Source of the DNA: a virus
IMG/VR virus record: IMGVR_UViG_3300031616_000001
Location: 54,180 to 118,179 of that record
DNA: 64,000 nucleotides
Strand: one strand, 5' to 3'
In this document: piece by piece, positions 1 to 64,000 of the stretch
Numbering within the stretch: the stretch's first letter is position 1
Layout of the letters: each line of letters starts with the position of its first letter
Position numbers and translations under genes: made by a program
Notes under the pieces: generated by a model
Databases searched by the model: none
What the model saw: only the letters and a program-made list of their open reading frames with translations
What the model was told of the DNA's origin: nothing

Positions 1-1035
1 GACAACAACAAGCACTTCTTCGAGCACATGGACTTCATCACGCCGAACCTGCTGCGCGTGCTGAAGCCCGGCCGCATCGCGGCGATCCACGTGAAGGATC
101 GCATCGTGCCCAAGGGCATGACCGGCCTCGGCTTTCAGACGGCCTACCGATTCCACAGCAAGGTTGCCGACCACTACGAGAAGCACGGCTTCGCCTACCT
201 CGGCATGAAGACGATCGTCACCGACGTCGTGCGCGAGAACAACCAGACCTATCGCCTGGGTTGGACGGAGCAGTGCAAGGACGGCACGAAGATGGGCGTC
301 GGCATGCCCGAGTACCTGCTGCTGTTCCGCAAGCCCGTGACGGACACCGCCGACGGCTACGCCGATACGCCGGTGGTCAAAGCCAAGCCGCTGTGCCTCG
401 ACGGCGACGACGACGTGCCGTTTGACCGCGATCTTCCGATCAAGCCGAACAGCGGCTACTCGCGATCGCGGTGGCAGATCGATGCCCACGGCTTCACGCG
501 GTCATCGGGTGACGGTCTGCTGCTGCCAGAGGACCTGGCCGGCATGACGCACGCCGAGATGTTCCAGCTGTTCAAACGGCGATCGCTCGAGACCGTCTAC
601 AACTTCGAGAACCACGTGCGACTCTGCGAGCACCTCGAAGCCGCCGGCAAGCTGCCGGTGACCTTCATGTTGCTGCAGCCGCAGAGCTGGAGCGATGAGG
701 TGTGGACCGACATCACGCGGATGCTCACGCTCAACGGCGCGCAGTCCGCGAAGGGCAAGGAGATGCATCTTTGCCCGATGCAGTTCGATCTCGCCGATCG
801 CGCGATCGAGCAATGGTCCATGCCTGGCGAGGTGGTGTTCGATCCATTCGCCGGCCTCGGAACCGTCCCGTACCGCGCCGTCCAGAAGGGCCGCTTCGGC
901 CTGGGCTGCGAACTGAGCCCGTCGTACTACCTCGACAGCCACACCTACTGCCGCGCGGCCGAGCTCGAGCTGAGCATGCCGAGCCTCTTCGATGCCGAAG
1001 AGATCGGCGAGACAGCCGACTCTGCCGCGTCTTGA
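1..1035 (+). CDS. DNA N4-C/N6-A methyltransferase, 5'-partial
   Basis: Frame is open from base 1; LRVLKPGR, HLCPMQ and C-terminal motif I VVFDPFAGLGT are typical of beta-class MTases. Confidence 0.85.
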   Translation, partial: DNNKHFFEHMDFITPNLLRVLKPGRIAAIHVKDRIVPKGMTGLGFQTAYRFHSKVADHYEKHGFAYLGMKTIVTDVVRENNQTYRLGWTEQCKDGTKMGVGMPEYLLLFRKPVTDTADGYADTPVVKAKPLCLDGDDDVPFDRDLPIKPNSGYSRSRWQIDAHGFTRSSGDGLLLPEDLAGMTHAEMFQLFKRRSLETVYNFENHVRLCEHLEAAGKLPVTFMLLQPQSWSDEVWTDITRMLTLNGAQSAKGKEMHLCPMQFDLADRAIEQWSMPGEVVFDPFAGLGTVPYRAVQKGRFGLGCELSPSYYLDSHTYCRAAELELSMPSLFDAEEIGETADSAAS

Positions 1036-1049
1036 GGCTTAGTAATACT

Positions 1050-1304
1050 ATGTCGCCGCCACCCATCACCTACCCGTCTGGGTTATTCACGGAGCTCATG
1101 CGCAGGCACGCGTGGCCCCCCGGCTTCGAGTCGCAGATCCAGATCCAGACGTTGAGCGACGTCGACCGCCGCGAGTCGGCGGCGCGCGGCCGCGAGACGC
1201 AGCTGTCCAACGGCTACACCGGCACCGTGTTCGGCATGAGCAGAAGCGCCGACGCTCAGGCCGCGGTGTCGAGGCCAAGGTTCAACGCGAGGTTGAGCCG
1301 ATGA
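1050..1304 (+). CDS. hypothetical protein
   Basis: ATG at 1050; stop overlaps the next ATG (ATGA). Confidence 0.55.
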   Translation: MSPPPITYPSGLFTELMRRHAWPPGFESQIQIQTLSDVDRRESAARGRETQLSNGYTGTVFGMSRSADAQAAVSRPRFNARLSR

Positions 1305-1987
1305 CAAAGCTCACCTACTCAGAACAGCTGAAGCATCCAAAGTGGCAACGCAAGCGTCTCGAGATCCTTGAGGCAGCTGACTGGAAATGCATACGCTGCA
1401 GTTCAGCGGAAAAGACGCTTCATGTTCATCACCGGCAGTACATCGCTGGCAGGTTGCCGTGGGAGTATGCCGCCGACGATTTGCTCGCGCTTTGCGAGGA
1501 CTGCCATGCGGGAGAGCATGGGAAAGAGTCGATTCCGAATCGCCGCGCAGTGACTCGTCGAGATCGAGCCCTCTGGCTGGGAATCGAGGTTGCTGATCCA
1601 CGTGCTGTTCTCAGTCAAGTCGACTGGGAATTCCTGTGCAGGTTGCCGCCTCCGTACGGTTTCGCGTTTGTCCAGATCGACATTATTCAGCGAGGATTGG
1701 GCCCGCTGTCCAAGATTGAACTCTTGGCTGAGATGAGGAAGAAACGTCCTCAAATTTCAGATGAGCCTGCTGTCCCGAATGTCCTCGACGTCGTTCAAGG
1801 CCTCATACAGGTACAGCCAGGGGTCGACGTCGGTCGCGATCTGGCGCTCGCCGTGAAATGGCTCATGCGGGACGAGGTTAACGATCAACTCCGAGCATTG
1901 ATCTCCGTTGGCGAGACAGCGAGGGGCGGTGAGCTGAGAGACCTCGTTGCTCGCCAGCGCCTTCTGAACCAGGAGTTGGCGCCGTGA
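1301..1987 (+). CDS. HNH endonuclease with helical C-terminal extension
   Basis: HPKWQRKRLEIL, CxxC, LHVHH, LCEDCH. Confidence 0.8.
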   Translation: MTKLTYSEQLKHPKWQRKRLEILEAADWKCIRCSSAEKTLHVHHRQYIAGRLPWEYAADDLLALCEDCHAGEHGKESIPNRRAVTRRDRALWLGIEVADPRAVLSQVDWEFLCRLPPPYGFAFVQIDIIQRGLGPLSKIELLAEMRKKRPQISDEPAVPNVLDVVQGLIQVQPGVDVGRDLALAVKWLMRDEVNDQLRALISVGETARGGELRDLVARQRLLNQELAP

Positions 1988-2976
1988 GCAAGACGGTCGA
2001 GACCTGGATGCCCTGGTACATCGACAAGTACCTCGGTGACACGACCAACCTGACGACCGAGCAGCACGGCGCGTACTGCCTTCTGCTGATGAGTATGTGG
2101 AAGAAGCAAGGGCTCCTGCCAAACGACGACAAGCAACTCGCGCCGATAGCAAAGCTGTCATTGGGAAAGTGGCGCTCGTACCGACCAGTGCTCATCCAGT
2201 TCTTTCGAGTGTCCGAAGACGGCAGATTCATCAGTCAGAAGCGCGTCAGCAAGGAGTTGACTCGGGCGCTTGCGATCTCAGATGAGCGGTCTAAGGCGGG
2301 CAAGGAGGGTGCAGCCAGGAAGCGCGTGATTCAGGAAGAGAGGTCAGCATTTGAACTAGCAAACGGTATAGCAACCGCGGTAGCAAATGCTTCAGCAAAT
2401 GCTAAGCAAAACGCAACACCTATACCGAAGACACCTTCGCTTCGCTCAGGTTCCGAAGCTATCGCTTCGGTTGCTGTGACAGCTGCGCCGTCACCGCCGA
2501 AGCGTCGAAAGGCAAAGGCTGAAGTCGACCCTGAACCTCCGACAAACGCCACGTGGGAGGCCTATAGCGAGGCATACCGCAGGCGGTATCGCATCGCCCC
2601 ATTGCGAAATGGCAAGGTCAACAAGCTATTGCTGAACTTCCTGGGGCTCGTGCCAGCCGAACATGGGCCTGCAATCGCTGCGTTCTACGTCGGACACCAG
2701 CAGAACCTCTATGTCAACGCGAAGCATGCGGTGGAGCTTCTATTCCGCGACGCAGAGCGGCTGTACGCCGATTGGATGACAAACAGCGCGGCGGGCGTGC
2801 AGCAAATTCACGGCACCGAGACGGCCAACCATCGCCAGCTGCGCGAGATGCACGCGGCCCTCAGTGGCAATCGAGTCGCGTCGGCAACCGCTCCGGCCCC
2901 CCCAGCGCAGCGCTCGATTGATCTCAAACAAGCGCAGGAGGTGCTTGATGTCATCCCTACCGATCTACTCCGTTGA
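1984..2976 (+). CDS. replication initiator, DUF1376/YdaU family
   Basis: WMPWYIDKYLGDTTNLTTEQHGAYCLLLM N-terminus; internal repeats. Confidence 0.85.
   Translation: MSKTVETWMPWYIDKYLGDTTNLTTEQHGAYCLLLMSMWKKQGLLPNDDKQLAPIAKLSLGKWRSYRPVLIQFFRVSEDGRFISQKRVSKELTRALAISDERSKAGKEGAARKRVIQEERSAFELANGIATAVANASANAKQNATPIPKTPSLRSGSEAIASVAVTAAPSPPKRRKAKAEVDPEPPTNATWEAYSEAYRRRYRIAPLRNGKVNKLLLNFLGLVPAEHGPAIAAFYVGHQQNLYVNAKHAVELLFRDAERLYADWMTNSAAGVQQIHGTETANHRQLREMHAALSGNRVASATAPAPPAQRSIDLKQAQEVLDVIPTDLLR
2357..2415 (+). repeat. probable origin iterons
   Basis: Five (T/C/A)AGCAA units at ~12-bp period (2357, 2369, 2381, 2393, 2404) inside the initiator gene. Confidence 0.6.
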
Positions 2977-3478
2977 GGAGATCATGTCGCGTCTGAGCGT
3001 GGCCTACGGCAGTGCTTGGGCACAGATGTGGCTCGGCCTTGACCCAGCCGAAGTGAAGGCGCAGTGGGCGGATGCGCTCGGCCCGTACCTCAACAAGCCC
3101 GAGAAAATCCATCACGCGTTGGCCCACTTGCCAGTCGACAGGCCACCGAACTCGCTTCAGTTCAAGGTCATCTGCATGAACGCGCCGGAGACGGAACCGG
3201 ATCCGGTTCCGCAGTTGCCCGGGATGCCGGAGCGCAAGGCAGACATCTCACGGCTGCGCGCGGCGTTCCTGCGCTTCAAGGAACTCCGCAAAGAGATGCT
3301 GAAGAAGCCCAAGGAGTGGGCGTACCGGCTTCAGGAGCGCGAGCGGCGCGGCGAGCGGCTGACAGCCTTCGAGCAGCAGGCCTGGCGCGATACGCTGGCC
3401 AAGGTCGAAGACAAGCACGTCGGTGGTCATCACACGCCGATCGCCAACGAAGACCTGCCGCCAGGGATGCGGCGATGA
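2948..3478 (+). CDS. replication protein P-like / helicase loader-like
   Basis: Follows the initiator; YGSAWAQMW and PPNSLQFKVIC motifs. Confidence 0.6.
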   Translation: MSSLPIYSVEEIMSRLSVAYGSAWAQMWLGLDPAEVKAQWADALGPYLNKPEKIHHALAHLPVDRPPNSLQFKVICMNAPETEPDPVPQLPGMPERKADISRLRAAFLRFKELRKEMLKKPKEWAYRLQERERRGERLTAFEQQAWRDTLAKVEDKHVGGHHTPIANEDLPPGMRR

Positions 3479-3747
3479 GCTACGAAGCCTGGGGCGAACC
3501 CGATGGCCGCCCGTACCCGACGGCGGCGGCGAGGCGCATCCGCGTGCGCGTCGAAGAGGGCGACTTCCGAGGATTCAACGGCCGCACGCCGTGCGCACCC
3601 GACGAGCCGACGCGACAGTGTTCGATCTGCGCGCGGCACCGGCCGGCCCTGGCGCGCGTCGTCGATCGCGACACCGTGCTGATCGACGCCACGACGGTGA
3701 CGCCGCCCGGGCTGCGCTGCCCAATGTTTGCACGGCGCGACCAATGA
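3475..3747 (+). CDS. hypothetical Cys-containing protein
   Basis: ATGA-coupled ORF with CxxC. Confidence 0.5.
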   Translation: MSYEAWGEPDGRPYPTAAARRIRVRVEEGDFRGFNGRTPCAPDEPTRQCSICARHRPALARVVDRDTVLIDATTVTPPGLRCPMFARRDQ

Positions 3748-3941
3748 GCCCGGAACAGATGGACCACATCCGCCAGGCGGCGCGCGACATCCTCGATGCC
3801 GCCGAGTTCGGCTGGTGGTATGCCGGCGGTCAGATCGATGCACACAAAGTGGCATGGGCGCAGTGGATCCTGTGGCACGCCCCCAAAGTCTGGCCGGAGC
3901 TGATCACGGCGAACGAGTGCTTCACGGAGATCGTGCTGTGA
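3744..3941 (+). CDS. hypothetical protein
   Basis: ATGA-coupled ORF (MSPEQMD...). Confidence 0.5.
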   Translation: MSPEQMDHIRQAARDILDAAEFGWWYAGGQIDAHKVAWAQWILWHAPKVWPELITANECFTEIVL

Positions 3942-4444
3942 GCAGCGGCCTGCACGCGCATTCGCGCGAACTCAAGTACGCCGTCCAGGGCCCGGGGCTG
4001 AGCTGCGAGGGCCGGTTGTGCAGCCGCTGCCACAGGCCGTCGCGCAGCACCGGCGGCGGAACCATCGACGGGCGCTGGTACTGCGCGAAGTGCAAACCAA
4101 AGAGAGGCAACGACATGGCGAAGACGAGCGACTGGACAACCCGAGTGCACGAGCACCTCTTGAAGACCAGGACGGGCATGACGCCGGCGATGGTCATCAC
4201 GATGTTCGGCAAGCCGCCGGGTACGAGCGCCGCCGGCAAGGTGCTGAGCGCGGCGTCGCAGCACGGATGGTTTCGCCGCGAACAGCGCGAAGCCGAGGGC
4301 GACACCGTGCGTGTCACGACGCCCATCTATTTCGCCGTCGACCGCGCGAATGCCACGCCGACGCGCCGCGGGCCGGAGCCCGAGAGCTACTTCTACGGGG
4401 TCAAGCGCGTGCGGTCAGTCTTCGAACTCTGGAGCACGCTATGA
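3938..4444 (+). CDS. hypothetical protein with N-terminal Zn finger (alternative start 4115)
   Basis: CSRC...CAKC; coupled overlaps. Confidence 0.5.
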   Translation: MSSGLHAHSRELKYAVQGPGLSCEGRLCSRCHRPSRSTGGGTIDGRWYCAKCKPKRGNDMAKTSDWTTRVHEHLLKTRTGMTPAMVITMFGKPPGTSAAGKVLSAASQHGWFRREQREAEGDTVRVTTPIYFAVDRANATPTRRGPEPESYFYGVKRVRSVFELWSTL

Positions 4445-5088
4445 CGCACACGCCACGACCGGGAAGCATTGGCGAGCGGTCCATCAAGTATCTCGGCGAA
4501 CACGGCCGGCAGACGATGCGCGATCTCGCCGACGGCATCGACGCCGAGCTCGGCTCGATGAGCGCATCGCTGAATCTCTGCTTGCAGCACGGCTTGCTTG
4601 TCCGCGAAGAAGCCGACGGCAAGATCTTCATCGGCGTACCCAAGCCGCCGGCCGTCGTCGCGTCGATTATGCGGCCGAACGGCGTCGAGGTCGGTAATCG
4701 GAAGGCTGAACCTCGCGACGGCGTTGCTGTCGCGGAGGAAGCCGAGTCTGCGGAGGCGATCGTCGTGAGCAACGGCCACTATCAGAATGGCGTTCGCGAA
4801 GAATCGTTTGTCGTCGACGACAAGAGGACCGTGACGGTCCGCCGGCCCGACGAGTCGGCAGCGGATTCCTCGACCGAGACGCCGACGTCGATCATCGAAG
4901 AGCTCGCGCCGAGCAGGCCGATGCGCGTCGATGCGCCGGCGCCGCGTCACTTCGCCGTCGGCATCTTCACCGATGGCCGCTTTGTCATCGAAGTCGGCGA
5001 TCGCGGCGAGACGCTGACCCGCGATGAAACCGAAACGCTGTGGAAGTTCGTGCACGGCATCGAAAGGCCATTCGATGAACAGGCCTGA
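4441..5088 (+). CDS. winged-HTH domain protein
   Basis: TMRDLADGIDAELGSMSASLNLCLQHGLLVR resembles a wHTH. Confidence 0.55.
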   Translation: MTHTPRPGSIGERSIKYLGEHGRQTMRDLADGIDAELGSMSASLNLCLQHGLLVREEADGKIFIGVPKPPAVVASIMRPNGVEVGNRKAEPRDGVAVAEEAESAEAIVVSNGHYQNGVREESFVVDDKRTVTVRRPDESAADSSTETPTSIIEELAPSRPMRVDAPAPRHFAVGIFTDGRFVIEVGDRGETLTRDETETLWKFVHGIERPFDEQA

Positions 5089-5272
5089 CTCGTCGCTGGA
5101 TCTCGTGCTGGCCGTCTCCTTGTGCATCGGCGTCTGCCTGATCGCCGTGATCCTTGGGCTCGTCGCTACCGGTCTGATGCTCGCCGTCGCCGCGCTCGTC
5201 CTGTGGATAGTGCGCATGGCCTGGTTCCTCGTGACCGTGCTGTGGGAGATGTGGGGAATCTGGCCGTGGTAA
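5075..5272 (+). CDS. small membrane protein
   Basis: Long hydrophobic stretch. Confidence 0.5.
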   Translation: MNRPDSSLDLVLAVSLCIGVCLIAVILGLVATGLMLAVAALVLWIVRMAWFLVTVLWEMWGIWPW

Positions 5273-5751
5273 TGCCGATTGCGTTCCGCATCCTGGGGCA
5301 GCCATGCTCAAAGGCGAACTCGCGGCAGATCGTGACGATCGGCGGCAAGCCGAAGTCGATCAAGTCGAAGGAGGCTCTGGCGTATGAGTCCGATGCACTG
5401 CGGCAAATTCCGACATGGGCGCGTCAAATGATCGACGTCCCGGTTCGAGTGACGCTGCGAATTTTCTACGCCTCTGAGCTTCCAGATCTCGATGAATCGA
5501 TCGTGCTGGACGTCATGCAGGCGCGCTACAAGAAGTATGGAGAGAAGCGCGTTCTGATCCAGTCCGGTGTCTATGTCAACGATCGTCTCGTCCGCGAGAA
5601 GCATGTCTTCCATGGCGTGGACAGATCGAATCCACGAGCCGAGATCAGCGTCGAACCGCTTCATCCGGTGCAAGCCGACATGCTTGCACCGGACATCGGA
5701 ACGATGCTGAACCCAATCAGCGACGAGCACCCCGATGGCCTCCCGTTCTGA
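5272..5751 (+). CDS. RusA-like Holliday junction resolvase
   Basis: GQPCSKANSR, PDLD, VYVNDRLV, NPRAEI pattern. Confidence 0.75.
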   Translation: MPIAFRILGQPCSKANSRQIVTIGGKPKSIKSKEALAYESDALRQIPTWARQMIDVPVRVTLRIFYASELPDLDESIVLDVMQARYKKYGEKRVLIQSGVYVNDRLVREKHVFHGVDRSNPRAEISVEPLHPVQADMLAPDIGTMLNPISDEHPDGLPF

Positions 5752-5958
5752 GCACGCCAATCTCATGGCCTGGCAATGCAATCAGCAGCTGGGCTGTCTC
5801 CAAATGCATGCCGCTGTTCGTGCGCGGAACATGACGGCTGGCGGCGCGGCGGAGATCTATCAGACCATGGTCGAGATCCCGCTGCTCGTCACCATGCGCG
5901 TCTTCGCGCTGTCGTGCGGCGACGCCGTCAATGAGATGCCAGACACACCGGAGGCTGC

Positions 5959-6483
5959 GTGATCGAATTCCCGAAGGATCTGATCCTCCGCAACATCGGC
6001 GGCAGCGACGATGCGCTGGCCGTGTCGATTCAAGACGAGATGAATCGCCGCATTGGCGGTGAACTGAAGATTGACATGGGATTCGCAGCTGTCTCGAACG
6101 GTGCGGCGAGCACGTCGACCGCGCGGATCCCGACGGTGGCCAGCATGAAGAAGACGTTGGCCGAGATCGACGAGTTCTTCAGCCGCGCCGCGTCGCCAGC
6201 CCCTCAGATGCTGGCGCCGCCGCCGATGTCGCAAGCCGAAATCGGCCAGCTGATCGGTGTGCGCATGCACATCATGTCAGAGGCCATGCTGCCGCGTGAT
6301 CCGGTGCGCGTGCACAAACGTCAGCGCTGGGATCGCTCCGGCAAGTACCACCTGCGCATCCAGAAGAAATGGAACAAGCGCTTCGGTGTCGTCGTTCGCG
6401 AAGTCGCCTATGTCAGCGACGCCGGAAAGACTCTTTACATCACACAGGCGGCGTTCGATCGCCTGCAGAAGGAACTCGCCTGA
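5959..6483 (+). CDS. hypothetical protein
   Basis: RBS and coupled ORF; RIQKKWNKRFG basic patch. Confidence 0.55.
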   Translation: MIEFPKDLILRNIGGSDDALAVSIQDEMNRRIGGELKIDMGFAAVSNGAASTSTARIPTVASMKKTLAEIDEFFSRAASPAPQMLAPPPMSQAEIGQLIGVRMHIMSEAMLPRDPVRVHKRQRWDRSGKYHLRIQKKWNKRFGVVVREVAYVSDAGKTLYITQAAFDRLQKELA

Positions 6484-6737
6484 TGGACTCGACGACGACA
6501 TATCCAACGGTGGCCGCCGTGATAGCCGCCGACTTCGAGACGTTGAGCGGGTGGGCCGACAAGCTGCCGCCGCCGCAGACCGACGTGGAACGCACGGTAG
6601 TGCGCCGCATCAAGGCGCGACAACACGAGATGGCTTCGAGCGAGTTGCGCAGGAAAGCACCTGACATTGCCGACACGATCAACTCGGTCTCCGACATGGT
6701 CGAGAAGCTGACAGGCAAGAAGTTCCCGAGGTTCTGA
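6483..6737 (+). CDS. hypothetical protein
   Basis: TGATG-coupled ORF. Confidence 0.5.
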   Translation: MDSTTTYPTVAAVIAADFETLSGWADKLPPPQTDVERTVVRRIKARQHEMASSELRRKAPDIADTINSVSDMVEKLTGKKFPRF

Positions 6738-6739
6738 TC

Positions 6740-6922
6740 ATGAGCATCAAGGAAGTTGTGCGGATGGAGATTGCGATTGCCTTCTGGGCGTGCGTGATCT
6801 GCTCGACCGTCTGGTCCACCCAGTTTGGCGTCAACCCCATCGCCGCGTTCTGGTGCCCAGCGTGGATGGTCGCGGCCGCGGTCCTCGCTGTGTCTCGAGT
6901 CATTGTGGCATTCATGAAATGA
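6740..6922 (+). CDS. small membrane protein
   Basis: Two hydrophobic segments. Confidence 0.45.
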   Translation: MSIKEVVRMEIAIAFWACVICSTVWSTQFGVNPIAAFWCPAWMVAAAVLAVSRVIVAFMK

Positions 6923-7239
6923 AATCGCCGCCGCAGTACGAAGACCCGGACGCCGCGACGTCGATCGCGCTGTTCAAGGCGCGCACGCCGCAGGCCAACG
7001 CAGATGGCTCGTTGATGGGAGGCGCGCGCATCCTCAATTTTCAGACGGGATGGGCGATGCCGGTGTTGGTCGTCAACGCCTCGTCGTCGCACTGGTTCCG
7101 GCGTCTCGGCAACGACTGGGCGGAAGCGCTCTGCGGGATCCAGGCGCCGCTCGAGCTGGTCCACGGACCTGGCAACTACCCGCGCTGCGGCAACTGCATC
7201 AAGACGATGTCGCGGCTGATCCGACAGGGTGCGATGTGA
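6919..7239 (+). CDS. hypothetical protein
   Basis: ATGA-coupled; H..C..CxxC. Confidence 0.5.
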   Translation: MKSPPQYEDPDAATSIALFKARTPQANADGSLMGGARILNFQTGWAMPVLVVNASSSHWFRRLGNDWAEALCGIQAPLELVHGPGNYPRCGNCIKTMSRLIRQGAM

Positions 7240-7523
7240 GCCGCAACAACAGCCCGATCCCGACGGCCGATCGCCAGGACTTCCTCGCCGCGATGACAGC
7301 TATCGACGCGGAATGCGAAGGCCTTGCCGAAAGCTACTGGCTGATGCTCGATGCCGCCGAGGAGTTCATGGTGTCCCGACGCTACCAGCGCGGCGATCCG
7401 CTGGCGGCCTTGAAGCAGTACCGACGAATGAAGGCAGAAGCTTTAGCCAACGCCGAGAGATTCCCTGGCGTCGACATCGACGCCGTTCACCGCAACCAAA
7501 GACCGAAGACGAAAGGATCCTGA
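7236..7523 (+). CDS. hypothetical protein
   Basis: GTGA-coupled ORF. Confidence 0.5.
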   Translation: MSRNNSPIPTADRQDFLAAMTAIDAECEGLAESYWLMLDAAEEFMVSRRYQRGDPLAALKQYRRMKAEALANAERFPGVDIDAVHRNQRPKTKGS

Positions 7524-7525
7524 CC

Positions 7526-7774
7526 ATGGAAACAACGGAAGACCGCGTGAAGCGCATCGTGAGCCATCACCTCGGCGTGCCCGCTGAGACGCTCAACGCC
7601 GCCGCCGACATCGTGAAGGATCTCGGCGCCGAGTCCTTAGACCGCGTCGAGATCGTGATGTGCGTCGAAGACGAGTTCGGCATCGAGATCTCCGACGAGG
7701 ACGCCGAGCCGTTCCGGTCGATCGCCGACATCTGCGCACATGTCGACAAGCACAAGTCGGCCGCCGCGGTCTGA
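7526..7774 (+). CDS. acpP: acyl carrier protein
   Basis: DLGAESLDRVEIVMCVEDEFGIEISDEDAE closely matches AcpP, with the phosphopantetheine Ser retained. Confidence 0.9.
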   Translation: METTEDRVKRIVSHHLGVPAETLNAAADIVKDLGAESLDRVEIVMCVEDEFGIEISDEDAEPFRSIADICAHVDKHKSAAAV

Positions 7775-7931
7775 CTGGACCTGCCATGACCTTGATCGTA
7801 TGTCCTCGAGGTCGCGGCAAGTGGAACCACATTCGCTTGGTGATCGACGGGCCGTTTGATCTTTTCACGTTCGCGGTCGGAGAGAAGCTAGATCTCGGCG
7901 GCAGATGCTTTTGGATTATTGAGGTGCTCAA

Positions 7932-8474
7932 TTGATTGATTCGCGTGATCTGCCAGAAGAGTGGCGACCGATTGCTGGATTAGAAGGCTTCTATTCCGTT
8001 AGCAGTTGGGGACGGGTTCGCGCCGAGTGCCGACAAGTGTCGGGAAAGCTAGGAAGCATTCGAACCCTGCCACAACGCATCATGGCTACGTCTTCTATTG
8101 ACAGCAGTGGCTATCCGCACCTCAGCTTGTCCAGAGACCGGAAGAGGGTATTTCGGAAGGTTCACATCCTTGTCGCGCATGCCTTCAATGGACCGCGGCC
8201 GACAGGACTCCAGGTCGCGCACAACGATGGAATTCCGGTCCATGCGCATGCTTCGAATCTTCGATACGACACGCCGGTTGGCAATCAAGCAGATCGTCTC
8301 ATCCATGGAACCGCACCCCATGGCAACGCTACGAATCGTGCGAGGCTAGAAGCGGCACAGATAGAGGCGATCCGCAGAGACCCGCGATCAGAGCGAAAGA
8401 TCGCAGCGGAACTGGGCGTAAACCACAGCACGATTGGTGCAGTGAAGAGGGGGACATCATGGTTCTACATCTGA
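7932..8474 (+). CDS. NUMOD4-HNH homing endonuclease
   Basis: EEWRPIAGLEGFYSVSSWGRVR (NUMOD4), VHILVAHAF, AHNDG..NL. Confidence 0.85.
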   Translation: MIDSRDLPEEWRPIAGLEGFYSVSSWGRVRAECRQVSGKLGSIRTLPQRIMATSSIDSSGYPHLSLSRDRKRVFRKVHILVAHAFNGPRPTGLQVAHNDGIPVHAHASNLRYDTPVGNQADRLIHGTAPHGNATNRARLEAAQIEAIRRDPRSERKIAAELGVNHSTIGAVKRGTSWFYI

Positions 8475-8914
8475 AAGCTGCTGCCATCGCTAGTCCGACA
8501 TTGTTGAAGCGCACAGTGCGCCCAATGGAACATAGGCGTGTTGCTCTTCGAGCCTTCACTGCACTTGCCGAAATCTGCAATGGAACGGCGAGAACGGAAG
8601 AGATCATTGATCTATGCGATTCGATCAATGTTGTCGAAGCGCTTGTGACCATTGGCAAGTGCGACGATGATTCGGCTCCCGAGCACATTCTCAAAGCGAT
8701 GGACGGCGTCCGCGTGGCGGTCAAGTGTCCGTCCGGAATGATGCGCATGGGTCAGGCTTCGACGTTCTCGATGCGTCACATCGTGACCCTGCATGACTTG
8801 GCTGTGGGCCGGCTAAGTCAGGGCACATTGTTCGAGGCATGGCAACTGGTGATGGACAAGATCGCCGATCCAGCGGCCAACGAATCTACTGGTCTCTTCG
8901 TGGTCCACGCGTGA
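8459..8914 (+). CDS. hypothetical protein
   Basis: Long co-oriented ORF. Confidence 0.55.
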   Translation: MVLHLKAAAIASPTLLKRTVRPMEHRRVALRAFTALAEICNGTARTEEIIDLCDSINVVEALVTIGKCDDDSAPEHILKAMDGVRVAVKCPSGMMRMGQASTFSMRHIVTLHDLAVGRLSQGTLFEAWQLVMDKIADPAANESTGLFVVHA

Positions 8915-9153
8915 CGTGCGCGCATTGCATCGCTGCTTCCGCGGATCCTCACCACGGGCGGTCGAACGCCGGATGCCGGGGCTGCCAAGCGCGGCGCCTC
9001 GCACTGTCTCCGCATGCATTCGCCGCGCTGGCCGGCGCGCCGGAGCAGCTGCAGGCGGACATCGCGGAGATCTGGGGGGACGACTACAAGGCGGGCCGCG
9101 CCGAGGTTTGGAAGTGGATCGAGTTGATGCGCCAGAAACCGGGTAGCGGATAG
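8911..9153 (+). CDS. hypothetical Zn-binding protein
   Basis: CAHC...CRGC. Confidence 0.5.
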   Translation: MTCAHCIAASADPHHGRSNAGCRGCQARRLALSPHAFAALAGAPEQLQADIAEIWGDDYKAGRAEVWKWIELMRQKPGSG

Positions 9154-9230
9154 CGAAGCGCCCCGCGACAGATGAACTGTCGCAGGGCGCTGGTCTGACG
9201 TGAAAAGCGAGGTGAGATGCGCATTCTACG

Positions 9231-9881
9231 TTGGAGACAAAGATGAACCTCGGCGACAACACAGACCCGGTCTTCAAGACCGTGGGGCAGGCCTTGTACT
9301 TGGCATACGTGATGGAGGTGACTCCGGCGTCGACGCCGAGCCCGACGGAGACGCTCATCAGAGACTTGATGAAGCAGCGCTACGGCGAGGCGCCGGTGCC
9401 GCAGGCCGAGCGCAGCATCAACATGGGTGGCATGAACCCGCAGGAACTGCGCGCGCAATGCGCGCTGATCCGCGCGAGCGTTGCCGATCACCTAGCCGGC
9501 CAGGAGCGCGACACGATCTGCTCGCGCTTCGGCCACCAGATGACGCGAGCCGTGGGCGTGCGCAATCTTCGCGATCACTACGGCAGCCTGTGCAACACCC
9601 AGCACCAGGAAGCCGTGCTCGGATTGATCTGGGCGATATACGCGCCCGGGATTCGGCAGTTCCCCGGTGAGAATCCGCGCGCCTTCAATCTGCGGCGCAA
9701 GAAGCGCGAGAACGAATGGTCGGTACGTGGCATGGAGCGCGTCTACGGCATCGGCCGAAGCGTACTGCGGCGCGATCAGGACATGCTGCGCAAGCTGCTT
9801 AACGCCGTCGAGATGCAGGCGCAGTCGAAGCTGGAGGACCTGTTCACGCGGACCGGACTGATCGGCGATCCCAACGCTTAG
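9231..9881 (+). CDS. putative transcription regulator / Q-like antiterminator
   Basis: Lies at the end of a nin-like region; C-terminal HTH-like WSVRGMERVYGIGRSVLRRD; followed by a promoter-like sequence. Confidence 0.55.
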   Translation: METKMNLGDNTDPVFKTVGQALYLAYVMEVTPASTPSPTETLIRDLMKQRYGEAPVPQAERSINMGGMNPQELRAQCALIRASVADHLAGQERDTICSRFGHQMTRAVGVRNLRDHYGSLCNTQHQEAVLGLIWAIYAPGIRQFPGENPRAFNLRRKKRENEWSVRGMERVYGIGRSVLRRDQDMLRKLLNAVEMQAQSKLEDLFTRTGLIGDPNA

Positions 9882-9899
9882 CGTGCGCAAAAGAAAACA

Positions 9900-9939
9900 T
9901 TAGCAATGCTTGACTCGTGCGCTCCTGTTGTGGTGCAAT
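9900..9939 (+). promoter_or_regulatory. putative sigma70 promoter for the ncRNA array, with operator-like palindrome
   Basis: TTGACT 9910-9915; TG-n-TGCAAT 9931-9939; TTAGCAATGCTTG overlaps the -35. Confidence 0.5.
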
Positions 9940-9943
9940 TCGC

Positions 9944-10074
9944 TTCCCGATCAATGACGTGCTTTACATGTAGCTCATCTGGTAGAGCAAAAGCCTAAAA
10001 AGCTTTGGGTAGCTGGTTCGATTCCAGTCGTCGCCGCGCAAGCGGTGGTCAAACGCACATCGACTCATCGGGAA
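9944..10074 (+). ncRNA. Y-RNA-like unit A with tRNA-like cargo (anticodon AAA, broken acceptor stem)
   Basis: TTCCCGAT/ATCGGGAA outer stem, CAAT/GACTC loop, TACATG; D arm, anticodon arm AAAGC-CTAAAAA-GCTTT, T arm GCTGG-TTCGATT-CCAGT. Confidence 0.8.
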
Positions 10075-10106
10075 CTGAATTTCAACGCCAGCGGAGGACC
10101 TTGAAC

Positions 10107-10283
10107 ATGCTGCACTACGCCGTCGTCTTTCTCGTCGTCGCGCTCATCTCCGCGATGTTCGGCTTTGCCGGCATCGCAGGCACGGCGGCCCTCGTCGCAA
10201 AGGGGCTGTTCGTCGTGTTCGCGGTTCTCGCGCTCGTGGCGTTTCTCATGGGCCTGCTCGCAGCAGACCGAGACAAGAGTTAA
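10107..10283 (+). CDS. DUF1328 / UPF0391 small membrane protein (YtjA-like)
   Basis: [35 protein letters not shown]. Confidence 0.85.
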
Positions 10284-10288
10284 AGAGT

Positions 10289-10361
10289 TTCCTGACACGG
10301 CCGGGCATACACGACCTTGCAAAGACCGTCCCGAAAGGGATTGCTCGGCGACTCTCAGGAA
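10289..10361 (+). ncRNA. Y-RNA-like unit B
   Basis: TTCCTGA/TCAGGAA, CACG/GACTC loop, GCCGGGCA/TGCTCGGC, TACACG, GAAA hairpin, trailing AGTTTT. Confidence 0.75.
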
Positions 10362-10379
10362 TCTAGTTTTGAAGGGTTC

Positions 10380-10469
10380 GTGGCCACTGATCGGCCTACA
10401 TGCTTTTGGCGCACGGAAGCGGGCCGCCTAGCGCGGTAGCGCACGAACGAAAGCCGATCGACTCGCCAC
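10380..10469 (+). ncRNA. Y-RNA-like unit C
   Basis: GTGGC/GCCAC, CACT/GACTC loop, GATCGGC/GCCGATC, TACATG, trailing AGTTTT. Confidence 0.75.
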
Positions 10470-10478
10470 ACAGTTTTC

Positions 10479-10600
10479 GTGACTACTGGAATGGCTACAC
10501 GCCTTTTAAGCGGGTTGTCGCAAGTTCGAATCTTGCCGTTCGGTGAAAGCTGAACGTAGCTCAGCGGTAGAGCACCTAAATATCCATTCCGACTCGTCAC
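10479..10600 (+). ncRNA. Y-RNA-like (YrlA-like) unit D with circularly permuted tRNA-Lys(UUU)-like cargo
   Basis: GTGAC/GTCAC, TACT/GACTC, GGAATGG/CCATTCC, TACACG; order is anticodon loop CTTTTAA, T arm, acceptor stem closed by GAAA, D arm. Confidence 0.85.
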
Positions 10601-10616
10601 ACATAGTTTTCAGAGT

Positions 10617-10752
10617 TGCCGCGCACTGTATCTGCATACACGCATCAGAGGAATAGCTCAGCTGGTTAGAGCATCGGGGTCAACCCCGAGGTCGTCGGTT
10701 CGAACCCGACTTCCCCTACCAACCGCAAGGACAGCAGATCGATTTCGCGGCA
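10617..10752 (+). ncRNA. Y-RNA-like unit E enclosing an anticodon-less tRNA (10647-10721, ends ACCA)
   Basis: TGCCGCG/CGCGGCA, CACT/GATTT, TACACG; cloverleaf with TCGGGG-TCAA-CCCCGA in place of the anticodon arm. Confidence 0.8.
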
Positions 10753-10779
10753 TCAATTTTTCGACAGAGGAGAGCACAC

Positions 10780-12246
10780 ATGGAATCTGGACTCACGCGC
10801 AACCGCGTCATCAGCGAACTCACCCGCAGCCCGCACGGCGACCTCGCGCAGTACGCGCCGATTGGCCTGCAGGCGGCCGCTGAGGATCCGAACTTCTTTG
10901 CTCACCTCGTCGCCTGGAACGCCCGCAAGGGCCAGATCCGCGACGCCAAGGTCGCGCTTCCCGTGCTTGCGCTGACGGCTGCCGCGCTGCGGGATGACGT
11001 CGAGCTGCGCGACAACGCGATCGCGCACATCGTCAGCCTGGATCCGCGCAACCTCGTGCGCGCCGTGCGCTTTGCGAAGTCGCAGCCCGTGCAGGAGCGT
11101 CGCCGCGTCTCGCGCGCCGTCGAGCAGTACCTGCGCGAGCGCGAAGCCAACCCCGGCCGCTTCGAGCGCGCCGCGCTGCAGCACCGCGCCTCCATGAAGG
11201 AACTCTACGCGCTGCTGCACATCAAGCCCGGCGAGTACGCGCAGAAGGTGCTCTTTGACGGCGCAAAGGTCGGCGTGTTCGCCGACGTCACACGCCTCAA
11301 GGACCTGGATCCCACGGAAGCCGCGGGCTTGATCATGCGCAAGCGCATCCCGTTCCTGACGGCGATGGGCGCGCTCGGCGTGAAGTCGAAGGACCCGGCC
11401 GTCGTGCAGGCGCTGATCGCCGCCATGACGCCGACGGAACTCGTGACGAACGCGAAGATGCTCGAGCGCCTCGGCGTGAAGACCGACCCAGCGCTACGCG
11501 CTGCCTTCGATGCTGGCCTGATGAAGGCGGCCGACTCCGGCGCGTCCACGCTGAAGACCACGCGCGCCGCTGACGCCATCGGCGGGTCGACGGGCGAGAA
11601 GCTTCGCGGCGTGCAGGAGAAACAGATCGACAAGATCGCCGTCGAAGGCGACTGGTTGATCCTGGCCGACAAGTCGCCTTCGATGCGTGATTCCCTGGAT
11701 GTCGGCCGCAAGATCGCCGACGTGCTCGCGCGCGCCGCGAAGGGCGACGTGCACCTCGTGTGGTTCGACTCGGGGCCGACGTACTTCAACGTCACCGGCA
11801 AAACGTACGACGAGATCATGGAGCTGACGAAGCGCATCACCGTGAGCGGTGGCACGGACATCGGCATTGGCCTCGAATACGCGCTCGAGAAGAAGCTCAT
11901 CGTCGACGGCATTGCAGTCGTCTCGGACGGCGGCGACGGCCGTGCCGGTGGCTTCAGCCGGGCGTATCAGAAGTACAGCGACTTCGCCGGCAAGGACGTG
12001 CCGGTGTACTTCTACAAGCTCGCCGGCGACCCCGACACGTTCACGGATCGCGTGGTGGCCGATGGGATCTCCATGCAGGCCTTCGACCTGCGTGGCGGCG
12101 TGGACTTCTACTCACTGCCTGCTGTCGTGACCACGATGCGCACCAATCGCTTCGGGCTGGCCGAGGAGATCCTCGAGATGCCGCTGCTGCGACTGGCCGA
12201 CGTGCTGCGCAGCAATGTGGTTGCCGCAGAGTTGGTGGCGGCCTGA
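10780..12246 (+). CDS. Ro60/TROVE-like helical domain plus vWA protein
   Basis: Helical N-terminus; C-terminal vWA MIDAS DKSPS, GGTD, VSDG; adjacent to tRNA-like RNAs; strong RBS. Confidence 0.7.
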   Translation: MESGLTRNRVISELTRSPHGDLAQYAPIGLQAAAEDPNFFAHLVAWNARKGQIRDAKVALPVLALTAAALRDDVELRDNAIAHIVSLDPRNLVRAVRFAKSQPVQERRRVSRAVEQYLREREANPGRFERAALQHRASMKELYALLHIKPGEYAQKVLFDGAKVGVFADVTRLKDLDPTEAAGLIMRKRIPFLTAMGALGVKSKDPAVVQALIAAMTPTELVTNAKMLERLGVKTDPALRAAFDAGLMKAADSGASTLKTTRAADAIGGSTGEKLRGVQEKQIDKIAVEGDWLILADKSPSMRDSLDVGRKIADVLARAAKGDVHLVWFDSGPTYFNVTGKTYDEIMELTKRITVSGGTDIGIGLEYALEKKLIVDGIAVVSDGGDGRAGGFSRAYQKYSDFAGKDVPVYFYKLAGDPDTFTDRVVADGISMQAFDLRGGVDFYSLPAVVTTMRTNRFGLAEEILEMPLLRLADVLRSNVVAAELVAA

Positions 12247-12336
12247 TGCCGATGACGGGTCAACTCAGCGACCCGCAGAAGATGCGCGAGTTCATCAACG
12301 GCTTCAACTGAAGCTGCAACCAGAGAGGAAAGAGGA

Positions 12337-12639
12337 ATGTATCTGCAGCAACTCAAGAATCTAAACGTCGAGCGCATCGACGTCGACGAGGCGATCGCGA
12401 TGGCTACCTGGGCGCGTGCGTCGGCGAACGGCTACGACCACTACGGTGTGACGCCGCCGGCCTGGTTGACCGCCGCGATCGAGACGCTCGACGCCGAGAT
12501 CAACCGCCGCCGCCGCGACATCCTGGTCGCACGCAAGCGTGAGATCGAGGCGAACCTGACGCAGCTCCGCACCCGCGAGGAACGGCGTCACGACGCCGAG
12601 GCCGAGCTGGCGCGTCTCAACGATGCCCTCGGCAAGTAA
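12337..12639 (+). CDS. hypothetical coiled-coil protein
   Basis: RBS GAGG; C-terminal coiled coil. Confidence 0.65.
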   Translation: MYLQQLKNLNVERIDVDEAIAMATWARASANGYDHYGVTPPAWLTAAIETLDAEINRRRRDILVARKREIEANLTQLRTREERRHDAEAELARLNDALGK

Positions 12640-12778
12640 GCCAAAACAGGCCACCCCGAAAGAGGTGGCCTGTTTGCATTGCGCCTATCGCTGGCTGCCG
12701 CGCATCACCGGCCGGCAAGCCAAGTGCCCGCAGTGCCAGTCGCGCAAGTGGGACCAGAAGCCGAAGGCAAAACGATGA
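12623..12778 (+). CDS. small zinc-ribbon protein (not in the ORF track)
   Basis: CLHCAYRWLPR...KCPQCQSRKW; its stop overlaps the RlaP ATG. Confidence 0.65.
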   Translation: MPSASKPKQATPKEVACLHCAYRWLPRITGRQAKCPQCQSRKWDQKPKAKR

Positions 12779-13530
12779 AGACCACCATCCTCGAAGCCGT
12801 TGTTGGCTCGACGGTTCACGGTACCGCGGTGAACGATGGTCTCGAGGACCTTGACCTCATGGCCGTCGTCGTCGAAGACCAGAAGACCTTTGCAGGCTTC
12901 AATGCAGCCGACACGTGGGTCAGCCGAACCAAGCCGGTTGGCGTGCGCTCCGAGGCTGGCGATGTGGATCATGTGGCGTATGGTCTGCGCAAGTACCTGA
13001 GCCTGGCACTCAAGGGAAACCCGTCGATCCTGCTTGCGCTCTTCGTGCCCGGAGAGCACGTGCGGGAGATCACACTGTACGGCCACGCCTTGCGCGCGCT
13101 GGCGCCACAGATCGTCAGCAAACAGGCCTACATGCCATTCCGAGGCTACATGCGTCAGCAGCATGAGCGCCTTCTGGGACTTCGCGGCCAGCGCAACATC
13201 ACCCGTCCCGAGCTGGTCGACAAGTACGGCTATGACACGAAGTATGCCGGCCACGTTGTGCGGCTCGGGCTGCAAGGCGAAGAGTTGCTGCAGACTGGCA
13301 GGATCTCGCTACCCATGCGCGACGCCGATCGCCAGCTCGTGCTCAAGGTGCGAACTGGCGGCTTCTCGCTTGCCGAGGCATCGACGCAGATCATCGACGC
13401 TGAGCGGCGGCTGGATGCTGCCTATGCGGCGTCGACATTGCCAGATCGGCCGAACTCGGAATTGGTCGAGCGCTGGATGCTGAAAACCTACCTGCAGCAC
13501 TGGTCGGAAGAATGGAGGATAGGCGGATGA
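12775..13530 (+). CDS. DNA polymerase beta-superfamily nucleotidyltransferase, RlaP/YcgL family
   Basis: GSTVHG...EDLD, YGLRKYLSLALKGNPSIL, YDTKYAGHVVRL. Confidence 0.85.
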   Translation: MKTTILEAVVGSTVHGTAVNDGLEDLDLMAVVVEDQKTFAGFNAADTWVSRTKPVGVRSEAGDVDHVAYGLRKYLSLALKGNPSILLALFVPGEHVREITLYGHALRALAPQIVSKQAYMPFRGYMRQQHERLLGLRGQRNITRPELVDKYGYDTKYAGHVVRLGLQGEELLQTGRISLPMRDADRQLVLKVRTGGFSLAEASTQIIDAERRLDAAYAASTLPDRPNSELVERWMLKTYLQHWSEEWRIGG

Positions 13531-13814
13531 CCTTCGAGCGCCACCGCTTCATGACCAACGCCGACGACTTCAGGCCCGTCAAGTTTCCGCCTCCCGGTCC
13601 CTACTGGTGCAGCGGCTACCGCTTCGACGACGACGAGCCACGGAACAATCACGCTATCGTCATCGCGATCCTGCCGAAGGACGAGCCGCTCGCCACATGG
13701 TGGCCTGACGCCGAAGACGTCGAGACCACCGAAATCGACGTCATCACATTCACCGAACGCTTCCCGCGGCCCACATGGTGGCAGCCGCAACTCACCGTGG
13801 TGCCTCCGACATGA
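13527..13814 (+). CDS. hypothetical protein
   Basis: ATGA-coupled; FPPPGPYWCSG, RFPRPTWW. Confidence 0.6.
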   Translation: MTFERHRFMTNADDFRPVKFPPPGPYWCSGYRFDDDEPRNNHAIVIAILPKDEPLATWWPDAEDVETTEIDVITFTERFPRPTWWQPQLTVVPPT

Positions 13815-14146
13815 GCGTCAGCCTTGCCTGCATCTTCGCGAAGTGGGAGCACTTCCCAGGTCGCGTCCTCGGCTACGAACGTCTCAGCCTGACCTATCAG
13901 GACTACGACCTGTTCGATCGGATCAAGGCAGAAGCCACGCCGATCGACGGCATGCTCATGTCGTACGAGGACGAAGGCATCAAGGATCGATCTGACGACC
14001 CCTACGGGACGCCGTTGACCTTCTTGACTGCCCACCGCTTGGCCAAGCATTTCGATGGCATTGGCATGGAAGCGTGGGATATGGCTGTGCTGGCGTTCGT
14101 GAAGGCGCTGCCGCCATCGACGCGCGTTGTGCTGTGGTGGTCATGA
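13811..14146 (+). CDS. hypothetical protein
   Basis: ATGA-coupled. Confidence 0.6.
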   Translation: MSVSLACIFAKWEHFPGRVLGYERLSLTYQDYDLFDRIKAEATPIDGMLMSYEDEGIKDRSDDPYGTPLTFLTAHRLAKHFDGIGMEAWDMAVLAFVKALPPSTRVVLWWS

Positions 14147-14331
14147 ACTCACGCGACGTCAGCAACCAGGATCTGGTCGGCGTGATGCGCGCGCAGGCGT
14201 GGGAGCGCGCCAAGGGCGAACTGCGGTCGATCCTCGCCGCCTATTTCGATGATCGCAATCGCTTCGACGCCATGGACAAACTGGTCTCGAAATTCGTGAT
14301 AGAGGTCGAAGAAAACGGCCTGGCCGAATGA
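14143..14331 (+). CDS. hypothetical protein
   Basis: ATGA-coupled. Confidence 0.55.
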   Translation: MNSRDVSNQDLVGVMRAQAWERAKGELRSILAAYFDDRNRFDAMDKLVSKFVIEVEENGLAE

Positions 14332-14343
14332 AGGTCTGACCCC

Positions 14344-14757
14344 ATGGATCATTTTGGAATCGGCGCTGCCGTCCGCGCCATGATGCAGATCTACCAGCAC
14401 TCCGCCAGGAGGAGCGGCCGCACGACGTCGCTCGTCGAGAGCGTGAAGGATGGTGATCGGATCGTCTTCTCGGATCGACGCGAGGCCGTGCGCGTGAGGC
14501 GACTATGCGCTGAACGCAAGGCAAGCGTGGAATGCATCGTCATCGATCCACATCATCCGGAGAATCTGTTCGGAAATCACGGGACCTCCGAAGGCCGGAC
14601 GATCTTCGATCACACATGGGTCGAGCAGTTCTACCTGGCGGCGATCGAGCGAGCGCAGGCGGACATCGACCACCTCGAGCGTGAGACATCCGGCTATGGC
14701 GCGGCGCATCGCGAGACGCGCCGGTGTGCTGAAGAACTAATGCGATGGAGACCGTGA
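14344..14757 (+). CDS. hypothetical protein with degenerate P-loop-like segment
   Basis: ARRSGRTT. Confidence 0.55.
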   Translation: MDHFGIGAAVRAMMQIYQHSARRSGRTTSLVESVKDGDRIVFSDRREAVRVRRLCAERKASVECIVIDPHHPENLFGNHGTSEGRTIFDHTWVEQFYLAAIERAQADIDHLERETSGYGAAHRETRRCAEELMRWRP

Positions 14758-14759
14758 TC

Positions 14760-15308
14760 ATGGGACTTAACGTACACGCATACCGGCAGATCAGGAAGCT
14801 GGACGTGCTCTTCGATGCCGACGGGCAGCCCGTGGATCCACTGACACGAGCGCCGGTGGAAGGCGACTACTTCCGAGCGACTGTGAACAGCGACTTCCCG
14901 AGTCAGGCTGAAGGCGTCGAACATCGCGGCGTCTATGCCTTTGCCGACGAAGACCACTTTTGGTCTGGAGGCTATGGGCACTACGGGAGGTGGCGGGAGA
15001 CGCTCGCGAAGTTAGCCGGCTACACGGCGGTTCTACATGAGCGCGTTCCGGGCTTCAAGCCGTCGGAAGTGATGAGCCATACGGTCGGGGCATTTGAGGT
15101 CGAAGACGGCCCGTTCCATGAACTCGTGTGCTTCAGCGACTGTGAAGGCTGTATCGGCACCGTCGTCTCCGCCGAGCTGGCGCGTGACTTCGCCGAATGG
15201 GATGACCGCGCGAAGGCAACGGGCGATGCGTGGTTCTACGAGAAGTACGCCGAGTGGCGGCGCTGCTTTGAGATGGCCGCTGACGGCGGAGCCGTTACGT
15301 TTGGCTGA
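14760..15308 (+). CDS. conserved phage hypothetical protein
   Basis: MGLNVHAY..., FHELVCFSDCEGCIG, AADGGAVTF. Confidence 0.65.
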   Translation: MGLNVHAYRQIRKLDVLFDADGQPVDPLTRAPVEGDYFRATVNSDFPSQAEGVEHRGVYAFADEDHFWSGGYGHYGRWRETLAKLAGYTAVLHERVPGFKPSEVMSHTVGAFEVEDGPFHELVCFSDCEGCIGTVVSAELARDFAEWDDRAKATGDAWFYEKYAEWRRCFEMAADGGAVTFG

Positions 15309-15346
15309 GCGTTGGCGGCGCCGCCGCAAGGCATAAGGAAGGAACG

Positions 15347-15664
15347 ATGAGCTTGTTCCAGTGTGGTCACTGCGGGTGCTGCGAGAATACGGCTTTGGCC
15401 TCCCAAGGCTGCGACGGCTACGCGGAGAGCTTCTTTGACTGGACAGACTTCGAGGACCGCCGTGGGAAGCAGCTTTGCAGCGTATGCGCGCCCACGAAGT
15501 ACAGCGACGGCACGCCCACCGAGTTCGGGTTTTGGCACGGCCGCTTTGATCGCGTGTTTCTGCCGATGGGAGTGTTCCGCACGGCCAAAAACGGCAACCT
15601 GGAGCATACCGAGACAGGTGATCAAGAATTTCGGAAGTACGCCTTGACTGCAGTTAAGGGTTAG
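15347..15664 (+). CDS. hypothetical Cys-rich protein
   Basis: RBS AAGGA; MSLFQCGHCGCCENTA...LCSVC...WHGRF. Confidence 0.65.
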   Translation: MSLFQCGHCGCCENTALASQGCDGYAESFFDWTDFEDRRGKQLCSVCAPTKYSDGTPTEFGFWHGRFDRVFLPMGVFRTAKNGNLEHTETGDQEFRKYALTAVKG

Positions 15665-15706
15665 CCGGACCCTCCAAACGCCGGCGCATGTTGGAGTTAA
15701 AACCCA

Positions 15707-15853
15707 ATGGAAACCGAAGTCACCAAGGCAATCAAAGATTTGGCCGAGAAGGCTGCGGCCGCGCAAGCGCACGAAGCCATGCACTATTCGCAGGCGGCGC
15801 TGAACTTGGCTCATGTTCTGCAGGTCAAGAAAGAAATCGATATGACGAAGTAG
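15707..15853 (+). CDS. small hypothetical protein (not in the ORF track)
   Basis: GGAG RBS; METEVTKAIKDLAEKAA...SQAALNLAH. Confidence 0.55.
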   Translation: METEVTKAIKDLAEKAAAAQAHEAMHYSQAALNLAHVLQVKKEIDMTK

Positions 15854-15903
15854 GCGTAGCAGCCGGCACGCAGGTACTGGTGCCGGCGAGAAAGGACACA
15901 GAC

Positions 15904-16176
15904 ATGACGATGCATATCCGAGTCGACGCATGGGTCGACGAGCACTCCGGCAAGTACGACAACGGCCGCATCGCATGCGGTCTCGAAACGCTCCCGGAAG
16001 GCGACACGGCGGTATTCGAAGCCGACTCCTATGCCTATCACGTCGCCGACTGCCAGCAATGCAACCCCGGTGGTCCCGAGCCCTATGGCACACCGATCTC
16101 GCAACTGAGTGGCCGACCCGGGCACCCTGGGTTCGAGGCGTTCCGCGAGATCGCCGCAAGCTGGGGCCATGAATGA
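15904..16176 (+). CDS. hypothetical protein
   Basis: RBS AAGGA; CQQC. Confidence 0.55.
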   Translation: MTMHIRVDAWVDEHSGKYDNGRIACGLETLPEGDTAVFEADSYAYHVADCQQCNPGGPEPYGTPISQLSGRPGHPGFEAFREIAASWGHE

Positions 16177-16370
16177 GCTACTGGCAAACATTGCTGCTGA
16201 TGTACCCGATATGCGTTGTCGGATACCGGACTGGGTCGTGGACCTACTGGCGTCTTAGGTCCGGAAAGAACAGCGCATCGGCGCCAACCTGGGGCGAGGC
16301 GTTCAGTGCAAGCTGGTACAGCGCAACAGGTGGCGCGATCGCCATGCTTTTGTATCGGCCAGACGCCTAA
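16173..16370 (+). CDS. cassette-associated small membrane protein
   Basis: Stop TAA lies inside GCCTAAC of the attC site. Confidence 0.55.
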   Translation: MSYWQTLLLMYPICVVGYRTGSWTYWRLRSGKNSASAPTWGEAFSASWYSATGGAIAMLLYRPDA

Positions 16371-16422
16371 CGTTTTAGTTCAGCGGCTGCCGAAGGCAGT
16401 CCGCTGGAACGAAGGGTTAGGC
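16365..16422 (-). mobile_element. integron attC site 1
   Basis: Minus strand GCCTAAC-CCTTC-GTTCCAGC...GCTGAAC-TAAAAC-GTTAGGC with canonical unpaired bases. Confidence 0.85.
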
Positions 16423-16451
16423 GCCTGGTTGAGAAGCGAAAGGACCGACGA

Positions 16452-16841
16452 ATGCTGAACATGCTGAAAGACCCAGCGAAGCGCGCCGAGTGGGTGTACG
16501 GCCAGCAGATGGCCACGTGCCCAGCCTGCGGCAGCTACAACATGAAGCCGCAAATGCCGATCAAGCTGGACGTGGCCGGCGACGACACAGTGCCACAACT
16601 TGTGGGCAAATGGGCGCGTGCCACGAAGGCCGGCGCCACGCCGCTGGAAGGCCCGGCCTACTACTGCTGCTGGGACTGCTCCCACAAGGGGCCGGCAGTG
16701 GACTGCACCGGGCGCACCAGCGAGGATGCCCGCCAGGACCGCGCACTGAACGCGGAGATGAAGCGACTGTGGAACGCGCAGACGCCTAACGTGAAGGTAA
16801 GCGGCGACCCGAAGGGGCGTCCGCCTTCACCGTTGGGTTAG
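16452..16841 (+). CDS. cassette Zn-ribbon protein reading through attC
   Basis: RBS AAGGA; CPAC...CWDC. Confidence 0.6.
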   Translation: MLNMLKDPAKRAEWVYGQQMATCPACGSYNMKPQMPIKLDVAGDDTVPQLVGKWARATKAGATPLEGPAYYCCWDCSHKGPAVDCTGRTSEDARQDRALNAEMKRLWNAQTPNVKVSGDPKGRPPSPLG

Positions 16842-16843
16842 GC
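16784..16843 (-). mobile_element. integron attC site 2
   Basis: Minus strand GCCTAAC-CCAAC-GGTGAAGGC...GCTTACC-TTCAC-GTTAGGC. Confidence 0.75.
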
Positions 16844-16866
16844 GCGTGGAACGAAGGCAGAGGACT

Positions 16867-17061
16867 ATGAGCAAGCGAAAACTCAAGAAGGCGATTTTGG
16901 CGGAGGCTCTGGCTGTGTACCGCACGACAGACTTCGGCTGCCGCAGCTTCACGGTAGACGTGACAAACGGGCAATTGGTCTATGTGCATCTGCCGCGTGA
17001 GTACCGGCCGATTGAGACGCTGATGCACCTATGCGCTCAATTGAATGGCGACAGACCGTGA
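16867..17061 (+). CDS. cassette hypothetical protein
   Basis: GAGGA RBS just after the attC. Confidence 0.5.
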   Translation: MSKRKLKKAILAEALAVYRTTDFGCRSFTVDVTNGQLVYVHLPREYRPIETLMHLCAQLNGDRP

Positions 17062-17188
17062 AGCGTCAAGACTGCTGCACTAGCTCAGAAAGCCGCGAGC
17101 CGAAGTACAAGGCGGACGACAGGCAGAGCAGCCGGTTTCTAACCGGAAGGCCCGAGCAGACAGGCTCGCTCGGTGCAGCAGTGTTGAC

Positions 17189-17245
17189 GCCTAACGTTTG
17201 AGATAAGCGGACTGTACTCAGGTCCGCTTGATCGAAGGGTTAGGC
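17189..17245 (-). mobile_element. integron attC site 3
   Basis: Minus strand GCCTAAC-CCTTC-GATCAAGC...GCTTATC-TCAAAC-GTTAGGC. Confidence 0.85.
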
Positions 17246-17269
17246 GTGGTGAACAGAGAGGAAAGAACG

Positions 17270-17530
17270 ATGAAGTGGGAAGACATCAGCTCGCACAGCC
17301 AAGGCGACAAAGAGCGAGTGCCGAACGCATGGCAATTGGATTGCGCAGGAATTCGCTTGCGAGTGCATCGGCACATCTACCATGAGCCAACGGATTGGCT
17401 GCTCAGCGGGGCGCCATGGTTCGATAGGCACAAGCTTGCTTCTCTTGGCGCTGAGGATGCGATGCGTGAGGCGGAGCAATCTTTGCTTAAAAAGATCGCG
17501 GCCGCAAACGCCGCATTGCATGACGCCTAA
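17270..17530 (+). CDS. cassette hypothetical protein
   Basis: GAGG RBS; stop lies in GCCTAAC. Confidence 0.6.
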   Translation: MKWEDISSHSQGDKERVPNAWQLDCAGIRLRVHRHIYHEPTDWLLSGAPWFDRHKLASLGAEDAMREAEQSLLKKIAAANAALHDA

Positions 17531-17545
17531 CGTTGTTATAGACAA
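17525..17545 (-). mobile_element. lone core site, attI-like or secondary insertion site
   Basis: Minus strand CTATAACAAC-GTTAGGC, with no inverse core nearby. Confidence 0.5.
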
Positions 17546-17710
17546 CACGTGATGTGTTCGCACGAGTTTTGCGTCACCCAAGAATCGAGCACTGGCGCGG
17601 CGCTGCGGGGTGGCGTGATGCATAACTTTGGCGCCACTCACCGCGAGACACGCCGGCGAGCCGAAGAGCTGGTGCGCTGGCGACCTTGATTCACCGGGCC
17701 GCGCAGTATC

Positions 17711-18148
17711 TCAGCGCTTCGCCGCGATGATCTTGTCGACCTCGGGCGCTGCGGTGACCTGGTCGACGAGCTCGACAGTGGCGAGGCCGGCCCACGCCGG
17801 TCCGCCCATCGACGTCCGCACGTAGATCTTCTCGCCGCTGCGCACGACGACGTCGAGCGTGGCGACACCCGAGTACATCGTGCTCGGCGCCGACACCACG
17901 TGCGGGCCCGGCGCGGCCTTGGCGGCGAACCACTCACCTGGTACTGACTTGCCGACGCGCAGGCCGTCGACGAGCAGCTCCGGTCGCTGGCCGTGGCCGA
18001 ACAACGAGTACATCGGCCGGTAGAAGACGATGGTGCCGGCGCGCGGATCCTGGTCGGCTGGGTTCGGTGGTAGCGGCGCCATCGCGCAGCCGGCGGCGAT
18101 CAGCAATGGCAGCAGCGCGAGTGCGCGCAACACTTTGGTTCTGTTCAT
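17711..18148 (-). CDS. DUF2846-like lipoprotein
   Basis: Signal peptide with lipobox IAAGC; IVFYRP, GPHVV, GEKIYVR. Confidence 0.75.
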   Translation of the reverse strand: MNRTKVLRALALLPLLIAAGCAMAPLPPNPADQDPRAGTIVFYRPMYSLFGHGQRPELLVDGLRVGKSVPGEWFAAKAAPGPHVVSAPSTMYSGVATLDVVVRSGEKIYVRTSMGGPAWAGLATVELVDQVTAAPEVDKIIAAKR

Positions 18149-18618
18149 GACGTGGGGCCTCCAACTCGTAGGATGCCTCGGACGTCGCGCCGCGGCAACT
18201 GCCGACATGCACGCCACCGTGAAAAACGGTACATTCCGGCCCCATGGAACGACGAGTGAAACCTCAATCCTGCCCTTGAACAAGGTGCGGCGAGCGGTCT
18301 GATCCCCGCGGGTACAAAGTTTCGCCGCCACTCGCAACGATTCCGCGCGGTGCTTGCGCATGGCATCGCTCCAACGGCCTCGAGGTGCAAACGCCTCGAG
18401 GCCGTTGGTCATTCTGAGCTTGCCAACGCATCGACACCTGGTGGAAAATCGAGCCTTCCCGGGATAAACCTAGCCCCCTAGGCGCCGCGCACCCTCGACG
18501 GCATTCATGTCCTGGCTGTAAAGGCAGCAGAGGCCTCATACACCCAAGCGCGCAGCGCAACGGGTGTCTGGCGACGGCGGGGCTTCGGCCCCGCTCAAGC
18601 CTTGCACTTGAAGCGCGA

Positions 18619-19110
18619 CTACTCATCCGAGGCACAGGAACTTCCCCCGCCGGGGGACACCTCGCCATCGGGTCGCGGTTGCCACGGGATCTCGCCGAAC
18701 TGCTTGCACTTGTCGCACGGCCGACGGAAAAACGGCGTCTCGTTGCCCTGCGGATACCAACGCGCTCGGGGCCGCATGTTGCGCGCGTTGTTCACCGGCT
18801 TGTGCCCGCACAGCGAGACACCGGTGCCGGCGTCGACCAGGTGCACCAGGTGGCCGCCGGCGGCGCGCGCCAGGTATGTCTCGCCGCGGCCGGTGCGGGC
18901 TTGCTCGATGGACTCGTCGGCCGCGGCTTCGCGCGCCTCGCGATCGCGGATCGATTGGCGGCCGTCACGGATCATCGCGAACAGCCGCAGCTCGCGCTTG
19001 CCGTCTTCGGTGTCAGCGAAGCAGTCGTAGTGCGCCCGGGCTCGCGTATGCCACGGCTGGCCAGGCTCAATCGGCAGGTTGCAAAGCGGGCAGATATCGA
19101 CGTCATTCAT
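18619..19110 (-). CDS. hypothetical Zn-binding protein
   Basis: CPLC..HYDC; LCG; CDKC. Confidence 0.55.
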   Translation of the reverse strand: MNDVDICPLCNLPIEPGQPWHTRARAHYDCFADTEDGKRELRLFAMIRDGRQSIRDREAREAAADESIEQARTGRGETYLARAAGGHLVHLVDAGTGVSLCGHKPVNNARNMRPRARWYPQGNETPFFRRPCDKCKQFGEIPWQPRPDGEVSPGGGSSCASDE

Positions 19111-19540
19111 CTGTCTGATCGCCGCCATATATGCGATCGAGAAACGCCTCGGCTTCTGCTGCATCCTGCGCCCTGCGGAGTCGCGCGCGCCGGCCGAGGA
19201 ACGGCAGAATGCGATGCCACCAGCGGTGCTCGAGGCGGTCGATCATCTCGTCGAGCGCCGCCGCCATCGACGGCGCTTGCTCTACGAGGCGTGCCGCGAG
19301 CCTGCGCGCTGATTCGTCGGATTGCGTAGCCGGTGGGTCAGGCAACTCCTCCATCACCCAGATCTGCGCGCCGTACTCGCTGCGGCGGCCGCTGTCGACG
19401 TAGCGGATCGGGAAGTAGCGGCCGGCGATCTCCATGGGCACGACGACGGCCTGCGCGCGCACGGTGTTCACGCGCATGCGGCCGGCGGCCGGACCACCCT
19501 CGAAGACGATCGTCGGGCTTGCAGCGGGGAGCCTGGCCAT
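19103..19540 (-). CDS. hypothetical protein
   Basis: Co-oriented operon ORF. Confidence 0.5.
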   Translation of the reverse strand: MARLPAASPTIVFEGGPAAGRMRVNTVRAQAVVVPMEIAGRYFPIRYVDSGRRSEYGAQIWVMEELPDPPATQSDESARRLAARLVEQAPSMAAALDEMIDRLEHRWWHRILPFLGRRARLRRAQDAAEAEAFLDRIYGGDQTDE

Positions 19541-19542
19541 AG

Positions 19543-19911
19543 TCAGGAATGCGTAGGCAGGGGAGTCGACATCAGATCCGCTTCGACGAGCTCGAACAAG
19601 CCGGCCAGTTCGGCGATGCTCAGCGCATCGACCCGCGCTGCCAGCTCAGTCGAGTCGTCGAGGGCATCAACGAGCACGCGGCAGATCTGCACCAGGTCTG
19701 TCAGGCCAAGAGCACCGAGGCTGTAGGCCGTCCGCAGGCGTTGCCATTCGCCGTCGCTGAATTCAGCGCGCAGGTCGTGTTGATAGCTCTTCATCAGCTG
19801 CAGGTAGCGGTCGACGATCTGATTGATGCGCCCGCTTGCGCCCTCGCCGCCGCGCATCGCGCTCATCGTGCGCTCGGTCAGGTAGAGCGAAACGGATTTG
19901 GACTTGGCCAT
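19543..19911 (-). CDS. putative ribbon-helix-helix DNA-binding protein
   Basis: KSVSLYLTE beta strand followed by SGRINQIVDRY helix; GGAG RBS. Confidence 0.55.
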   Translation of the reverse strand: MAKSKSVSLYLTERTMSAMRGGEGASGRINQIVDRYLQLMKSYQHDLRAEFSDGEWQRLRTAYSLGALGLTDLVQICRVLVDALDDSTELAARVDALSIAELAGLFELVEADLMSTPLPTHS

Positions 19912-19950
19912 GTTGTTCTCCTCGGGAATGCGTAGCAGGGGGGTAGCCTA

Positions 19951-20793
19951 TCAAGGATGAGGATCCGGAGGCGCGGGGCGTTCCATCAGATCGTCCGGAT
20001 GCTTGCCGTAGAGCCTGGCGATGGGCTCGCGCAGATCGCGCCGCAGTTCGTCGACGAGCCGCTGCAGGACCTTGACTCGTGCTGCGTCGGCGCTGATCGC
20101 ACGGCCCTCCATCTCGGCGGCGGCCTCGTAGGCCTCGTCGTCGACATAGGGAAGCTCTCCATACCCGCTGAGGCTATAGCCGATGAGCTGCGCGAACTGC
20201 TGGCGATCGGCGTTGCTGAACTCGAGGCAGGCGATCGCGTTGAGGTCCATACCGCGTGGCTTCGCCCAATCGAGCAGCATGCGCACGATAGCGTTGCCTT
20301 GAAAGCGTGTCTTGCCGTCGACGTCGACGAGCGGCTGAATGGGTTGCGGCAATTGCATGTCGGCCTCCTGAGTTGCGGATTGCGTAGCCGGGGGTACCGC
20401 TTGAGATTGCGTAGCCGGGGGTGGCGCCTTCAGCGCGACCATGCCGTGGCCGGCAAGCGAACGCGCCGTCTGGCGGTCCAATGCCTCGCCGAAAGCGGTG
20501 CGCGGCGTCAGCACCTCCCACATGCCGAGCGCGCCGCCAAGGCCGATCAGCGTCAAAGCCGCGCCCTGATCGCCGAGCCACGCGCCGAGCTCGATGTAGG
20601 TGAGCTCGAGGCCGCAAAACACGTCGAGAATCTCGTGGAACTCGCCTTCGTGCTTGTCCACGAGCGAGCGCAGCGCAGCGGCATCCGCGGTCGGCTTCGC
20701 CTTGACGCCGAAGAAGATCACGTCGACGGCGCCGGCTTCGTTAGGCACACATTGCTCGGCATGCGCGGCGATGTACTCGGACAGCGTGCTCAT
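19951..20793 (-). CDS. two-domain hypothetical protein (possible internal start 20358)
   Basis: YIELGAWLGDQGAAL domain; QFAQLIGYSLSGYGEL domain preceded by GGAGG RBS. Confidence 0.6.
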   Translation of the reverse strand: MSTLSEYIAAHAEQCVPNEAGAVDVIFFGVKAKPTADAAALRSLVDKHEGEFHEILDVFCGLELTYIELGAWLGDQGAALTLIGLGGALGMWEVLTPRTAFGEALDRQTARSLAGHGMVALKAPPPATQSQAVPPATQSATQEADMQLPQPIQPLVDVDGKTRFQGNAIVRMLLDWAKPRGMDLNAIACLEFSNADRQQFAQLIGYSLSGYGELPYVDDEAYEAAAEMEGRAISADAARVKVLQRLVDELRRDLREPIARLYGKHPDDLMERPAPPDPHP

Positions 20794-21002
20794 GATGTTC
20801 TCCCGGTGGCTTTGGCGATGGCGGCGTCGATGTAGTCGAGTGCAGCGTTGATCTGGCGAGCACGCTTGCGCTCTTCGGCGTCGCGGTACGTTCTGAGGTC
20901 GTCGGCAATCGTGGCCATTTCGTTCCTGACGAGTGACAGCCCGTCGCGCTCGGTCTTGTTCGGTTTGCGCAGTCGCGGCCCCGGCGTGTGCACCGCGCTC
21001 AT
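20790..21002 (-). CDS. hypothetical protein (HTPG...AIAKATG type)
   Basis: Coupled ORF. Confidence 0.5.
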   Translation of the reverse strand: MSAVHTPGPRLRKPNKTERDGLSLVRNEMATIADDLRTYRDAEERKRARQINAALDYIDAAIAKATGRTS

Positions 21003-21115
21003 TGCTGACCCCACTTCGCATAGACGAACAAGGCGGCGACGCCGGCGCCGATGGCAGTGAGAACGCCGACGCAGAACCCGAACCAGAACTGCGCTTCGAA
21101 GGTCAGCGCGCTCAT
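20999..21115 (-). CDS. small membrane protein
   Basis: Single TM segment; coupled. Confidence 0.45.
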   Translation of the reverse strand: MSALTFEAQFWFGFCVGVLTAIGAGVAALFVYAKWGQQ

Positions 21116-21537
21116 GAGGCGGTCCCGGTGGCCTTTGCGATGACGGCCAGCGCTTGCTCTGCGGCGTGTGCATGCTGCATTGGCTGTTGGGCCTCGGCGC
21201 ATGCGGTCAGCGCTTCCAGCATCTCGGCGATCAGCTCGTCGCGGTCGTCGAATGGCGTGAGCTCATGTGTCGGAACGGTCTGCTTGTAGATTCTGATTTC
21301 ACGCATCCCATCGCGCGCTGCAATGACGATCGGCAGGTCAAGCGCAATCGTTGCCATCAGCGCCCGGTCTTCGACACCGAGGCTGTACACCGTGCCGGTA
21401 ACGCGTTTACCGTCATAGTCGCGATGACGAACGTGCTGACCAATGTGCAGATTCAATGCGACTCCGGCGTTCTGGGCTACGAGACAGAAACCCTCGCATT
21501 CGACGCACTGACGACCGGGCGTGTGCTGCGCGCTCAC
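21112..21537 (-). CDS. hypothetical protein (HTPG...IAKATG type)
   Basis: GTG start with GGTGG RBS. Confidence 0.55.
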   Translation of the reverse strand: MSAQHTPGRQCVECEGFCLVAQNAGVALNLHIGQHVRHRDYDGKRVTGTVYSLGVEDRALMATIALDLPIVIAARDGMREIRIYKQTVPTHELTPFDDRDELIAEMLEALTACAEAQQPMQHAHAAEQALAVIAKATGTAS

Positions 21538-22013
21538 GGCGTTACCACCTGGGATTGCGTAGCGGGGGCTGCAGGTGCCGGCGAGACAGCGGCTTTCGTC
21601 ACGTTGATGACGACGATGAGGCTGCGGCCATGCTTCATCTTGACCCGGTCTTCCTTGCTGCCGGCATACTCGCGTTCGATCTCGCGGAAGCCGAGTTCGA
21701 CGAGCGCCGCGTGCAGTTTGTCGTCGCACGTGCAGATCGCCGGCATGATGCGCAGCGTCTTGCCGTGGTCCCACGTGCTCATGTCGCGTCTGGCCAGCCG
21801 CACACCGAGGTCGTGCAGCGGCCGCAGGAAGGGGTCGAGCAGCGCGAGCTTTGCGCGGAGCGACTTGATCTCGGCGAGGCGCCGGGCGTGCAGATAATCG
21901 GCGTGCGCGGCCGAAATCTCTTCGAGCGTGCGCGGTGCGCGGCCGTTGAACTTCAGGTGGTTGTCCCACTGGTCGAGCAGTTGGAACGGCGCGGCGGGTG
22001 TGGTGGTCTGCAT
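21534..22013 (-). CDS. hypothetical protein
   Basis: AGGAG RBS. Confidence 0.6.
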   Translation of the reverse strand: MQTTTPAAPFQLLDQWDNHLKFNGRAPRTLEEISAAHADYLHARRLAEIKSLRAKLALLDPFLRPLHDLGVRLARRDMSTWDHGKTLRIMPAICTCDDKLHAALVELGFREIEREYAGSKEDRVKMKHGRSLIVVINVTKAAVSPAPAAPATQSQVVTP

Positions 22014-22082
22014 GGTCTGATCTCCTGTTTTGGGATTGCGTAGGCAAGGGGGTGCGGGCTTGCGAATGCGTAGGCGGGGGGG

Positions 22083-24653
22083 TCAGGTCGAGGCGGCCTC
22101 GCTGCAGGTCTGCGGCGCCGAGTCCGCGGCCGCGAAGTACCGCGCGGCGCCGGCATCGATCACGGCGACCATCGCCGCGCGTTCGTCGCCGCGGACGGCG
22201 GCCAGGTCGCGCAACCGGCTCACAGCGGCGCGATACGCGGCCGTCAGCGCGCCGCCGTCGGATTCCGTGGCCAGGGCACCGCCGCACGTCTCCAGGCGCT
22301 CAGCGGCCCGCATGATCTCCTCGCGGGTTACGGTTCCGTCCGCCCAGGCCTCGCACTTGCGCAACTGGTTGTGCGTGATCGCCGCCACTTGATCTGACGA
22401 CAGCACCGGGCTGCGCGGCTGCATGCCGTCGAGCGCATCGGCCGGCATCGAGGTCTTGCCCTGGTCGTCGCGGTGCGCGAGGATCAATTCGCCGCCTTGG
22501 ATCAGCAGCAGGCCGACGCCCGGGTGTGCCTCCATGTACGCATTCGCGGCGTCGACCTCGGCTTCCGGGAAGCGCGCGACAGCACGGAACCAGCGGCCGC
22601 ACGTGGCGACGTAATCGGGAGCGGCGGCGACGCTGACCGATTCGCCGGGCGGGGGTGCGTCCTTCGCTGGCGCTTCGAGCACGACCAGCACCGTATGCAC
22701 ACCGGTGCCAGAGGTCTCGAACGTGCCGGACGGCAGCGCCTCGATGCTGCTGCCGAGGCGCTCGACCAGCGCGCGAAAGTCTCGGGTCTTCCGATCGGAT
22801 CTGAAGCTAACACCGGCCGACATGATCGCGACCAAGCGACCGCCCGGCGCCAGGAACTGCAACGCGTGGTTCACGTGGTCGACGTCTGCGCCCTTGGCGA
22901 AGGGCGGGTTCATCAGGATCGCGTGAAAGTGGCTGCCGAGGGTCGCGATCGAGCACGCCAGGAAGTCACCGACCGCGAGCCGATCGACGCGCGAGCGCAC
23001 GCCATCCGCCAAGGCGTGATTGATCTCCACGGCCGTGATGTGCTTCGCGTGGCCCTCGGCGAGGATCGCGTCGACGAGTCGGCCAGTGCCTGCGCTCGGT
23101 TCGAGCACGTAGTCGCCCTGCGTGATGTTGGCAAGCTCCACCATGCGGACCGCCAGCTCGGGCGGCGTCGGGAATAACTGCGGCGCGCTGACCACCTTAA
23201 CGCCGGCCTTCAAGCTGTCGCGCATGGCTTGGAACTGATCGCGCTGTGAGTCCGTAGCCAGGGGGGCGGATTGCGTAGGTACGTGGGGCAGGGCGGCCGG
23301 CTCGATCTGGCGCTCGAACTTCGCCGGCTCGGCGGGGGCCTTCGGCTCGCTGTTCCACGGCCCGCGCGCGCGCCCCTTCGGCAGTGCGCCCGGCGCCGCT
23401 GGCGTGGATTCCTTCGCATCGGTCAGGAACACCGGAACGCGCTTCCAGCCGCCCGCGCTGCTGCACGCGGTGCGGTGCCGATGCTCGACCGCTTCGGGCG
23501 TGGCTTTGATCTTGTCCACGAAATAGGAATCGCTGCACCGGGTCGCGCGCTTCCATTCCTCCGCGGTCATTTCCTTGCAGTCGTCTGTGCGATAGTTGCA
23601 CAGCGGTGCCAGCTTGGACACGGCCGCCACCTTGGCCACTTCTTCCGGCTCAGGCGCGCGGTAATCCTTGACCTCCTCGATGCCGCGCACGTTGACATAG
23701 CGCGCCGTGGTCGTGAGGCTCACAACCTTGCCGCCGCTCTTGTTGATGCGCAGGACCACGCACCACTCGGCGCCGATCAGCACACGCCCGCCAATCTGGA
23801 TGTCGAATTGCTCCGCCGCGATCCCGCCGGAGTCCCCCAGCATCGCGCGCTCGTACTCCAGGCGGTTGCCGATGTGATCGAGCCAGCGGCGCGCGTGCGC
23901 GATCATGGCTTCGCACTGCACCAGCGATTCACGCCAAGCGGTGTCACCGTGCATGCGGCCGGCGCTCAGTTCCGAATAGATGCCATACGAGCCGACCGAG
24001 ATTCGACCGGCGAAAAACGTCGCCACTGCGGTCTGTTTGTCCCACTCGTAGCGCGGGATTTTCTGCCACGTGCGCGCCGCCGCCTCGTGATCATCAACGG
24101 TCTTCTGTTGCTTGCGCTGGTCTGACTCCAAGCCCTTGATGCGACGATGGCGCACGCCCGGGTCTTCCTTGTACTTGGCATGGCGCAGCGCACCGGCCGC
24201 GCGTGCCTTCCAGTAGGCCGAGGTCTCGAACGCCTTCACGGCCTTGCGCATGCCGTTCTCGATGCGCTCGGCATCCTTGCGCGCGTGCCGCTCGGAATGG
24301 TGGCCGACGAGGATCGGCTGGCCCAGCGGGATACCGTCCGTGATCTTGCGCACGTGCTCGGCCAAGTAGACCGCCTCGGCGCCGCGCTTGTCTTCATACT
24401 CCCCGAAGCGCTCCGCGCGTTCTTCCGCGCGGTCCATCAGCGAACGGTCGTCGTCCTCGATCTCGGCGGCCAGCTCGATGCAAAGATCGGCGCGGCCCGG
24501 CGTCCACATCGGCGCAATGAATTGCTCTTGCTTCGGGGCCCAGGCAAAGCCTGCGGCCTTGACACGGGCGTAGGTGTCGGCGTCCAGGCGAGCCGATGCG
24601 GTCAACCGCAATTTGTTGTCGTCGGGCGAATACGTGGCGGTATAGGTGGTCAT
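22083..24653 (-). CDS. DUF3560 domain fused to an N6-adenine-type DNA methyltransferase
   Basis: YTATYSPDDNKLRL, GQPILVGHHSERHAR; FPTP, VLEPSAGTG, ILMNPPF. Confidence 0.85.
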   Translation of the reverse strand: MTTYTATYSPDDNKLRLTASARLDADTYARVKAAGFAWAPKQEQFIAPMWTPGRADLCIELAAEIEDDDRSLMDRAEERAERFGEYEDKRGAEAVYLAEHVRKITDGIPLGQPILVGHHSERHARKDAERIENGMRKAVKAFETSAYWKARAAGALRHAKYKEDPGVRHRRIKGLESDQRKQQKTVDDHEAAARTWQKIPRYEWDKQTAVATFFAGRISVGSYGIYSELSAGRMHGDTAWRESLVQCEAMIAHARRWLDHIGNRLEYERAMLGDSGGIAAEQFDIQIGGRVLIGAEWCVVLRINKSGGKVVSLTTTARYVNVRGIEEVKDYRAPEPEEVAKVAAVSKLAPLCNYRTDDCKEMTAEEWKRATRCSDSYFVDKIKATPEAVEHRHRTACSSAGGWKRVPVFLTDAKESTPAAPGALPKGRARGPWNSEPKAPAEPAKFERQIEPAALPHVPTQSAPLATDSQRDQFQAMRDSLKAGVKVVSAPQLFPTPPELAVRMVELANITQGDYVLEPSAGTGRLVDAILAEGHAKHITAVEINHALADGVRSRVDRLAVGDFLACSIATLGSHFHAILMNPPFAKGADVDHVNHALQFLAPGGRLVAIMSAGVSFRSDRKTRDFRALVERLGSSIEALPSGTFETSGTGVHTVLVVLEAPAKDAPPPGESVSVAAAPDYVATCGRWFRAVARFPEAEVDAANAYMEAHPGVGLLLIQGGELILAHRDDQGKTSMPADALDGMQPRSPVLSSDQVAAITHNQLRKCEAWADGTVTREEIMRAAERLETCGGALATESDGGALTAAYRAAVSRLRDLAAVRGDERAAMVAVIDAGAARYFAAADSAPQTCSEAAST

Positions 24654-24660
24654 GGTGAGG

Positions 24661-24702
24661 CTCCTTGATGCTGCGCCCGTTGGTGGGCGTGATGGGTTTG
24701 GA
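24661..24702 (-). promoter_or_regulatory. repeated 5' leader (related copies at 26052-26092 and 29553-29593)
   Basis: TCCAAACCCATCAC-hairpin-AGCATCAAGGAG before the start codon. Confidence 0.6.
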
Positions 24703-24744
24703 GTGCGTAGGCAGGGGGTGTGCAGGAATGCGTAGCCAGGGGTT

Positions 24745-26043
24745 TCAGACCGCGCGGTTCTTGTTGCGCTCGTGGCTGGCCCATTCGAGCAACTTCGTGC
24801 CGAACTGCATGGCTTGGCCGGGTTGCGTCAGATCGAAGTCGATGTCGTTGTCGGCGTGGCCGATGGGCAGTTCGTCGTGCAGCTTGGCGCCGGTGTCCGC
24901 GATGACCTCTGCCACTTGCTGCTCAGAGTCCGCGCGCACCCAATACACCCGGTCGTCGGTGTCGTCGGTGCCGCCGTCGAATCCCGCGGCCGTAACTTCC
25001 CAGACGTGCGAGCGCGGCGCGTGCTTCGCGTCGAAGGCCTTCACCAGCCCCGGCAGTGCGGCGTGGTCGGTGCGCTCGATGTCTTCGACGTGGTTGCCGT
25101 CGGCATCGTGAATCGCAAACGTGCAGGGGATCGGCTCGGCGTCGGCCAGGGCGCGGCCGTCGATGCGCGCATCGCTCAGCGTCGTGCACTCCGCTACGGT
25201 TTGCTCGCCGTCGATCATCACGTAGAACGGGCCGCGGGGGCGTGCGCCGGCCGCGAGCCGCGCCAGGGCATAGGCATGCACCGGCGAGCCGACGGCAGCC
25301 ATGCGGGTGACGTAGGCGTGGGCGTCGTCGTCGCTGGCGAATCGGTTCTGTTCGTCGTCGCGCTGCAGGTCGCGGTCGTCGTTGAACAGCGCCCAGCCCT
25401 CGGCCTGACCCAGCGCGCCGAGTGCGGCGGCGAGTTCCTTCGCGCATTCCTCCCAGCGGTCCCAGCGCTCGCAGTAGTCGCGCAGCCATTCGCGATGGAT
25501 GCTGTTCTGCAGCACGTCGGAAACGTGCTGGTCGTCTTCGAGTTCTGCCAGCAGCTCATCAGCGCTCTTGAAGGGCAGGCCGTGCGCCTCGCAATACGCT
25601 TCGAGTTCGTCGCAGAGCGCGGCCTCGCTCGGCAGCTCGGGCGCGACCTCTGAGCGGTCGCCGATCACCGCACGCACGGCGGCGAGCAGCACCGGCACGC
25701 CATCCTGTGTGTCGTCGTCTTCGAACCCGGCAATGAAGGCCTCGCAGCGCTGCAGCAGCGGGATTGCCAGCGCGACCGGCGCGGCCTCGTCGTTCTCGTC
25801 GCTGGTGTACGTGGGAATCGTCGCGTTCGCGAAGAACTGTTCGGCCGCGCTGAGCCATGCGCCTTGCTCGTCGGTGCAGGTCGGACCCGTCTCGATGTCG
25901 CCCACCTGCGGCGCACGCGTGAACCAGCGCGCGGACATGCCCAGGTCCGGCCGGTCGTCGGCTTCGCCTTCGTGCACGGCATAGCCGGCGGCCTGCAGCA
26001 GTTGAATCAGGCGGTCTGCGATGTCGGATCGATTGGTGCTCAT
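24745..26043 (-). CDS. acidic multidomain hypothetical protein
   Basis: 432-aa ORF with AAGGAG RBS. Confidence 0.65.
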   Translation of the reverse strand: MSTNRSDIADRLIQLLQAAGYAVHEGEADDRPDLGMSARWFTRAPQVGDIETGPTCTDEQGAWLSAAEQFFANATIPTYTSDENDEAAPVALAIPLLQRCEAFIAGFEDDDTQDGVPVLLAAVRAVIGDRSEVAPELPSEAALCDELEAYCEAHGLPFKSADELLAELEDDQHVSDVLQNSIHREWLRDYCERWDRWEECAKELAAALGALGQAEGWALFNDDRDLQRDDEQNRFASDDDAHAYVTRMAAVGSPVHAYALARLAAGARPRGPFYVMIDGEQTVAECTTLSDARIDGRALADAEPIPCTFAIHDADGNHVEDIERTDHAALPGLVKAFDAKHAPRSHVWEVTAAGFDGGTDDTDDRVYWVRADSEQQVAEVIADTGAKLHDELPIGHADNDIDFDLTQPGQAMQFGTKLLEWASHERNKNRAV

Positions 26044-26115
26044 GAGTGGTTCTCCTTGATGCTTCGCGCTCGTCGCGCGTGATGGGTTTGGAAACTGGAA
26101 TGCGTAGTCGGAGGG

Positions 26116-26262
26116 CTACTGACGGTCGATCCAGTCTTCGCGGCGTTCGTCGTGCGTCAGCGCTTCGGCGCGTTTGCGGTCGGCGCGAATCGATCGCGCA
26201 ACCGCGATGCCGGCCCAGAGAATGGCCGCAGCAGCGGCGCCGATCACGAGGTATTCAGTCAT
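26116..26262 (-). CDS. small membrane protein
   Basis: MTEYLVIGAAAAAILWAGIAV. Confidence 0.5.
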   Translation of the reverse strand: MTEYLVIGAAAAAILWAGIAVARSIRADRKRAEALTHDERREDWIDRQ

Positions 26263-26720
26263 CAGTCTTCCTTGGGTTGTGCCGTGGTGGCGGCGTTGAG
26301 ATTGCGTAGGCAGGGGTAGGGCAGCGCGGATTCTGGGGCAGCCGGCGTGTGCTTGGTGCGCGGCGCTGGCACGGCGCGATTGAGGAACGCGCGCGCCTCT
26401 CGGAACGCGCGACGATGCGCGCGCCCGCGTTTCGCGCATGCCTTGGCGCCCTCGTGCTCGCCATCCTTGCGATTGCGCTCGGCGGTGTACTCCTGTTCAT
26501 CTGCGGCGCAGTCGGCAGCATCGATCAACGCCGACAGAAGCGCGACCGGCACGATCACATTGACCGGCCCGCCGCTCACGTAGCGGATACCGGAGCGGAT
26601 GCTTTCGTCGTCGTTGAACGTATCGAGCAGATGCAGCGCGGCGCCTTCGCCGGTCTCGTCGGCTTCGGCCTGCGTCTTGGCCTTGATGGTCAGTTCGAGA
26701 ATCGTGCGGAAGTTGGGCAT
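26262..26720 (-). CDS. hypothetical protein
   Basis: GGAGG RBS; MPNFRT... Confidence 0.55.
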   Translation of the reverse strand: MPNFRTILELTIKAKTQAEADETGEGAALHLLDTFNDDESIRSGIRYVSGGPVNVIVPVALLSALIDAADCAADEQEYTAERNRKDGEHEGAKACAKRGRAHRRAFREARAFLNRAVPAPRTKHTPAAPESALPYPCLRNLNAATTAQPKED

Positions 26721-26772
26721 GGGTTCCTCCTGTGAATGCGTAGCGGGGGGCGCGGAATGCGTAGCCAGGGGC

Positions 26773-27228
26773 TCAGGCCTTGGCCCGTTGCGTGCGGCGA
26801 TAGCGACGGAGTTCGCGCAGCGCATCGGCGACGTATGCGCGCGAGCGCTCCACGTTGATTGCAAGGCACCATTTCGGAAACTCGCGGCACTTGCGGTCGG
26901 CGTAAACCTTGATCGTCGCGTTCGGGAAGTCGTAGCTTTTGAGCATGGCCCTCTCCTCGGTTTCGTTGACAGCGGCCGGCGCGTCGAGCGTGCAGGCTTG
27001 AATCGCGGCAATCACTCGGGCGCGCCGATGGTGCGGCGGGTAGCGCGCCTCGATGCGCTCGCACCAGTCCAGCGGCGTGACGCGCTCGCCGGGTTCGATC
27101 AGGAACGCGAACACGTCACAGGCATGGCGGAACGTCTTCAGCACGTGCGGCGGAATGCTGGCCGCGGGTTGCATGGGAACCTGCAGGCCGCCGCGATGCG
27201 TACGCATGATCCAGACCGCCGTGCTCAC
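26773..27228 (-). CDS. hypothetical protein
   Basis: GTGA-coupled ORF. Confidence 0.45.
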   Translation of the reverse strand: MSTAVWIMRTHRGGLQVPMQPAASIPPHVLKTFRHACDVFAFLIEPGERVTPLDWCERIEARYPPHHRRARVIAAIQACTLDAPAAVNETEERAMLKSYDFPNATIKVYADRKCREFPKWCLAINVERSRAYVADALRELRRYRRTQRAKA

Positions 27229-29543
27229 CGCGCACCCCCGGCGCGGAGCACGTACACCGGCGCGAAGCGCGCGGGAATGCGTAGGCGGGGATCACCGGGC
27301 GGAATGCGTAGGCGGGGGGCAGCCGACACCGCGGCGCGTGCGCGCTCGCGCAGGGCTTCGCGGTCGAAGTCGGCCAGGGCATCGGGGCCCAGCTCGGAGA
27401 CCTCGAGGCCGTCGAGATTCGGAAGCGCCTCGGGTTCCGGCGTCGCGGTTCCAATTTCCCGGGCAGGGGATACGGAAACGCGAAGCCACTCGGACCAGTT
27501 ATCGGCGCCGAACACCTCTTTGGCTGCTACGTCGGCGGCAGGCTGCGAGGGCTCGGATTGCGTAGGCAGGGGGATGGCTTCCGCATTGGATTGCGTAGCC
27601 GGGGGGCGCGACTCGCGCGCATGCTCCGCCAGGGCATCGGCCAGGGCTCGCGCTTCATCTGCGGCATCGGCGCGCAGGTCTGCGGCGCGGCCGTGCTGAG
27701 CGATGCGCTGCAGGTGCGCCAGGACGGCCGGAGCGGCGGACAGATTGCCGGCCCGCGCTTCCGCGATGGCTGACCCGCGGCCGGAGTCCGGAGCCCATAC
27801 CATGGAAGCGCGCGCCAGCGTCGCCGCCGCGGATTTCATCTGCGCGACCGCGACGGTATGCGCGAACTCGGCGGGGGATACGTGGTGCACTGTCACTGCA
27901 GGTGCGGCCACCGGCCGGGATTGCGTAGGCAGGGGGGTGAGAGTCTCGGCGGCCAGCTCGCGCAAGACTTCCGCGCGCCGATGGTTGCCGATCGAATCCG
28001 CGGCATTGGCGCGCGTCGCGAACCGCTTCGCCGCGCGATCTGCCAGGATTGCCCGCGCGACGCTGGCGCGGAGTGCATTGGCCGCGTCGCTGCGGTACTC
28101 GGCGAAAGCGCGGAAGGTCTGCAGCGGGTCGGCCGCATCTGTAGGCGTCGCGGTTTCGAACCGTCCGAGTAGCGCGCGGGCCCGGGTGAACGTCTGGCAG
28201 TGCACGCGATAGACCGCGCCGGCCATGGCGGGCGCATTGCAGCGCGCGCGCGCCGGCCCGCAGTCCATGCGCGCGGATTCGCGCAGCGCGGCGCCGGGAT
28301 GGCCGCGGAAGGCTTCCGGAAGCGGTTCCGCCCAGACGCGCGCCGCATAGTCTGAGAATTGAGCCGATACGGCGCGCATGCCGCGCGCGGCGGCCATGGC
28401 GCGCAGCTCGGCGAATCCGGCTTCACTGTCGGCGCCAGTCAAGCCCGGGCCGGCGCACTCGAAAAACCGGGATTCGATGCGCTGCGAATCGGTGCCGATC
28501 AGATGGAGTTCGAACCGATACCGCGGCGCGTCGGCATTGGCGGCCGTGGGCGCGTCCGGCGCGGATTGCGCGGCCACGATATCGGCCGGCGCGCTGGCGT
28601 GCACTGGCGCCGCGGTTTCGTCGCTGGCGTCGGCATCGGCGGCCATGTAGTGAGCCAGCGCGGCGGATTGATCGAATGCGGCCAAACCGGCCACCGCGCG
28701 CGCCACGCGCTCGCGGAACGCGTCTTCGGCCATCTTCGATTCGATCCATGCCAGGGCCAAGGAATGTGACTTGAAACCGTCGGCCGGCGCGCCAGTCTTG
28801 ACGGTATCGACGCCAAGGCCCGACGGCGTGTGCATCACGTGGAACTTCCCGCCGTCGATAGAGCGTGCCAGGGTGAACGCATGGCCGCCGATCTCGACTG
28901 ATTCGGCGGCCATGTAGGGCCGAGGGCCGGCTCCGGACGAAACGCCAAAGTACAGCGCGCCGCGACTCGCGGCCAGCTGCAGCGCGCCGGCATAGTCGCG
29001 GGCTTCCCACATGGCACGCGCGGCCACGTGCGGCGCCGACGCGGCCGGCTTCGAAGGCTTCGCCGCGCGCCGCGCTTTGCCATCAAACGCGCCGCGGTTC
29101 GCGTGGACCTTGTCAGCCAGGACGAGAAGCGCGCCGCGCAGATTCGCGACCGTCAGGGAACCGCGCGCGCCGTCCGGCGTGCCGTAGGCGAATGTCGCCC
29201 GCGCGTTATCGCGTGCGGCCAGGAACGGCCCGGGCTTCTCGGGATGCGTCAGCATGCGCGGCCATTTGCTGGCCGGCCCTTCGGTTTCGATCTCGATCGA
29301 TGCCGCGCCGAGCACTGGCATGTAGAAGACCGCGCCGGTTTCATGTTCGGCAGGAACAGTGAACGGATACAGCCCGGGCGCGTAGCGGTCCGGGAATTCG
29401 CATTCCGGAGCGAACTCGGGCGCCAGCTCTGCAGCGGCGCGAATCGCGGCGCACAGTGCAGCGGCGCCGCTGTAGCGCGTCGCCGCGTATGCCAGGGTGG
29501 CGGAGGTGTTCGCGCTGCGCGCGGGGGTGAAAGTGGTTGTCAT
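27225..29543 (-). CDS. large Ala-rich early protein
   Basis: 772-aa ORF behind the repeated leader. Confidence 0.65.
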   Translation of the reverse strand: MTTTFTPARSANTSATLAYAATRYSGAAALCAAIRAAAELAPEFAPECEFPDRYAPGLYPFTVPAEHETGAVFYMPVLGAASIEIETEGPASKWPRMLTHPEKPGPFLAARDNARATFAYGTPDGARGSLTVANLRGALLVLADKVHANRGAFDGKARRAAKPSKPAASAPHVAARAMWEARDYAGALQLAASRGALYFGVSSGAGPRPYMAAESVEIGGHAFTLARSIDGGKFHVMHTPSGLGVDTVKTGAPADGFKSHSLALAWIESKMAEDAFRERVARAVAGLAAFDQSAALAHYMAADADASDETAAPVHASAPADIVAAQSAPDAPTAANADAPRYRFELHLIGTDSQRIESRFFECAGPGLTGADSEAGFAELRAMAAARGMRAVSAQFSDYAARVWAEPLPEAFRGHPGAALRESARMDCGPARARCNAPAMAGAVYRVHCQTFTRARALLGRFETATPTDAADPLQTFRAFAEYRSDAANALRASVARAILADRAAKRFATRANAADSIGNHRRAEVLRELAAETLTPLPTQSRPVAAPAVTVHHVSPAEFAHTVAVAQMKSAAATLARASMVWAPDSGRGSAIAEARAGNLSAAPAVLAHLQRIAQHGRAADLRADAADEARALADALAEHARESRPPATQSNAEAIPLPTQSEPSQPAADVAAKEVFGADNWSEWLRVSVSPAREIGTATPEPEALPNLDGLEVSELGPDALADFDREALRERARAAVSAAPRLRIPPGDPRLRIPARFAPVYVLRAGGAR

Positions 29544-29676
29544 GGCTTCGAATCCTTGAAGGCTTCGCGCGGTGCGCGCGTGCAGGGTTTAGGGTTCCGG
29601 GATAGTGCTTTCGCACTGGCAAGCGCGGCGCGCCATGCTTGCCAGTGCGGCCGGCGCGTGGCCGGCCGGCGCGCGT

Positions 29677-30000
29677 CTAGTGCCGACTCCATGTCGCGCC
29701 GCTGTCGTGCGAGTGCAAGCCCGAGGCAATCGCACGCGGGTCCATGCGGTTCCCGGACAGCGCTTCCGCGCGGAGCAGGGCGCGCCGCACTTCCGGCGTG
29801 TGCGAAACCGCGCGGTACGCGCAGAGGTCCGAAACCCCTTCGCGGTCGGCGTCAAGCCATCCCGCGAACGAAACCGAGCCGGCGCGGCCGATAACCACTT
29901 TCACGGCGCCGGCCCCGATGGCCGCGACAAGCTTTTCGAGCGCGGTGCGCTGGCGCGCCTTTGCGGCCGGCGTCAGATTTGTCTGTGTAATGCATGGCAT
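29677..30000 (-). CDS. AAA-associated hypothetical protein
   Basis: MPC..., GVSDLCAYR, GLHSHDSG. Confidence 0.6.
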   Translation of the reverse strand: MPCITQTNLTPAAKARQRTALEKLVAAIGAGAVKVVIGRAGSVSFAGWLDADREGVSDLCAYRAVSHTPEVRRALLRAEALSGNRMDPRAIASGLHSHDSGATWSRH

Positions 30001-30010
30001 GGCCGGCCCC

Positions 30011-30871
30011 TCAGATTTCAAGCGCGGCCTGCGGCGCGTAGACGGGAACGGGGAACCATGCCACGGCCGGCGGCGTCTCGAAGTCAATCGAGGGAACCGG
30101 GCCGACTTCCACGGCCGGCGCATCATCCGTGGGCGCGAGATCGATGGCCGGCGCGAAGATGTCAACCGGCGCGGCATCCGCGGCCGGCACGCTGTCCACG
30201 TCGAGCACGGCAAACCGCGCGGCTTTCAAGGCTTCGAGCTGCAGCCCCTGCACGACACTTGCCGCGGTTTCCCCGGAGCGCTCGACGCGGCGAACAATGT
30301 CGCGCGCCACGCTACGCACTTCGGCAATCGCTGCACTCACGGCCGCCGCGGTGTCGGTCGACAGCATGCCCGACAGTTCGCGGGCTTTGTTCGCGGCTTC
30401 GCGAATCGCGGCCGGGTCTGCGTTCCGCACGCCGCGCTCCATGGCTTCGATAAGGTCGCGCACCTCGGACCCGATGGCCGCCGCGGCTTCCGTATCACTG
30501 TCGGCGATGCGGCCGGCAATCACGAACACGTCGAGACGCGAGAAGCGCGCGCCGCGGTTGAATTCGTCAGCCACGCGGCGCGCTTCCGCGATGCCGTCAG
30601 AAAGTGCGGATTCATTGGACGACGGGCAGAGAAGCCCGAAAGTCGAGGCACAGCAGGTCCGCAGGATCGCGGTACGCGCGAGGCCGCGCGCTCTCACTGC
30701 GGAGTCGTGCTCCGCGGCGTCGGCGATCTCGCGGCGCGTGCGCCACTCCGCCACGCGTGCCTCGCCCTGCAGGTGATCGGATTCGATGGTCTCGGTTTGA
30801 TACGAGACGCCGCCGCGGATAGTGGTTTTGAGGGAGACGAGAAGCCCGGGGCGGATGATTGAAGTTTGCAT
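30011..30871 (-). CDS. AAA-associated helical protein
   Basis: RPGLLVSLKT, CCASTFGLLCP; RBS. Confidence 0.65.
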   Translation of the reverse strand: MQTSIIRPGLLVSLKTTIRGGVSYQTETIESDHLQGEARVAEWRTRREIADAAEHDSAVRARGLARTAILRTCCASTFGLLCPSSNESALSDGIAEARRVADEFNRGARFSRLDVFVIAGRIADSDTEAAAAIGSEVRDLIEAMERGVRNADPAAIREAANKARELSGMLSTDTAAAVSAAIAEVRSVARDIVRRVERSGETAASVVQGLQLEALKAARFAVLDVDSVPAADAAPVDIFAPAIDLAPTDDAPAVEVGPVPSIDFETPPAVAWFPVPVYAPQAALEI

Positions 30872-30902
30872 GATCGAATTCCTTCCGTAGTGGTGTCAGG
30901 GA

Positions 30903-32468
30903 TCAAAGGTCCAGCGTGCGGCGACCATCGGCGCCCGGCACGACTTCCGGCGCGCTTGCCATCCTGGCCCGGCCGTTTGCCCATTGGCGCAGCGCTGCGA
31001 TACGCTCCGCCGCGGTTCGCACTATCGGCACGGTCGCGCCGGCCGCGCTCAACAGGTCAGCGGTTTGCAGCGGCCGCGCGCCGTCAGCGAATGCCGTAAA
31101 CATGGCGTCAGGCACGAGCGCGGCCAGCTCGGCGCCAGTGAATTCCGCGGTCGCAGCTGCCACGGCCGCCGCGTCGATGGCATCGGCGTCGCGGCCGTGT
31201 TCGCGGAGCGCGGTCTGCACGATGGCCGCGCGTTCCGTCGGCGTCGGCACGTCGACGAAAAACACTTCGTCAAACCGACCTTTGCGCATGAGCTCCGGCG
31301 GAAGCTTCGAAACGTCATTCGCAGTCGCGACGACGAACACCGACCCGGCGCGATCCTGCATCCATTGCAGAACCGCGCCCAGCGCGTCCGCACTCACGCC
31401 GCCGTCCGCCGCGCCCTGCGTGGCGCCCCCCATGGCTTTCTCGATCTCGTCAAGCCAGAGGACGCACGGCGCGACCGTCTCGGCGACTTTCAGGGCTTTG
31501 CGGATGTTGCCTTCGGACTCGCCGACCCACTTGGAGCGGAGCGCGCCCATGTCGAGGCGCAGCAGCGGCATACTCCAAGCCGCTGCGATTGCCTTTGCAC
31601 TGAGCGACTTTCCGCAGCCCGGAACACCGACGAGCAAAACCCCCTTGGGAGCGCTCAGGCCATAGGCGCGCGCGGCCGGCGTGAACGCGGCGCGGCGCTG
31701 CGTCAGCCAGGATTTGAGGTTTTCCAGTCCGCCGACCCCGTCGAGGCCAGATGCCAGGGGATCGAACCATTCAAGCACGCGTTCACGGGCAATCACGCGC
31801 CGTTTCTCTTGCGCTACCGTGGCCGGGTCAATCCGGCGCGTGGCGATGATGGAGCGCGCAAACGTGCTTTGCGCCTCTTCGGCCGACAGTCCGACGGCCG
31901 CATCAATTGCCGCGTCTCGCGTGCCGTCCGGCGCGGCCGTGGCGCGCATCTCGTCGGGAAGCGCTGCAATTGCCGCGTCAAGGATTTGCCCGACTTCGTC
32001 GCGGTCTGGCAAGGGGACATCAATCACGATTGCATGCCCCTGCAGTTCCGGCGGAACCTCTGCCGAAGGCGTCACGACGACGACGGCGCGCGCGGAGTCG
32101 CGAGCGGCAAGCGGAAGCGAGCGGCAAAGCGAGCGGAGCGCACGGGTTACCGTGGGATCGCGAAGCCACGCCGGCAGATCGCGGAGCACGTAGACGGAAC
32201 GCGAGCGCGAATCGCGCACGGCGGCCAGGGCTTGCGCCGGGTCGGTCGCGCGTGAGTCAATGTCGCCGCCCCCGACAATCTGCGTGATCCCGTTCGCGCA
32301 GTCCCACGCAATCGGCGCATATCCGGCCGATGCGGCGGCGTCGATCACGAGACGTTCGGCGCGTGCCTCTTCGCGCGTCACGAGCCAGATAAGCGGGTTG
32401 CGTGCGCGCAGTAGCGCGGCGATGTCGGCTGCGCAGCGCGCGCCGGCGGTCTGGGTCTGGGTTGTCAT
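30903..32468 (-). CDS. AAA+ ATPase (Ycf46-like, degenerate N-terminal AAA)
   Basis: GVPGCGKS Walker A, LWLDEIEK Walker B, ATAN, LPPELMRKGRFD. Confidence 0.9.
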   Translation of the reverse strand: MTTQTQTAGARCAADIAALLRARNPLIWLVTREEARAERLVIDAAASAGYAPIAWDCANGITQIVGGGDIDSRATDPAQALAAVRDSRSRSVYVLRDLPAWLRDPTVTRALRSLCRSLPLAARDSARAVVVVTPSAEVPPELQGHAIVIDVPLPDRDEVGQILDAAIAALPDEMRATAAPDGTRDAAIDAAVGLSAEEAQSTFARSIIATRRIDPATVAQEKRRVIARERVLEWFDPLASGLDGVGGLENLKSWLTQRRAAFTPAARAYGLSAPKGVLLVGVPGCGKSLSAKAIAAAWSMPLLRLDMGALRSKWVGESEGNIRKALKVAETVAPCVLWLDEIEKAMGGATQGAADGGVSADALGAVLQWMQDRAGSVFVVATANDVSKLPPELMRKGRFDEVFFVDVPTPTERAAIVQTALREHGRDADAIDAAAVAAATAEFTGAELAALVPDAMFTAFADGARPLQTADLLSAAGATVPIVRTAAERIAALRQWANGRARMASAPEVVPGADGRRTLDL

Positions 32469-32471
32469 GAC

Positions 32472-32732
32472 TCAGGCCCCCAACATCAGGAACAGGGAAG
32501 CCGCGCCGGCCACACCCAGCGCCACCGAGAACAGGACCGCGGCCAGGGTGTTACCCGACTGGGCCCGGGCCGGCGCGTTCCGCGGCGCGGCGCGCTTGCT
32601 GTCGCGGCGCTCGAGCACGCGGCGCCAGTCGTCGCGCTCCGATTGCAGGGCCATGGAGCGGGCTTGCTGCTGAATGGCAAGCACTGCCTGCTGTTCGTTG
32701 AAATAGACCTCGGTGCGAATGGTGCGTGACAT
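32472..32732 (-). CDS. first early gene, C-terminal TM
   Basis: AGGAG RBS; hydrophobic C-terminus. Confidence 0.55.
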   Translation of the reverse strand: MSRTIRTEVYFNEQQAVLAIQQQARSMALQSERDDWRRVLERRDSKRAAPRNAPARAQSGNTLAAVLFSVALGVAGAASLFLMLGA

Positions 32733-32826
32733 TTTTAGAACTCCTGCGGGCTTTGCAGTGCATGCCGCTTTGGATCACCCGGAACCGCCGGGCCGCTGCA
32801 CTAGTTGTCGGTTAGCGCATGAATGA

Positions 32827-32864
32827 ACTATAGCAGCGCAAAGGCGAAACGCAAGCAATGCTAA
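32827..32864 (-). promoter_or_regulatory. putative early sigma70 promoter with operator-like palindrome
   Basis: Minus strand TTAGCATTGC-TTGCGT-N16-TATAGT with extended TG. Confidence 0.6.
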
Positions 32865-33474
32865 AGTTAAAACGTGAAATAGTTGCGCGTTCCCCTGCAT
32901 CTGAATGGGAGTGCAAGCGCGCTGCTGTCCTACAGACAATGGCGCCGATCGACCCAGATACAGTACATTTCCGCTATTGTCTGCAGCTAGTCGCCACTCA
33001 GGCACTGCAGTAGGCAAGCCCGCTGCGACCGGTTCCGGTTCGCGCAGCCCCCACTAGATTGACCCTCGCAAGCGCGCCCACTCGGCGCGCTGCACTGCCA
33101 TGCGCGCCGCTCCCTGGTCCGATCAGATCGGAGCGCGCTGGCCGCTTTCCCCTGCAGCTCTGCCCGTGTGTCTCACGCAGCAGCGCGCGCACGCCATGCG
33201 CTGACCCCCGCAACGACCGACCGTGCCGACCATCGCGAACCGATGGCCGCGCGTCGGGTTGCGCTCGTCCGCCATGCAAAGCGCGTCGCTTCGTTTCATA
33301 TGGGCCGGAACGGCATGGGGGCCGGGTCGGATTGGTCCGAGTGGCGCCAGCTCAGGACCCGGGGGGGTGGGTTCGGAACTGCGCGGGCCCGGGCGAAAAC
33401 ACCGGTCGTGCCGAGTCAGACGCATCGCGTCAGTTGCGAAGGTATTTTTTGCAGGGGGTCGAAGGGGTCGCCAG

Positions 33475-33819
33475 ATGGTTTGGAATCGAGGCACCGCCGA
33501 ATCGCGCGGCTATGGACCGGCATGGCGCAAGTTGCGCGTGAGGATCCTGAAGCGGGACGGCTTCGTTTGCCAGTGCTCAGATTGCAAATCGGCGTTTCTG
33601 GTGACCGAGGCAACCGAGGTTGATCACGTCCTGAGCAAAGCCAAATGGCTGAAGAGATTCGGCAATCTGGTCGGCGTTGACGACCCAACCAACCTCCAGG
33701 CCATCAATCGCGACTGCCACAAGCGCAAGACCGCGATCGAGATGGGCCTGCGACTCAAAGGTGGATGCGACGTGACCGGCTGGCCACAAGGCATCGACCA
33801 CCCGTGGAATGTGAAGTGA
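33475..33819 (+). CDS. packaging-associated HNH endonuclease
   Basis: RGYGPAWRKLR..RDGFVCQC, ATEVDH, NLQAINRDCH; directly upstream of terS. Confidence 0.85.
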   Translation: MVWNRGTAESRGYGPAWRKLRVRILKRDGFVCQCSDCKSAFLVTEATEVDHVLSKAKWLKRFGNLVGVDDPTNLQAINRDCHKRKTAIEMGLRLKGGCDVTGWPQGIDHPWNVK

Positions 33820-33825
33820 CATCGA

Positions 33826-34311
33826 ATGGCGAATCCTCGAAAGCCCACTGACCTGAAGTTGGTCGCGGGCACGACGCGGAAGGATCGATCCAATCCCACC
33901 GAGCCGAAACCAGACAAGGTAGCGCCGGTATGCCCGGCGCATATGAGCGACGAGTGCAAGGTGTACTGGGGTCGCGTCTGCGTCGAGTTGGAAATGATGG
34001 GCGTGCTCACGCGAGCCGACGGTATCGCGCTCGAGCAACTGGTCTACCTGTACCAGGAGAGCGTCACCCTCAAGGGCATCCTGGCCAAGGAAGGTCGCAC
34101 GTACCAGGTCAAGGCGACGAACGGCGAAGTCGTGTGGAAGAAGCACCCGGCGGCCGACATGCTCAAGGACATCCTCGTGGAGTTGCGTCACAGCCGCTCC
34201 GAGTTCGGCTTGAGCCCCGCATCCCGCACCAAGGTGCACACGGTCCCGACCGGTGGCAACAAGAACCCCGCGGAAGCCCCGAAGCAGCCCGCCTCGGCCT
34301 ACCTTACCTGA
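33826..34311 (+). CDS. terS: terminase small subunit, P27 family
   Basis: RKPTDLKLVAG, KKHPA, EFGLSPASRTK. Confidence 0.9.
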   Translation: MANPRKPTDLKLVAGTTRKDRSNPTEPKPDKVAPVCPAHMSDECKVYWGRVCVELEMMGVLTRADGIALEQLVYLYQESVTLKGILAKEGRTYQVKATNGEVVWKKHPAADMLKDILVELRHSRSEFGLSPASRTKVHTVPTGGNKNPAEAPKQPASAYLT

Positions 34312-36055
34312 CCCGGTCACGGCGTACGCGCTCTCCGTCGTCAACGGCGAGACGCTCGCCGGGCCGAATGTCAGAGGAGCCTGCCGGCGCCATCTCGCGG
34401 ATCTGAAGGAGGGCAAGGCGCGCGGGCTCCGGTTCGACCTGGTTTTGGTCAACCGCGCGATCGGCTTCTTCCGCGATGTCTTGCGCCTGAACGGCGGCGA
34501 ACACGAGGGCCGGCCGTTCCACCTCGAACCGTGGCAAGCCTTCATCGTCGGCAGCCTCTTTGGCTGGCTTGGATCCGACGGCTTCCGCAGATTCCGCACC
34601 GCCTACATCGAGATCGGCAAGGGCAACGGCAAGTCGCCGCTGTGCGCCGGCATCGGCCTGTACTGCCTGTGCGCGGACAACGAGCCGCGAGCCGAGGTGT
34701 ACGCGGCGGCGACGAAGAAGGACCAGGCAATGATCCTGTTCCGTGACGCCGTCGCGATGGTGAACCAGTCGCCCGAGCTTCACGCGAAGATCGCGCAGAC
34801 CGGCGGCCAGAACCCATGGAATCTGAGCTACGGCGGCAGCTTCTTTCGTGCCATCAGCTCCGACGACGGTCAGTCCGGGCCGCGGCCGCATTGCTCGCTG
34901 ATCGACGAGGTGCACGAGCACACCAACTCCGGCGTCGTTGACATGCTCGGCTTGGGCCAGAAGGGGCGCCGGCAGCCACTGACGGTAGAGATCACGAACA
35001 GCGGGTTCGACCGCACCTCGATCTGCTTCCAGCATCACGAGTACAGCGGCCGCGTCACCTCCGGCATGGAGGAAAACGACGAGTGGTTCGCGTACGTCTG
35101 CGGGCTGGACGAGGGCGACGATCCGATGAAGGACGAGTCGTGCTGGCCGAAGGCCAACCCGAACCTCGGCGTCTCGGTCACGCTCAAGTACCTGCGCAAG
35201 GAGGTGCGCGAAGCCATCGGCATGCCGGCCAAGGCATCGATCGTCAAGCGCCTCAACTTCTGCGTTTGGGTCGACGCCGAGAATCCGTGGATCGAGGGTC
35301 CGCTGTGGATGGCGTGCGAGGACAAGTTCGACGCGATCTCAGAGTTGCAGCAATGCAGCGAGGTCGTCGGTGCTCTCGACCTTTCGGGCACGCGAGATCT
35401 GACGGCATTGGCCTTGGCAGGTCTCGTCGAGACCGTCATCACCTGCGTGGTCGAGTTCTGGACGCCGAAGGACACGCTGATCGAGCGCGCGCGCACCGAT
35501 CGCGTTCCCTACGACTCGTGGGTCGAGGACGGCTACATGACGGCGACGCCAGGTCGCAACGTCGACTATGGTTTCGTCGCCCAGCGCCTCAGCGAGCTCC
35601 AGGTCATCTTGCCGTCGTTCCGCAGGCTGTGCTTCGACCCGTACCGGATCAAGTACCTCGAGAAGGAGCTCGATGAGCTCGGCATCGAGATTGAGCTGAT
35701 CCCGCACGGGCAGGGCTACTACAAGGCGCACGACAAGCCGTCGGAAGATCAGAAGAAGGCCAAGGCCGGCGACAAGCCGCGGCCCAACATGTGGATGCCG
35801 CGGTCGATCGAGCTGCTCGAGAAGGCCATCCCGGAGAAGCGCTTCCGCGTTCAGCGCAACCCGTGCCTGACCTGGAATAGCGCGTCGGCCGTGCTGGAGG
35901 CCGACTCGAAAAACAATCGCATCTTCTCGAAGCGCAAGTCGCGAGGCCGCATCGACGGACTCGTGGCAGCCGCGATGGCCACGGGACTTCTTCACGAAGA
36001 CGCGCCGCCACCGAAGAAGCGCGAGTTCCAGCTGTTCACGCTGGGCGGGCGATAG
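34253..36055 (+). CDS. terL: terminase large subunit
   Basis: LEPWQ, GKGNGKS, IDEVHEH, LDLS..DLTA, RIDGLVA. Confidence 0.95.
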   Translation: MATRTPRKPRSSPPRPTLPDPVTAYALSVVNGETLAGPNVRGACRRHLADLKEGKARGLRFDLVLVNRAIGFFRDVLRLNGGEHEGRPFHLEPWQAFIVGSLFGWLGSDGFRRFRTAYIEIGKGNGKSPLCAGIGLYCLCADNEPRAEVYAAATKKDQAMILFRDAVAMVNQSPELHAKIAQTGGQNPWNLSYGGSFFRAISSDDGQSGPRPHCSLIDEVHEHTNSGVVDMLGLGQKGRRQPLTVEITNSGFDRTSICFQHHEYSGRVTSGMEENDEWFAYVCGLDEGDDPMKDESCWPKANPNLGVSVTLKYLRKEVREAIGMPAKASIVKRLNFCVWVDAENPWIEGPLWMACEDKFDAISELQQCSEVVGALDLSGTRDLTALALAGLVETVITCVVEFWTPKDTLIERARTDRVPYDSWVEDGYMTATPGRNVDYGFVAQRLSELQVILPSFRRLCFDPYRIKYLEKELDELGIEIELIPHGQGYYKAHDKPSEDQKKAKAGDKPRPNMWMPRSIELLEKAIPEKRFRVQRNPCLTWNSASAVLEADSKNNRIFSKRKSRGRIDGLVAAAMATGLLHEDAPPPKKREFQLFTLGGR

Positions 36056-36094
36056 CGCACTGACGCCGCCGAGACGAAGACACCAACCTCATAC

Positions 36095-36124
36095 GAACCC
36101 GCCCTCGAGGCGGGTTTTGCATTT
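36095..36124 (+). terminator. rho-independent terminator-like hairpin
   Basis: AACCCGCC-CTCGA-GGCGGGTT followed by T residues. Confidence 0.55.
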
Positions 36125-36135
36125 CTGGAGCTCAC

Positions 36136-38154
36136 ATGCCCCAAAGCACCCGTTCCAACCCGACGCGGGCGTACTCGACGTTCGACATCAAGTCGATCAG
36201 CGAGGACAAGCGAATCATCACCGGCATCGCGTCGACGCCGTCGGTCGATCGCATGGACGACATCGTCGAGCCGATGGGCGCGCAGTTCAAGCTGCCGCTG
36301 CCCCTGCTCTGGCAGCACGACTCGCATTGCCCGGTCGGTCAGGTCATCGCCGCCAAGGCCACGAAGGCCGGCATCGAAGTGACTTGCCAGTTTGCGCAAG
36401 TCGACGAACCGCCGAGCCTGAAGGACGACCTCGACCGCGCGTGGGCGCAGGTCAAGGCAAAGCTGGTCCGCGGCTTCTCCATCGGCTTCAGTGCCCTCGA
36501 GTCGATCGACATCGAAGGCACCTGGGGCCGTCGCTTCACGAAGTGGGACTGGCTCGAGCTGAGCGCCGTGACGATTCCGGCCAACGCCGACTGTTCCATT
36601 CAAACCATCAAGTCCGTCGACACGGAAACGCGGGCCGCGCTTGGCCTCACGCGAAAGGGTGTCGTTCGTCTTGCAGACCCTCCCGGCGCTTCGGGAAAGA
36701 CCAGTGCACAGCCCGCCTCAAGCGGGCTTTTTGTTGCCTCAACCACTCCCGAAGGAAAGCTCACCATGAAGACCCTCGCTGAACGTATTGCCGAGTTCAA
36801 GGCCCGCAAGGCCGAGAACCTCAAGGCCCTCCAAGTCATCGTCGACAAGACCCTCGAGTCCGGCGAAACGCTGGATGCCGAGACCAAGCAGAAGCAGGCC
36901 GATCTCCGCGCGGAGAACACGACCATCGACGAGCACGTCACGATGCTCGAGCAGCACGAGAAGGACATGCTGGCCACCGCCACGGAAGTGACGCCGGCGA
37001 ACACCACGCCGCGCGGCACCAGCGTCGACCGCCCGGGCGCCGTCGTCGTGGCCGTCAAGTCGAACCTGCCGAAGGGCATCGGCTTCGCGCGCATCGCGCA
37101 GGCCATCCTGCACTCCAAGGGCAACATCGGCCAAGCCGCGGAAATCGCCAAGCGCTGGTCCGACGCGCCGGAGATCTCGCGCGTGCTGCACGCCATGTCG
37201 AGCGCCGGCTCCACCAACCTGAAGGCTGCCGTTGCCGTCGGCGACAGCAACACCTCGGGTTGGGCGAGCCAACTCGTCTACTACAACGACCTGGCGAGCG
37301 AGTTCTACGGCCTGCTGTACCCGAAGACCATCATCGGTCGCATCCCCGGCCTGCGTCGCATCCCGTTCAACGTCCGCATCGGTGGTACCTCGTCGGGCTC
37401 GAGCTCGGCGTGGGTCGGCGAGAACAACCCCATCCCGGCCAGCGCGCTGGCGTTCACCTCGGTGACGCTGGGACACGCGAAGGCCGCCAGCCTGGTGGTG
37501 TTCACGCGTGAACTCGCGACGATGTCGAATCCGCAGGCCGAAATGGTCGTGCGCGACGACATGCTGTCGACGATGACGAAGTTCGCCGACGAGCAGTTCA
37601 TCAACCCCGCGGTGGCGGCCAGCGCGAACGTCAGCCCGGCGTCCATCACCAACGGTGCGACGGCGGTCGCCTCTGCCGGCAACTCGGTGGCGAACATCTA
37701 CACCGACGTGTCGACCATCAAGAAGCTGTTCACCGCGGCCAACCTGGACATGGACGACCTGGTCTGGGTGATGCGTCCGGACGTTGCGCTGGACCTGCAG
37801 ATGAAGCGCACGTCGCAGGACCTGCCGATCTTCCCGGACATCACGATGGACGGTGGTCGCTGGTTCGGTCTGCCGGTGGTGACGTCGAACTCGGTACCGA
37901 CCTCGGTGTCGGGCGGCTCGATCATCGCGCTGGTCAAGGCCAGCGAGGTGTACTTCGCCGATGACGGCGGCATGACCATGGACTACACGCAAGAGGCGTC
38001 GGTCCAGATGCTGACCAACCCGGCGACTGGCGCGCAGTCGCTGGTGTCGCTGTTCCAGAACGATCTCGTTGGCCTGCGCGCCATCCGCGAGATGAACTGG
38101 CAGCGTCGCCGTGCGGCGGGCGTCGCGTACATCGACGGCGTTTCGTACGCCTGA
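36136..38154 (+). CDS. HK97-family prohead protease fused to major capsid protein (internal start 36766)
   Basis: LLWQHD, GFSIGF, ELSAVTIPAN protease; capsid region AWVGE, SLFQNDLVGLRA. Confidence 0.92.
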   Translation: MPQSTRSNPTRAYSTFDIKSISEDKRIITGIASTPSVDRMDDIVEPMGAQFKLPLPLLWQHDSHCPVGQVIAAKATKAGIEVTCQFAQVDEPPSLKDDLDRAWAQVKAKLVRGFSIGFSALESIDIEGTWGRRFTKWDWLELSAVTIPANADCSIQTIKSVDTETRAALGLTRKGVVRLADPPGASGKTSAQPASSGLFVASTTPEGKLTMKTLAERIAEFKARKAENLKALQVIVDKTLESGETLDAETKQKQADLRAENTTIDEHVTMLEQHEKDMLATATEVTPANTTPRGTSVDRPGAVVVAVKSNLPKGIGFARIAQAILHSKGNIGQAAEIAKRWSDAPEISRVLHAMSSAGSTNLKAAVAVGDSNTSGWASQLVYYNDLASEFYGLLYPKTIIGRIPGLRRIPFNVRIGGTSSGSSSAWVGENNPIPASALAFTSVTLGHAKAASLVVFTRELATMSNPQAEMVVRDDMLSTMTKFADEQFINPAVAASANVSPASITNGATAVASAGNSVANIYTDVSTIKKLFTAANLDMDDLVWVMRPDVALDLQMKRTSQDLPIFPDITMDGGRWFGLPVVTSNSVPTSVSGGSIIALVKASEVYFADDGGMTMDYTQEASVQMLTNPATGAQSLVSLFQNDLVGLRAIREMNWQRRRAAGVAYIDGVSYA

Positions 38155-38203
38155 TCCTGACTGAGGCGGTCCATCCGGACCGCCTCAACGCGTCGAAATC
38201 GAA

Positions 38204-38230
38204 GAGCCGCCCCCGGGCGGCTTTTCCGTT
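38204..38230 (+). terminator. terminator after capsid gene
   Basis: AGCCGCC-CCCG-GGCGGCT-TTT. Confidence 0.65.
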
Positions 38231-38258
38231 TCTGCGCTAGCGCGACGAAGGATCCCAG

Positions 38259-38513
38259 ATGAGCATTCGAATGATCTCGATCGGCTCGCACCGCTACGCC
38301 GGTGTCTGGCTCAAGGCGGGTGACCAATTCACGGTTGCCAACGAGCGCGACGCCAAAGAACTGATTCGCCAGGGCTTCGCGCAGCGCGGCAAGTCAGTTA
38401 CCGCCCAGACGTACGACACGCGTGTCCTCACCGCGTCGACCGCCGCGCCCGCGGCTTCCGGCGACGCGCAGGCGAAGCGCGGGTACCGGCATCGCAACTC
38501 GACGGCGCGATGA
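38259..38513 (+). CDS. small head-associated protein
   Basis: LKAGDQF...AKELIRQGFA; follows the capsid gene. Confidence 0.6.
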   Translation: MSIRMISIGSHRYAGVWLKAGDQFTVANERDAKELIRQGFAQRGKSVTAQTYDTRVLTASTAAPAASGDAQAKRGYRHRNSTAR

Positions 38514-38728
38514 ACAAGGTCGAGACGGTCGAATTCGGCGGCGCCGCCAAGCCGGATGCCTCGGGCGTCGTGGTCCTTGTCGCGCTCGCACTTCTCGTCA
38601 TTGGCGTCGCGATGGCAGTCGTTGGCGTCGACATGCTCTTCGGCCGCGGCTGGGCGTTGCTGACCGCGGCTCCGCTCCCGATCCTCCTGGCAGTCATTCT
38701 CTTCAACGGGGTGAAGCGTGGCCGCTAG
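38510..38728 (+). CDS. small membrane protein
   Basis: Two TM segments, directly upstream of portal. Confidence 0.55.
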   Translation: MNKVETVEFGGAAKPDASGVVVLVALALLVIGVAMAVVGVDMLFGRGWALLTAAPLPILLAVILFNGVKRGR

Positions 38729-40448
38729 AAACTCCCTGTTCAGCGCGCTCGCGCGCGGCCTCTCGTCGATCAGCAAGGCCGTCGTCCCAGTCACGCGGCC
38801 GCCGGCGAGCTCCGTCAGCCAGAGCCCCAGCTGGTGGGGCAGCATCCGCGAGTCGTTCGCCGGCGCCTGGCAGCAGAACGCCATCGTTGCCGATCCGCAC
38901 CACACGCTGCTCGCGTTCTCCGCGGTCTACTCCTGCGTGACGCTGATCGCTGCCGACATCAGCAAGCTCCGCATCAAGCTCGTCGCCTTCGACAAGGGCG
39001 TGTGGACGGAAACGCAGAACGGGGCCTTCAGCCCGGTGCTGCGCAAGCCCAACAACTATCAGACGCGCATCCAGTTCATCAGCCAGTGGGTGCAATCCAA
39101 GCTGATCTACGGCAATGCGTACGTCCTGAAAGAGCGCGACGCGCGCGGCATCGTCGTCGCCATGTACTGCCTGGACCCGCGGCTGGTAAAAGCGCTGGTC
39201 ACCGACAACGGCGAGGTTTTCTACGACGTCGGCACCGACCGCCTGCTGGGCCGCATCACGTCGTTCACCGTGCCGGCCAGCGAGATCATCCACGACCGCG
39301 CGGTGTGCTTCTTCCACCCGCTGGTCGGCATCGGCCCGCTGTACGCCTGCGGTATCAGTGCGACCCAAGGCAATCGCATCCAGCAGAACTCGGCGCGGTT
39401 CTTCGAGAACATGAGCCGTCCGTCGGGGATGCTGACGGCGCCGGAAACCATCAGCGATGAAGTCGCACTGCGGCTGAAGGCGGAGTTCGAAGCCAACTTC
39501 AGCGGCGCCAATATTGGCCGCCTGCTCGTCGCCGGCGACGGTCTCAAGTACGAGGCGATGACGATTCCCGCAGAGCAGGCGCAACTCATCGAGCAGCTGC
39601 GGTGGACCGTCGAAGACGTGGCGCGCTGCTTCCACGTGCCGCTGCACAAGATCGCCAGCGACACCGGCGTCAAGTTCAACAACATGGCGGCGATGAATCA
39701 GGACTACTACAGCCAGACGCTGCAGGAGCTGATCGAAGGCATCGAGTTGCTGCTCGACGAAGGCCTGGGCTTGACCGGTGGTCCGCAAGTGCTCGGCGTT
39801 GAGCTCGACCTCGAGGGCCTGCTGCGCATGGATCCCGTGCAGCGCGCTCAGCGCAACGAGAGCGCGATGAATGCCGGCTACATGGCGCCAGACGAAGCCC
39901 GCGCGTCGGAGAACCTGCCGCCGGTTGCCGGTGGTGCCGGCAAAGAGCCCTTCATGCAGCAGCAGAAGTTCCCGTTGTCGGTGCTCATCCAGCAGGCAGC
40001 TCCTGGCAGCACGCCAGCACCGGCGCCGGCAACAGATCCGGTCCCAGATCCGAATGCCGCCGCAGCCGCAGCCGCGGCCGCGCAGGCCGCGAAGTCGGTC
40101 GACGACCTGCAGCAGGCTGTGACGGCAACCATGGACCGCGTGTCGGCCAGCGTCGCAGAGATCATGACGCGCGCCGCCGAGACTGCGGCCGAGCAAGCGG
40201 CGCGGGCCGCCGCGCGCGTCGCTGAGCTCGAGACAGCAGCCGAGCGTCGCCATGCCGATCAACTCGCGATCCTCGCCCGCGTCGAGGACGAGATCGAGAG
40301 TGAGCGGAAGGCGCTGATCGAAGAGCGTGCGCGCGTCGCCGACGAGAAGCGGGTCGCCGCCGCGTCGGCAGATCTCCATGAGGTCGATGCCGAGGATCTC
40401 GCACAGGCACTGATCGCGAAGTTCACCGAGGCGGCGCGTGAGCAATGA
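38718..40448 (+). CDS. portal protein, HK97 family, with C-terminal coiled-coil extension
   Basis: AVYSCVTLIAADI, YGNAY, EIIH, FFENMSRPSG, VARCFHVP. Confidence 0.92.
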   Translation: MAARNSLFSALARGLSSISKAVVPVTRPPASSVSQSPSWWGSIRESFAGAWQQNAIVADPHHTLLAFSAVYSCVTLIAADISKLRIKLVAFDKGVWTETQNGAFSPVLRKPNNYQTRIQFISQWVQSKLIYGNAYVLKERDARGIVVAMYCLDPRLVKALVTDNGEVFYDVGTDRLLGRITSFTVPASEIIHDRAVCFFHPLVGIGPLYACGISATQGNRIQQNSARFFENMSRPSGMLTAPETISDEVALRLKAEFEANFSGANIGRLLVAGDGLKYEAMTIPAEQAQLIEQLRWTVEDVARCFHVPLHKIASDTGVKFNNMAAMNQDYYSQTLQELIEGIELLLDEGLGLTGGPQVLGVELDLEGLLRMDPVQRAQRNESAMNAGYMAPDEARASENLPPVAGGAGKEPFMQQQKFPLSVLIQQAAPGSTPAPAPATDPVPDPNAAAAAAAAAQAAKSVDDLQQAVTATMDRVSASVAEIMTRAAETAAEQAARAAARVAELETAAERRHADQLAILARVEDEIESERKALIEERARVADEKRVAAASADLHEVDAEDLAQALIAKFTEAAREQ

Positions 40449-41178
40449 AGACGGTGATGCGCGCGACCGAGTAGTCCGTCATGGCCGCGATGGCCGTGAC
40501 GGTCGCGACGGGAAGGATGGCGAGCCGGGACCGCTGGGTGATACCGGTCCGCGAGGGAAAGATGGCTGCGACGGCAAGAGTGTCACGCCCGAAGATCTGC
40601 GACCGATGGTGCAGGCGCTCGTCGAGCGCATCGTCGCCGATACGCCAGCGGATCTGCAGAAAGACAACGGCGACCTGCTCGCGCAGATCCGGGACCTCGT
40701 GGCTGCCGCGGTGGCGCGGATCGAAATGCCGCCCGGGCCGAAGGGCGACGACGGCGCCAAAGGCGAACACGGCGAACGCGGCCCGCGTGGTTTCAAGGGC
40801 GAGCGCGGCGACAACGGCGAGCGCGGACCGACGGGCCCCATGGGGCCTATGCCGCAGCACGAATGGGACCGCACAAGGATTCGATTCGAAGAGTCGCCCG
40901 GTGTCTGGGGCGACTGGGTCGACCTTCGCGGCCCGCGTGGGCTATCCGGTGGCGGTGGCGGCGGTTCTGCACCGGCCGAACCTACGGCGCCGCCGTTCGA
41001 TCTCGACTCACTCGGCTTGGCAGATCCGCTGGTCACGCCCGAAGAGACCATCGTCAAACAGAACGGCGTGTGGCTTCGCATGCGATGGGACGACTTCCTC
41101 GCGCTCGTCGGCGCTCCGCCGCCAACAGGACAGAGGTATGCCGATGACTATGCCGATCAATACACCGTTTACGAGTAG
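40438..41178 (+). CDS. collagen-like (Gly-X-Y) virion protein
   Basis: GRDGRDG and GPKGDDGAKGEHGERG repeats. Confidence 0.75.
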   Translation: MSNEDGDARDRVVRHGRDGRDGRDGKDGEPGPLGDTGPRGKDGCDGKSVTPEDLRPMVQALVERIVADTPADLQKDNGDLLAQIRDLVAAAVARIEMPPGPKGDDGAKGEHGERGPRGFKGERGDNGERGPTGPMGPMPQHEWDRTRIRFEESPGVWGDWVDLRGPRGLSGGGGGGSAPAEPTAPPFDLDSLGLADPLVTPEETIVKQNGVWLRMRWDDFLALVGAPPPTGQRYADDYADQYTVYE

Positions 41179-41181
41179 CGC

Positions 41182-44100
41182 ATGACGGGTATCACCTATC
41201 GCTCAGATCAGACGCGCAACCTCAGCGCGTCGGAGGTCGACGGCAACTTTCTGCAGCTGACGCAGAACAAGGTCGAGACTTCGGTCTACAGCGCGCTCGC
41301 GGCTGCCGTGCTCGGCCTGGCCGCGATCAGCGCGATCGCCGCCGGCACGACAGATCTGACGGCCGGCACGCTGTCATTCGGAAATTCCAACGGCGTGACC
41401 TTCGGGCTCAACGGCGCCACGCTGACGGCCTCGGTGCGCACCGACTACCTCACCACGGCCGCGCTCAGCGGCCATTCGCACGGCAACCCGACGCTCGCCC
41501 TCACGAACCTCAGCGGCAGCACGGCGTCAAACAGCGCGGGCCTCACGCTGTCGCTATCGGCGGCCGCGCCCGGCGCCGGCGCGGGGATCTCGGCGGCCGG
41601 CTCGTCGCAGAGCAACGGCACGATCGTCTTCTCGAACAGCAATGGGCTGTCGTTCGGCATGAACGGCAGCACTGTCACCGGATCGCACAACGGCCTCACC
41701 ACCGCCGCGCAGTCGAACCACTCGCACGGCAACCCTACCCTGGCGCTGACGAACCTCAGCGGATCGACGGCTTCAAACAGCGCCGGCCTGACGATCAGCT
41801 TGTCGGCGGCGCCGCCAGACGGCATCGGGATATCGGCCGCCGCCGGCTCACAGACGGCCTCGAGCGGCACGATCAATTTCGCGAACTCGAATGGCCTGAC
41901 GTTCGGGATGTCCGGCAGCTCGCAGATCACTGGCAGCTACACGGTTCCCGAGACATCGGCCTTCCTGACGACGGCCGCATTGTCGAATCACAGCCACGGC
42001 AACCCGACGTTGGCGCTCACGAACCTGTCGGGATCGACGGCCAGCAATTCGGCGGGCCTGACGCTGAGTCTCAGCGCGGCCGCGCCGGCGGCCGGCGTGG
42101 CCATCTCGGCGGCCGGATCCTCGGTCAGCGCCGGCACGCTGGTCTTCTCGAACAGCAACGGCATCTCGTTCGGATTGAGCGCGTCGACGATCACGGCGAG
42201 CTACACCGTCCCCAACACGGCGGGCCTGTTGTCGGCGATCAACCTGTCAGCCGGTACCACCTCGCAGAACGTCTCGGCGCTGACGTTCGAAAATGCCAAT
42301 GGCCTCAGCTTCGGCCTCGCGGGTTCGGTGGTCACCGCCAGCTATTCGGTACCCAGCCAGACCGGGCTCGTGCCGTACACCGGCGCCACCGCCGATCTGA
42401 ACCTCGGCGCGCACTGGCTGAGCCAGGTGCGCGGGCTCGCCTTCGATGTCGGCGACCTGACGGCTCCGGCCCACGCCGAAGGCCAGCTCGGCTACGACCT
42501 CAAGAACTTGTGCATGACGCTGGACATGTACGGTGGCGCGCGGCTGCAGATTGGGCAAGAGCTCTACATCATTGTTTACAACGATTCGGGTTCCGACATC
42601 GGCGACGGCCAGGTCGTCTATCAGAATGCGTCGGCGCGAATCGAATACGTGTCCGGCAAGTTCGGCGACTACCCGACCGTCCGCTTGGCGCAGGCAAACT
42701 CGGTTCTGACGTCAGACGCACTCGGCGTCTCGACCACGTTGATCCCGAACGGCGGCTTTGGCTTCGTGACGGCATTCGGCCTGGTCAACACGCTCGACAC
42801 GTCGGCATGGGCTGCCGGCGACCAGCTCTATCTGTCGGAAGCCACGCCGGGCGAGATGACCAACGTGTCGCCGACGACGCCGAACCGGTCGGTGCTCATC
42901 GCCCGCGTGATCCGCTCGCACGCCACGGCCGGCAACATCATGCTCGGCCTGCAGCAGTTCGCGAACTTCGCGGACCACCTTGATGTCGCCATCGCGTCGC
43001 CGTCGAACGGTGACGTCGTCCAGTACAACGGAGCGGTTTCGAAGTGGGAGAACATGGCCCTGCCGGCCGTGTCGGCGATCAACATCAGCGCCGGGTCCAC
43101 ATCGAACAACGCCAGCGCCTTCGTATTCTCGAACGGCAACAACATCAGCTTCGGGCTGAACGGCTCGACGATCACGGCCTCAGCGGCGCAATCGGTGCAG
43201 ACGCAGTCGAACGTCCAAGGCATCAGCGCTGGCACGCAGGTCGCGCGCACCGGAGACATCGTCTTCGCGAACTCGAATGGCATGACGTTCGGGCTGAGTG
43301 GCAGCAGCCAACTGACGGCGAGCTACTCGGTGCCGTCCACTGCCGGCCTGCTGTCGGCCATCAATCTCAGCGCGGGCACGACGTCACAGAACTTGTCGGC
43401 CCTGACGTTCTCCAACCAAAACGGCGTGACCTTCGGCTTGGCGGGCTCGGTGATCACGGCCAGCATCGCCGCCGTGGCCGGCGCGCAGACCGGTATCAGC
43501 GGCATCGCGAATAGCGAGACGACGTTCTCCAGCGGCACCGTCGGGTTCTCGGAGCTCGGCGCGATCACGATCCGCAGCACGACTGGCAACCAGCTGCAGT
43601 TCAGCGTGGCGCCGCAGAGCAACCAGGCGATCGGCCTCTACGCGTCGTCGCAGACGTTCGGGCAGTCCTCCAGCAGCGGCTTCGATGCGCGCAGCCTGAG
43701 TTTCGTCGGCTCCGGCGGCATCTCGATCGGGCTTAGCGCTGGCTCGATCCTGATCAGCGGCCTGACAACGGCAGCCCAGACCAACCAGAGCGTCGGCCTG
43801 TATGCGACCGGCAACACGACGCAGAACAGCTCGACGACGCTTGACGCGAGGTCGCTGTCGTTCAACGGCCTCGGCGCCGCCACGGTTGGCTTCAGCAACG
43901 GCTCGATCCAGATCAGTGCGCCGGTGCAGACCGCGCAGACGCAGAGCAACGTCCAGGGAATCATCGTCTCGAACACGACGTACCGCACAGGCGACGTCTC
44001 GTTCAGCAACGCCAACGGCATCAGTTTCGGATCGAGCGCCGGCCAGGCGATCACGGCGAGCTATACCGTTCCCGGCGCGACGGTCTTCAGCAATTCGAAC

Positions 44101-46695
44101 AACGTCACCTTCGGGTTGAACGGTTCGACCGTGACAGCCACGGCCAGCTTCGCGCAGAGCGCACAGACCATAGGCTTGTACGGGTCTTCGCAAACGTACG
44201 GCCAGTCGTCGAGTTCAACGGTCGACGCGCGCAGCCTCAGCATCGTGGGGTCGGGCGGCGTCTCCGTGGGCATGTCGGCAGGATCCCTGCTGATCAGCGG
44301 TCAGACAACGGCTGCTCAAACGGCGCAGTCGATCGGCCTGTATGCGTCATCGCAGACCTTTGGCCAGAGCTCCAGCTCAACGATTGACGCCAGAAGCCTG
44401 AGCGTTGTCGGCTCCGGCGGCGTGTCGATTGGAATGAGCGCCGGTTCCCTGCTCATCTCCGGCCAGACGACCGTCGCGCAAAGCGTTCAGACGCAGAGCA
44501 CGGTCGCGATCAACGGGTCCACCGGCGCCATCAGCTTCGCGAACTCGAACGGCATCACGTTCGGCTTCAACGCGAGCACCGTGACGGCCAGTCACAACGG
44601 CCTCACGAGCCAGACTGTCCAGACGCAGTCGAACGTGCAGGGCATCAGCGCCGGCACGCAGGTCGGACGCACGGGCGATATCGTCTTCAGCAACTCCAAC
44701 GGGATCTCCTTCGGGTTGTCGGGGTCGAACACGCTGACGGCGAGCTACACGGTGCCAGGCGCGACGGTGTTCTCGAACTCGAACAACGTGAGCTTCGGGC
44801 TCAACGGTTCGACGGTGACGGCCACCGCGACGTTTGCCCAGACCGCGCAGACCATGGGACTCTACGGGTCCTCTCAGACGTATGGGCAGAGTTCGTCGAG
44901 CACCATCGACGCCCGCAGTTTGAGCGTGGTCGGATCTGGTGGCGTCTCGGTCGGCATGAGCGCGGGATCGTTGCTGATCAGCGGCCAGACCACGGTCGCA
45001 CAGTCAGCGCAGACGCAATCCAACGTCCAGGGGATCGTGGTTTCCAACACCACGTACCGGACCGGCGACGTCTCGTTCTCGAACCTGAACGGCATCAGCT
45101 TCGGCTCGAACGGCGCCAACGTCGTCACCGCCTCGTACACGGTACCGACGCAGTCGGCGCAGACGATCGGCCTGTACGCCTCGAGCCAGACCGTCGGGCA
45201 GAGCTCGTCGAGTACGGTCGACGCGAGATCGCTGACCATCGTCGGCATGGGCGGCGTGTCGGCAGGGATGTCGGCGGGCTCGCTGATCATCAGCGGCGGC
45301 GCGGCTGGCGCGGGCGGCGTGGCGATGTCGGCGGGCACGCAGTCGGTGAGCACTGGCACGATGGTGTTCTCGAACTCGAACGGCGTCACCTTCGGGATGT
45401 CCGGCTCGAGCCAGATCACGGCCAGCCACAACGGCTTGACGACGCAATCAAACCAGGTCGTCAGCGCATTCGCGGCATCGAACACCACGCAGAGCACGGC
45501 GGGCACGTTCAACGCATCGTCGATGATCATCGCCGGCGCCGGTGTCGTATCGGTCGGCGTGAGCAATGGATCGATCGTGATCAGCGCGCCAGCTGCTGCG
45601 GCGTCACCGGTCAACTTCAGTGCGGGTACCACGTCGGGAAATCTCGGGTCGGTTGTCTTCAGCAATGCCAACGGTGTGTCCTTCGGCCTCAATGGGTCAA
45701 CGGTGACGGCCAGCGCGGCTGGCGGCGGCATCGGACTCGGCAACAGCCAGACCACCTACACGTCCGGCAATGCGATCATGAGCGTGGTCGGCGGAGCGAT
45801 GACCATCGCATCGACGACAGGGCAGAGCTTCAATTTCTCGGTTCCGCAGACATCGTCGCTGGTCGGTGCATCGGGGATTCTGGTCAGCACAAACGGCAGC
45901 ACGATCAGCATCTATCAGCCGCTCGTCAGCTACTTCGCGAACGGCTTGCCATACCTGATGAACAGCCAGACGCAGACGGTCCAGCAAAGCACCTCTGTCA
46001 TGTTCCCGATGCAGGTGCGAGAGGCATTCTCGGCGGGCTACATGCGCATGGCGCACACCGTAAGCCTGGCATCCACGTCATTCGCATCGACCGCCAATAG
46101 CGCGTACAGCTACAACCAGCAAGAGACCCACAACGTCGTTCTCTACAGTCTGGGGACCGGCGCGAGTTCGATGAGCTTGCGGTCATTCTCATCGAGTTCC
46201 GTCAGTTTCCGGTACTCGATCAATGTCAGCCAGAACACGACGAACAACATCAGCGTCACTCATGGCCTCACATACCCAGTGAGCAACGGTACATCCTCGC
46301 TGAGCTTCAGCTATGCGGCGACGAACAGCACGATGCAGGTCAGCACGACGCACATGACTGCGTTGAGCGGGATGAAGTTGTGGGACACACAATTCGCGGC
46401 ATCCGTTCCGACAGGCCGCTTGTTCATGGCCTACGGGCAGTCCACGACGCAGACGACGCAAGGCACGGCGGCATTGAGCGCTTGCCGGATTCTGCACAGT
46501 CAAATCGGCATGTCGCAACCGAACAATACATTGGGCTTTTTTGGCTCCGCGAACAACGCATCGATCCAATTCCAACAGGGCATCGGCTCATTCTCTGTCG
46601 CCGGCGGCGGCACAAGCGCCAGCCTAAACCTGTCGCAGGTCAGCTCGTCGGCATCGCACGTTGTCCCATACATCCAGTTCGTGAACCAAGCTTAA
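41182..46695 (+). CDS. 1837-aa Ser/Thr/Gly-rich repeat protein (putative head fibre or decoration)
   Basis: Many F(S/A)NSNG(I/V/L)(S/T)FG units, 3x HGNPTLALTNLSGSTASNSAG, about 5x GQSSSS..DARSL. Confidence 0.8.
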   Translation: MTGITYRSDQTRNLSASEVDGNFLQLTQNKVETSVYSALAAAVLGLAAISAIAAGTTDLTAGTLSFGNSNGVTFGLNGATLTASVRTDYLTTAALSGHSHGNPTLALTNLSGSTASNSAGLTLSLSAAAPGAGAGISAAGSSQSNGTIVFSNSNGLSFGMNGSTVTGSHNGLTTAAQSNHSHGNPTLALTNLSGSTASNSAGLTISLSAAPPDGIGISAAAGSQTASSGTINFANSNGLTFGMSGSSQITGSYTVPETSAFLTTAALSNHSHGNPTLALTNLSGSTASNSAGLTLSLSAAAPAAGVAISAAGSSVSAGTLVFSNSNGISFGLSASTITASYTVPNTAGLLSAINLSAGTTSQNVSALTFENANGLSFGLAGSVVTASYSVPSQTGLVPYTGATADLNLGAHWLSQVRGLAFDVGDLTAPAHAEGQLGYDLKNLCMTLDMYGGARLQIGQELYIIVYNDSGSDIGDGQVVYQNASARIEYVSGKFGDYPTVRLAQANSVLTSDALGVSTTLIPNGGFGFVTAFGLVNTLDTSAWAAGDQLYLSEATPGEMTNVSPTTPNRSVLIARVIRSHATAGNIMLGLQQFANFADHLDVAIASPSNGDVVQYNGAVSKWENMALPAVSAINISAGSTSNNASAFVFSNGNNISFGLNGSTITASAAQSVQTQSNVQGISAGTQVARTGDIVFANSNGMTFGLSGSSQLTASYSVPSTAGLLSAINLSAGTTSQNLSALTFSNQNGVTFGLAGSVITASIAAVAGAQTGISGIANSETTFSSGTVGFSELGAITIRSTTGNQLQFSVAPQSNQAIGLYASSQTFGQSSSSGFDARSLSFVGSGGISIGLSAGSILISGLTTAAQTNQSVGLYATGNTTQNSSTTLDARSLSFNGLGAATVGFSNGSIQISAPVQTAQTQSNVQGIIVSNTTYRTGDVSFSNANGISFGSSAGQAITASYTVPGATVFSNSNNVTFGLNGSTVTATASFAQSAQTIGLYGSSQTYGQSSSSTVDARSLSIVGSGGVSVGMSAGSLLISGQTTAAQTAQSIGLYASSQTFGQSSSSTIDARSLSVVGSGGVSIGMSAGSLLISGQTTVAQSVQTQSTVAINGSTGAISFANSNGITFGFNASTVTASHNGLTSQTVQTQSNVQGISAGTQVGRTGDIVFSNSNGISFGLSGSNTLTASYTVPGATVFSNSNNVSFGLNGSTVTATATFAQTAQTMGLYGSSQTYGQSSSSTIDARSLSVVGSGGVSVGMSAGSLLISGQTTVAQSAQTQSNVQGIVVSNTTYRTGDVSFSNLNGISFGSNGANVVTASYTVPTQSAQTIGLYASSQTVGQSSSSTVDARSLTIVGMGGVSAGMSAGSLIISGGAAGAGGVAMSAGTQSVSTGTMVFSNSNGVTFGMSGSSQITASHNGLTTQSNQVVSAFAASNTTQSTAGTFNASSMIIAGAGVVSVGVSNGSIVISAPAAAASPVNFSAGTTSGNLGSVVFSNANGVSFGLNGSTVTASAAGGGIGLGNSQTTYTSGNAIMSVVGGAMTIASTTGQSFNFSVPQTSSLVGASGILVSTNGSTISIYQPLVSYFANGLPYLMNSQTQTVQQSTSVMFPMQVREAFSAGYMRMAHTVSLASTSFASTANSAYSYNQQETHNVVLYSLGTGASSMSLRSFSSSSVSFRYSINVSQNTTNNISVTHGLTYPVSNGTSSLSFSYAATNSTMQVSTTHMTALSGMKLWDTQFAASVPTGRLFMAYGQSTTQTTQGTAALSACRILHSQIGMSQPNNTLGFFGSANNASIQFQQGIGSFSVAGGGTSASLNLSQVSSSASHVVPYIQFVNQA

Positions 46696-46705
46696 GCCAG
46701 CAGCC

Positions 46706-48313
46706 ATGGCGACGTCACTACCACAAAGCGCGCACCTCATCGCGCAATGGTCGGCAGACTCGCTCACTCCGCAGACCGACAACACCGACGTCACTGCAAC
46801 ATGGACGGATAGCGTCAACGGGTACGGCGCCACCTGGTCTACAACAGGTCAAGGCGGCCGCCCATCGGTAGCCCCGAAGTACCGCACCAACACGACGGGT
46901 GGGAAGCCGTCAGTGCGATTCCAGGCCTCTGGCAATGGCTCGAGCATGTTGATGGGCCGACCGGCGACGGTTGTCGCCGCGCTGAATGCGCAGGCCGTGA
47001 CGACCTTCGTCGTCTACAAGACGATCACGCCATCCGGCAACGGCGGCTGCTTGGTCGACTTGGGTATCGACGACACCGGCAACTTCATGCTGGCGGACGG
47101 CAACCAAGTCGGCAGCTTCGCCGACAGCTTCATGAAGGTGCCGAACACCGCGCAGTCGGCGTTCTCTACCTTGGCGACGTCTATCGGGTCGTACACGAAT
47201 GGCACGGGCACGTTCCCGCTCGAGCGGTGGCATGTCGACGGTGGTTGCGTCGGCCACGCCAGTTCGGCATCTGCCGGCCCGGGCGCGACAGTGTCGCTTT
47301 GCATCGGCGCGAACGCGAACAACGGCGCGTTCATCAACTGCGAAGCCGACATCTACGAGATCCTGTTCTGGGACCAAGCGCTCACGCCGACCGAGGTCAT
47401 GCAGGCGCACATGTGGGCCTGCGAGAAGTACGGTCAGTCCTATCCGTGGGCATCGCGTGATCACATGCTGGTCTTCGACGGCGATTCGATCACGATGGGT
47501 CTCGGCGGCTCCAGCCCAGCCGACTCGTATCCATACAAGGTCGCGCAGACGCTGGGCCTGTCGTTCGGCCAGTGGACGAACCTGGGGATCGGTGGCGACA
47601 CGATCACCGAGATGGACACGCGTGCGCCAGCTGGTGTCGACGACGTCTACGCGCTGATCGGCAAGCCCGTCAAGCTGGCGGCATTCGAGTGGTACAACCA
47701 GCGCGCTGCCAGCCCGACGCCGCGAAACAACTCGCTGACGTACCTGTCGAATCGGCGGTCATCGACGGTGAAGGTGTGCTTCGGCACGTCGACCGACACG
47801 AGTGCGACGACCGACACGGATCGCGCGGACTACAACACCTACTTCGACGCAAATAACACGTCGGCGACGATGGACGCCTACGTGGCGATCCACGCCGACG
47901 CGAACATCGGCGTCGAGACGGCGGCGGCGAACTTCCCCGGCAACTTTGCCGACGGAGTCCATCTGTCGGCGGCCGGCTATACGATCCTCGCCGGTCTGAT
48001 GGTCACGGGTGTGAACGCCCTGGTCTTTGCCCCGACGATCAACACGCAGCCGGCGAATCTGTCCGTCTACGAGAACGCTCTCGCGAACTTCACGATCGCC
48101 GCCACGGCGAGCTCGGGGACGAACAGCTACCAGTGGAAGAAGAACGGCGTGAACGTCGGCACCGACAGCACGACGCTGTCGTTCACAGCCGCCCTTTCTG
48201 ACAACGCTGCGCTGATCACATGCGACGTCACCGACGACAACGGCACAGTGACGAGCTCCACGGCAACGCTGACAGTCATACCGTCTTCGATCGTGGCATG
48301 GATGGTCGCGTGA
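46706..48313 (+). CDS. lectin/LamG-like plus SGNH hydrolase plus Ig-like domain protein
   Basis: FDGDSIT, NLGIGG, DGVHLS; Ig-like TQP..YQWKKNG..C. Confidence 0.8.
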   Translation: MATSLPQSAHLIAQWSADSLTPQTDNTDVTATWTDSVNGYGATWSTTGQGGRPSVAPKYRTNTTGGKPSVRFQASGNGSSMLMGRPATVVAALNAQAVTTFVVYKTITPSGNGGCLVDLGIDDTGNFMLADGNQVGSFADSFMKVPNTAQSAFSTLATSIGSYTNGTGTFPLERWHVDGGCVGHASSASAGPGATVSLCIGANANNGAFINCEADIYEILFWDQALTPTEVMQAHMWACEKYGQSYPWASRDHMLVFDGDSITMGLGGSSPADSYPYKVAQTLGLSFGQWTNLGIGGDTITEMDTRAPAGVDDVYALIGKPVKLAAFEWYNQRAASPTPRNNSLTYLSNRRSSTVKVCFGTSTDTSATTDTDRADYNTYFDANNTSATMDAYVAIHADANIGVETAAANFPGNFADGVHLSAAGYTILAGLMVTGVNALVFAPTINTQPANLSVYENALANFTIAATASSGTNSYQWKKNGVNVGTDSTTLSFTAALSDNAALITCDVTDDNGTVTSSTATLTVIPSSIVAWMVA

Positions 48314-48334
48314 TGCCGCGAAGGTCGATCAGGA

Positions 48335-48362
48335 TGGACAGCGACTTTAGCATTGCTAGAAT
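48335..48362 (+). promoter_or_regulatory. putative promoter containing the TAGCATTGCTA palindrome
   Basis: TGGACA-N16-TAGAAT with extended TG. Confidence 0.5.
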
Positions 48363-48398
48363 CTGCGCGAACGTCACCGAATCACAGGAGCTACCAGC

Positions 48399-49133
48399 TT
48401 GAGTCCGCAGATTGTTTTGCCCGACTATGGCCGGCACAACGCCGACATCGAGGCCACGATCAAACGTGTCGACGATTCCTCGGCGTGGAAGAAACTCGAC
48501 ACGATCATGCTGATTCCAGCCGGCAAGTCGGTGCCGCTGAAGACGGCGTTGAGTTGGTTGAACATGTACGCGCCGCCGAACAACCAGTTCTTCCGGCTGC
48601 CCGCCGCGGCGAGCATCAACATGGAGGTCGGCGAGGCCTTCAGCCATTTGATCGAGCAGATCCTCGCGCATCCGCAACTCTCGCTGTTCAAGTACATCCT
48701 GACCTGCGAGCACGACAACATCGTGCCGCCAGACGGCTTGATCAAACTGCAGCAGCGGATGGAGGCCAACCCGGACTTCGACTGCATCAGCGGCCTGTAC
48801 TACACCAAGGGCGACGGTGGCATGCCGCAGATCTGGGGCGACCCGCGCGACCCTGTGAACAACTTCCGGCCGCAGCCGCCGCGCACCGGCGAGCTCGTTG
48901 AGTGCTGCGGTACCGGCATGGGGTTCGCGCTGTGGCGGCTCGAGATGTTCAAGGATGCAGACCTGCGCCGGCCCTGGTTCAAGACGCAGACCGAAGGCGG
49001 CGTGAGCACGCAGGACTTGTACTTCTGGGCCGACGCTCGCAAGAACGGCTATCGCTGTGGCGTTGATTGCTCGGTCCTTGTTGGACATTACGACATGGAC
49101 GGCAAGTTCGGTCCTGAAGACTACACCTGGTGA
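48399..49133 (+). CDS. GT-A fold (GT2-like) glycosyltransferase
   Basis: ILTCEHDN, ISGLY, GTGMGFAL, TQDLYF, VGH. Confidence 0.75.
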   Translation: MSPQIVLPDYGRHNADIEATIKRVDDSSAWKKLDTIMLIPAGKSVPLKTALSWLNMYAPPNNQFFRLPAAASINMEVGEAFSHLIEQILAHPQLSLFKYILTCEHDNIVPPDGLIKLQQRMEANPDFDCISGLYYTKGDGGMPQIWGDPRDPVNNFRPQPPRTGELVECCGTGMGFALWRLEMFKDADLRRPWFKTQTEGGVSTQDLYFWADARKNGYRCGVDCSVLVGHYDMDGKFGPEDYTW

Positions 49134-49146
49134 TCTCGGAGAAACG

Positions 49147-49812
49147 ATGAAGAACAAGGCCGCGCGAGCCCCTGAACTGCAACCTATCGGAGCAGTGGTT
49201 GTCATACCGCTGCGCCTTGACTTCGGCTGCGGCCGAACGAAGTTGGATGGTTGGGAAGGCATCGACTCCATCGACTTCGGCCAGAAGCATGTTCTGAACA
49301 TCGCCGAGCAGAGCAAGGCCTGGTACCGGCAGAACCACGAATTCATGACAGGCGATCGCGAGACGCCACCCGATGTGCCGCGCTACCTGGCGTGGCCTTT
49401 CGCTGATGGCAGCGTCGACGAGGTTCGCTCCTCGCACTTCGTCGAGCATCTCACCGGCGAGCAACGCGTGTTCTTCTTCAGCGAGCTGTACCGCGTGATG
49501 AAGGTCGGCGCCACCGCGCAGATCGTCACGCCGAACTGGTCGCACTCCTGCGCCTACGGTGATCCGACGCACCAGTGGCCGCCGATGAGCAGCTGGTTCA
49601 CGCTCTACCTCAATGAGCAATGGCGCGCCGTGAATGCGCCACACGCCGGTTTCGCGTGCGACTTCGACTGGGGCATCGCCGGCGGCTGGGATGCATCGAT
49701 CGAGATGCGCAACGCCGAGACCAAGGCGGTGATGATGGACAAGAACACCAACTGCTTCCGGGACCTGATAGCGACGCTTACCAAGCGGCCGCCGAGCGCG
49801 CCAGCGCCTTGA
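49147..49812 (+). CDS. class I SAM methyltransferase
   Basis: LDFGCG, PFADGSVDEV, HFVEHL, ELYRVMKVG, GDPTH. Confidence 0.85.
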   Translation: MKNKAARAPELQPIGAVVVIPLRLDFGCGRTKLDGWEGIDSIDFGQKHVLNIAEQSKAWYRQNHEFMTGDRETPPDVPRYLAWPFADGSVDEVRSSHFVEHLTGEQRVFFFSELYRVMKVGATAQIVTPNWSHSCAYGDPTHQWPPMSSWFTLYLNEQWRAVNAPHAGFACDFDWGIAGGWDASIEMRNAETKAVMMDKNTNCFRDLIATLTKRPPSAPAP

Positions 49813-49829
49813 TCCGGAACGACCAACAC

Positions 49830-49856
49830 CAGGCCCGCTACACGCGGGCCTTTTCA
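49830..49856 (+). terminator. terminator-like hairpin
   Basis: AGGCCCGC-TACAC-GCGGGCCT-TTT. Confidence 0.55.
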
Positions 49857-49870
49857 ATTCAGGACCACGC

Positions 49871-51985
49871 ATGACGAGCAAAGTCTCAGAATTTGCTGAC
49901 GCGCTCTTCGTGGCCGTCAAGGGCTATTGCTCGTCGGAGTTCAAGCGCCTGTTCGAGCCGGCGATCGCCCCGCTGAAGGATCAGATCAGCGCCATCCCGG
50001 CCGGCCGCGACGGCAAAGACGCGGATCTCGAGCTCGTACGCACGGCTGCCGCCGATGCCGCGCGCCAGGCGGTCGCCGAACTGCCGCCGGCCAAGGACGG
50101 TGTAGATGGTCGCAGCGCCGACCCAGAAGAGGTTTCCACTCTCGTGCAGGAGACAGTGGCGAAAGCCATCGCGCTGATCCCCGTGCCGAAAGACGGCCGC
50201 GACGCTTCGATCGAAGACGTCACGTCAGTTGTCGACGCAGCGCTGTCCAAGGCAGTCGAAAGTCTGCCGCTCCCGAAGGACGGCCGCGACGCTGAGCCCG
50301 TCGCCCCCGAGGTGGTGCGCGCGATGGTTGCGGAAGCCATCGCCAAACTGCCGGCGCCAAAGGATGGGGTCGACGGCAAGAGTGCTGATCCCGTTGAAGT
50401 TGAAGCCGCGGTGCGCAAGGCCATCGATGAGTTGCCGCCGGCGAAGGACGGCGCCGACGGCAAGGACGCCGACGCCGAGGCCATCACGCAGGCCGTGCTC
50501 GCCAAGATCGCAGCGTTTCTTGACGGCATCCCGGCGCCGGTCAACGGCAAAGACGGCCGTGACGGCGTCGACGGCGCCAGCGTCGATTCCGCGGTAGTCG
50601 CACGGCTCGTCTCCGAAGAGGTGAAGCGCGCCGTCGACGCGCTACCGGCGCCGAAGGACGGCGTCGACGGCAAGGATGGCGTGGCCGGTGCCGACGGGCC
50701 GTCGACGGAAGAGATCGCAGGTCTGGTGCGGTCGGCAGTCGCGACGATCCCGCCGCCGAAGGACGGTGTCGACGGCAAGGACGCGAGTCCCGAGCAGATC
50801 TCGGAAGCCGTGGCCAAGGCCGTGGCGCTGATCCCGGTTCCGAAGGACGGCCGCGATGGCGTCGACGGGCAGTCGGTCGACCGCCAGGTCGTGCGCGGCA
50901 TGGTCGACGATGAGGTCGCGAAGTCGGTCGCCGCGCTACCGCCGGCAAAGGACGGCGTCGACGGTAAGAGCATCGATCCCGTCGAGCTCGAAACGCTGGT
51001 CGTGGCGAAGGTGAAGGCGGTTGTCGCTGATCTGCCGAAGCCTGAAAACGGCGTCGATGGGCGCGATGCCGACCCTGAAGTGCTTCGACAGATGGTGTCC
51101 GACGCCGTGGCCGAGATCCCGAAGCCGGCGGATGGCCGCGACGGGAAGGATGGCCTGGACGGCAAGTCCGTCGATCGCGATGAAGTAGTCGAACTCGTGC
51201 GCGCGGCCACGGCGGGCGTGCCTGAGCTGGTCGAGTCGGTTGTCGAGACGGCGGTCGCGAAGATCCCGGCTGCGAAGGATGGCCGCGACGGCGTTGACGG
51301 CAAGAGCGTCGACGAGCAAACCATCGCCAGGCTGCTTGGCGACCTCGTGGCCAAGGCCATGGAGGCCATGCCGAAACCGCGTGACGGCCGCGATGCCGAT
51401 CCCGAGTCGATCCACAAAGCCATCGAGGCCGCGATCAACTCGATCCCTCTGCCAGTTGACGGCCGCGACGGTCGTGATGGCAAGGTCGGCGATCCCGGTC
51501 GCGACGCGCTGCAGATCGAGGTCCTGCCGGCCGTCGATGTCACGCGCAGCTATCCGCGCGCCACGTATGCGAATTACCGCGGCGGCGTGGTGCGCTCGGT
51601 GCGCACGACCGACCCCGTCACCGACTCGATCGAGGCCGCCGGTTGGGTCGTGCACGTCGACGGCGAGGCCGACTTCGAGATCGAGCAGGTCAATGAGCGA
51701 TCGTTCGCTTTCAAGCGCACGTTCACCAGTGGCCGCGTGGTTGAGAAACGCGTGAGCATCCCCGCACAGATCTACCGCGGCGTCTACGACGAGAACCGCG
51801 TTGGTGGCTACGAAAAGGGCGACACCGCGACATGGGCAGGGTCGCTCTGGCATTGCAATGAACCCACGGGCGAGAAGCCCGGTGTCGGCGGCAACTGGAC
51901 GCTTGCCGCCAAGCGCGGCCGCGATGGTGCCGACGGCGTCGCGCCGCGCGCCGGCCCGCCGCCGACGGTCAAGTTGCCGAAGTGA
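49871..51985 (+). CDS. PKDG(V/R)DG repeat protein (portal/neck-associated)
   Basis: More than a dozen helix plus PKDGxDGK repeats; C-terminal GRDALQIEVLP..SYPR, WAGSLWHC, WTLAAKRGRDG. Confidence 0.75.
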   Translation: MTSKVSEFADALFVAVKGYCSSEFKRLFEPAIAPLKDQISAIPAGRDGKDADLELVRTAAADAARQAVAELPPAKDGVDGRSADPEEVSTLVQETVAKAIALIPVPKDGRDASIEDVTSVVDAALSKAVESLPLPKDGRDAEPVAPEVVRAMVAEAIAKLPAPKDGVDGKSADPVEVEAAVRKAIDELPPAKDGADGKDADAEAITQAVLAKIAAFLDGIPAPVNGKDGRDGVDGASVDSAVVARLVSEEVKRAVDALPAPKDGVDGKDGVAGADGPSTEEIAGLVRSAVATIPPPKDGVDGKDASPEQISEAVAKAVALIPVPKDGRDGVDGQSVDRQVVRGMVDDEVAKSVAALPPAKDGVDGKSIDPVELETLVVAKVKAVVADLPKPENGVDGRDADPEVLRQMVSDAVAEIPKPADGRDGKDGLDGKSVDRDEVVELVRAATAGVPELVESVVETAVAKIPAAKDGRDGVDGKSVDEQTIARLLGDLVAKAMEAMPKPRDGRDADPESIHKAIEAAINSIPLPVDGRDGRDGKVGDPGRDALQIEVLPAVDVTRSYPRATYANYRGGVVRSVRTTDPVTDSIEAAGWVVHVDGEADFEIEQVNERSFAFKRTFTSGRVVEKRVSIPAQIYRGVYDENRVGGYEKGDTATWAGSLWHCNEPTGEKPGVGGNWTLAAKRGRDGADGVAPRAGPPPTVKLPK

Positions 51986-52623
51986 GCGCGGTACTGGAGC
52001 GGCCAGTCGTGCGCTGGGATGGCATCCGATGGGATGACGCGACCGTCGTGATCCTGGCCAGCGGGCCCAGCTTGACCGAGGCGCAGTGCGCAGCGGTGAA
52101 GGCTTGGCGTGATGCCGGCGAAGCACGGCGCGTCATCGCGATCAACACGACGTTCCGGCGCGCGCCGTGGGCTGACGTGCTGTACGCCTGCGACGCGCAG
52201 TGGTGGATCGCGTTTCGCAAGGAAGTCGATATGGCGTTCGCCGGCGAGCGGTGGACGCAAGATGAGTTGGCCGTCGTGTACGGCGTGCGGCGCATCGCGA
52301 GCGTGCGCGGCAAAGGATTGAGCCGGACGCCAGGCGTCATCCATCAGGGCGGCAACAGCGGGTACCAGGCGATCAACCTCGCGTGGCAGGCCGGCGCCGC
52401 GCGGATCCTGCTACTCGGCTTCGACATGCAGGGCACGCACTGGCATGGCCGCTATGGGAACGGCCTGGCCAACACCGCTGCTCACTTGTTCGAGCAATGG
52501 CTGGTCGAGTTCAAACCGCTCGCCGCCGATCTCAAGACCGAAGGCATCGACGTCGTGAACTGCACGCCGGGCGGCCGGTTGGAATGTTTCCCGCGCGCCG
52601 CGCTTTCCGAGGAATTGACTTGA
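51982..52623 (+). CDS. Maf/MptE-like putative sugar transferase
   Basis: ILASGPSL, AIN, GGNSGYQAINLA, ILLLGFDM, VVNC. Confidence 0.7.
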   Translation: MSAVLERPVVRWDGIRWDDATVVILASGPSLTEAQCAAVKAWRDAGEARRVIAINTTFRRAPWADVLYACDAQWWIAFRKEVDMAFAGERWTQDELAVVYGVRRIASVRGKGLSRTPGVIHQGGNSGYQAINLAWQAGAARILLLGFDMQGTHWHGRYGNGLANTAAHLFEQWLVEFKPLAADLKTEGIDVVNCTPGGRLECFPRAALSEELT

Positions 52624-53414
52624 TCGCAGTGAACACCATCCGCGCGGAGCCTCACTATCGGCGCGCGGCATTCGACGCCGGCCTCGAGAAGGTCGGCTAC
52701 CAACTTAGGAACGGCGGGGATCCGCAGAACCGCGACGACGTGATCCTGCTGTGGAACCTGCACGGCGCCAACGAGCAGCGGGCTCGCGAGTGGGAAGCCA
52801 AAGGCGGAACCGTGCTGGTCTGCGAGAACGGCTACATCGGGCGTGACGCGGCTGGTCAGCAGCTCTACGCGATCGCCGTGCACGGCCACAACGGCAGCGG
52901 CTGGTTTCCGGTTGGTGCCGAAGATCGGTTCGAAACCCTCGGCATCCAGCTCGCGCCGTGGCGCGCCGGCGGCGCCGGCATCCTGATCTGCGGACAGCGA
53001 GGCATCGGCTCGCGCCAGATGGCCAGCCCGGCGCAGTGGGAGGACAAGACGCTGCGGCGATTCAAGGAGCAGAAGCTCACCGGTGTCCGTATCCGGCGGC
53101 ACCCCGGCAAGAACGCAACGGCGACGCCGCTCGAGCAGGACCTCGCCGATGCCGGTCTCTGCGTCATCTGGAGTTCGGCCTCCGGCGTGAAGGCGCTGAC
53201 GATGGGCATCCCCGTCGTCTACTGCGCGCCGCACTGGATCTGCGCCGGCGCGGCTGGCCACAGCATCGGCACGATCCACGAACCCGTGTGTGACGACGCG
53301 CGCCGGCTCGCGGCCCTGCGGCGCATGGCGCATGCGCAGTGGCGCGTTGCCGAGATAGAGCAGGGCGAACCCTTCCGGCGGATCCTCGACAGCATCGGGA
53401 GCGCTACGTGGTGA
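52620..53414 (+). CDS. KpsS/KpsC-like GT-B glycosyltransferase
   Basis: ENGY, RIRRHP, WSSASGVKALTMGIPV. Confidence 0.65.
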   Translation: MIAVNTIRAEPHYRRAAFDAGLEKVGYQLRNGGDPQNRDDVILLWNLHGANEQRAREWEAKGGTVLVCENGYIGRDAAGQQLYAIAVHGHNGSGWFPVGAEDRFETLGIQLAPWRAGGAGILICGQRGIGSRQMASPAQWEDKTLRRFKEQKLTGVRIRRHPGKNATATPLEQDLADAGLCVIWSSASGVKALTMGIPVVYCAPHWICAGAAGHSIGTIHEPVCDDARRLAALRRMAHAQWRVAEIEQGEPFRRILDSIGSATW

Positions 53415-54154
53415 ACGTGACCGCCTACCCATGTGCTGGCAAGCGGAAGTCCTTCGAGATCTGCCTGGCCTTCGTCAGAGGCTGCGGCGGCCAGATCGGC
53501 ACGACGCTGCGCGACGGCGCCGCGGCTTTCTATGGCGTCGACGAGTCGAACGTCGACGTGTGGCGCGCGGTGCGCGCGCGCGGCTCCGACTACTACTACA
53601 TCGACAACTCCTATTTCGATTCCGCGCGGCAGCAGCATTTCCGCGTGACGAAGAACAGGCTGCAGCACCCCGGCATCGGTGTCAGCGATGGCTCGCGGTT
53701 CCGCGCGCTCGGCATCAGTCTCGCGCCGTGGCGCGCCGGCGGTGCGCACATCGTCGTCTGCCCGCAGTCGAACGCGTTCATGCGGACAGCTGCCGGCTAC
53801 GACGGCGACTGGACGCAGAAGACGCTGGCGCGCCTCAAGGCACAGACGACGCGGGAGATCCGCGTGCGCGAGTGGTCGGCGAACAAGGGCGCACTCGCTG
53901 CAACCCTGCAGCAGGACCTGGCCGGCGCGCACGCGCTGGTCACATGGTCGTCAGCGGCGGCCGTCTCGGCTGTCGTGTCGGGGGTCCCGGTGATCGTCGA
54001 GGCCAACGACTGCGCGGCGCGATTCATGGGCGGCACCGACATCGAGGCGCTGCCGACACCGGAGCGCGAAAACTGGGTCGGCACGCTCGCCGACAACGAA
54101 TGGTCACTGGACGAAATGTCAAAGGGGAAAGCATGGCTGAAGCTGCAAAAGTGA
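53411..54154 (+). CDS. KpsS/KpsC-like GT-B glycosyltransferase (paralog)
   Basis: YIDNSYF, LAPWR, VTWSSAAAVSAVVSGVPV. Confidence 0.65.
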   Translation: MNVTAYPCAGKRKSFEICLAFVRGCGGQIGTTLRDGAAAFYGVDESNVDVWRAVRARGSDYYYIDNSYFDSARQQHFRVTKNRLQHPGIGVSDGSRFRALGISLAPWRAGGAHIVVCPQSNAFMRTAAGYDGDWTQKTLARLKAQTTREIRVREWSANKGALAATLQQDLAGAHALVTWSSAAAVSAVVSGVPVIVEANDCAARFMGGTDIEALPTPERENWVGTLADNEWSLDEMSKGKAWLKLQK

Positions 54155-55074
54155 AGGACCTGAAGGGTTGGTTCACCGGATTGGGCCGCGATGGCGACCG
54201 TTCGCTGGAGCAGCAGATGACGGGGCTCGAGGCCTTGGTCGCCGAGGTCCCCGGCAAGACCGTGCTCGATGCCGGCTGCGCCGAGGGCCTCATCGCCCTC
54301 GAGCTCGCCGCCGTCGGCGCCAAGGCGTGCATCGGTCTGGAGATCGTCGGCAAGTTCGTGGCCATCGGCGAGCGACTCGCCGGCGAGCGCGAGTTGCCAT
54401 GCGAGTTCATCGTCGCCAACCTGAACCAGTACGACCTGAGCGACAAGCCGCAGGTAGACATCGTGCTGATGCTGGCCATCCTGCACAAGCTGCGCGACCC
54501 GTCGGCCGTCTGCGCCGCGCTCGCCGCGCTGGCGCGCGACCTCTGCGTGATCCGCCTGCCGCCTTCGGGCATGCGCATCCTGGACCTTCGATCCGGCATG
54601 CGGCCGCACCACATCGACCAGGTGATGACCGACGCCGGATTCGCTCTGGAGTCCGTGGTCGCCGGTCCGTACGACGAATGGCTCGGCTACTTCCGCCGCG
54701 TTCAGGCCGACAAGCCGGTCGAGCTCGAATCGGAACCCGTCGAGACGATCGCATCGACGTCCATGACGAATGTCGTCATCGGTGAGACGAACGTCGAGGT
54801 TTCCGACACGAAAGCGCCATCCCATGCAACGGAAGGCGAAGTCCATGCAACAAGCGAGGCCGGCGATGCGTCGAACGCACCTGCCGATGCATCCGGAACC
54901 TCATCGGTCGAAGATGCTCAGGCCGTCGCCGAAGGCGGCGCTGCCGAGATCGTTGACGCGGCCAAGCCGGACGACAAGCTCGAGAATGTGGCGGTGATGG
55001 CCACGGATTCCGCCGACGCAACTGGAGCGCGGCGCCGCCGCAATCGCGGCGGATCGAAGGGCTCCGGGGAGTAG
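54133..55074 (+). CDS. class I SAM methyltransferase with acidic tail
   Basis: GKTVLDAGCAEG, LAILHKL. Confidence 0.8.
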   Translation: MAEAAKVKDLKGWFTGLGRDGDRSLEQQMTGLEALVAEVPGKTVLDAGCAEGLIALELAAVGAKACIGLEIVGKFVAIGERLAGERELPCEFIVANLNQYDLSDKPQVDIVLMLAILHKLRDPSAVCAALAALARDLCVIRLPPSGMRILDLRSGMRPHHIDQVMTDAGFALESVVAGPYDEWLGYFRRVQADKPVELESEPVETIASTSMTNVVIGETNVEVSDTKAPSHATEGEVHATSEAGDASNAPADASGTSSVEDAQAVAEGGAAEIVDAAKPDDKLENVAVMATDSADATGARRRRNRGGSKGSGE

Positions 55075-55077
55075 ATC

Positions 55078-55818
55078 ATCGGTGCCGGTGATTGGCTGAT
55101 GGCCACTGCTCAGGCCAGGCAGCTGCACGAGTCGAACGGCCGGCCGGTGTTGATCGTGGGCCGCTTCAATCGGCCGCAGTGGCACGAGGTCTTCGAGAAC
55201 AACCCGCGCATCGTGCGCATGCCAACCAGTGGCGCACAGCGCCTGGCGAATGGCAGCGGTATGCGGCCGTACATCGTAAGCAAGACCGCGACGCGATGGA
55301 CGTGGAAGCACTGGGACATTGCACCCGGCGAGATCTACCTCACGGACGCCGAGAAGCAGTTCGGCATCGCGCACGGCGGCCGTGTCCTGATCGAACCCAA
55401 CACCAAGGTCGACGGTTCGAACAAGGCATGGATCGCTGAGCGCTGGCAGGAGCTCGTCGACCGCGGAGGCGACTTCGTCCAGGTCGGCCCGGCCGGCACC
55501 TGGGCTTTGCGCGGCGTCGAGTTCGTCGAGACCAAGACATTCAGGCTGGCCTGCGCGGTGCTGGCGGCGAGCCGGGCATTCGTTGGCACCGAGGGCGGCC
55601 TGCATCACGCGGCCGCCGCGCTCGGCGTGCCGGCGGTGGTGCTCTACAGCGAATTCATCTCGCCGGAGATCACGGGCTATGCCGGCCATCGCAACCTGCG
55701 CCACGCCGGCGAGGCCTGCGGCTCGCGTGTGCCGTGCGCTGGCTGCCGCGCGTCAATGGAAAAGATCACTGTGGACGAAGTGTCCGAGAACCTGGAGCAG
55801 ATCCTTGAAGTACGTTGA
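55078..55818 (+). CDS. GT9 (heptosyltransferase-like) glycosyltransferase; start uncertain (ATC 55078 or ATG 55099)
   Basis: GAGDWLMAT, FENNP, KAW, FVGTEGGLHHAAAALGVPAVVLY. Confidence 0.8.
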   Translation: MGAGDWLMATAQARQLHESNGRPVLIVGRFNRPQWHEVFENNPRIVRMPTSGAQRLANGSGMRPYIVSKTATRWTWKHWDIAPGEIYLTDAEKQFGIAHGGRVLIEPNTKVDGSNKAWIAERWQELVDRGGDFVQVGPAGTWALRGVEFVETKTFRLACAVLAASRAFVGTEGGLHHAAAALGVPAVVLYSEFISPEITGYAGHRNLRHAGEACGSRVPCAGCRASMEKITVDEVSENLEQILEVR

Positions 55819-56455
55819 CTCGTGGTGGTTTCCGGACGGCGAGAGCCACCTTCCTGGATGGATGGCGAACCCGAAGGTACGCATGGCCTTGAACGGTCGG
55901 CCAGCCTACCAAGGCGGGAAGCAGAAGGCTGCCATGGAGGTTTGCACGCAGTTCCGCACGGCGGTTGATGTCGGCGGTCACGTCGGCCTGTGGAGCTTCA
56001 ACCTCGCGCACGCCTTCGACCAGGTGCATGCCTTCGAGCCTGTCGCCGTGCATCGCGAGTGCTTCACGCGCAACACCGAGGGCCTGGCCAACATCGAGCT
56101 CCACGACTGCGCGCTCGGCGATCGCTACGGCAGCGTGAAGATCCGAACCGAGCCAACGAGCAGCGGCGATTCGCGCGTCGACGGTGCCGGCGACATCCCG
56201 ATGCACACGCTGGACAGCTTCCACCTCGAGAACGTCGATCTGGTCAAGATCGACTGCGAGGGCTTCGAGCTGTTCGTGCTGCGCGGTGCCGAGGAGCTGC
56301 TGGCGCGCCAGAAACCAGTCGTCATCGTCGAGCAGAAGCCCGGCCACGCCGTGAAGTTCGGCCTCGGCGATCGCGATGCGCTGCCGTACCTCGAGTCGCT
56401 CGGCTACCGCCTGGCGCGCGAGATGGCGGGCGACCTGATCATGGTGCCGGCATGA
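55805..56455 (+). CDS. FkbM-family methyltransferase
   Basis: AVDVGGHVGLW, AFEP, TLDS, VKIDCEGFELFVLRGA. Confidence 0.9.
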   Translation: MKYVDSWWFPDGESHLPGWMANPKVRMALNGRPAYQGGKQKAAMEVCTQFRTAVDVGGHVGLWSFNLAHAFDQVHAFEPVAVHRECFTRNTEGLANIELHDCALGDRYGSVKIRTEPTSSGDSRVDGAGDIPMHTLDSFHLENVDLVKIDCEGFELFVLRGAEELLARQKPVVIVEQKPGHAVKFGLGDRDALPYLESLGYRLAREMAGDLIMVPA

Positions 56456-56610
56456 GATTCAAGCGGCGGGCGAAAGCGCAGGATCCGTGGAATCGATGGT
56501 TCGCGTGGCATCCCGTCTTCTGCGAGTTCGACAAGTGCTGGGTTTGGCTTGAGATGGTCGACCGTTGCTGGGACAACGATCTCGAGCGCTGGCAATACGA
56601 GACCGACTGA
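56452..56610 (+). CDS. small hypothetical protein
   Basis: WFAWHPV...WVWLE motif. Confidence 0.55.
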   Translation: MRFKRRAKAQDPWNRWFAWHPVFCEFDKCWVWLEMVDRCWDNDLERWQYETD

Positions 56611-57293
56611 TGAAGGTCTACATCGGTCACGACACCCGCGAGCAACCGGCCGTCGACGTGGCGTTGCGCACGCTCCTGAAGGTCAGCGGCATCGAAGCCG
56701 AACTGCTGTGCGCTGACCGGCTGCGCGACGCCGGCATGCTGTCGCGCATCAGCGATCACCGCGGCGGCCAGTCGTACGACCTGGTGAGCAACGCACCGAA
56801 ATCGACGTCGTTCGCTGTCTCGCGCTTCCTGACGCCACTGCTCTGCCAGGGCGGCTGGGCACTGTTCGCCGACTGCGACGTCGTGTTCGCCCGCGACCCG
56901 CACGAGATGCTGGCAGAGATCGAGCCCGGCAAGGCGGTCTACGTGGTCAAGCATGAGTACCTGCCGGCCGGCGACACCAAGATGGTCGACCAGGTGCAGA
57001 CGGTCTACCCACGCAAGAACTGGTCGAGCGTGATGCTGTTCGACGTCGACCATCCGGCAAACCGCCGGCTCTCGCTGCACGACATCAACACCCGGCCGGG
57101 CCGCGACCTGCACCGGATGTACTGGCTCAACGACCACGAGATCGGTGAGTTGGACCCGGCCTGGAACTGGCTCGTCGACTGCCAGGCGCGGCCGGCGAAT
57201 CTCGGCATCGCCCATATGACTCTCGGCGGCCCCTGGCTGCCCGGTTGGCAGGGCGGCTCATTCGATGCCGAGTGGCAGAAGGAAGCACCATGA
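56610..57293 (+). CDS. GT8-like glycosyltransferase
   Basis: VYIGHDTRE, SRFL, LFADCD, YPRKNWSS, WNWL, HMTLGGPW. Confidence 0.8.
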   Translation: MKVYIGHDTREQPAVDVALRTLLKVSGIEAELLCADRLRDAGMLSRISDHRGGQSYDLVSNAPKSTSFAVSRFLTPLLCQGGWALFADCDVVFARDPHEMLAEIEPGKAVYVVKHEYLPAGDTKMVDQVQTVYPRKNWSSVMLFDVDHPANRRLSLHDINTRPGRDLHRMYWLNDHEIGELDPAWNWLVDCQARPANLGIAHMTLGGPWLPGWQGGSFDAEWQKEAP

Positions 57294-57895
57294 AGATCAT
57301 CGCGCCCGCAACCGCTGAGCCGATCTCGCTCGAGCTCGCGCGCCGGCAGTGTCGGGTCGATGCAGAAGGCAGCCCGCCGGTGCACATCGACGACGACCTG
57401 ATCATGATGTACGTCAGCGCGGCGCGCGAGTGGTGCGAGATGTACTTGGGCACGAACATCGCGCCCGCAACCGCCGAGATTCGCCTGTCCGCGTTCCCGA
57501 CCGCCGAGATCACACTGGAGTCGGGCCCGGTGCTCGGCGTGCTGCAAATCACCTATCTGGACGTCGACAGCGCCGAGCAACTGGTACCGGACACCGTCTA
57601 CGAGCTCGACTCGACTGGCCAGGTCGCGGTGATTCGCCTGCGCGCCGACCAGAGCTGGCCGGACACCGATGCCAGCAACAACAACGTCAGCATCCAGTAT
57701 TCGATCGGCTACTCGCTGCCGGGAACGAGCCCGCAAGACGCGCCGCTGCCGAAGTCGATTCAGATCGCCATCCTGCTGCTGACGTCGCATCTCTACAAGC
57801 ATCGCGACAGCACCACAGAGGTCGCGCTGGCGGAGATCCCGATGGGCGTGAAGTTCTTCCTGTTTCCGTTCCGCCTCAAGTTGGGGTTCGCGTGA
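57290..57895 (+). CDS. head-tail connector (gp6-like)
   Basis: EPISLELARRQCRVD, DDLIMMYVSAARE, AILLLTSHLYKHR. Confidence 0.9.
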   Translation: MKIIAPATAEPISLELARRQCRVDAEGSPPVHIDDDLIMMYVSAAREWCEMYLGTNIAPATAEIRLSAFPTAEITLESGPVLGVLQITYLDVDSAEQLVPDTVYELDSTGQVAVIRLRADQSWPDTDASNNNVSIQYSIGYSLPGTSPQDAPLPKSIQIAILLLTSHLYKHRDSTTEVALAEIPMGVKFFLFPFRLKLGFA

Positions 57896-58242
57896 CAGTC
57901 GCCGGCGATCTCACCGAGCGCATCTACCTGCAGCAGCGTGATCCCGCGGTAGGCGCGCTGCGTGAGCAGGCAAAGAGCTGGGTCATGTTCACGCCGAACG
58001 GCATCTGGTCGTCACGGCCGTTCGCACCGCGCGGCCGCGAGTTCTTCGCCGGCGGCCAGGAGCAGGCCGAGGCGACGCTGGCCTTCCGGATCCGGTACCG
58101 GACCGACGTGACGACGAAGATGCGCCTGCTGCACAACGGGCAGCCATACGACATCACCGTGATCAATCCGGTGCGCGGCGGCAAGGAGTTTGTCGATCTC
58201 ATCTGCAAGGCCGGCGTGCGCGACGGACGGGTGACGTCGTGA
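57892..58242 (+). CDS. head closure protein
   Basis: GDLTERI, GREFF, RIRYRTDVTTKMRL. Confidence 0.88.
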   Translation: MTVAGDLTERIYLQQRDPAVGALREQAKSWVMFTPNGIWSSRPFAPRGREFFAGGQEQAEATLAFRIRYRTDVTTKMRLLHNGQPYDITVINPVRGGKEFVDLICKAGVRDGRVTS

Positions 58243-58733
58243 CGAAGCTCTACGACGTCGTCGTCAAAGGCCTCGACAGCGCGCGTGCGCGGCTGCTGAG
58301 CATGGCGCCGACCATCCGCCGCAAGTTCGCGCGCAAGGCACTGCGCAAGGGCGCCGAGCTCGTCAAGAAGTTGGCGGCCTCGCCGAGTGTCGTGCCGGTG
58401 CTCGGTCGCCCCATCTACCGGCGCGGCGTGATGATCCGCAAGCCCGGCACGCTGCGCGATGCCATCCAGATTCGCAACAGCAAGGACACGAACAGGACCG
58501 GCGACGTTGGCGTGTTCGTGAACGTGAAGCCAGCCAAGGGCGGCGACCGCGGCAAATACAGCCCGAACGACCCCTACTATTGGCGCTGGGTGATGTTCCG
58601 CACAAAGACGAATCAAAACCCACGTCCATTTCTCCAAATCGGCGCTACACAACTTGAAGGTCCTGCACTCGCAGAGATTGAGAAGTCTCTCGCGCAAGAC
58701 CTGCCGACACTCAATCAAGGAACGTTGTTCTGA
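58239..58733 (+). CDS. HK97 gp10-like tail completion protein
   Basis: VKGLD, RKALRKGA, GTLRDAI, YYWRW, RPFL. Confidence 0.8.
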   Translation: MTKLYDVVVKGLDSARARLLSMAPTIRRKFARKALRKGAELVKKLAASPSVVPVLGRPIYRRGVMIRKPGTLRDAIQIRNSKDTNRTGDVGVFVNVKPAKGGDRGKYSPNDPYYWRWVMFRTKTNQNPRPFLQIGATQLEGPALAEIEKSLAQDLPTLNQGTLF

Positions 58734-58738
58734 AGCAA

Positions 58739-59386
58739 ATGAAGCGCTGCGGCATCTACCTGATCACGCACATCCTTACTGGCCGCACCTACGTTGGTCA
58801 GAGTAGCGACATCGCTCGGAGATGGCGTGAACACGCAACAGGGCATGTCAGTAGCAAGGGGCACCTTAGTGCTGCGATTGCGAAGCATGGGTGGCCAGCG
58901 TTTGAGACGCGAGTAATCGAGCAGTGCAAGCGCGGTGCGCTGAATGAGGCCGAGCGACGATGGATCGCGCATCTGAACACGCAGCACCCACACGGCTACA
59001 ACCTATCAAGTGGGGGCGGTCAAGGAACCGTCGTATCTGAGGTGACGAGAGCGAAGATGTCGGCGTCGAAAAAAGGCGTACCGAAGTCCGCAGAGTGGCG
59101 CGCGAAGATGTCAGAGCGCCAGCGCAATCCGGAGAACATCGCACGCATGACGGCACTGGCACGCAATCAGAGCGCCGAGACCCGCTCGAGGATATCGGCG
59201 GCGAACAGCGGCAGAGTTCGCTCCACTGAAGTCAGGCAGCGAATATCCGCGACGAAGCGAGCACAGAACGCGGCGCTGCCGAAACGCGTCACGAGTGCCG
59301 AGGTGAAGGCAAAAATGTCCGTCTCTGCGAAAGCATGGCGTGAACTCAAACGCGTGGCCATGGCCAGCGAAAACCAAGGAGTCTGA
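58739..59386 (+). CDS. GIY-YIG homing endonuclease with NUMOD3-like repeats
   Basis: GIYLI..YVGQS..RW..H, GYN, TRAKMS repeats. Confidence 0.9.
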   Translation: MKRCGIYLITHILTGRTYVGQSSDIARRWREHATGHVSSKGHLSAAIAKHGWPAFETRVIEQCKRGALNEAERRWIAHLNTQHPHGYNLSSGGGQGTVVSEVTRAKMSASKKGVPKSAEWRAKMSERQRNPENIARMTALARNQSAETRSRISAANSGRVRSTEVRQRISATKRAQNAALPKRVTSAEVKAKMSVSAKAWRELKRVAMASENQGV

Positions 59387-59387
59387 C

Positions 59388-59756
59388 GTGGCAGGCTGGG
59401 ACCAAATCATGGCGGCGCTCAGCGGCAGCCCGCTGCCGACATCGGCAGGCGACAAGATCCGCGTCGACCAGGCGAACGATGCCGACAGCTATCCGTTTGT
59501 GGTTGGCCACAGCGTGTCCACGGAGCGCGCGCGCGGCCTTGACGGCACGCTGCTCTACGTGAAAGAGACGTTCCATCTCGAGTGCTGGGGAGAGACGCGC
59601 GAGCTCGCCAACGTGTTGGAGACCGAGGTCGTCGATGCGCTCATCGCCGCCGGCCTCTATACCGACCCGAACGGCCCCGATGGCTTCGATCCGACCCTCG
59701 ACGTGCGCTGCGTGGACCTTTTCGTTCCGACGTGGATCACGCCGGAAATTCCCTGA
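59388..59756 (+). CDS. tail terminator (DUF3168-like)
   Basis: Position; YPFVV, LDG, FHLECW. Confidence 0.65.
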   Translation: MAGWDQIMAALSGSPLPTSAGDKIRVDQANDADSYPFVVGHSVSTERARGLDGTLLYVKETFHLECWGETRELANVLETEVVDALIAAGLYTDPNGPDGFDPTLDVRCVDLFVPTWITPEIP

Positions 59757-59762
59757 CTGGAA

Positions 59763-60077
59763 ATGACGATGCGATATGCCACCGACAGAAGCGACCCGGG
59801 GTATGCGAACTACCGGCGGGCGATGCCGTGCCGTGTGTACCTTGACGGCGTCGAGATCAAGCACTGCTTCATGGCAGACGAAGAGGCCGGAGAGATCCAC
59901 GCTGGCTGCCAGGACGCTGCCGGCAAGCTCTTCCTCGACCCGGTGCTCGGCAAGGTCAAAACGCAGACGCTGCGCGGCCACGTTCGCGTTGTCGCCGGCG
60001 ATGGCTCCGTCGCCGCAAAGCAGCCGGCCTGGATGCCGGCCAACAAACCCGGGCGGACCCATCCGCCCATGAACTGA
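59763..60077 (+). CDS. hypothetical protein
   Basis: VYLDGVEI..ADEEAG..GHVRV. Confidence 0.55.
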   Translation: MTMRYATDRSDPGYANYRRAMPCRVYLDGVEIKHCFMADEEAGEIHAGCQDAAGKLFLDPVLGKVKTQTLRGHVRVVAGDGSVAAKQPAWMPANKPGRTHPPMN

Positions 60078-60259
60078 CTTCCTTCCCCGCCTCGTGCCCA
60101 GCAGTTGCCGACTAGCTTGCTGTTCTGACGTCAGTCAATGGCCTTGGGGAATATCCAGCGGAGTGGTGAGAGAACCGCCGCATGCAGCGACGCGAGTGAA
60201 CGTGCTGATCCCACCTCCGGGGATCAAGCGGCGGGCGCTGCAACCATCGAATTCATCAG

Positions 60260-60336
60260 CGCGGAGTAGAGCAGCACGGTAGCTCGCAAGGCTCATAACC
60301 TTGAGGTCGAACGTTCAAATCGTTCCTCCGCACCCA
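60260..60336 (+). tRNA. tRNA-Met(CAT), initiator-like
   Basis: Cloverleaf; CAAGG-CTCATAA-CCTTG; C1:A72 mismatch; encoded CCA. Confidence 0.9.
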
Positions 60337-60343
60337 TCCCCAG

Positions 60344-60372
60344 CAGGCCGCCTTCGGGCGGCTTTTTCGTTT
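60344..60372 (+). terminator. rho-independent terminator
   Basis: GGCCGCC-TTCG-GGCGGCT-TTTT. Confidence 0.8.
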
Positions 60373-60425
60373 CCGAAACCCGCCGGCCATGTGCCGGCTT
60401 TCCTACGTCTTGAAAGGCGAATGTC

Positions 60426-61088
60426 ATGAGCAATGAAATCATCCTTGGCGCCGGCGTTCGCGTCGAAATCGGCTCGACCGAAGGTGCGCCGGTGACCATC
60501 ACGGGCGTCGATCTGGCGAACCCGTCGGTTGCGCACGCCGCCAGCCACGGTCTCGCGATCGGCAGCGCTGGCTACTTCGACGAAGTCGTCGGCATGGACC
60601 CGCTCGATGGGCAAGCCGCACGCGTCGGTTCCGCGGGCTCGCCGACGGCAGACGCCTTCGGCCTCGAGGACATCGACACCACGCAGTACCCGGACTTCGT
60701 CTCCGGAGTCTTCGTGCCGATCACCGCATGGTCGACGCTCTCGCAGTCGACGCAGTACCAGCTGGGCGGCGGCGCCGGCAAGACGGAAGACGTCGGCACG
60801 CTGATCGACACCACGGAGAAGCTGCTGACCATCAAGAACGCTGCCGAGACCGTGACGATCGACATCCGTTCGCTCAAGGTCGACAACGCGGCGCTCGCGA
60901 AGATCCGGCAGGTCGCGCGTCAACTCGGCTTCCTGGTGTTCCGCATCACGCTGCCCGGCGGCGCGCAGCGCCTGTTCCGTGGTCAGCCGTCGATCCCCGG
61001 CGAGTCCGTGCAGCAAGGTGCCACCGGCACCGGCCAGCTGAGCGTGACCATCCGCGGTCGCGTCGTGTACCTGGGTGAGACCGCCTGA
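60426..61088 (+). CDS. major tail tube protein
   Basis: ITGVDLANPSVA..HGL, LEDIDTT, RITLPGG; position before the chaperones. Confidence 0.85.
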   Translation: MSNEIILGAGVRVEIGSTEGAPVTITGVDLANPSVAHAASHGLAIGSAGYFDEVVGMDPLDGQAARVGSAGSPTADAFGLEDIDTTQYPDFVSGVFVPITAWSTLSQSTQYQLGGGAGKTEDVGTLIDTTEKLLTIKNAAETVTIDIRSLKVDNAALAKIRQVARQLGFLVFRITLPGGAQRLFRGQPSIPGESVQQGATGTGQLSVTIRGRVVYLGETA

Positions 61089-61474
61089 TGAGCGGCGCCA
61101 AGGACCTGCTCGCGAAGCTGCGCCGCAGCCGCGAGTTCAAGTGCGACCTCGGCAACGGCCTCTCGGTCACCTGCATGCGTCCATCGGAGAGCGAAGTGGC
61201 TCGGATGACGAAGCCGGTGGCCGGGGAGGCCGACAAGTACACCATCCACGTCGAAGACGAGCACGTGCGCGATTGCGTGGTCGGCTGGGATGGATTCTCC
61301 GAGGCCGCGATTCTCGGCGCGGCAGTCGGCTCGTCCGATCCAATCGAGTTCGACCGCGATCTGTGGGCGGAGCTCGCCGGCGACCGGCGCATGTGGTTCT
61401 ACACGGTGGCCGGGAAGATGCTCGAGGCCATCGTCGCCCACAACGAACAGCGGGCCGCAGCTGCAAAAAACTGA
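61088..61474 (+). CDS. tail assembly chaperone (G)
   Basis: VVGWDG; ends GCA AAA AAC TGA. Confidence 0.8.
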   Translation: MSGAKDLLAKLRRSREFKCDLGNGLSVTCMRPSESEVARMTKPVAGEADKYTIHVEDEHVRDCVVGWDGFSEAAILGAAVGSSDPIEFDRDLWAELAGDRRMWFYTVAGKMLEAIVAHNEQRAAAAKN

Positions 61475-61719
61475 AGGCCCGGCTTGACGTTCAAGCCGGG
61501 GTCATCTTCGACGGCGCGCAGCCGCAGTTCATCGCCGACGACGACTTCGCGCTCATCGCGTGGAACCTCCTCGTCGACGGCATGGGCGGCATCAACTGGG
61601 CCGGCTTCGAGCTCGTGGCGGCCAAGCTGGGCATCGAGGACCTCGATGCCCTCATGGATCGTCTGCTGATCATCAAGACACACAAGGGACCAGATGAACT
61701 CAAACCGCCTTCCGCGTGA
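61465..61719 (+). CDS. tail assembly chaperone -1 frameshift extension (GT)
   Basis: Slippery A AAA AAC into an open -1 frame ending ...MGGINWAGF... Confidence 0.75.
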   Translation, partial: KKLKARLDVQAGVIFDGAQPQFIADDDFALIAWNLLVDGMGGINWAGFELVAAKLGIEDLDALMDRLLIIKTHKGPDELKPPSA

Positions 61720-61737
61720 TGGCAGCGAGAGCATGAC

Positions 61738-64000
61738 GTGAGTCTCGCCAGTCTTACCGTCGACCTGACGCTTGGCCTCGCCAAGTTCGAAGGCGACAGC
61801 GGCAAAGCCGCGCAGATCATCACGCGCGACTCCGAGAAGATGTCGCGTGCTGCACGCACCGTCGAAGCCGCGCTCCAGAAGCAAGCCGACCAGGCCGGCC
61901 GTACGCAGGGCGAGTACCTCGCGTTGCAGGCGGCGCAGGCCGGCCTCGGCGAGAGCGCGCAGCGGCTGGTCGCGATCATCGAGCGCAGCGGATCCGTCAG
62001 CGCAACCGCGGGGGGCTCTGCGGCTGCCGGCTTTGCCGCGGCTTCCGCGGCCGCCGATGCGTCGGTCAGCAAGCAGCGCGCGCTCAACGCCGAGCTCGTG
62101 CAGAGCATCCTGCAGGTCAACGCGGCCTACGAGGCACGGCGCACGGCGATCGCCGCGCAGGGATCGTCGGGTGCCATCAACACCGACCAGCTGAAATCGC
62201 AACTCGGCGGCCTCAAGGCGGCGCGCGACGACGCCATCGCGCAGCTGAAGACGGCGGCCGCGCAGAAGCAGGCCGAGAACGATCTCGCCGCCACGGCCGC
62301 CGCCGCGGCCGAGGTGCGCCGCACGGCAGCGCAGAAGATCATCGACGCGCAGAACGGCCTGACGGCGTCATATCGCGCGCAACTCGCGGCGCTGCGCGAG
62401 CTCCGCGATGCTGGCAGCATCACGCCGGCCCAGTTCAAACAAGCCGGTACCGACCTGGTTGCCAAGCAGCCGGCCACGCAGCAACGCGCGCAGGAGGAGG
62501 CCGCCGCTAAGGCTGTGGCTGATGCCGAGGACGAGGCGGCCAATCGGCGCATCGCCGCGTTCTCCAAGTTGCGTGACGCCGTCAGCAAGTCGGTCTACAA
62601 ATCCCAAGTCGAACAGCAGGAAGCGGCAAAGGCGACGGCCGCAGCCGACGAGGCATCGGTAGCGCGTCGCATCGCCGCCTTCGAGAAGCTGCGGGCCACC
62701 GTAGCTGAACTGACCTTCAAGCAGTCGCGCAGCGGCGCGGCCGCCGAAAGCCAGACGTCCGCCAAGGCAGCGGTATCGACGATCTCCGAGTCGTCGACGG
62801 CGACGGCGGCCGCGCAGTCGCGCGTCTACGCGGCTTTCCTGGTTGCTCAAGCCGCGGCCGTCGACCAGGTCGCGCAGGCCGAAGCCCGCGAGGCCGAGAT
62901 CTCGAAGTCAGTGGCACAGGCCAGCGAGTCGGCGCGCAGCGCACAGCTCGCGCAGTACCAGACGAAGACGGCGTTCATCGCCGCCGTGAACGAAGAAGCG
63001 GCCGCACTGTTCCGCACCCGCGAGGCGCAGCGCCAACTCGATGCCGAGCGCGCCGGCGTCAGCTCCCAGCAGGCGGCGCAACTCGCGAAGTTCGCCGAAG
63101 ACCGCCAGTTCACGTCAGGCATCTACAAGCAGATCGACGCGCAGCAGCAGCTGGCCGACCAGTTCGGCAAGACCGCTGTGCAGATCCTGCGCGAGGAGGC
63201 CGCGCAGCGCGGCCTGACGAACACGACGGCGAGCGCGATCGGCCGCCTCGAGGCGCTGGCCGCCGCCAACAACGCGGCAGCCGAGGCTGCCACCCGTCGC
63301 AAGGCGGCCGATGCGTTTGTCGCCAGCACGAACAGTCTGGGCGCGCAGATCAACACCGACGGCACGCAGAAGTCGCGCTCGGAACTGCTGGCGCTGCAGG
63401 CCGCGGAGCTCGGCGTCACCGAACAGACGAAGGCAGCGATCGACAAGCTCGCCTTGCTGGACGGCAGGACGGGCCAACTCGGCAAGAACGTCTTCGCAAC
63501 GCGGAACCAGCTGCTGACACTGAAGTACACGCTGTCCGACGTGGTCGCGTCTGCCGCATCCGGCATCTCACCGCTGACCATCCTGCTGCAACAAGGCGGA
63601 CAGGTCGCGCAGATCGAAGGTGGCGTCGGCGGGCTGTTCAAGACGGTGACCTCGCTGATCACGCCATTCCGCCTGGCTGTCGGCGCGTCGGCGGCGGCCA
63701 TCGCCGGTCTGGGCTACGTGTTCTACGAGGGCTCGAAGCAGAGCAAGGTATTCGCCGACTCGATCACGCTGACCGGCGGCTACGCCGGCAAGACCGAGGG
63801 GCAATTCAACCAGCTGGCGAAGAACGTCGCCGCCAGCGGCCAGGTCACGATCGCTGCGGCGCGCGAGTTCGGCCAGGCGCTGATCAGTACCGGCCAGGTC
63901 GGCCCGCAGGTGCTCGAGTCGGCCACGGCAGCCGCGGCAAAGTACGGCGAGGCCACGGGCAAGAGCGCCAAGGAGGTCGCGGCGGACTACGCCGGCATGG
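61738..64000 (+). CDS. tail tape measure protein, 3'-partial
   Basis: MSLASLTVDL..KF; Ala-rich helices; SPLTILLQQGGQ; runs off the window. Confidence 0.9.
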   Translation, partial: MSLASLTVDLTLGLAKFEGDSGKAAQIITRDSEKMSRAARTVEAALQKQADQAGRTQGEYLALQAAQAGLGESAQRLVAIIERSGSVSATAGGSAAAGFAAASAAADASVSKQRALNAELVQSILQVNAAYEARRTAIAAQGSSGAINTDQLKSQLGGLKAARDDAIAQLKTAAAQKQAENDLAATAAAAAEVRRTAAQKIIDAQNGLTASYRAQLAALRELRDAGSITPAQFKQAGTDLVAKQPATQQRAQEEAAAKAVADAEDEAANRRIAAFSKLRDAVSKSVYKSQVEQQEAAKATAAADEASVARRIAAFEKLRATVAELTFKQSRSGAAAESQTSAKAAVSTISESSTATAAAQSRVYAAFLVAQAAAVDQVAQAEAREAEISKSVAQASESARSAQLAQYQTKTAFIAAVNEEAAALFRTREAQRQLDAERAGVSSQQAAQLAKFAEDRQFTSGIYKQIDAQQQLADQFGKTAVQILREEAAQRGLTNTTASAIGRLEALAAANNAAAEAATRRKAADAFVASTNSLGAQINTDGTQKSRSELLALQAAELGVTEQTKAAIDKLALLDGRTGQLGKNVFATRNQLLTLKYTLSDVVASAASGISPLTILLQQGGQVAQIEGGVGGLFKTVTSLITPFRLAVGASAAAIAGLGYVFYEGSKQSKVFADSITLTGGYAGKTEGQFNQLAKNVAASGQVTIAAAREFGQALISTGQVGPQVLESATAAAAKYGEATGKSAKEVAADYAGM

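What the first reader, a model, noticed from the sequence alone, without database searches (positions are those of the whole stretch)
10479..10600. Circularly permuted tRNA-Lys(UUU) mimic that keeps its anticodon loop
Order is anticodon hairpin (CGC-CTTTTAA-GCG), T arm (GCAAG-TTCGAAT-CTTGC), acceptor stem sealed by a GAAA loop (CGTTCGGT-GAAA-GCTGAACG), then D arm (TAGCTCAGCGGTAGAGCA). YrlA-type RNAs use the T/acceptor/D permutation, but there the Ro stem takes the place of the anticodon arm. Here a complete 7-nt Lys(UUU) loop remains, and tRNA-Lys is a known target of anticodon nucleases such as PrrC. With no free 3' CCA it cannot be charged, which fits a decoy (inference).
Basis: partly seen in the sequence, partly recalled or inferred. 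Interest (0 to 1): 0.82.

Follow-up and report, generated by a model that had tools for sequence, protein, structure and literature searches.

The report
Phage Y RNA with anticodon-like hairpin
This is a phage copy of a known kind of small RNA (a YrlA-type Y RNA) that imitates a transfer RNA and lies beside the gene of its partner protein Ro60; its extra hairpin does look like an anticodon arm, but the same hairpin is present in ordinary bacterial YrlA RNAs, so it is a family trait rather than a special lysine-tRNA decoy.

Summary
The element is a divergent YrlA-type Y RNA. Rfam YrlA matches full length at 40.9 bits, E 2e-7, below the cut-off of 69. It lies 178 nt upstream of a gene whose predicted fold is Ro60, inside a tandem array of Y-like modules.

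The "anticodon hairpin" is real. It is kept with compensatory changes in 16 of 17 related phage modules, against 3.9 expected. However, it is the stem-loop already published for YrlA as the "V" or long variable loop. I found the same hairpin in mycobacteriophage Bxz1 and in canonical actinobacterial Rsr loci.

New here: the two bases after the hairpin pair with the two bases after the D arm (17/17 and 43/43, strong covariation). Hairpin plus this mini-helix therefore give a 5-bp stem, a 7-nt loop and a 5-nt variable loop. That is anticodon-arm geometry, with the Ro60 handle entering through a nick.

The loop format (C, U, three free bases, purine, A/C) is conserved, but the triplet is hypervariable. 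UUU occurs only in the window, its closest relative and one actinobacterial locus. Mimicry of specific tRNAs was not significant after I removed a circular reference. The decoy function is untested.

The parts
10479..10483 (+). outer terminal stem, 5' strand (GUGAC); pairs with 10596-10600
   Evidence: in MFE and centroid; helix 1 is 98.8% paired, with changes on both sides at all 5 pairs
10484..10486 (+). 5' side of the internal loop (UAC; the ACUG-type motif shared by the modules), opposite GACUC 10591-10595; presumed part of the Ro60 handle (inferred)
   Evidence: same layout in many modules of related loci
10487..10494 (+). inner terminal stem, 5' strand; pairs with 10584-10591
   Evidence: (helices 2 and 3)
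10495..10499 (+). CUACA linker; contains the YUAY motif conserved in YrlA RNAs
   Evidence: PMC4201824 section 6
10500..10512 (+). 3-bp hairpin (CGC/GCG) with the 7-nt loop CUUUUAA; equivalent to tRNA positions 29-41; this is the published YrlA 'V' stem-loop
   Evidence: a 14-nt insertion relative to the Rfam model
10513..10514 (+). GG (positions 42-43); pairs with CC 10575-10576 (positions 27-28), forming the top of the composite anticodon-like stem
   Evidence: helix 5: 17/17 paired, CG:14 and GC:3; helix 6: 43/43 paired with 4-5 pair types
10515..10519 (+). 5-nt variable loop UUGUC; the last C can form the Levitt pair with G 10564
10520..10536 (+). T arm (5 bp, loop UUCGAAU)
   Evidence: helix 6, 100% paired; in L001 two pairs differ from the window on both sides
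10537..10556 (+). acceptor-like stem of 8 bp closed by GAAA; no free CCA end
   Evidence: helix 7
10557..10574 (+). UA (positions 8-9), D arm (GCUC/AGCGGUA/GAGC) and A26
   Evidence: helix 8
10575..10576 (+). CC (positions 27-28); pairs with 10513-10514
10577..10583 (+). A/U-rich linker UAAAUAU between the 2-bp helix and the inner terminal stem
   Evidence: A-rich in all modules
10584..10600 (+). 3' strands of the inner stem (10584-10591), the GACUC internal loop and the outer stem (10596-10600)
10780..12246 (+). Ro60-like protein (helical ring domain plus vWA), the presumed protein partner
   Evidence: AlphaFold2 pLDDT 81.4, pTM 0.71; Foldseek hits ranked 1-13 are all Ro60/TROVE entries, best E 7.5e-11, TM about 0.6; no Pfam TROVE hit by sequence

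Best explanation
Window 10479-10600 (+) encodes a divergent YrlA-type Y RNA. It is one unit of a tandem array of Y-like modules upstream of a phage gene with a Ro60 fold. Two terminal stems flank an internal loop (UAC opposite GACUC), followed by the linker CUACA. Together these form the handle that Ro60 most likely binds (inferred from synteny and from what is known of Y RNAs). The rest is a tRNA-shaped head in permuted order: T arm, loop-closed acceptor-like stem, D arm. It keeps the nucleotides needed for the tRNA elbow. The 13-nt hairpin is the stem-loop published for YrlA RNAs as the 'V' or long variable loop. Comparative analysis here shows that the two bases 3' of the hairpin pair with the two bases 3' of the D arm. 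As a result, the 2-bp helix and the 3-bp hairpin make a 5-bp stem with a 7-nt loop, followed by a 5-nt variable loop. That is the geometry of an anticodon arm whose 5' strand is interrupted between positions 28 and 29, where the Ro60 handle joins. The loop keeps the anticodon-loop format (C32, U33, purine 37, A/C 38), but the middle triplet is free to vary, so the Lys(UUU) reading is incidental. Most likely function: it tethers or gates the phage Ro60 and presents a whole-tRNA-like surface to a tRNA-binding partner. Shown: the sequence, the covariation-supported secondary structure, synteny with a Ro60-fold gene, and homology with canonical YrlA. Inferred: Ro60 binding, coaxial stacking of the two short helices, and the biological role.
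For: Rfam YrlA gives a full-length match, E 2e-7. The neighbouring gene has a Ro60 fold. Model R1, built from 13 phage modules, scores the window at 118.4 bits. It also finds YrlA-type RNAs upstream of canonical Rsr genes, including Gordonia polyisoprenivorans (57 bits) and mycobacteriophage Bxz1 (51.6 bits, 190 nt upstream of the annotated Ro-like gp220). The structure holds on 17 phage modules: 94.7% paired against 67.5% shuffled, and 25 of 28 pairs have changes on both sides. A hairpin of at least 3 bp is anchored between the YUACA linker and the 2-nt strand in 16 of 17 modules; shuffles give 3.9 +/- 1.7, with a maximum of 11 in 2000. There are at least 7 different stem sequences. The 2-bp helix is paired in 17/17 modules (CG:14, GC:3) and in 43/43 on the canonical set (GC19/AU16/CG6/GU1/UG1 and CG19/GC19/AU3/UA2). 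In an unfitted script count, 48 of 62 are paired, with 7 or more Watson-Crick combinations. In the canonical set 47 of 62 loops have 7 nt and 40 of 62 have a 5-nt spacer. Among 27 distinct 7-nt loops, C32 occurs in 24, U33 in 21 and a purine at 37 in 24. Between the window and L001 the T stem differs at two pairs on both sides, while the hairpin is identical.
Against: The Rfam score is below the gathering cut-off (40.9 against 69). The cut-off discriminates poorly, however: 0 of 20 canonical actinobacterial Rsr loci reached it. The GNCGAA(N)G motif described for YrlA 5' ends is absent from the unit and from the + strand of the whole array. Single-sequence folding does not recover the hairpin: the MFE uses another register and the centroid leaves the region open. 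RNAalifold on all 17 modules predicts neither the hairpin nor the 2-bp helix; it predicts the hairpin only on the 9 modules that share one register, a subset I chose for that reason. In six related modules the 7-nt loop can close further into a 5-bp stem with a triloop. Alignments A7 and A9 were fitted to the model and so lean towards it. No expression, processing or binding data exist. Stacking of the two short helices cannot be tested with these tools.
Confidence: 0.8

Rival explanations
1. One reading: a tRNA-Lys(UUU) anticodon mimic that acts as an uncharged decoy or competitor for host anticodon nucleases that cut tRNA-Lys.
For: The loop CUUUUAA is identical to the loop of genuine tRNA-Lys(UUU) genes called by ARAGORN in related phage loci. 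The stem geometry is anticodon-like. tRNA-Lys is a defence target: PARIS AriB cleaves it, and phage T5 escapes with a variant tRNA-Lys (PMC11455837, passages read). That PrrC targets tRNA-Lys is recalled, not from a call. An RlaP nucleotidyltransferase (PF10127, E 6e-22) lies 530 nt downstream of Ro60, and RlaP adds nucleotides to damaged RNA 3' ends (bioRxiv 10.64898/2025.12.29.696909, abstract read).
Against: The triplet is hypervariable. UUU occurs only in the window, L001 and 1 of 47 actinobacterial modules; the positional counterpart in L002 has GUU. The match of loops to genuine tRNA loops was not significant once the circular reference entries were removed: 8 of 26, P 0.044 against random triplets and P 0.42 against triplets redealt among the loops. 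The body is closest to the phage's own tRNA-Gln (21 of 23 identical on the T side). RlaP is next to Ro60 in 0 of 33 related loci, and the phage has no RtcB. The composite stem is nicked, and nothing is known about loop modification.
Confidence: 0.08
2. Published reading: the hairpin is a class II-like long variable arm that sticks out of the elbow, with no relation to the anticodon arm and little function of its own.
For: PMC4201824 (sections 5 and 6 read) calls it V, 'less conserved', corresponding to the variable arm. bioRxiv 10.1101/312249 (section 7 read) states that many YrlAs have long variable loops characteristic of class II tRNAs, with possible short duplexes. Some related modules lack the hairpin or have other loop sizes.
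Against: The hairpin is separated from the T stem by 7 nt, not the 1-3 nt of class II variable arms (the class II figure is recalled textbook knowledge). The first two of these 7 nt covary with the two bases after the D arm. That places the hairpin on the anticodon-stem side of the junction and leaves an ordinary 5-nt variable loop.
Confidence: 0.15
3. A decaying remnant of a tandem tRNA gene pair with no function of its own.
For: The Gln/Ile junction in the phage's own tRNA array scores 24.6 bits on the YrlA model. The T side of the unit is 21/23 identical to the phage tRNA-Gln and the D side 20/21. Other tandem tRNA junctions hit R1 partially.
Against: The scaffold and head are kept with compensatory changes across loci whose Ro60 proteins are only 45-86% identical. 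The position is constant, upstream of and on the same strand as Ro60.
Confidence: 0.03

Closest known systems
YrlA (Y RNA-like A; Rfam RF02553; Chen et al. 2014, PMC4201824; structure of the S. Typhimurium tRNA-like domain, bioRxiv 10.1101/312249)
   Same: Encoded just upstream of, and on the same strand as, a Ro60 gene. Permuted tRNA-like head (T arm, closed acceptor-like stem, D arm) with the elbow nucleotides. YUAY motif. Optional stem-loop between YUAY and the T arm. 5' and 3' ends paired into a long stem.
   Different: Scores 40.9 bits, below the cut-off of 69. Lacks the GNCGAA(N)G motif; the handle instead has an ACUG-type loop opposite GACUC. The partner protein has no Pfam TROVE hit by sequence. 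It is one of about five tandem modules with different cargo. Here the stem-loop is read as the lower part of an anticodon-like arm, not as a variable arm.
Mycobacteriophage Bxz1 YrlA-type RNA upstream of gp220 (Ro-like), and the actinobacterial YrlA RNAs (for example Gordonia polyisoprenivorans)
   Same: Identical layout: a 3-bp hairpin with a 7-nt loop right after the YUAY-type motif, two bases that pair with the two bases after the D arm, a 5-nt variable loop, then the T arm.
   Different: Canonical TROVE proteins. The hairpin stem is nearly constant (CCA/UGG). The handle sequence differs. Some have an open acceptor-like stem with an encoded CCA.
Deinococcus radiodurans Yrn1
   Same: A Ro60-bound Y RNA with a T arm and, as modelled by Chen et al. 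2014, a possible anticodon arm with a 5-bp stem (PMC4201824 section 6).
   Different: The arm order is not permuted in the YrlA way, and the loop has 6 nt. Unit 1 of this window's array (9965-10073), not the unit under study, resembles it more.
Phage tRNAs that escape anticodon nucleases (T5 tRNA-Lys against PARIS; PMC11455837)
   Same: A phage-encoded RNA carrying a Lys-type anticodon loop, in the context of tRNA-directed conflicts.
   Different: Those are chargeable, decoding tRNAs that replace the cleaved host tRNA. This RNA has a closed acceptor-like stem and a Ro60 handle.

Membership tests
YrlA-type Y RNA | Encoded within about 4 kb of a Ro60 ortholog and on the same strand | tested here: met
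   The unit ends at 10600 and the gene starts at 10780 (+). Ro60 fold by AlphaFold2 and Foldseek.
YrlA-type Y RNA | Near-invariant T-like and D-like stem-loops in the order T, closed acceptor-like stem, D, with the tRNA elbow nucleotides | tested here: met
   Helices 6-8 are 97-100% paired with covariation.
YrlA-type Y RNA | Conserved YUAY before the V region | tested here: met
   CUAC at 10495-10498, aligned to model CUAc.
YrlA-type Y RNA | GNCGAA(N0-1)G motif near the 5' end (proposed Ro60 contact) | tested here: not met
   No + strand match in the unit or in the whole array (L005 coordinate + 8975 = window coordinate).
YrlA-type Y RNA | Rfam RF02553 gathering score (69 bits) | tested here: not met
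   40.9 bits. The cut-off is narrow: 0 of 20 canonical actinobacterial Rsr loci reach it, although R1 finds YrlA-type RNAs in most of them.
YrlA-type Y RNA | Bound by Ro60/Rsr; pseudouridine 55 and dihydrouridine present | not testable with these tools
   Needs immunoprecipitation and modification mapping.
Functional (decoding) tRNA | Open acceptor stem with a 3' CCA end | tested here: not met
   Stem closed by GAAA at 10545-10548. ARAGORN does not call it.
tRNA-Lys mimic or anticodon-nuclease decoy | Lys anticodon loop conserved among homologs | tested here: not met
   UUU occurs only in the window, L001 and 1 of 47 actinobacterial modules; the triplet is hypervariable.
tRNA-Lys mimic or anticodon-nuclease decoy | Binds, is cut by, or competes for a tRNA-Lys nuclease | not testable with these tools
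   A biochemical assay is needed.
Class II-type variable arm | Hairpin lies directly (1-3 nt) before the T stem, 3' of the whole anticodon stem | tested here: not met
   7 nt lie between the hairpin and the T stem, and the first two pair with the bases after the D arm. The class II spacing is recalled, not from a call.

The most novel reading that the evidence does not exclude
The 'V' stem-loop of YrlA RNAs, in this phage and in ordinary bacteria, is the lower half of a complete anticodon-arm mimic. Its conserved U-turn frame presents a fast-changing triplet. The triplet makes each Ro60-Y RNA particle a bait or sentinel for enzymes that act on anticodon loops, such as anticodon nucleases, toxins or modification enzymes. 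That would tie Ro60 to tRNA-damage conflicts between phages and hosts.
Probability: 0.12. Interest if true: 0.85.

Novelty: new variant of a known kind. Interest (0 to 1): 0.55.

Why it matters
What the tRNA-like domain of bacterial Y RNAs binds is an open question. The published view is that the elbow is the docking site and that the anticodon loop is missing. Suppose instead that the hairpin and the covarying 2-bp helix really form an anticodon-like arm, as the counts here suggest for the phage clade, for Bxz1 and for 43 canonical modules. YrlA RNAs would then imitate a whole tRNA. The candidate partners would widen to proteins that read anticodon loops, and the hypervariable triplet would become a direct experimental handle. 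The window also shows that a Ro60 family invisible to Pfam, together with its Y RNA arrays, is widespread in soil and root phages. There were 8 viral and 27 metagenome loci, but only one distant match among 50,697 GenBank phage records.

Tried and rejected
- **Kissing pairing with unit 1.** I compared only L001 and L002 by eye. About 4 pairs are possible in L001 and only about 3 weak ones in L002, so I did not pursue it.
- **Mimicry of specific tRNAs.** The first test gave 11 of 26 loops identical to genuine tRNA loops, P 0.0008. I reject it as partly circular: ARAGORN had called 'tRNAs' on YrlA modules themselves (L095, L116, L121), and these entered the reference. With a phage-only reference the result is 8 of 26, P 0.044 against random triplets and P 0.42 against redealt triplets. 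Mimicry is not shown.
- **An RNA-repair operon with RlaP.** RlaP is present here. It is found next to Ro60 in 0 of 33 related loci, though many loci end early, and the phage has no RtcB. I therefore do not use it as support.
- **Sequence-level proof that the protein is Ro60.** Pfam gives only sub-threshold vWA hits, PHROGs gives nothing, and a PDB profile search finds no Ro60. Only the fold search shows it.
- **Promoter scan.** 0 sites.
- **Expression.** No RNA holder was listed for 9940-10780, only DNA runs, one of them the likely source.
- **Other searches.** A blastn search of GenBank phages found only 61-nt tRNA-like matches. The first genome-contig scan found nothing.
- **Papers.** The review PMC10870794 is not held, and supplements of PMC4201824 could not be seen. 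Either may already describe the hairpin loops. My statement that the anticodon-like reading is not in print rests only on searches and on the sections named above.

Full report
**What is there.**
- a 3-bp hairpin with a 7-nt loop (10500-10512);
- a canonical T arm (10520-10536);
- an 8-bp stem closed by GAAA (10537-10556);
- UA and a canonical D arm (10557-10573).

It also contains two terminal stems, 10479-10483 with 10596-10600 and 10487-10494 with 10584-10591. The MFE and the centroid fold both recover the terminal stems and the T, acceptor-like and D arms. The MFE is -40.7 kcal/mol, z -2.57. Neither fold gives the proposed hairpin: the MFE uses another register and the centroid leaves the region open. 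ARAGORN does not call the element, and Rfam at gathering thresholds reports only three tRNA-type hits in the window. With permissive thresholds, Rfam YrlA (RF02553) matches 10476-10605 over the whole model (1-114) at 40.9 bits, E 2e-7, against a cut-off of 69. The hairpin appears as a 14-nt insertion right after the conserved CUAc.

**Context.** The window is part of a 118-kb virus record with terminal repeats. The ORF at 10780-12246, 178 nt downstream on the same strand, has only sub-threshold vWA hits in Pfam, nothing in PHROGs, and no Ro60 in a PDB profile search. A 20-sequence alignment gave an AlphaFold2 model with pLDDT 81.4 and pTM 0.71. The Foldseek hits ranked 1-13 are all Ro60/TROVE structures: a TROVE domain entry, Thermus phage phiLo Ro60, Xenopus and human Ro60, and Deinococcus Rsr. 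The best E is 7.5e-11 and TM is about 0.6.

The model R1 described below also hits three neighbouring units: 10374-10471 at 47.4 bits, 10613-10752 at 26.0 bits, and 9965-10073 at 17.9 bits (E 0.058). This agrees with earlier notes of this scan that describe a five-unit array. The unit under study is therefore one module of a Y-RNA array in front of a Ro60 gene.

**Relatives.** The Ro60-like protein found 8 viral contigs and 27 metagenome contigs at 39-86% identity. It found none in the first genome scan and only one GenBank phage record, LR756511.1, at 30.5% identity. Upstream of these genes lie many modules with the same scaffold but different cargo. I aligned thirteen modules with the T/closed-stem/D cargo (A5) and built the covariance model R1.

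R1 finds 17 modules above 56 bits in 13 sources. On their alignment:
- 94.7% of cells are paired, against 67.5% in shuffles and 31-44% in slid controls;
- 25 of 28 pairs show changes on both sides.

That alignment is fitted to the model, which favours the structure.

**The hairpin.**
- In 16 of 17 modules a stem of at least 3 bp starts 0-2 nt after the YUACA linker and ends exactly before a conserved 2-nt strand. Shuffling the segment gives 3.9 +/- 1.7, with a maximum of 11 in 2000. The 17th module has the stem 4 nt further in.
- At least seven different stem sequences keep the pairing.
- RNAalifold run on all 17 does not predict the hairpin. Part of the reason is that four modules are aligned one column out of register.
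- On the nine modules that share one register, a subset I chose for that reason, RNAalifold predicts it, with UA:5/CG:4 at the outer pair.
- Read with the longest possible stem, nine modules have a 7-nt loop, six close further into 5 bp plus a triloop, one has 8 nt and one has 5 nt.

**The 2-bp helix.** The two bases after the hairpin (GG here) pair with the two bases that follow the D arm and one spacer base (CC here).
- This holds in 17 of 17 modules, with CG in 14 and GC in 3 at one pair.
- In tRNA numbering the unit then reads: 26 = A; 27-28 = CC with 42-43 = GG; 29-31 and 39-41 = the hairpin; 32-38 = the loop; 44-48 = UUGUC; then the T arm.
- That is a 5-bp stem, a 7-nt loop and a class I variable loop. 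The 5' strand is interrupted between positions 28 and 29, where the linkers to the terminal stems leave.
- The sum of the two helices is 5 bp in 9 modules, 6 bp in 2 and 7 bp in 6.

**This is not special to this phage.** Chen et al. [quoted passage not shown] They equate it with the variable arm (PMC4201824, sections 5 and 6 read). Wang et al. 2018 write that many YrlAs have long variable loops like class II tRNAs, and that the S. Typhimurium RNA lacks the anticodon loop (bioRxiv 10.1101/312249, passages and section 7 read).

I fetched mycobacteriophage Bxz1. A YrlA-type RNA lies about 190 nt upstream of the annotated Ro-like gp220, and it has the same layout: a 3-bp hairpin, a 7-nt loop, two bases pairing with the two after the D arm, and a 5-nt spacer. 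LR756511.1 has it too.

Using gp220 I fetched 80 actinobacterial Rsr loci. Rfam's cut-off is reached in 0 of the 20 tested, including Gordonia polyisoprenivorans, a representative of the 2014 paper. R1, in contrast, gave 45 matches at E up to 0.001 across the 41 sources I searched.

A script that does not use the model counted 73 modules:
- 62 have a 3-bp hairpin 0-1 nt after the GGUUA motif;
- 47 loops have 7 nt;
- 40 have a 5-nt spacer;
- in 48 of the 62 both bases of the 2-nt strand pair, with seven or more Watson-Crick combinations.

On the R1 alignment of 43 modules the hairpin is 97.6% paired and the 2-bp helix 100% paired, with GC19/AU16/CG6/GU1/UG1 and CG19/GC19/AU3/UA2. The published 'V' hairpin therefore lies on the anticodon-stem side of the junction, not in the variable loop.

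**The loop.** Among 27 distinct 7-nt actinobacterial loops, the first base is C in 24 and the second is U in 21. The sixth is a purine in 24, and the seventh is A in 19 and C in 6. The three middle bases vary freely.

In the phage clade the loop of this unit is identical only in L001, whose Ro60 is 86% identical. The positional counterpart in L002 has GUU, and other modules have quite different loops.

I tested whether the loops copy genuine tRNA loops. The first result, 11 of 26 at P 0.0008, was inflated because ARAGORN had called tRNAs on three YrlA modules. With an independent reference it is 8 of 26, P 0.044 against random triplets and P 0.42 against redealt triplets. So the format of an anticodon loop is conserved, but mimicry of a particular tRNA is not shown.

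The rest of the unit resembles the phage's own tRNA-Gln(UUG): 21 of 23 identical on the T side, the two differences forming one compensated pair, and 20 of 21 on the D side. The phage carries no tRNA-Lys. The Gln/Ile junction of the phage's tRNA array itself scores 24.6 bits on the YrlA model. This fits the published idea that YrlA arose from a tRNA dimer (bioRxiv 10.1101/312249, discussion passage read).

**Function.** Synteny and family membership make Ro60 binding through the terminal stems the most likely role. The tRNA-like head would be a docking surface.

The decoy idea remains possible. tRNA-Lys is a known target: PARIS AriB cleaves it (PMC11455837, passages read), and PrrC targets it by recall. 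An RlaP gene lies nearby, and RlaP adds nucleotides to damaged RNA ends (bioRxiv 10.64898/2025.12.29.696909, abstract read). Against this, RlaP is not next to Ro60 in any of 33 related loci, RtcB is absent, and the triplet is not conserved. I give the decoy reading about 8%, and the wider bait-or-sentinel reading about 12%.

**Verdict.** The element is a new variant of a known kind: a YrlA-type Y RNA with a divergent handle and a divergent Ro60. The useful by-product is the covariation evidence that the YrlA 'V' hairpin completes an anticodon-like arm. I did not find that reading in the papers I could read. The supplements of the 2014 paper and the 2020 review could not be seen.

Noticed in passing
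window 12337-12639 (+): A 100-aa ORF directly downstream of the Ro60-like gene is conserved in 20 of the 33 related loci that have a Ro60 match; many of the others end before it. It has no Pfam or PHROGs family. It is a candidate protein partner of this Ro60 clade.
   Followed up: partly
window 12775-13530 (+): An RlaP nucleotidyltransferase (PF10127, E 6e-22; phrog_388). Unlike the 100-aa ORF, it is not found beside Ro60 in any of the 33 related loci.
   Followed up: partly
window 9965-10073, 10374-10471, 10613-10752 (+): Neighbouring Y-like modules with other cargo. One has a D/anticodon/T body without an acceptor end. One has a hairpin plus a D-like arm only. One is a near-complete cloverleaf with an encoded CCA but a 6-nt or shorter anticodon loop. 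In L002 the last position holds a normal tRNA-Met (66.3 bits).
   Followed up: partly
L053-L132 (actinobacterial Rsr loci): The Rfam YrlA model reaches its gathering score in 0 of 20 canonical Rsr loci tested, although YrlA-type RNAs are plainly there (R1 at 35-64 bits). The family model appears too narrow.
   Followed up: partly
L095 1036-1111, L116 1009-1082, L121 1015-1085: ARAGORN calls complete 'tRNAs' on YrlA modules. It uses the 5' handle region as acceptor and D arm, and the hairpin as the anticodon arm. This is a trap for tRNA annotation, and it is consistent with an origin from a tRNA dimer.
   Followed up: no
G000:C1:14795-14871 (outside the window): The phage tRNA-Ile(GAU) has A instead of U at loop position 33. 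Several tRNAs in related phage arrays also have unusual loops.
   Followed up: no
window 10470-10478 and 10601-10616; linkers in L001, L002, L004: The linkers between modules share an AGUUU(U) motif. These may be processing sites that release the single Y RNAs (inference only).
   Followed up: no
window 10107-10283 (+): A 58-aa DUF1328 membrane protein gene lies inside the Y-RNA array, between units 1 and 2. It is also present in L001.
   Followed up: no
L047 (LR756511.1 282747-290216): A 595-kb uncultured phage is the only GenBank phage record with a relative of this Ro60 (30.5% identity). It has a YrlA-type RNA (R1 44.9 bits) about 1 kb upstream, with a Thr-like loop.
   Followed up: partly

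Follow-up and report, generated by a model that had tools for sequence, protein, structure and literature searches.

Integrons are viewed as bacterial systems, in which the strand selectivity of recombination places promoterless genes correctly behind a Pc promoter. Integrons whose integrase gene (intI) is co-directional with the cassettes constitute the Treponema type.

Integrase-less clusters of attC sites in phages have already been published by Qi et al. (2023, Front Microbiol, PMC9892861). The accessible part of that article reports 17 integrase-less integron cassette arrays (CALINs), and the integron integrase IntI1 recombined five of the six phage attC sites tested, which makes the action of an integron integrase (IntI) on phage sites plausible.

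The window analyzed here is a stretch of 64,000 nucleotides, positions 54,180 to 118,179 of IMG/VR record IMGVR_UViG_3300031616_000001, and coordinates below refer to it. A large terminase and a capsid-protease fusion are encoded in the window and the record carries direct terminal repeats, which identifies it as a phage; its genome has 118,179 bp. We consider it likely that the stretch 16365-17531 is a CALIN, located in a plus-strand accessory operon of this temperate 118-kb phage, with the polarity of its genes reversed.

Anatomy and strand of the attC sites

Sites were searched with the pattern GCCTAAC-N(30-60)-GTTAGGC, which has three matches in the window compared with 0.00 in shuffles; elsewhere in the 118,179-bp genome it has none. 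The matches are attC1 (16365..16422, 58 nt), attC2 (16784..16843, 60 nt) and attC3 (17189..17245, 57 nt), each with its bottom strand on the plus strand. Their GCCTAAC and GTTAGGC ends are inverted 7-nt R boxes of the form RYYYAAC / GTTRRRY, expected 45-130 nt apart. A CALIN consists of at least two attC sites with no integron integrase nearby; here, three sites lie within 881 nt in a genome without IntI.

All three sites fold into imperfect hairpins, with z scores from -3.7 to -7.0 whichever strand is folded. Read on the plus strand, attC1 presents an R' box (GCCTAAC), a 7-nt spacer, an L box, a GAAG loop and an R'' box (GTTAGGC). The unpaired central spacer, of about 5-7 nt in attC sites, is 7 nt long in one arm and 6 nt long in the other. 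On this strand the AAC triplet is in the 5' arm and, opposite to it in the 3' arm, are a loop-proximal bulged T and a bulged G. These extrahelical bases are present on the plus strand of sites 1 and 3: in attC1 both are in the 3' arm, and in attC3 they are separated by 6 bp. Site 2 is imperfect in this respect and is the weakest of the three: its sequence has an inserted C and it lacks a clean G bulge. The loop, variable in attC sites and frequently GAA when the bottom strand is read, is GAAG in sites 1 and 2 and different in site 3, whose loop type is that of the viral sites ranking closest to it. According to the accessible part of Nivina et al. (2016, PMC5027507), extrahelical bases opposite the AAC triplet define the attC bottom strand, and the plus-strand bulges fit this definition, so that the minus strand corresponds to the classical top strand.

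For a covariance model (CM R1), 70 bacterial bottom strands, selected by pattern, were combined with attC-aadA1; this model is distinct from that of IntegronFinder. It scored attC1, attC2 and attC3 at 71.4, 44.5 and 67.8 bits on the plus strand, and at 23.2, 15 and 23.3 bits on the minus strand, a clear strand preference of 29-48 bits. Both the model and the site survey described below sample a single attC sub-family, because the collection pattern came from the window's plus strand. The preliminary description of this locus had identified the three intervals as attC sites whose top strand is the minus strand. The pattern matches, the bulges and the model scores confirm the site type, and the preference of a model of bottom strands for the plus strand (71, 68 and 45 bits compared with 23, 23 and 15) agrees with the strand call.

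Known sites behave consistently. In attC-aadA1 of plasmid R100 the 5' arm of the gene-sense strand contains an additional C and A, and it is the antisense strand that aligns with the window's plus strand. The window sites can also be aligned base by base to attC sites that adjoin true IntI genes in bacteria. In a Silanimonas genome, the pattern strand is the intI coding strand and the sites are upstream of intI, as in classical integrons. Two Acidobacteriota genomes that look like the co-directional-intI (Treponema) type fit the strand call if their intI is read as co-directional with the cassettes. In the bacterial arrays, ORF starts come after GTTAGGC on the opposite strand. The nearest relatives of attC1 are bacterial sites (the closest, L107, with a global alignment score of 50), and four of the eight nearest relatives of attC3 are viral, including the top three (L006, L229 and L152) as well as L158.

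Cassette units and the polarity of their genes

Four ORFs are associated with the array, all on the plus strand. The ATGs following the three sites are 29, 23 and 24 nt downstream of them and are preceded by RBS-like AGGA/GAGG motifs. The earlier claim that every gene is on the plus strand with an RBS just after a site is thus upheld, with the ATGs 23-29 nt on. It had also been claimed that the genes stop inside the next GCCTAAC or read through it. ORF1 (16173..16370, 65 aa) ends in GAC GCC TAA, with its stop within the R' box of attC1; ORF2 (16452..16841, 129 aa) stays open across the GCCTAAC of site 2 and ends at the TAG in GTTAGGC; and ORF4 (17270..17530, 86 aa) ends in GAC GCC TAA, with its stop in a lone GCCTAAC. 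The claim therefore stands for these three but fails for ORF3 (16867..17061, 64 aa), which stops 128 nt short of site 3.

ORF2 has cysteines of the CxxC...CxxC type, and its last 19 residues are encoded by attC2. Synonymous and non-synonymous differences in its plus-strand frame number 21/19, 17/15 and 19/7 with no stops, compared with 6/34, 5/27 and 7/19 in the open antisense frame, which favours the plus strand as the coding strand. Homologues of ORF2 amount to 165 cluster representatives at E<=0.001, and none of the 120 homologues listed (65-98% query coverage) carries a functional name. ORF4 has one match in a large protein collection. When 16 ORFs around the array were compared with Pfam and PHROGs, none of the four cassette ORFs had a match.

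With limits set by the predicted IntI cut between GCCTAA and C, three plus-strand cassettes follow from R-box spacings of 419, 405 and 336 bp. Cassette A (16371..16789) contains the interior of attC1, followed by an RBS and by ORF2 as far as ...GCCTAA. Cassette B (16790..17194) contains the attC2 interior, an RBS, ORF3 and a 127-nt non-coding tail, and cassette C (17195..17530) the attC3 interior, an RBS and ORF4. In a classical cassette the ORF is on the top strand with attC 3' of it. Since the phage genes are encoded on the attC bottom strand, each unit here reads attC, RBS, ORF and ...GCCTAA, the reverse of the bacterial order.

A long imperfect hairpin (17057..17196, plus strand) connects the end of ORF3 with the R' box of attC3, with 24-nt arms that are 88% complementary around 92 nt, and an RNA fold of -65.4 kcal/mol (z -4.6). 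It has no match in Rfam, and Rfam applied to 15500-18500 returned a single sub-threshold chance match. A promoter and terminator scan of 12500-19000 gave nothing exceeding shuffles. Directly after the array, at the end of the plus-strand operon, is a gene remnant (17626..17691, plus strand) about 80% identical to the last ~66 nt of the gene at 14344-14757. Close relatives of the phage were sought among viral contigs by means of two flanking proteins. Two contigs (L150 and L151) with phrog_11861 homologues have that gene alone in common with the window, without attC sites, and a 187-aa protein yielded no relative.

The polarity of the cassettes was surveyed in 127 unique viral sites from 76 loci and in 204 bacterial sites, by recording RBS-led ORFs of at least 40 aa starting within 70 nt of a site. 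Such ORFs were on the bottom strand only at 99 viral sites, on both strands at four, on neither at 24 and on the top strand only at none, where "viral" follows IMG/VR labels, which can be wrong. Among the bacterial sites the corresponding numbers are 10, 5, 136 and 53 (Fisher's test, p = 6e-33). Coding strands were assigned by the combination of RBS and ORF; a test of codon usage pointed in the same direction, with most flanks left uncalled, and a test of stop codons in the R boxes did not tell the strands apart in GC-rich DNA. A single site is present at 44 of the 76 viral loci, and most loci have one or two. These values show that reversed polarity is general in viral contigs, within the surveyed attC family. 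The literature searches made for this analysis did not find it in print.

Cassette recurrence, integrase and competing readings

The cassette A region (16364-16806) recurs with 82-84% identity in two viral contigs, L198:1582-2024(+) and L206:1603-2046(-). Its flanks are unrelated among the three copies, and the homology stops exactly at the next R box. Among copies, the ORF has an identity of 0.86-0.91 and the extension of the next R box one of 1.00; in the attC after the cassette it is 0.61-0.66, compared with a background of 0.54-0.61. The cassette's own upstream attC is 0.68-0.76 identical, modestly above the family background, and on its left side the shared cassette is not sharply delimited. 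Judging by these identities, in the three copies the upstream attC appears to travel with ORF2 and the downstream attC does not. A second shared cassette, found in L160 and L220, has less tidy block ends and was excluded from the support.

Just upstream of the array, a 90-aa gene (15904..16176, plus strand) lacks an attC here and overlaps the start of ORF1 with its stop codon (ATGA). Homologues with 73-79% DNA identity are present in six metagenome contigs, whose homology to the window is confined to 15892-16189. In L272 the homologue is between attC sites at 562-624 and 932-1038, forming a complete reversed cassette, and in L269 and L270 an attC directly follows it. The probable source metagenome has many further contigs with attC sites at least 90% like those of the window, and the summed contig depth at the three sites is 215, 103 and 3429, compared with ~33 elsewhere. 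A search of sequencing runs gave a single one with this DNA, which is probably its source and is available as contigs. Joints from 16423-16429 to 17181-17188, seen in these contigs at a likeness threshold of 90%, were considered as excision products and rejected, given that their sides are 25-27 nt long and off the predicted crossover. They are treated as sites of other organisms.

No integron integrase exists in the window, as had been stated, or in the whole genome, where no gene scores above 24.4 bits with TIGR02249 (cut-off 265). The gene with this score, returned by the genome-wide tyrosine recombinase search that had been advised, is an arm-type phage integrase rather than IntI; it is the only recombinase in the genome and is ~53 kb from the array. 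Hence, this is not a complete integron, in which intI adjoins the array. Among 96 distinct viral records with such sites, four carry an IntI above the cut-off (359-474 bits), and most of the other 92 are fragments. In all four, intI is located downstream of the attC sites; it occupies the bottom strand and runs in the same direction as the cassette ORFs.

At the right end of the array a lone R box, GCCTAAC (17525-17531, plus strand), is followed by ~20 nt to 17550 and has no partner arm. The segment 17525..17550 forms no hairpin (z -2.3 and -1.6) and scores 7.2 bits with the covariance model. It resembles boxes located 80-165 nt before intI in the four viral records (GCCTAAC-NTN-AATTC/A-G.C..CAC), with 15 invariant columns among the five sequences. 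This likeness is suggestive of an attI-like core, or of a truncated attC, which might mark the intI-proximal end of the array.

The mobile unit on the plus strand would then consist of the C that follows GCCTAA, the attC hairpin, an RBS leader of 23-29 nt, a small ORF and the next ...GCCTAA. Each attC would serve as the 5' leader of its own gene, with the stop codon of the preceding gene often supplied by the R' box, and arrays could therefore sit in phage operons transcribed toward attI/intI. An integron integrase would excise and insert cassettes through recombination of the folded bottom strand, provided by an SOS-induced host gene or by a co-resident phage-type integron, and the genes would be expressed by read-through of the phage operon, with no Pc promoter. 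The lone R box at 17525 may be a former attI end whose intI was lost. The array may also be undergoing erosion, since the cassette gene at 15904-16176 is now without its attC and site 2 has imperfections. The preliminary description had proposed a phage pool of inverted cassettes served by an IntI encoded elsewhere, which is supported indirectly by the recurrence of cassette A, by L272, by the count of 99 to 0, and by IntI in four of the 96 records. Whether phages keep a separate, mirror-image integron system, in which host or phage IntI circulates cassettes with a 5' attC and this array is live, shuffling small accessory genes possibly for host takeover or counter-defence, is in our judgment evenly balanced.

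Such an array could instead be a fossil, made of real attC relics that are now immobile and whose intergenic hairpins, if useful, act in RNA through stability, processing or translation spacing. The genome without IntI, the degenerate site 2, the neighbouring cassette gene already devoid of attC, and a right end where a lone R box precedes a gene remnant all speak for this, as do hairpins that are part of the operon transcript and stable as single strands. However, sites 1 and 3 retain every feature relevant to IntI, at 68-71 bits, and the probable source metagenome has many other contigs with similar attC sites at the depths given above. Moreover, cassette A is in differing viral contexts at 82-84% identity, and this limited identity implies that movement outlasted considerable divergence. 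We thus regard a fossil as unlikely.

Two further readings fare worse. The hairpins might be attC look-alikes acted upon by another enzyme, such as a different tyrosine recombinase, an HUH/IS200-like single-stranded DNA enzyme or a homing nuclease. Although the only recombinase of the genome is an arm-type phage integrase and 92 of the 96 related viral records, mostly fragments, have no IntI, that integrase is ~53 kb away, the recombinase adjoining the sites in viral records is a true IntI, and the sites align base for base with IntI-adjacent bacterial attC and with attC-aadA1, keeping R boxes, an asymmetric spacer and T/G bulges at 6-bp spacing, the features that IntI reads. This makes another enzyme very improbable. 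The last reading takes the plus strand as the top strand, with normal ORF-then-attC cassettes from a host integron. GCCTAAC...GTTAGGC is indeed the same on both strands and a site follows each ORF, but the bulges, the spacer asymmetry and the 29-48 bit differences put the bottom strand on the plus strand, and the R100 aadA1 site stands in the opposite relation to its gene. In addition, the attC downstream of ORF2, predicted here to travel with it, is unconserved among the three copies (0.61-0.66). Ordinary polarity was rejected on the bulges, the model scores, R100 aadA1 and the divergence of the downstream attC, and has next to no chance of being correct.

If the reversed architecture is consistent in phages, one and the same chemistry of recombination would support a second architecture, which has a cassette pool of its own, and phage cassettes would be more than borrowed host cassettes. 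Tools that assume an ORF 5' of attC would then mis-assign the cargo of phage cassettes. Phages would also gain a concrete way to swap small accessory genes rapidly, in step with the SOS response, by which IntI and prophages are both induced, and this interplay of phages and integrons could be tested directly by existing attC x attI assays.

Comparison with described integron systems

The sites share with classical attC, such as aadA1 of In2 on R100 and those of sedentary chromosomal integrons, imperfect hairpins of 57-60 nt, RYYYAAC/GTTRRRY boxes together with an L box, an unpaired spacer, a 6-bp interval between the bulged T and G, a variable loop, and a predicted crossover between AA and C of the bottom strand. 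The units of ~340-420 bp with one small ORF each are also like classical cassettes. Unlike these, the phage ORF is on the bottom strand and attC comes before the gene, with no stop-proximal role for its own ORF. Whereas classical integrons have a platform of Pc promoter, attI and intI, the phage array has no such platform, the lone R box being a possible attI remnant at most, and its expression must come from the phage operon, which reads toward attI/intI in the IntI-bearing relatives.

The array is similar to those of Qi et al. (PMC9892861) in being an integrase-less attC cluster within a phage genome. Those arrays are, however, bacterial-like in orientation in the accessible part of the article, which does not mention bottom-strand genes, whereas the polarity is reversed here and at 99 of the 127 viral sites. 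As with the SALINs and attG insertions of Loot et al. (bioRxiv 10.1101/2022.09.11.507474), cassettes are found outside integron platforms, and the attC-less gene at 15904-16176 fits the loss of attC by slippage proposed in that preprint, as far as its accessible part goes. Yet the attG insertion described there is unbiased in orientation with respect to transcription in E. coli, in contrast with the viral bias of 99 to 0. Furthermore, both ends of the array carry the full R' box extension (GACGCCTAA), which is not expected from simple attG insertion.

The Treponema type and the phage type have in common an intI that is co-directional with the cassette genes. In the Treponema type intI is before the array and on the top strand, whereas in the phage type it is after the array and on the bottom strand. 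Because of this position, the geometry from attC to intI is classical in the phage type, and the ORFs alone are flipped.

attC sites and their bottom strand

By comparative sequence analysis, the array in the window is a genuine array of integron-type cassettes whose genes have the reverse polarity (i.e., each ORF lies on the attC bottom strand, with the attC ahead of its gene). Its sites, their strand, the coding sense of the genes and the recurrence of a cassette with a break at R' are demonstrated at that level.

The pattern GCCTAAC-N(30-60)-GTTAGGC, joining outer boxes R' and R'', matches three times in the window against 0.00 times in shuffled sequence, and no further copies exist in the whole 118,179-bp genome. 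These sites, attC1 (16365-16422), attC2 (16784-16843) and attC3 (17189-17245), have their bottom strand on the plus strand. All three fold as imperfect hairpins (z of -3.7 to -7.0), attC2 being the weakest site, with a C inserted and the clean G bulge missing. A fourth GCCTAAC lies alone at 17525-17531, lacking a partner arm and showing no significant fold.

Given the core boxes are identical on either strand, the unpaired features decide the strand. According to passages of Nivina et al. 2016 (PMC5027507), the bottom strand, which is the one that recombines, presents the cleaved 5'-AAC-3' in R', an extrahelical G followed further in by a T in the opposite arm near L'', a 6-bp stem separating these bulges, and a loop that is frequently 5'-GAA-3'. 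The plus strand of the window presents the AAC box in the 5' arm and, in the 3' arm, a loop-adjacent bulged T with a bulged G 6 bp outward; the loop is GAAG in attC1 and attC2. In attC-aadA1 of plasmid R100, the gene-sense strand carries the extra bases (C and A) in its 5' arm, and it is the antisense strand that aligns column for column with the plus strand of the window.

A search of bacterial genomes with the plus-strand pattern returned at least 132 stretches. In a Silanimonas genome, intI is encoded on the pattern strand and the array lies upstream of it (i.e., classical geometry), and two Acidobacteriota integrons are concordant if assigned to the type whose intI and cassettes share one direction. 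In bacterial arrays found by the pattern, ORFs begin beyond GTTAGGC on the non-pattern strand. A covariance model of 70 pattern-found bacterial sites and the aadA1 bottom strand scored attC1, attC2 and attC3 at 71.4, 44.5 and 67.8 bits on the plus strand and at 23.2, 15 and 23.3 bits on the minus strand, a test that is not fully independent because its training sites were gathered by a window-derived pattern; the R100 comparison and the intI geometry are independent of that set. Bulge anatomy, R100, intI geometry, bacterial ORF starts and the covariance model thus agree that the plus strand is the attC bottom strand, as the preliminary description had called it.

Coding sense and recurrence of the cassettes

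All four small genes lie on the plus strand with AGGA/GAGG-type RBS motifs, and ORF2, ORF3 and ORF4 start 23-29 nt past the preceding site, which bears out the earlier observation of plus-strand genes with their own RBS after each site. The further claim that every gene stops inside, or reads through, the next GCCTAAC holds for ORF1 (16173-16370), which ends GAC GCC TAA inside the R' box of attC1, for ORF2 (16452-16841), which runs through attC2 to a stop in its GTTAGGC, and for ORF4 (17270-17530), which ends GAC GCC TAA in the lone R box, but not for ORF3 (16867-17061), whose stop lies 128 nt ahead of attC3. Substitutions among three homologous copies confirm the plus strand as the coding strand of ORF2: the plus frame, free of stops, shows 21/19, 17/15 and 19/7 synonymous/non-synonymous changes, and the single open antisense frame shows 6/34, 5/27 and 7/19.

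Pfam and PHROG searches assigned no family to ORF1-ORF4, and ORF4 is almost an orphan in a protein collection search. ORF2 has 165 relatives, of which none among the best 120 carries a functional name; query coverage in these 120 is 65-98%, consistent with tails that different attC sites encode.

With plus as the bottom strand, the predicted cut of IntI (integron integrase) is GCCTAA|C, delimiting plus-strand cassettes A (16371-16789, 419 bp), B (16790-17194, 405 bp) and C (17195-17530, 336 bp). Cassette A and its upstream attC share 82-84% identity with segments of two viral contigs (L198 and L206) whose flanks are unrelated. Pairwise identity among the copies is 0.68-0.76 in the cassette's own upstream attC, 0.69-0.79 in the leader, 0.86-0.91 in ORF2, 1.00 in the next R box extension (CAGACGCCTAAC) and 0.61-0.66 in the interior of the following attC, with a background of 0.54-0.61 in the unrelated flanks; the right edge of the shared block is sharper than the left. 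Judged by these alignments, the profile is the one predicted for an attC-then-ORF unit cut at R'. An ordinary ORF-then-attC unit would give the opposite profile.

In the window, no attC accompanies the gene directly upstream of the array (15904-16176). Its homologue in metagenome contig L272 forms a full reversed cassette, with an attC site on either side, and in two other contigs (L269 and L270) an attC directly follows the homologue, from which we infer that the window array was formerly longer and is now eroding. A perfect 8-bp hairpin just 5' of this gene (15862-15887, GCCGGCAC...GTGCCGGC), with a loop like that of attC3, and an R''-like AAGGGTTAGCCG where the phrog_11861 gene stops (15656-15667) may be decayed attC remnants of that longer array.

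Other structures were observed in such cassettes. The non-coding tail of cassette B forms a 140-nt imperfect hairpin (17057-17196; RNA fold z of -4.6; no match in an Rfam search) with 24-nt arms that are 88% complementary; the left arm includes, where ORF3 stops, an inverted and degenerate version of the R' box extension, and the right arm is the attC3 R' box. This hairpin could be what is left of a cassette without a gene, or else a structured RNA. In L272, the next cassette gene (ORF 978-1355) has both its RBS and its start codon in the loop of a long attC (932-1038); hence, in some reversed cassettes the gene starts inside the hairpin.

The one sequencing run found to contain this DNA (X1), a root metagenome kept as contigs, is probably where the record came from; its joints are unreliable. 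In it, summed contig depth is 215, 103 and 3429 at sites 1, 2 and 3 (jumps at 16376-16509, 16778-16911 and 17180-17313) versus about 33 elsewhere. Very many other contigs there therefore carry an attC at least 90% like these, most of all like site 3, a hint of either a large pool of these cassettes in the habitat or a host integron that uses such sites.

Polarity and integrases in viral and bacterial loci

The strand-specific attC pattern matched 112 viral stretches. An HMM derived from the bacterial alignment placed the survey sites, which were retained if unique, full-length and sufficiently flanked; a strand was scored when an ORF of 40 aa or more, preceded by an RBS and beginning with ATG or GTG, started within 70 nt past the site. 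Among 127 viral sites (76 loci), 99 scored on the bottom strand only, 4 on both, 0 on the top only and 24 on neither, versus 10, 5, 53 and 136, respectively, among 204 bacterial sites (99 loci). The strand-specific counts differ at p = 6e-33 (Fisher's test), for one attC sub-family, with heuristic coding-strand calls and fallible IMG/VR labels. This demonstrates a polarity contrast between viral and bacterial loci, and a codon-usage test of low power points in the same direction. The contexts are diverse, as the 163 flanking ORFs of the viral loci and of the window yield just 13 small similarity groups that span loci. Ten sites in bacterial genome contigs (L047, L103, L056, L043 and others) have the phage-type polarity, their only RBS-led ORF being on the bottom strand; these may be located in prophages or reflect chance calls.

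The preliminary description saw no IntI in the window, and none exists in the whole 118,179-bp genome; the rest of the genome encodes an arm-type tyrosine integrase (Arm-DNA-bind_2, SAM_3 and Phage_integrase domains), not IntI. Some viral relatives do encode one: four of 96 distinct viral records carrying sites of this kind, mostly fragments, exceed the curated IntI cut-off (359-474 bits). In these four (L264, L266, L267 and L268), intI lies downstream of the reversed cassettes, on the attC bottom strand and in the same direction as the cassette ORFs; thus, attC-to-intI geometry is classical and the ORFs alone are flipped. The match in L264 is split across two frames, possibly through a frameshift or sequencing error. 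In such records, a phage operon would run across the cassettes in the direction of attI and intI. In all four, a lone R box lies 80-165 nt ahead of intI, followed by AATTC or AATTA and then G.C..CA. The lone box of the window (GCCTAACGTTGTTATAGACAACAC) is similar, though this is no more than suggestive; loss of intI may have left this box as a residual attI core.

Phage setting and comparison with known systems

The IMG/VR virus record, of which the window covers bases 54180-118179, has direct terminal repeats and a completeness rating of 100%. Given its virion genes, i.e., a large terminase (34253-36055), a protease-capsid fusion (36136-38154) and a portal-protein family match (49871-51985), and its arm-type integrase, this is a temperate phage. 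The terminal ~66 nt of gene 14344-14757 (14694-14759) recur at ~80% identity directly after the array (17626-17691), and these repeats flank about 2.9 kb of small genes, the cassettes among them; the second copy may be a paralogue remnant truncated during rearrangement of the array's right end. Beyond it, genes lie on the minus strand, convergent with the array. The gene converging on the end of the cassette operon (17711-18148, minus strand) encodes a DUF2846 lipoprotein with a signal peptide and lipobox-like start, and looks like a moron-type accessory gene.

Under the proposed mechanism, an IntI from the host or another phage would fold the plus strand of the sites and exchange attC-ORF units, whose genes would be expressed by operon read-through.

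Phage attC clusters without an integrase are already known, while a full-text literature search found no account of phage cassettes whose genes lie on the attC bottom strand, so that reversed polarity appears to be a new feature of such sequences. Passages of Loot et al. (bioRxiv 10.1101/2022.09.11.507474) describe SALINs (single attC, no integrase) and insertion at genomic attG, with orientation bias stated there to be absent. Integrase-less attC clusters in phages, recombined by IntI1, are reported in passages of Qi et al. 2023 (PMC9892861), where the arrays are described as bacterial-like in orientation, whereas the window array is reversed.

What the first reader, a model, noticed from the sequence alone, without database searches (positions are those of the whole stretch)
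19321..27936. About 20 strictly co-oriented copies of GAWTGCGTAG..GGGG across the early region
All copies I found lie on one strand within 8.6 kb, often as pairs 21-33 bp apart and often just upstream of RBS/start codons (genes starting 19540, 19911, 20358, 21537, 22013, 24653, 26043, 26262, 26720). Inside genes they are read in different frames (PPATQS/PLPTQS versus PRLRIP), so selection acts on the nucleic acid. Possible roles (inference): stoperator-like asymmetric repressor sites, phage-specific promoters or antitermination sites, RNA processing sites, or recombination joints for gene shuffling.
Basis: partly seen in the sequence, partly recalled or inferred. Interest (0 to 1): 0.8.

Follow-up and report, generated by a model that had tools for sequence, protein, structure and literature searches.

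The report
Repeated 18-base box between phage genes
A temperate phage from a root metagenome carries 21 same-direction copies of one 18-base DNA box at the gene junctions of a single accessory operon, most likely docking sites for a regulator that switches the operon's genes together, although its function has not been tested.

Summary
GAWTGCGTAG occurs 19 times, all on the + strand, only at window 19320-27928 (0.14 expected). The 118-kb phage genome has no other copy. A weight matrix adds two degenerate copies, giving 21.

The genes here run on the minus strand. In gene sense the element is a fixed-register 18-nt box, CCCC-Y-NN-CTACGCAWTC-C. It typically fills the gap between a stop codon and the next ribosome-binding site, but about 40% of copies lie inside ORFs, in all three frames.

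The same box, always in gene sense, marks the homologous module in at least 13 other uncultured contigs.

It is not a sigma-70 promoter, a hairpin or an Rfam family. The one variable core position is A or T and almost never G or C, which suggests duplex-DNA readout.

The module always encodes a ribbon-helix-helix protein related to AcrIE10, an anti-CRISPR autorepressor.

Best reading (0.4): operator or "stoperator-like" boxes for a module regulator, with recombination at boxes as a by-product. An RNA-level role remains open.

The scan has noted analogous, but not identical, leader boxes in other phages.

The parts
27918..27935 (-). box 1 (inside the 772-aa ORF p4)
   Evidence: 29.4 bits; read as PLPTQS
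27588..27605 (-). box 2 (inside p4; pairs with box 3, 33 bp apart)
   Evidence: 26.8 bits
27555..27572 (-). box 3 (inside p4)
   Evidence: 28.4 bits
27301..27318 (-). box 4 (3' end of p4; pairs with box 5, 27 bp apart; read as PRLRIP)
   Evidence: 28.3 bits
27274..27291 (-). box 5 (3' end of p4, 46 nt before the GTG start at 27228)
   Evidence: 24.6 bits
26754..26771 (-). box 6 (starts 1 nt after the TGA of p5; pairs with box 7, 21 bp apart)
   Evidence: 27.0 bits
26733..26750 (-). box 7 (13 nt before the ATG at 26720, directly before the ribosome-binding site AGGAGG)
   Evidence: 24.5 bits
26299..26316 (-). box 8 (3' end of p6, 37 nt before the ATG at 26262; read as PCLRNL)
   Evidence: 26.7 bits
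26097..26114 (-). box 9 (after the stop of p7; followed by the extended leader of p8)
   Evidence: 22.8 bits
24725..24742 (-). box 10 (starts 2 nt after the TGA of p8)
   Evidence: 29.4 bits
24700..24717 (-). box 11, degenerate (CTACGCACTC); followed by the extended leader of p9
   Evidence: 20.1 bits
23268..23285 (-). box 12 (inside p9, in the linker between the DUF3560 and methyltransferase domains)
   Evidence: 21.4 bits; domain ranges
23247..23264 (-). box 13, degenerate (CTACGGACTC), 21 bp from box 12
   Evidence: 13.6 bits
22063..22080 (-). box 14 (starts 2 nt after the TGA of p9; pairs with box 15, 30 bp apart)
   Evidence: 25.0 bits
22033..22050 (-). box 15 (20 nt before the ATG at 22013)
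   Evidence: 24.6 bits
21552..21569 (-). box 16 (3' end of p10, 15 nt before the GTG at 21537)
   Evidence: 23.2 bits
20404..20421 (-). box 17 (inside ORF 19951-20793; pairs with box 18, 27 bp apart)
   Evidence: 26.5 bits
20377..20394 (-). box 18 (19 nt before the internal ribosome-binding site and ATG at 20358)
   Evidence: 28.3 bits
19925..19942 (-). box 19 (14 nt before the ATG at 19911 of the ribbon-helix-helix gene p15)
   Evidence: 29.8 bits
19546..19563 (-). box 20 (last codons of p15, read as PLPTHS-stop; 6 nt before the ATG at 19540)
   Evidence: 25.4 bits
19319..19336 (-). box 21 (inside p16, read as PPATQS)
   Evidence: 23.9 bits
19543..19911 (-). p15, 122 aa: N-terminal ribbon-helix-helix plus helical domain, related to AcrIE10; candidate box-binding regulator
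   Evidence: AlphaFold2 pLDDT 82. Top Foldseek hits are AcrIE10, TM 0.58-0.62. Family profile against the PDB finds AcrIE10 at E=5.9e-5. Present in 7 of the 11 other box-bearing contig families.
27225..29543 (-). p4, 772 aa, unknown function: first gene of the box-bearing stretch, with five boxes in its 3' third
   Evidence: Homologues in 5 other contig families also carry internal boxes.
22083..24653 (-). p9, 856 aa: DUF3560 domain plus N6-adenine-methyltransferase-like domain
   Evidence: Pfam PF12083 at 3.8e-34 and PHROG methyltransferase families
26044..26096 (-). extended leader of p8: CCAAACC-CATCAC-hairpin-GAAGCATCAAGGAG
24654..24699 (-). extended leader of p9, same architecture with a different stem sequence

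Best explanation
The repeats are copies of one 18-bp asymmetric cis-regulatory box. In the sense of the genes it reads CCCC-Y-NN-CTACGCAWTC-C. It belongs to a conserved accessory module, probably for anti-defence, of a group of uncultured temperate phages.

I propose that the box is read on duplex DNA by a sequence-specific protein. The leading candidate is the module's own AcrIE10-like ribbon-helix-helix protein, p15. The alternative is the prophage repressor.

Occupied boxes sit at nearly every cistron junction, and in a cluster inside the first gene, p4. They would then hold back RNA polymerase, and possibly ribosome loading. The whole operon would be switched off gene by gene after an initial burst, or during lysogeny, much as the stoperators of cluster A mycobacteriophages work.

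Because each gene carries the same box at its 5' edge, homologous recombination between boxes would gain, lose and fuse gene cassettes as a by-product.

Shown here: the anatomy, strand bias and conservation of the box, the absence of promoter and RNA-fold signals, and the kinship of p15 to AcrIE10. Inferred: that a protein binds the box, which protein it is, and the roadblock effect.
For: 1. Counts. There are 21 copies on one strand and none elsewhere in 118 kb. Across about 110 kb of the 12 contig families, 82 boxes lie in gene sense and 0 in antisense.

2. Fixed register. 88 sites share the same 18-19-nt register, with no information outside positions -8 to +11. That is the size of a protein footprint.

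3. Variable position. The only variable core position is A (28) or T (45), against C (1) and G (0). An A/T swap is typical of duplex-DNA readout and would break pairing with an RNA partner.

4. Copies away from starts. 37 of 89 copies are not near a start or a stop, and these lie mostly in the 3' part of p4 homologues from several lineages. This fits a need for site density rather than for translation starts.

5. Tandem copies. 27 adjacent pairs are at most 57 bp apart, and arrays of 4 occur. This is usual for operator sites.

6. A candidate binder in the module. p15 is found in 7 of the 11 other box-bearing contig families; the remaining four are fragments of 2.5-7.3 kb. A box, or in some lineages a degenerate copy, lies within about 50 nt upstream of its start.

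7. Kinship of p15. Its fold and sequence profile match AcrIE10. AcrIE10 is a ribbon-helix-helix autorepressor of its anti-CRISPR operon (PMC13530269, sections 6, 7 and 13 read). [quoted passage not shown]

8. Precedent. Stoperators are asymmetric sites that act only in one orientation and lie in short intergenic spaces (PMC9283540, passages read).
Against: - No binding was tested or can be modelled with these tools.
- Known ribbon-helix-helix regulators, including AcrIE10 and Aca14, bind inverted repeats that overlap a promoter. The box is not palindromic and has no promoter beside it.
- Spacings within tandem pairs range from 19 to 33 bp with no helical phase. This argues against a rigid dimer-of-dimers arrangement.
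- The DNA-facing strand residues of p15 vary among homologues although the box core does not.
- No box lies at the putative operon promoter, nor in the first 5 kb of the operon. Stoperator systems have an operator at the early promoter.
- Strict co-orientation could simply be inherited, because the box travels with co-directional genes.
- The sense-strand RNA around the box is unstructured and C-rich, and it lies directly 5' of ribosome-binding sites. That suits an RNA-level role equally well.
- Seven extended leaders carry a hairpin with compensating stem changes, which shows that some RNA-level signal exists here.
Confidence: 0.4

Rival explanations
1. RNA-level, start-associated element. 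On the mRNA the unstructured C-rich box just 5' of the ribosome-binding site acts as a ribosome standby site or translation enhancer. Alternatively it is the operator of an RNA-binding regulator or the target of an endoribonuclease. Either way, each cistron of the long operon would be translated or processed in a coordinated way.
For: - 40 of 89 boxes have a ribosome-binding site plus start within 60 nt downstream, and proximal boxes end 12-21 nt before the start codon.
- The sense RNA is less folded than shuffled controls, z +0.7 to +1.1 for four short junctions.
- All copies are in mRNA sense.
- Seven boxes are followed by a conserved leader, and in 6 of these 7 a hairpin keeps its position while its stem sequence changes.
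- The helix-turn-helix regulators Aca1 and Aca2 bind RNA motifs in 5' UTRs as well as DNA (PMC13551039, passages read).
- The start-associated sequences of cluster K mycobacteriophages are a known unexplained parallel (PMC3203893, passages read).
- CUACGCAUU is complementary to 9 nt of the 690 loop of a real 16S rRNA.
Against: - 37 of 89 copies lie inside ORFs with no start nearby.
- The A/T alternative at core position 7 is a transversion, which an RNA partner would not tolerate. The AATC form pairs with only 7 nt of the 16S rRNA.
- 1.5% of shuffled cores reach the same 16S complementarity.
- Several genes in the stretch have no box (starts at 21116, 21002, 20793 and 19110).
Confidence: 0.25
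2. Recombination joints as the primary role. The boxes are short, shared homology or site-specific crossover points. Promoterless gene cassettes are exchanged, deleted or fused at them, much as with the PeSL cassettes of T4-type phages or in an integron.
For: - The order p4...p9...p10...p15 is kept among contigs, while the genes between them differ and are flanked by boxes. The window has about four genes between p10 and p15 that G001 lacks, and G001 has an extra ORF between p9 and p10.
- Several BLASTN homology blocks end 0-8 nt from a box in both partners.
- Boxes lie in inter-domain linkers of apparently fused ORFs (p9, ORF 19951-20793).
- The phage encodes a RecT-like annealing protein.
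Against: - Boxes sit at almost every junction, so any gene-level gain or loss is flanked by them regardless of cause.
- The contigs are too diverged (65-88% identity) to map crossovers.
- One clear replacement inside p4 (G003 against L224) has a box at only one end.
- A 10-nt core kept perfectly across lineages whose shared proteins are only 30-73% identical needs direct selection, which evolvability alone rarely provides.
- The box has no palindromic recombinase core.
- Tandem copies are unexplained.
Confidence: 0.1
3. Phage-specific promoters. Each box would be a compact promoter read by a dedicated polymerase, or by host polymerase with a phage factor, giving each gene its own transcript.
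For: - The size (18 nt), asymmetry, co-orientation and position just upstream of ribosome-binding sites resemble single-subunit polymerase promoters.
- An extended leader with a 5'-proximal hairpin follows seven boxes.
Against: - No T7-like polymerase or sigma domain was found in the complete genome. The polymerase search had no positive control, so that part is weak.
- There is no -35/-10-like conservation around or in the box.
- The promoter scan found 2 sites in 17.5 kb against 1.8 expected, neither at a box.
- Many copies lie inside ORFs and in tandem.
- In many cases the ribosome-binding site starts 0-8 nt after the box.
Confidence: 0.07
4. Replication or partition sites: iterons of an origin lying in and after p4, or centromere-like repeats bound by a ribbon-helix-helix partition protein.
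For: - Direct repeats lie inside a gene, as in the lambda O gene (recalled).
- Arrays of four occur in G002 and L218.
- Ribbon-helix-helix proteins such as ParR, ParG and omega bind direct-repeat centromeres (recalled).
Against: - The copies spread over 8.6 kb at gene junctions rather than forming one array.
- No AT-rich unwinding region lies nearby. GC is 0.65-0.70 across the whole stretch.
- No ParA-like neighbour was found by Pfam or PHROGs in the operon.
- The phage has an integrase.
Confidence: 0.04

Closest known systems
Stoperators of cluster A mycobacteriophages (L5 gp71 and the TipsytheTRex repressor; PMC9283540, passages read)
   Same: Both are short asymmetric DNA sites present in 20 or more copies. 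Both have an orientation locked to the direction of transcription. Both lie largely in short intergenic spaces of a temperate siphovirus that depends on host RNA polymerase.
   Different: - Stoperators are 13 bp, spread over the whole genome, and include an operator at the early promoter. The box is 18 bp, confined to 8.6 kb of one operon, and absent from the putative promoter.
- Tandem pairs and clusters inside genes are common here.
- The stoperator binder is a monomer with a helix-turn-helix and a stoperator domain. Here the only candidate is a ribbon-helix-helix protein, and binding is untested.
Start-associated sequences (SAS and ESAS) of cluster K mycobacteriophages (Pope et al. 2011, PMC3203893, passages read)
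   Same: - Both are asymmetric repeats in one orientation and restricted to the non-structural part of the genome.
- Both are conserved in front of genes of different families, and neither has a known function.
- A subset carries an additional upstream or downstream extension. Here that extension is a leader hairpin.
   Different: - SAS contains the ribosome-binding-site core and lies 3-7 bp from nearly every associated start.
- The box lacks a ribosome-binding site and ends 6-72 nt from starts.
- About 40% of the copies here are not start-associated.
PeSL (promoter-early stem-loop) cassettes of T4-type phages (Arbiol et al. 2010, PMC2839356, abstract read)
   Same: Both are repeated short regulatory units at the boundaries of small non-essential genes in a hyperplastic region. 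In both, gene gains and losses between relatives are flanked by the repeats.
   Different: - A PeSL is a strong sigma-70-like promoter plus a terminator stem-loop. The box has neither.
- No mini-circle or deletion junctions were seen here. The only data available were assembled contigs, which cannot show rare forms.
Operators of anti-CRISPR-associated ribbon-helix-helix regulators (AcrIE10, PMC13530269; Aca14, PMC13551039)
   Same: A ribbon-helix-helix regulator is encoded inside an accessory or anti-defence operon, and repeated cognate sites allow several transcription units or genes to be controlled together. p15 is a detectable relative of AcrIE10.
   Different: Known operators are inverted repeats overlapping the -10 or -35 element of a promoter, with one or a few per locus. 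Here there are 21 non-palindromic boxes inside one operon, without promoters.

Membership tests
Stoperator system (cluster A mycobacteriophages) | Many copies of a short asymmetric DNA site | tested here: met
   21 copies of a non-palindromic 18-bp box
Stoperator system (cluster A mycobacteriophages) | Orientation correlated with the direction of transcription | tested here: met
   21 of 21 in gene sense in the window. 82 sense and 0 antisense over the 12 contig families.
Stoperator system (cluster A mycobacteriophages) | Sites spread over the genome, including an operator at the early lytic promoter | tested here: not met
   All sites lie within 8.6 kb of a 118-kb genome. None lies near the putative operon promoter at about 32.83-32.85 kb (promoter read by eye).
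Stoperator system (cluster A mycobacteriophages) | Bound by a monomeric immunity repressor (helix-turn-helix plus stoperator domain) that blocks elongation in one orientation only | not testable with these tools
I did not search for a gp71-like repressor.
Start-associated sequences (cluster K) | The repeat contains the ribosome-binding-site core and lies 3-7 bp from the start codon at virtually all sites | tested here: not met
   The box has no GGAG. Only 40 of 89 sites have a start within 60 nt, and 37 of 89 have neither a start nor a stop nearby.
Start-associated sequences (cluster K) | One orientation, restricted to non-structural genes, conserved before different gene families | tested here: met
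PeSL cassettes (T4-type phages) | Sigma-70-like early promoter within the repeat | tested here: not met
   No conserved hexamers outside or inside the box. The promoter scan found no site at a box.
PeSL cassettes (T4-type phages) | Stem-loop terminator within the repeat | tested here: not met
   Box regions fold no better than shuffled controls, z +0.7 to +1.1. Only 7 extended leaders carry a small hairpin.
PeSL cassettes (T4-type phages) | Recombination between copies generates gene gains, losses and mini-circles | tested here: inconclusive
   Gains and losses are flanked by boxes. The contigs are too diverged to map crossovers. No credible box-to-box joint was seen in the one DNA run, which is held only as assembled contigs.
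Aca-type operator (AcrIE10, Aca14) | Inverted repeat overlapping the operon promoter | tested here: not met
   The box has no dyad symmetry and no promoter signal.
Aca-type operator (AcrIE10, Aca14) | Cognate ribbon-helix-helix regulator encoded in the regulated operon | tested here: met
   p15: top fold match is AcrIE10, TM 0.58-0.62; family profile E=5.9e-5.
Origin iterons | One compact array of direct repeats next to an AT-rich region | tested here: not met
   Copies spread over 8.6 kb. GC is 0.65-0.70 throughout.
Integron attC sites | Imperfect palindrome of 57-141 bp with R''/L''/L'/R' cores (feature recalled, from no call) | tested here: not met
   The box is an 18-nt non-palindromic element, and no fold is found.

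The most novel reading that the evidence does not exclude
On the mRNA, the box is a second ribosome-docking element that works independently of the ribosome-binding site. Its core, CUACGCAUU, would pair with the universally conserved 690 loop of 16S rRNA (helix 23, on the 30S platform beside the path of the mRNA 5' of the ribosome-binding site). Pairing would pre-load ribosomes in front of each cistron of the anti-defence operon. The complementarity is real: 9 nt against positions 689-697 of a Paraburkholderia 16S rRNA. It is weakened because 1.5% of shuffled cores do as well, because the equally common AATC variant pairs with only 7 nt, and because about 40% of boxes are far from any start.
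Probability: 0.04. Interest if true: 0.85.

Novelty: new variant of a known kind. Interest (0 to 1): 0.55.

Why it matters
If a protein reads the boxes, this would be a stoperator-like system that silences genes cistron by cistron, but outside the actinobacteriophages. It would be tied to an accessory operon that looks anti-defensive and to a ribbon-helix-helix relative of an anti-CRISPR autorepressor. That would widen the known ways in which phages time and limit expression of costly counter-defence genes.

The box is also a practical marker. A search for its tandem form pulled the same module out of metagenomes. The genes it flanks, which differ from contig to contig and are nearly all of unknown function, are a ready list of candidate anti-defence genes. 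If the box works on RNA instead, it would give the unexplained start-associated sequences of mycobacteriophages a second example to test.

Tried and rejected
- **Near relatives among isolates.** Megablast of the 9-kb region against isolated phages found nothing. tblastn of p15 against isolated phages and PLSDB plasmids found nothing. The capsid and AAA-ATPase genes have only distant relatives, below 45% identity.
- **Literature.** A full-text search for the four 10-mers returned 120 papers. The 20 listed use them as primers or unrelated oligonucleotides, and none concerns phage repeats. I therefore found no description of this box in that library.
- **Pattern scan of bacterial genomes.** Only L190 (a Myxococcota MAG contig with a 33-bp tandem array, the same array as L227) and one local cluster in L184 (a Stenotrophomonas MAG) looked related.
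- **Host.** The p15 profile was not found in the 396 Burkholderiaceae-family genomes scored. That search had no positive control, so it shows little. Among 401 genomes of the family of L184, 44 had the box pattern, nearly all as single background hits, and none had a cluster. The host remains unknown.
- **RNA evidence.** No RNA holder was listed for this stretch. The one run is DNA and is probably the source sample. Its contigs gave only joints with short sides of 20-21 nt, none at a box. This is not evidence for or against expression or recombination.
- **Known RNA families.** Rfam at E up to 1 gave only two chance-level matches, unrelated to the boxes.
- **p4.** Pfam, PHROGs and the protein atlas gave nothing usable.
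- **Co-variation of p15 and box.** One further scan of viral contigs, with P0015, found no relative. Two distant family members that could be read have no box (L249, L250). The two lineages that differ in the p15 N-terminal strand also differ in the left half of the box (CCCCY against CCCCGT or ACCCGT). That is too few lineages to count.
- **Readings rejected on sequence alone.** I considered a sigma-54 promoter, an RpoH or ECF-sigma promoter, the Caulobacter-type -10 element, the RfaH ops element, REP/RAYT repeats, IHF and DnaA boxes, Chi-like sites and CcrM (GANTC) sites. I compared each with its consensus as I recall it and rejected each by eye. No tool was used for these comparisons.

Full report
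**The observation.** The pattern GAWTGCGTAG has 19 exact matches in the 64-kb window. All are on the + strand, between 19320 and 27928. Dinucleotide shuffles expect 0.14, and none of 100 shuffles reached 19. The window is the right-hand 64 kb of a 118,179-bp IMG/VR virus record whose ends repeat 127 bp. The ends repeat most likely because the contig is a circular assembly; that is my inference. In that whole record the count is 19 forward and 0 reverse. Allowing one mismatch adds one copy that belongs to the series, at 24701. A weight matrix finds a further degenerate copy at 23248. The total is 21 hits of at least 12 bits on one strand, all within window 19329-27928. The other strand of the whole genome has one weak hit.

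**Orientation and anatomy.** GC3 frame analysis and the ORF lists show that the genes here run on the minus strand. They form a 15-kb leftward operon from about 32732 to 17711. So in the sense of the genes the element reads ...CCCC...CTACGCAWTC. I aligned 88 distinct sites from 12 contig families. C is at 88-95% at positions -7 to -4, Y at -3, and two positions are free. The invariant core CTACGCAWTC follows, and then C at +10 in 78% of sites. There is no information beyond -8 and +11. It is therefore a fixed-register 18-nt asymmetric box, not a core with a variable gap.

I then required only the C-run and allowed any base at core position 7. That position is A 28 times, T 45 times, C once and G never. 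Only 8 further sites differ from the core at a single position. The antisense strands of the same contigs have no such site.

**Where the boxes sit.** In the window, boxes precede the starts at 27228, 26720, 26262, 26043, 24653, 22013, 21537, 20358, 19911 and 19540. In several cases they fill the whole gap between the upstream TGA and the next ribosome-binding site. An example is TGA-box-box-AACAGGAGA-ATG at 22085-22011.

Over all contigs:
- 40 of 89 sites have a ribosome-binding site plus a start within 60 nt downstream.
- 33 of 89 have the stop of a substantial ORF within 40 nt upstream.
- In 14 of those 33 the stop ends 0-3 nt before the C-run.
- 37 of 89 have neither a start nor a stop nearby.

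The sites with neither lie inside ORFs, above all in the 3' part of the 772-aa ORF p4 (27225-29543) and its homologues. p4 has five in the window and eight in L221. Boxes covered by an ORF are read in all three frames, split 36/22/16. The commonest reading is P-x-x-T-Q/H-S, which would suit disordered linkers. Four gene starts in the stretch have no box: 21116, 21002, 20793 and 19110. Tandem pairs are common. Their spacings of 19-33 bp show no helical periodicity.

**What kind of genome.** PHROGs identify a terminase, a capsid-protease fusion, a portal, a tape-measure protein, tail proteins, an integrase and a RecT-like protein. This is a temperate siphovirus. The one sequencing run that holds it is labelled a root metagenome. 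It has no close relative among isolated phages.

The operon encodes:
- an AAA ATPase (30903-32468);
- several proteins of unknown function;
- an 856-aa protein with DUF3560 and an adenine-methyltransferase-like domain (22083-24653).

From recall, this type of protein occurs in anti-restriction regions of plasmids and phages. No T7-like polymerase domain was found in the genome, but that search had no working control. No sigma-70 region 2 or region 4 was found either, and those searches did have working controls.

**Relatives.** A scan of IMG/VR for a tandem pair of the core, together with a protein search, found three viral contigs with the box:
- G001 has 12 copies on one strand.
- G002 has 7 clustered copies, including four in tandem.
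- G003 has 4 copies.

A stricter tandem pattern scanned over metagenome contigs found eight more contig families with 3-9 copies each: L218, L221, L224, L226, L227, L232, L236 and L242. L220 and L239 duplicate G001 and L218. Two further IMG/VR contigs, L246 and L247, carry the variant ACCCGT-NN-CTACGCATTC.

In every case the boxes are in gene sense and at the same kinds of position. The flanking genes differ widely, but a backbone recurs in the same order. p4 is found in 5 of the 11 other families, p9 in 3, p10 in 3 and p15 in 7. The remaining contigs are short fragments.

**What it is not.**
- The promoter scan found 2 sigma-70-like sites in 17.5 kb against 1.8 expected, neither at a box. The alignment shows no hexamers.
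- Four short junction RNAs fold less well than shuffled controls (z +0.68 to +1.07). Two longer leaders fold slightly better (z -0.65 and -0.95).
- Rfam has nothing at the boxes.
- Bacterial genomes of two candidate host families show only single background occurrences or no hit. The box is therefore not a host genomic repeat in the genomes sampled.

**The candidate reader.** p15 (19543-19911, 122 aa) is the only protein of the backbone with a recognisable nucleic-acid-binding signature. Its family alignment has an N-terminal strand, K-S-V-Y-L-T. It also has the near-invariant S-x-R-x-N-x-I-x-D-R-Y at the start of a long helix.

The AlphaFold2 model has a mean pLDDT of 82. Its best PDB matches are the three AcrIE10 entries, over the full length, with TM 0.58-0.62 and probability 0.77-0.93. 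The Foldseek E-values of 0.36-0.88 are not significant on their own. A profile of 66 family members hits AcrIE10 at E=5.9e-5. The 10-sequence profile gives E=0.034.

AcrIE10 is a dimeric protein with an N-terminal ribbon-helix-helix domain. [quoted passage not shown]

The p15 family has 188 representatives at E of 0.001 or better. Twelve of the 152 representatives I could read end in x-x-T-Q/H-S. That is the peptide a box gives in its commonest frame, so those genes probably also end in a box. Two distant members whose DNA I could read have no box. One of them, L250, sits behind a sigma-70-like promoter with a palindrome, the classical Aca arrangement.

**Weighing the mechanisms.** Four features favour a protein reading duplex DNA, with site density mattering more than proximity to starts:
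- the A/T-only degeneracy;
- the footprint-sized fixed register;
- the tandem copies;
- the many copies inside ORFs, clustered in the first gene.

Strict co-orientation with transcription is the hallmark of stoperators, which lose function when inverted (PMC9283540, passages read). A regulator gene placed late in the operon, with a box at its own start, would give delayed negative feedback. That is the logic of Aca regulators (PMC13530269; PMC13551039, passages read).

Against this reading:
- Known ribbon-helix-helix operators are palindromic and overlap promoters.
- Pair spacings here are irregular.
- The strand residues of p15 vary while the core does not.
- No box lies at the putative promoter or in the first 5 kb of the operon.
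- Co-orientation may simply be inherited together with co-directional genes.

I put this reading at 0.4.

An RNA-level role keeps 0.25. Half the boxes abut ribosome-binding sites, the RNA there is unstructured, and HTH-type Aca regulators are known to bind RNA as well as DNA. Seven boxes are also followed by a conserved leader, CCAACC-CATCAC-hairpin-GAAGCATCAAGGAG. In 6 of these 7 the hairpin keeps its place while its stem sequence changes.

Recombination at boxes is very likely to happen and would explain the box-flanked gene gains and losses and the fused ORFs. I rate it at 0.1 as the primary function. A dedicated promoter gets 0.07, and iterons or a centromere 0.04.

**Comparison with what is known.** The box works most like a stoperator, but it fails that family's genome-wide distribution and promoter-operator features. 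It resembles the start-associated sequences of cluster K phages in being an unexplained, one-orientation repeat of the non-structural genes. It fails their defining tie to the ribosome-binding site and start (PMC3203893, passages read). It shares the cassette-boundary position of PeSLs but has neither promoter nor terminator (PMC2839356, abstract read).

I found no description of this sequence in the searchable literature. Earlier notes of this scan describe analogous, non-identical leader boxes in other phages, and these gave me the leads to SAS and PeSL.

I class the box as a new variant of a known kind. It is of moderate interest because it is linked to an AcrIE10-like regulator and to a set of candidate anti-defence genes, but no function has been tested.

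Noticed in passing
window 26044-26096 and 24654-24699 (minus strand); also G001, L221 and L232: Seven boxes are followed by a conserved extended leader, CCAACC-CATCAC-[hairpin]-GAAGCATCA-AGGAG-ATG. In 6 of these 7, a 4-6-bp hairpin sits at the same place with a different stem sequence (compensatory change). The leader precedes p8, p9 and their homologues. It looks like an RNA-level element of its own.
   Followed up: partly
window 19543-19911 (minus strand): p15 resembles AcrIE10 over its whole length, including the C-terminal domain that binds Cas7 in AcrIE10. It is therefore also a candidate anti-CRISPR protein. Its family has 188 representatives at 50% clustering and no Pfam or PHROG name.
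   Followed up: partly
window 29612-29648 (minus strand): A 13-bp perfect inverted repeat, CGCACTGGCAAGC-N11-GCTTGCCAGTGCG, lies about 70 nt upstream of the p4 start and just after a GC-rich hairpin. An imperfect copy sits at the same place in L221. It could be the classical palindromic operator for the ribbon-helix-helix protein, or an RNA hairpin.
   Followed up: partly
window 19951-20793 (minus strand): A single open frame contains two boxes, then a good ribbon-binding-type start signal (ribosome-binding site plus ATG at 20358), with no stop codon before it. It looks like two cassettes fused, or a gene with an internal start. Likewise, the box pair at 23247-23285 lies in the linker between the DUF3560 and methyltransferase domains of p9.
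   Followed up: no
core of the box compared with 16S rRNA (L243, positions 689-697): CUACGCAUU is perfectly complementary to 9 nt of the 690 loop of a Paraburkholderia 16S rRNA. 308 of 20,000 shuffled cores do as well. The AATC variant pairs with only 7 nt.
   Followed up: yes
L190 1500-1830 and L227 100-280: A tandem array with a 33-bp period and about 10 partly degenerate units, each containing CCCCGTCA-CTACGCATTC, lies in a Myxococcota MAG contig and in a metagenome contig. It may be a box array or a coding repeat.
   Followed up: no
window 32827-32854 (minus strand): By eye, TTGCGT-16 nt-TATAGT lies in the only AT-richer stretch upstream of the operon's first gene (start at 32732). It is a candidate operon promoter. 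The scan tool did not call it, because only 3 of 6 bases match in the -35 hexamer.
   Followed up: no
window 30903-32468 (minus strand): The AAA ATPase at the head of the operon is 44.6% identical over its full length to the AAA-ATPase of Corndog-like mycobacteriophages (PHROG 8638). Its capsid gene is closest to Pseudomonas phage PAJU2.
   Followed up: no
window 9944-13530 and 16173-17545; genome about 12.8 kb before the window's start: Other first-reader notes on this genome (Ro60 with Y-RNA-like units, attC-like sites, pentamer arrays) lie outside this finding and were not examined.
   Followed up: no
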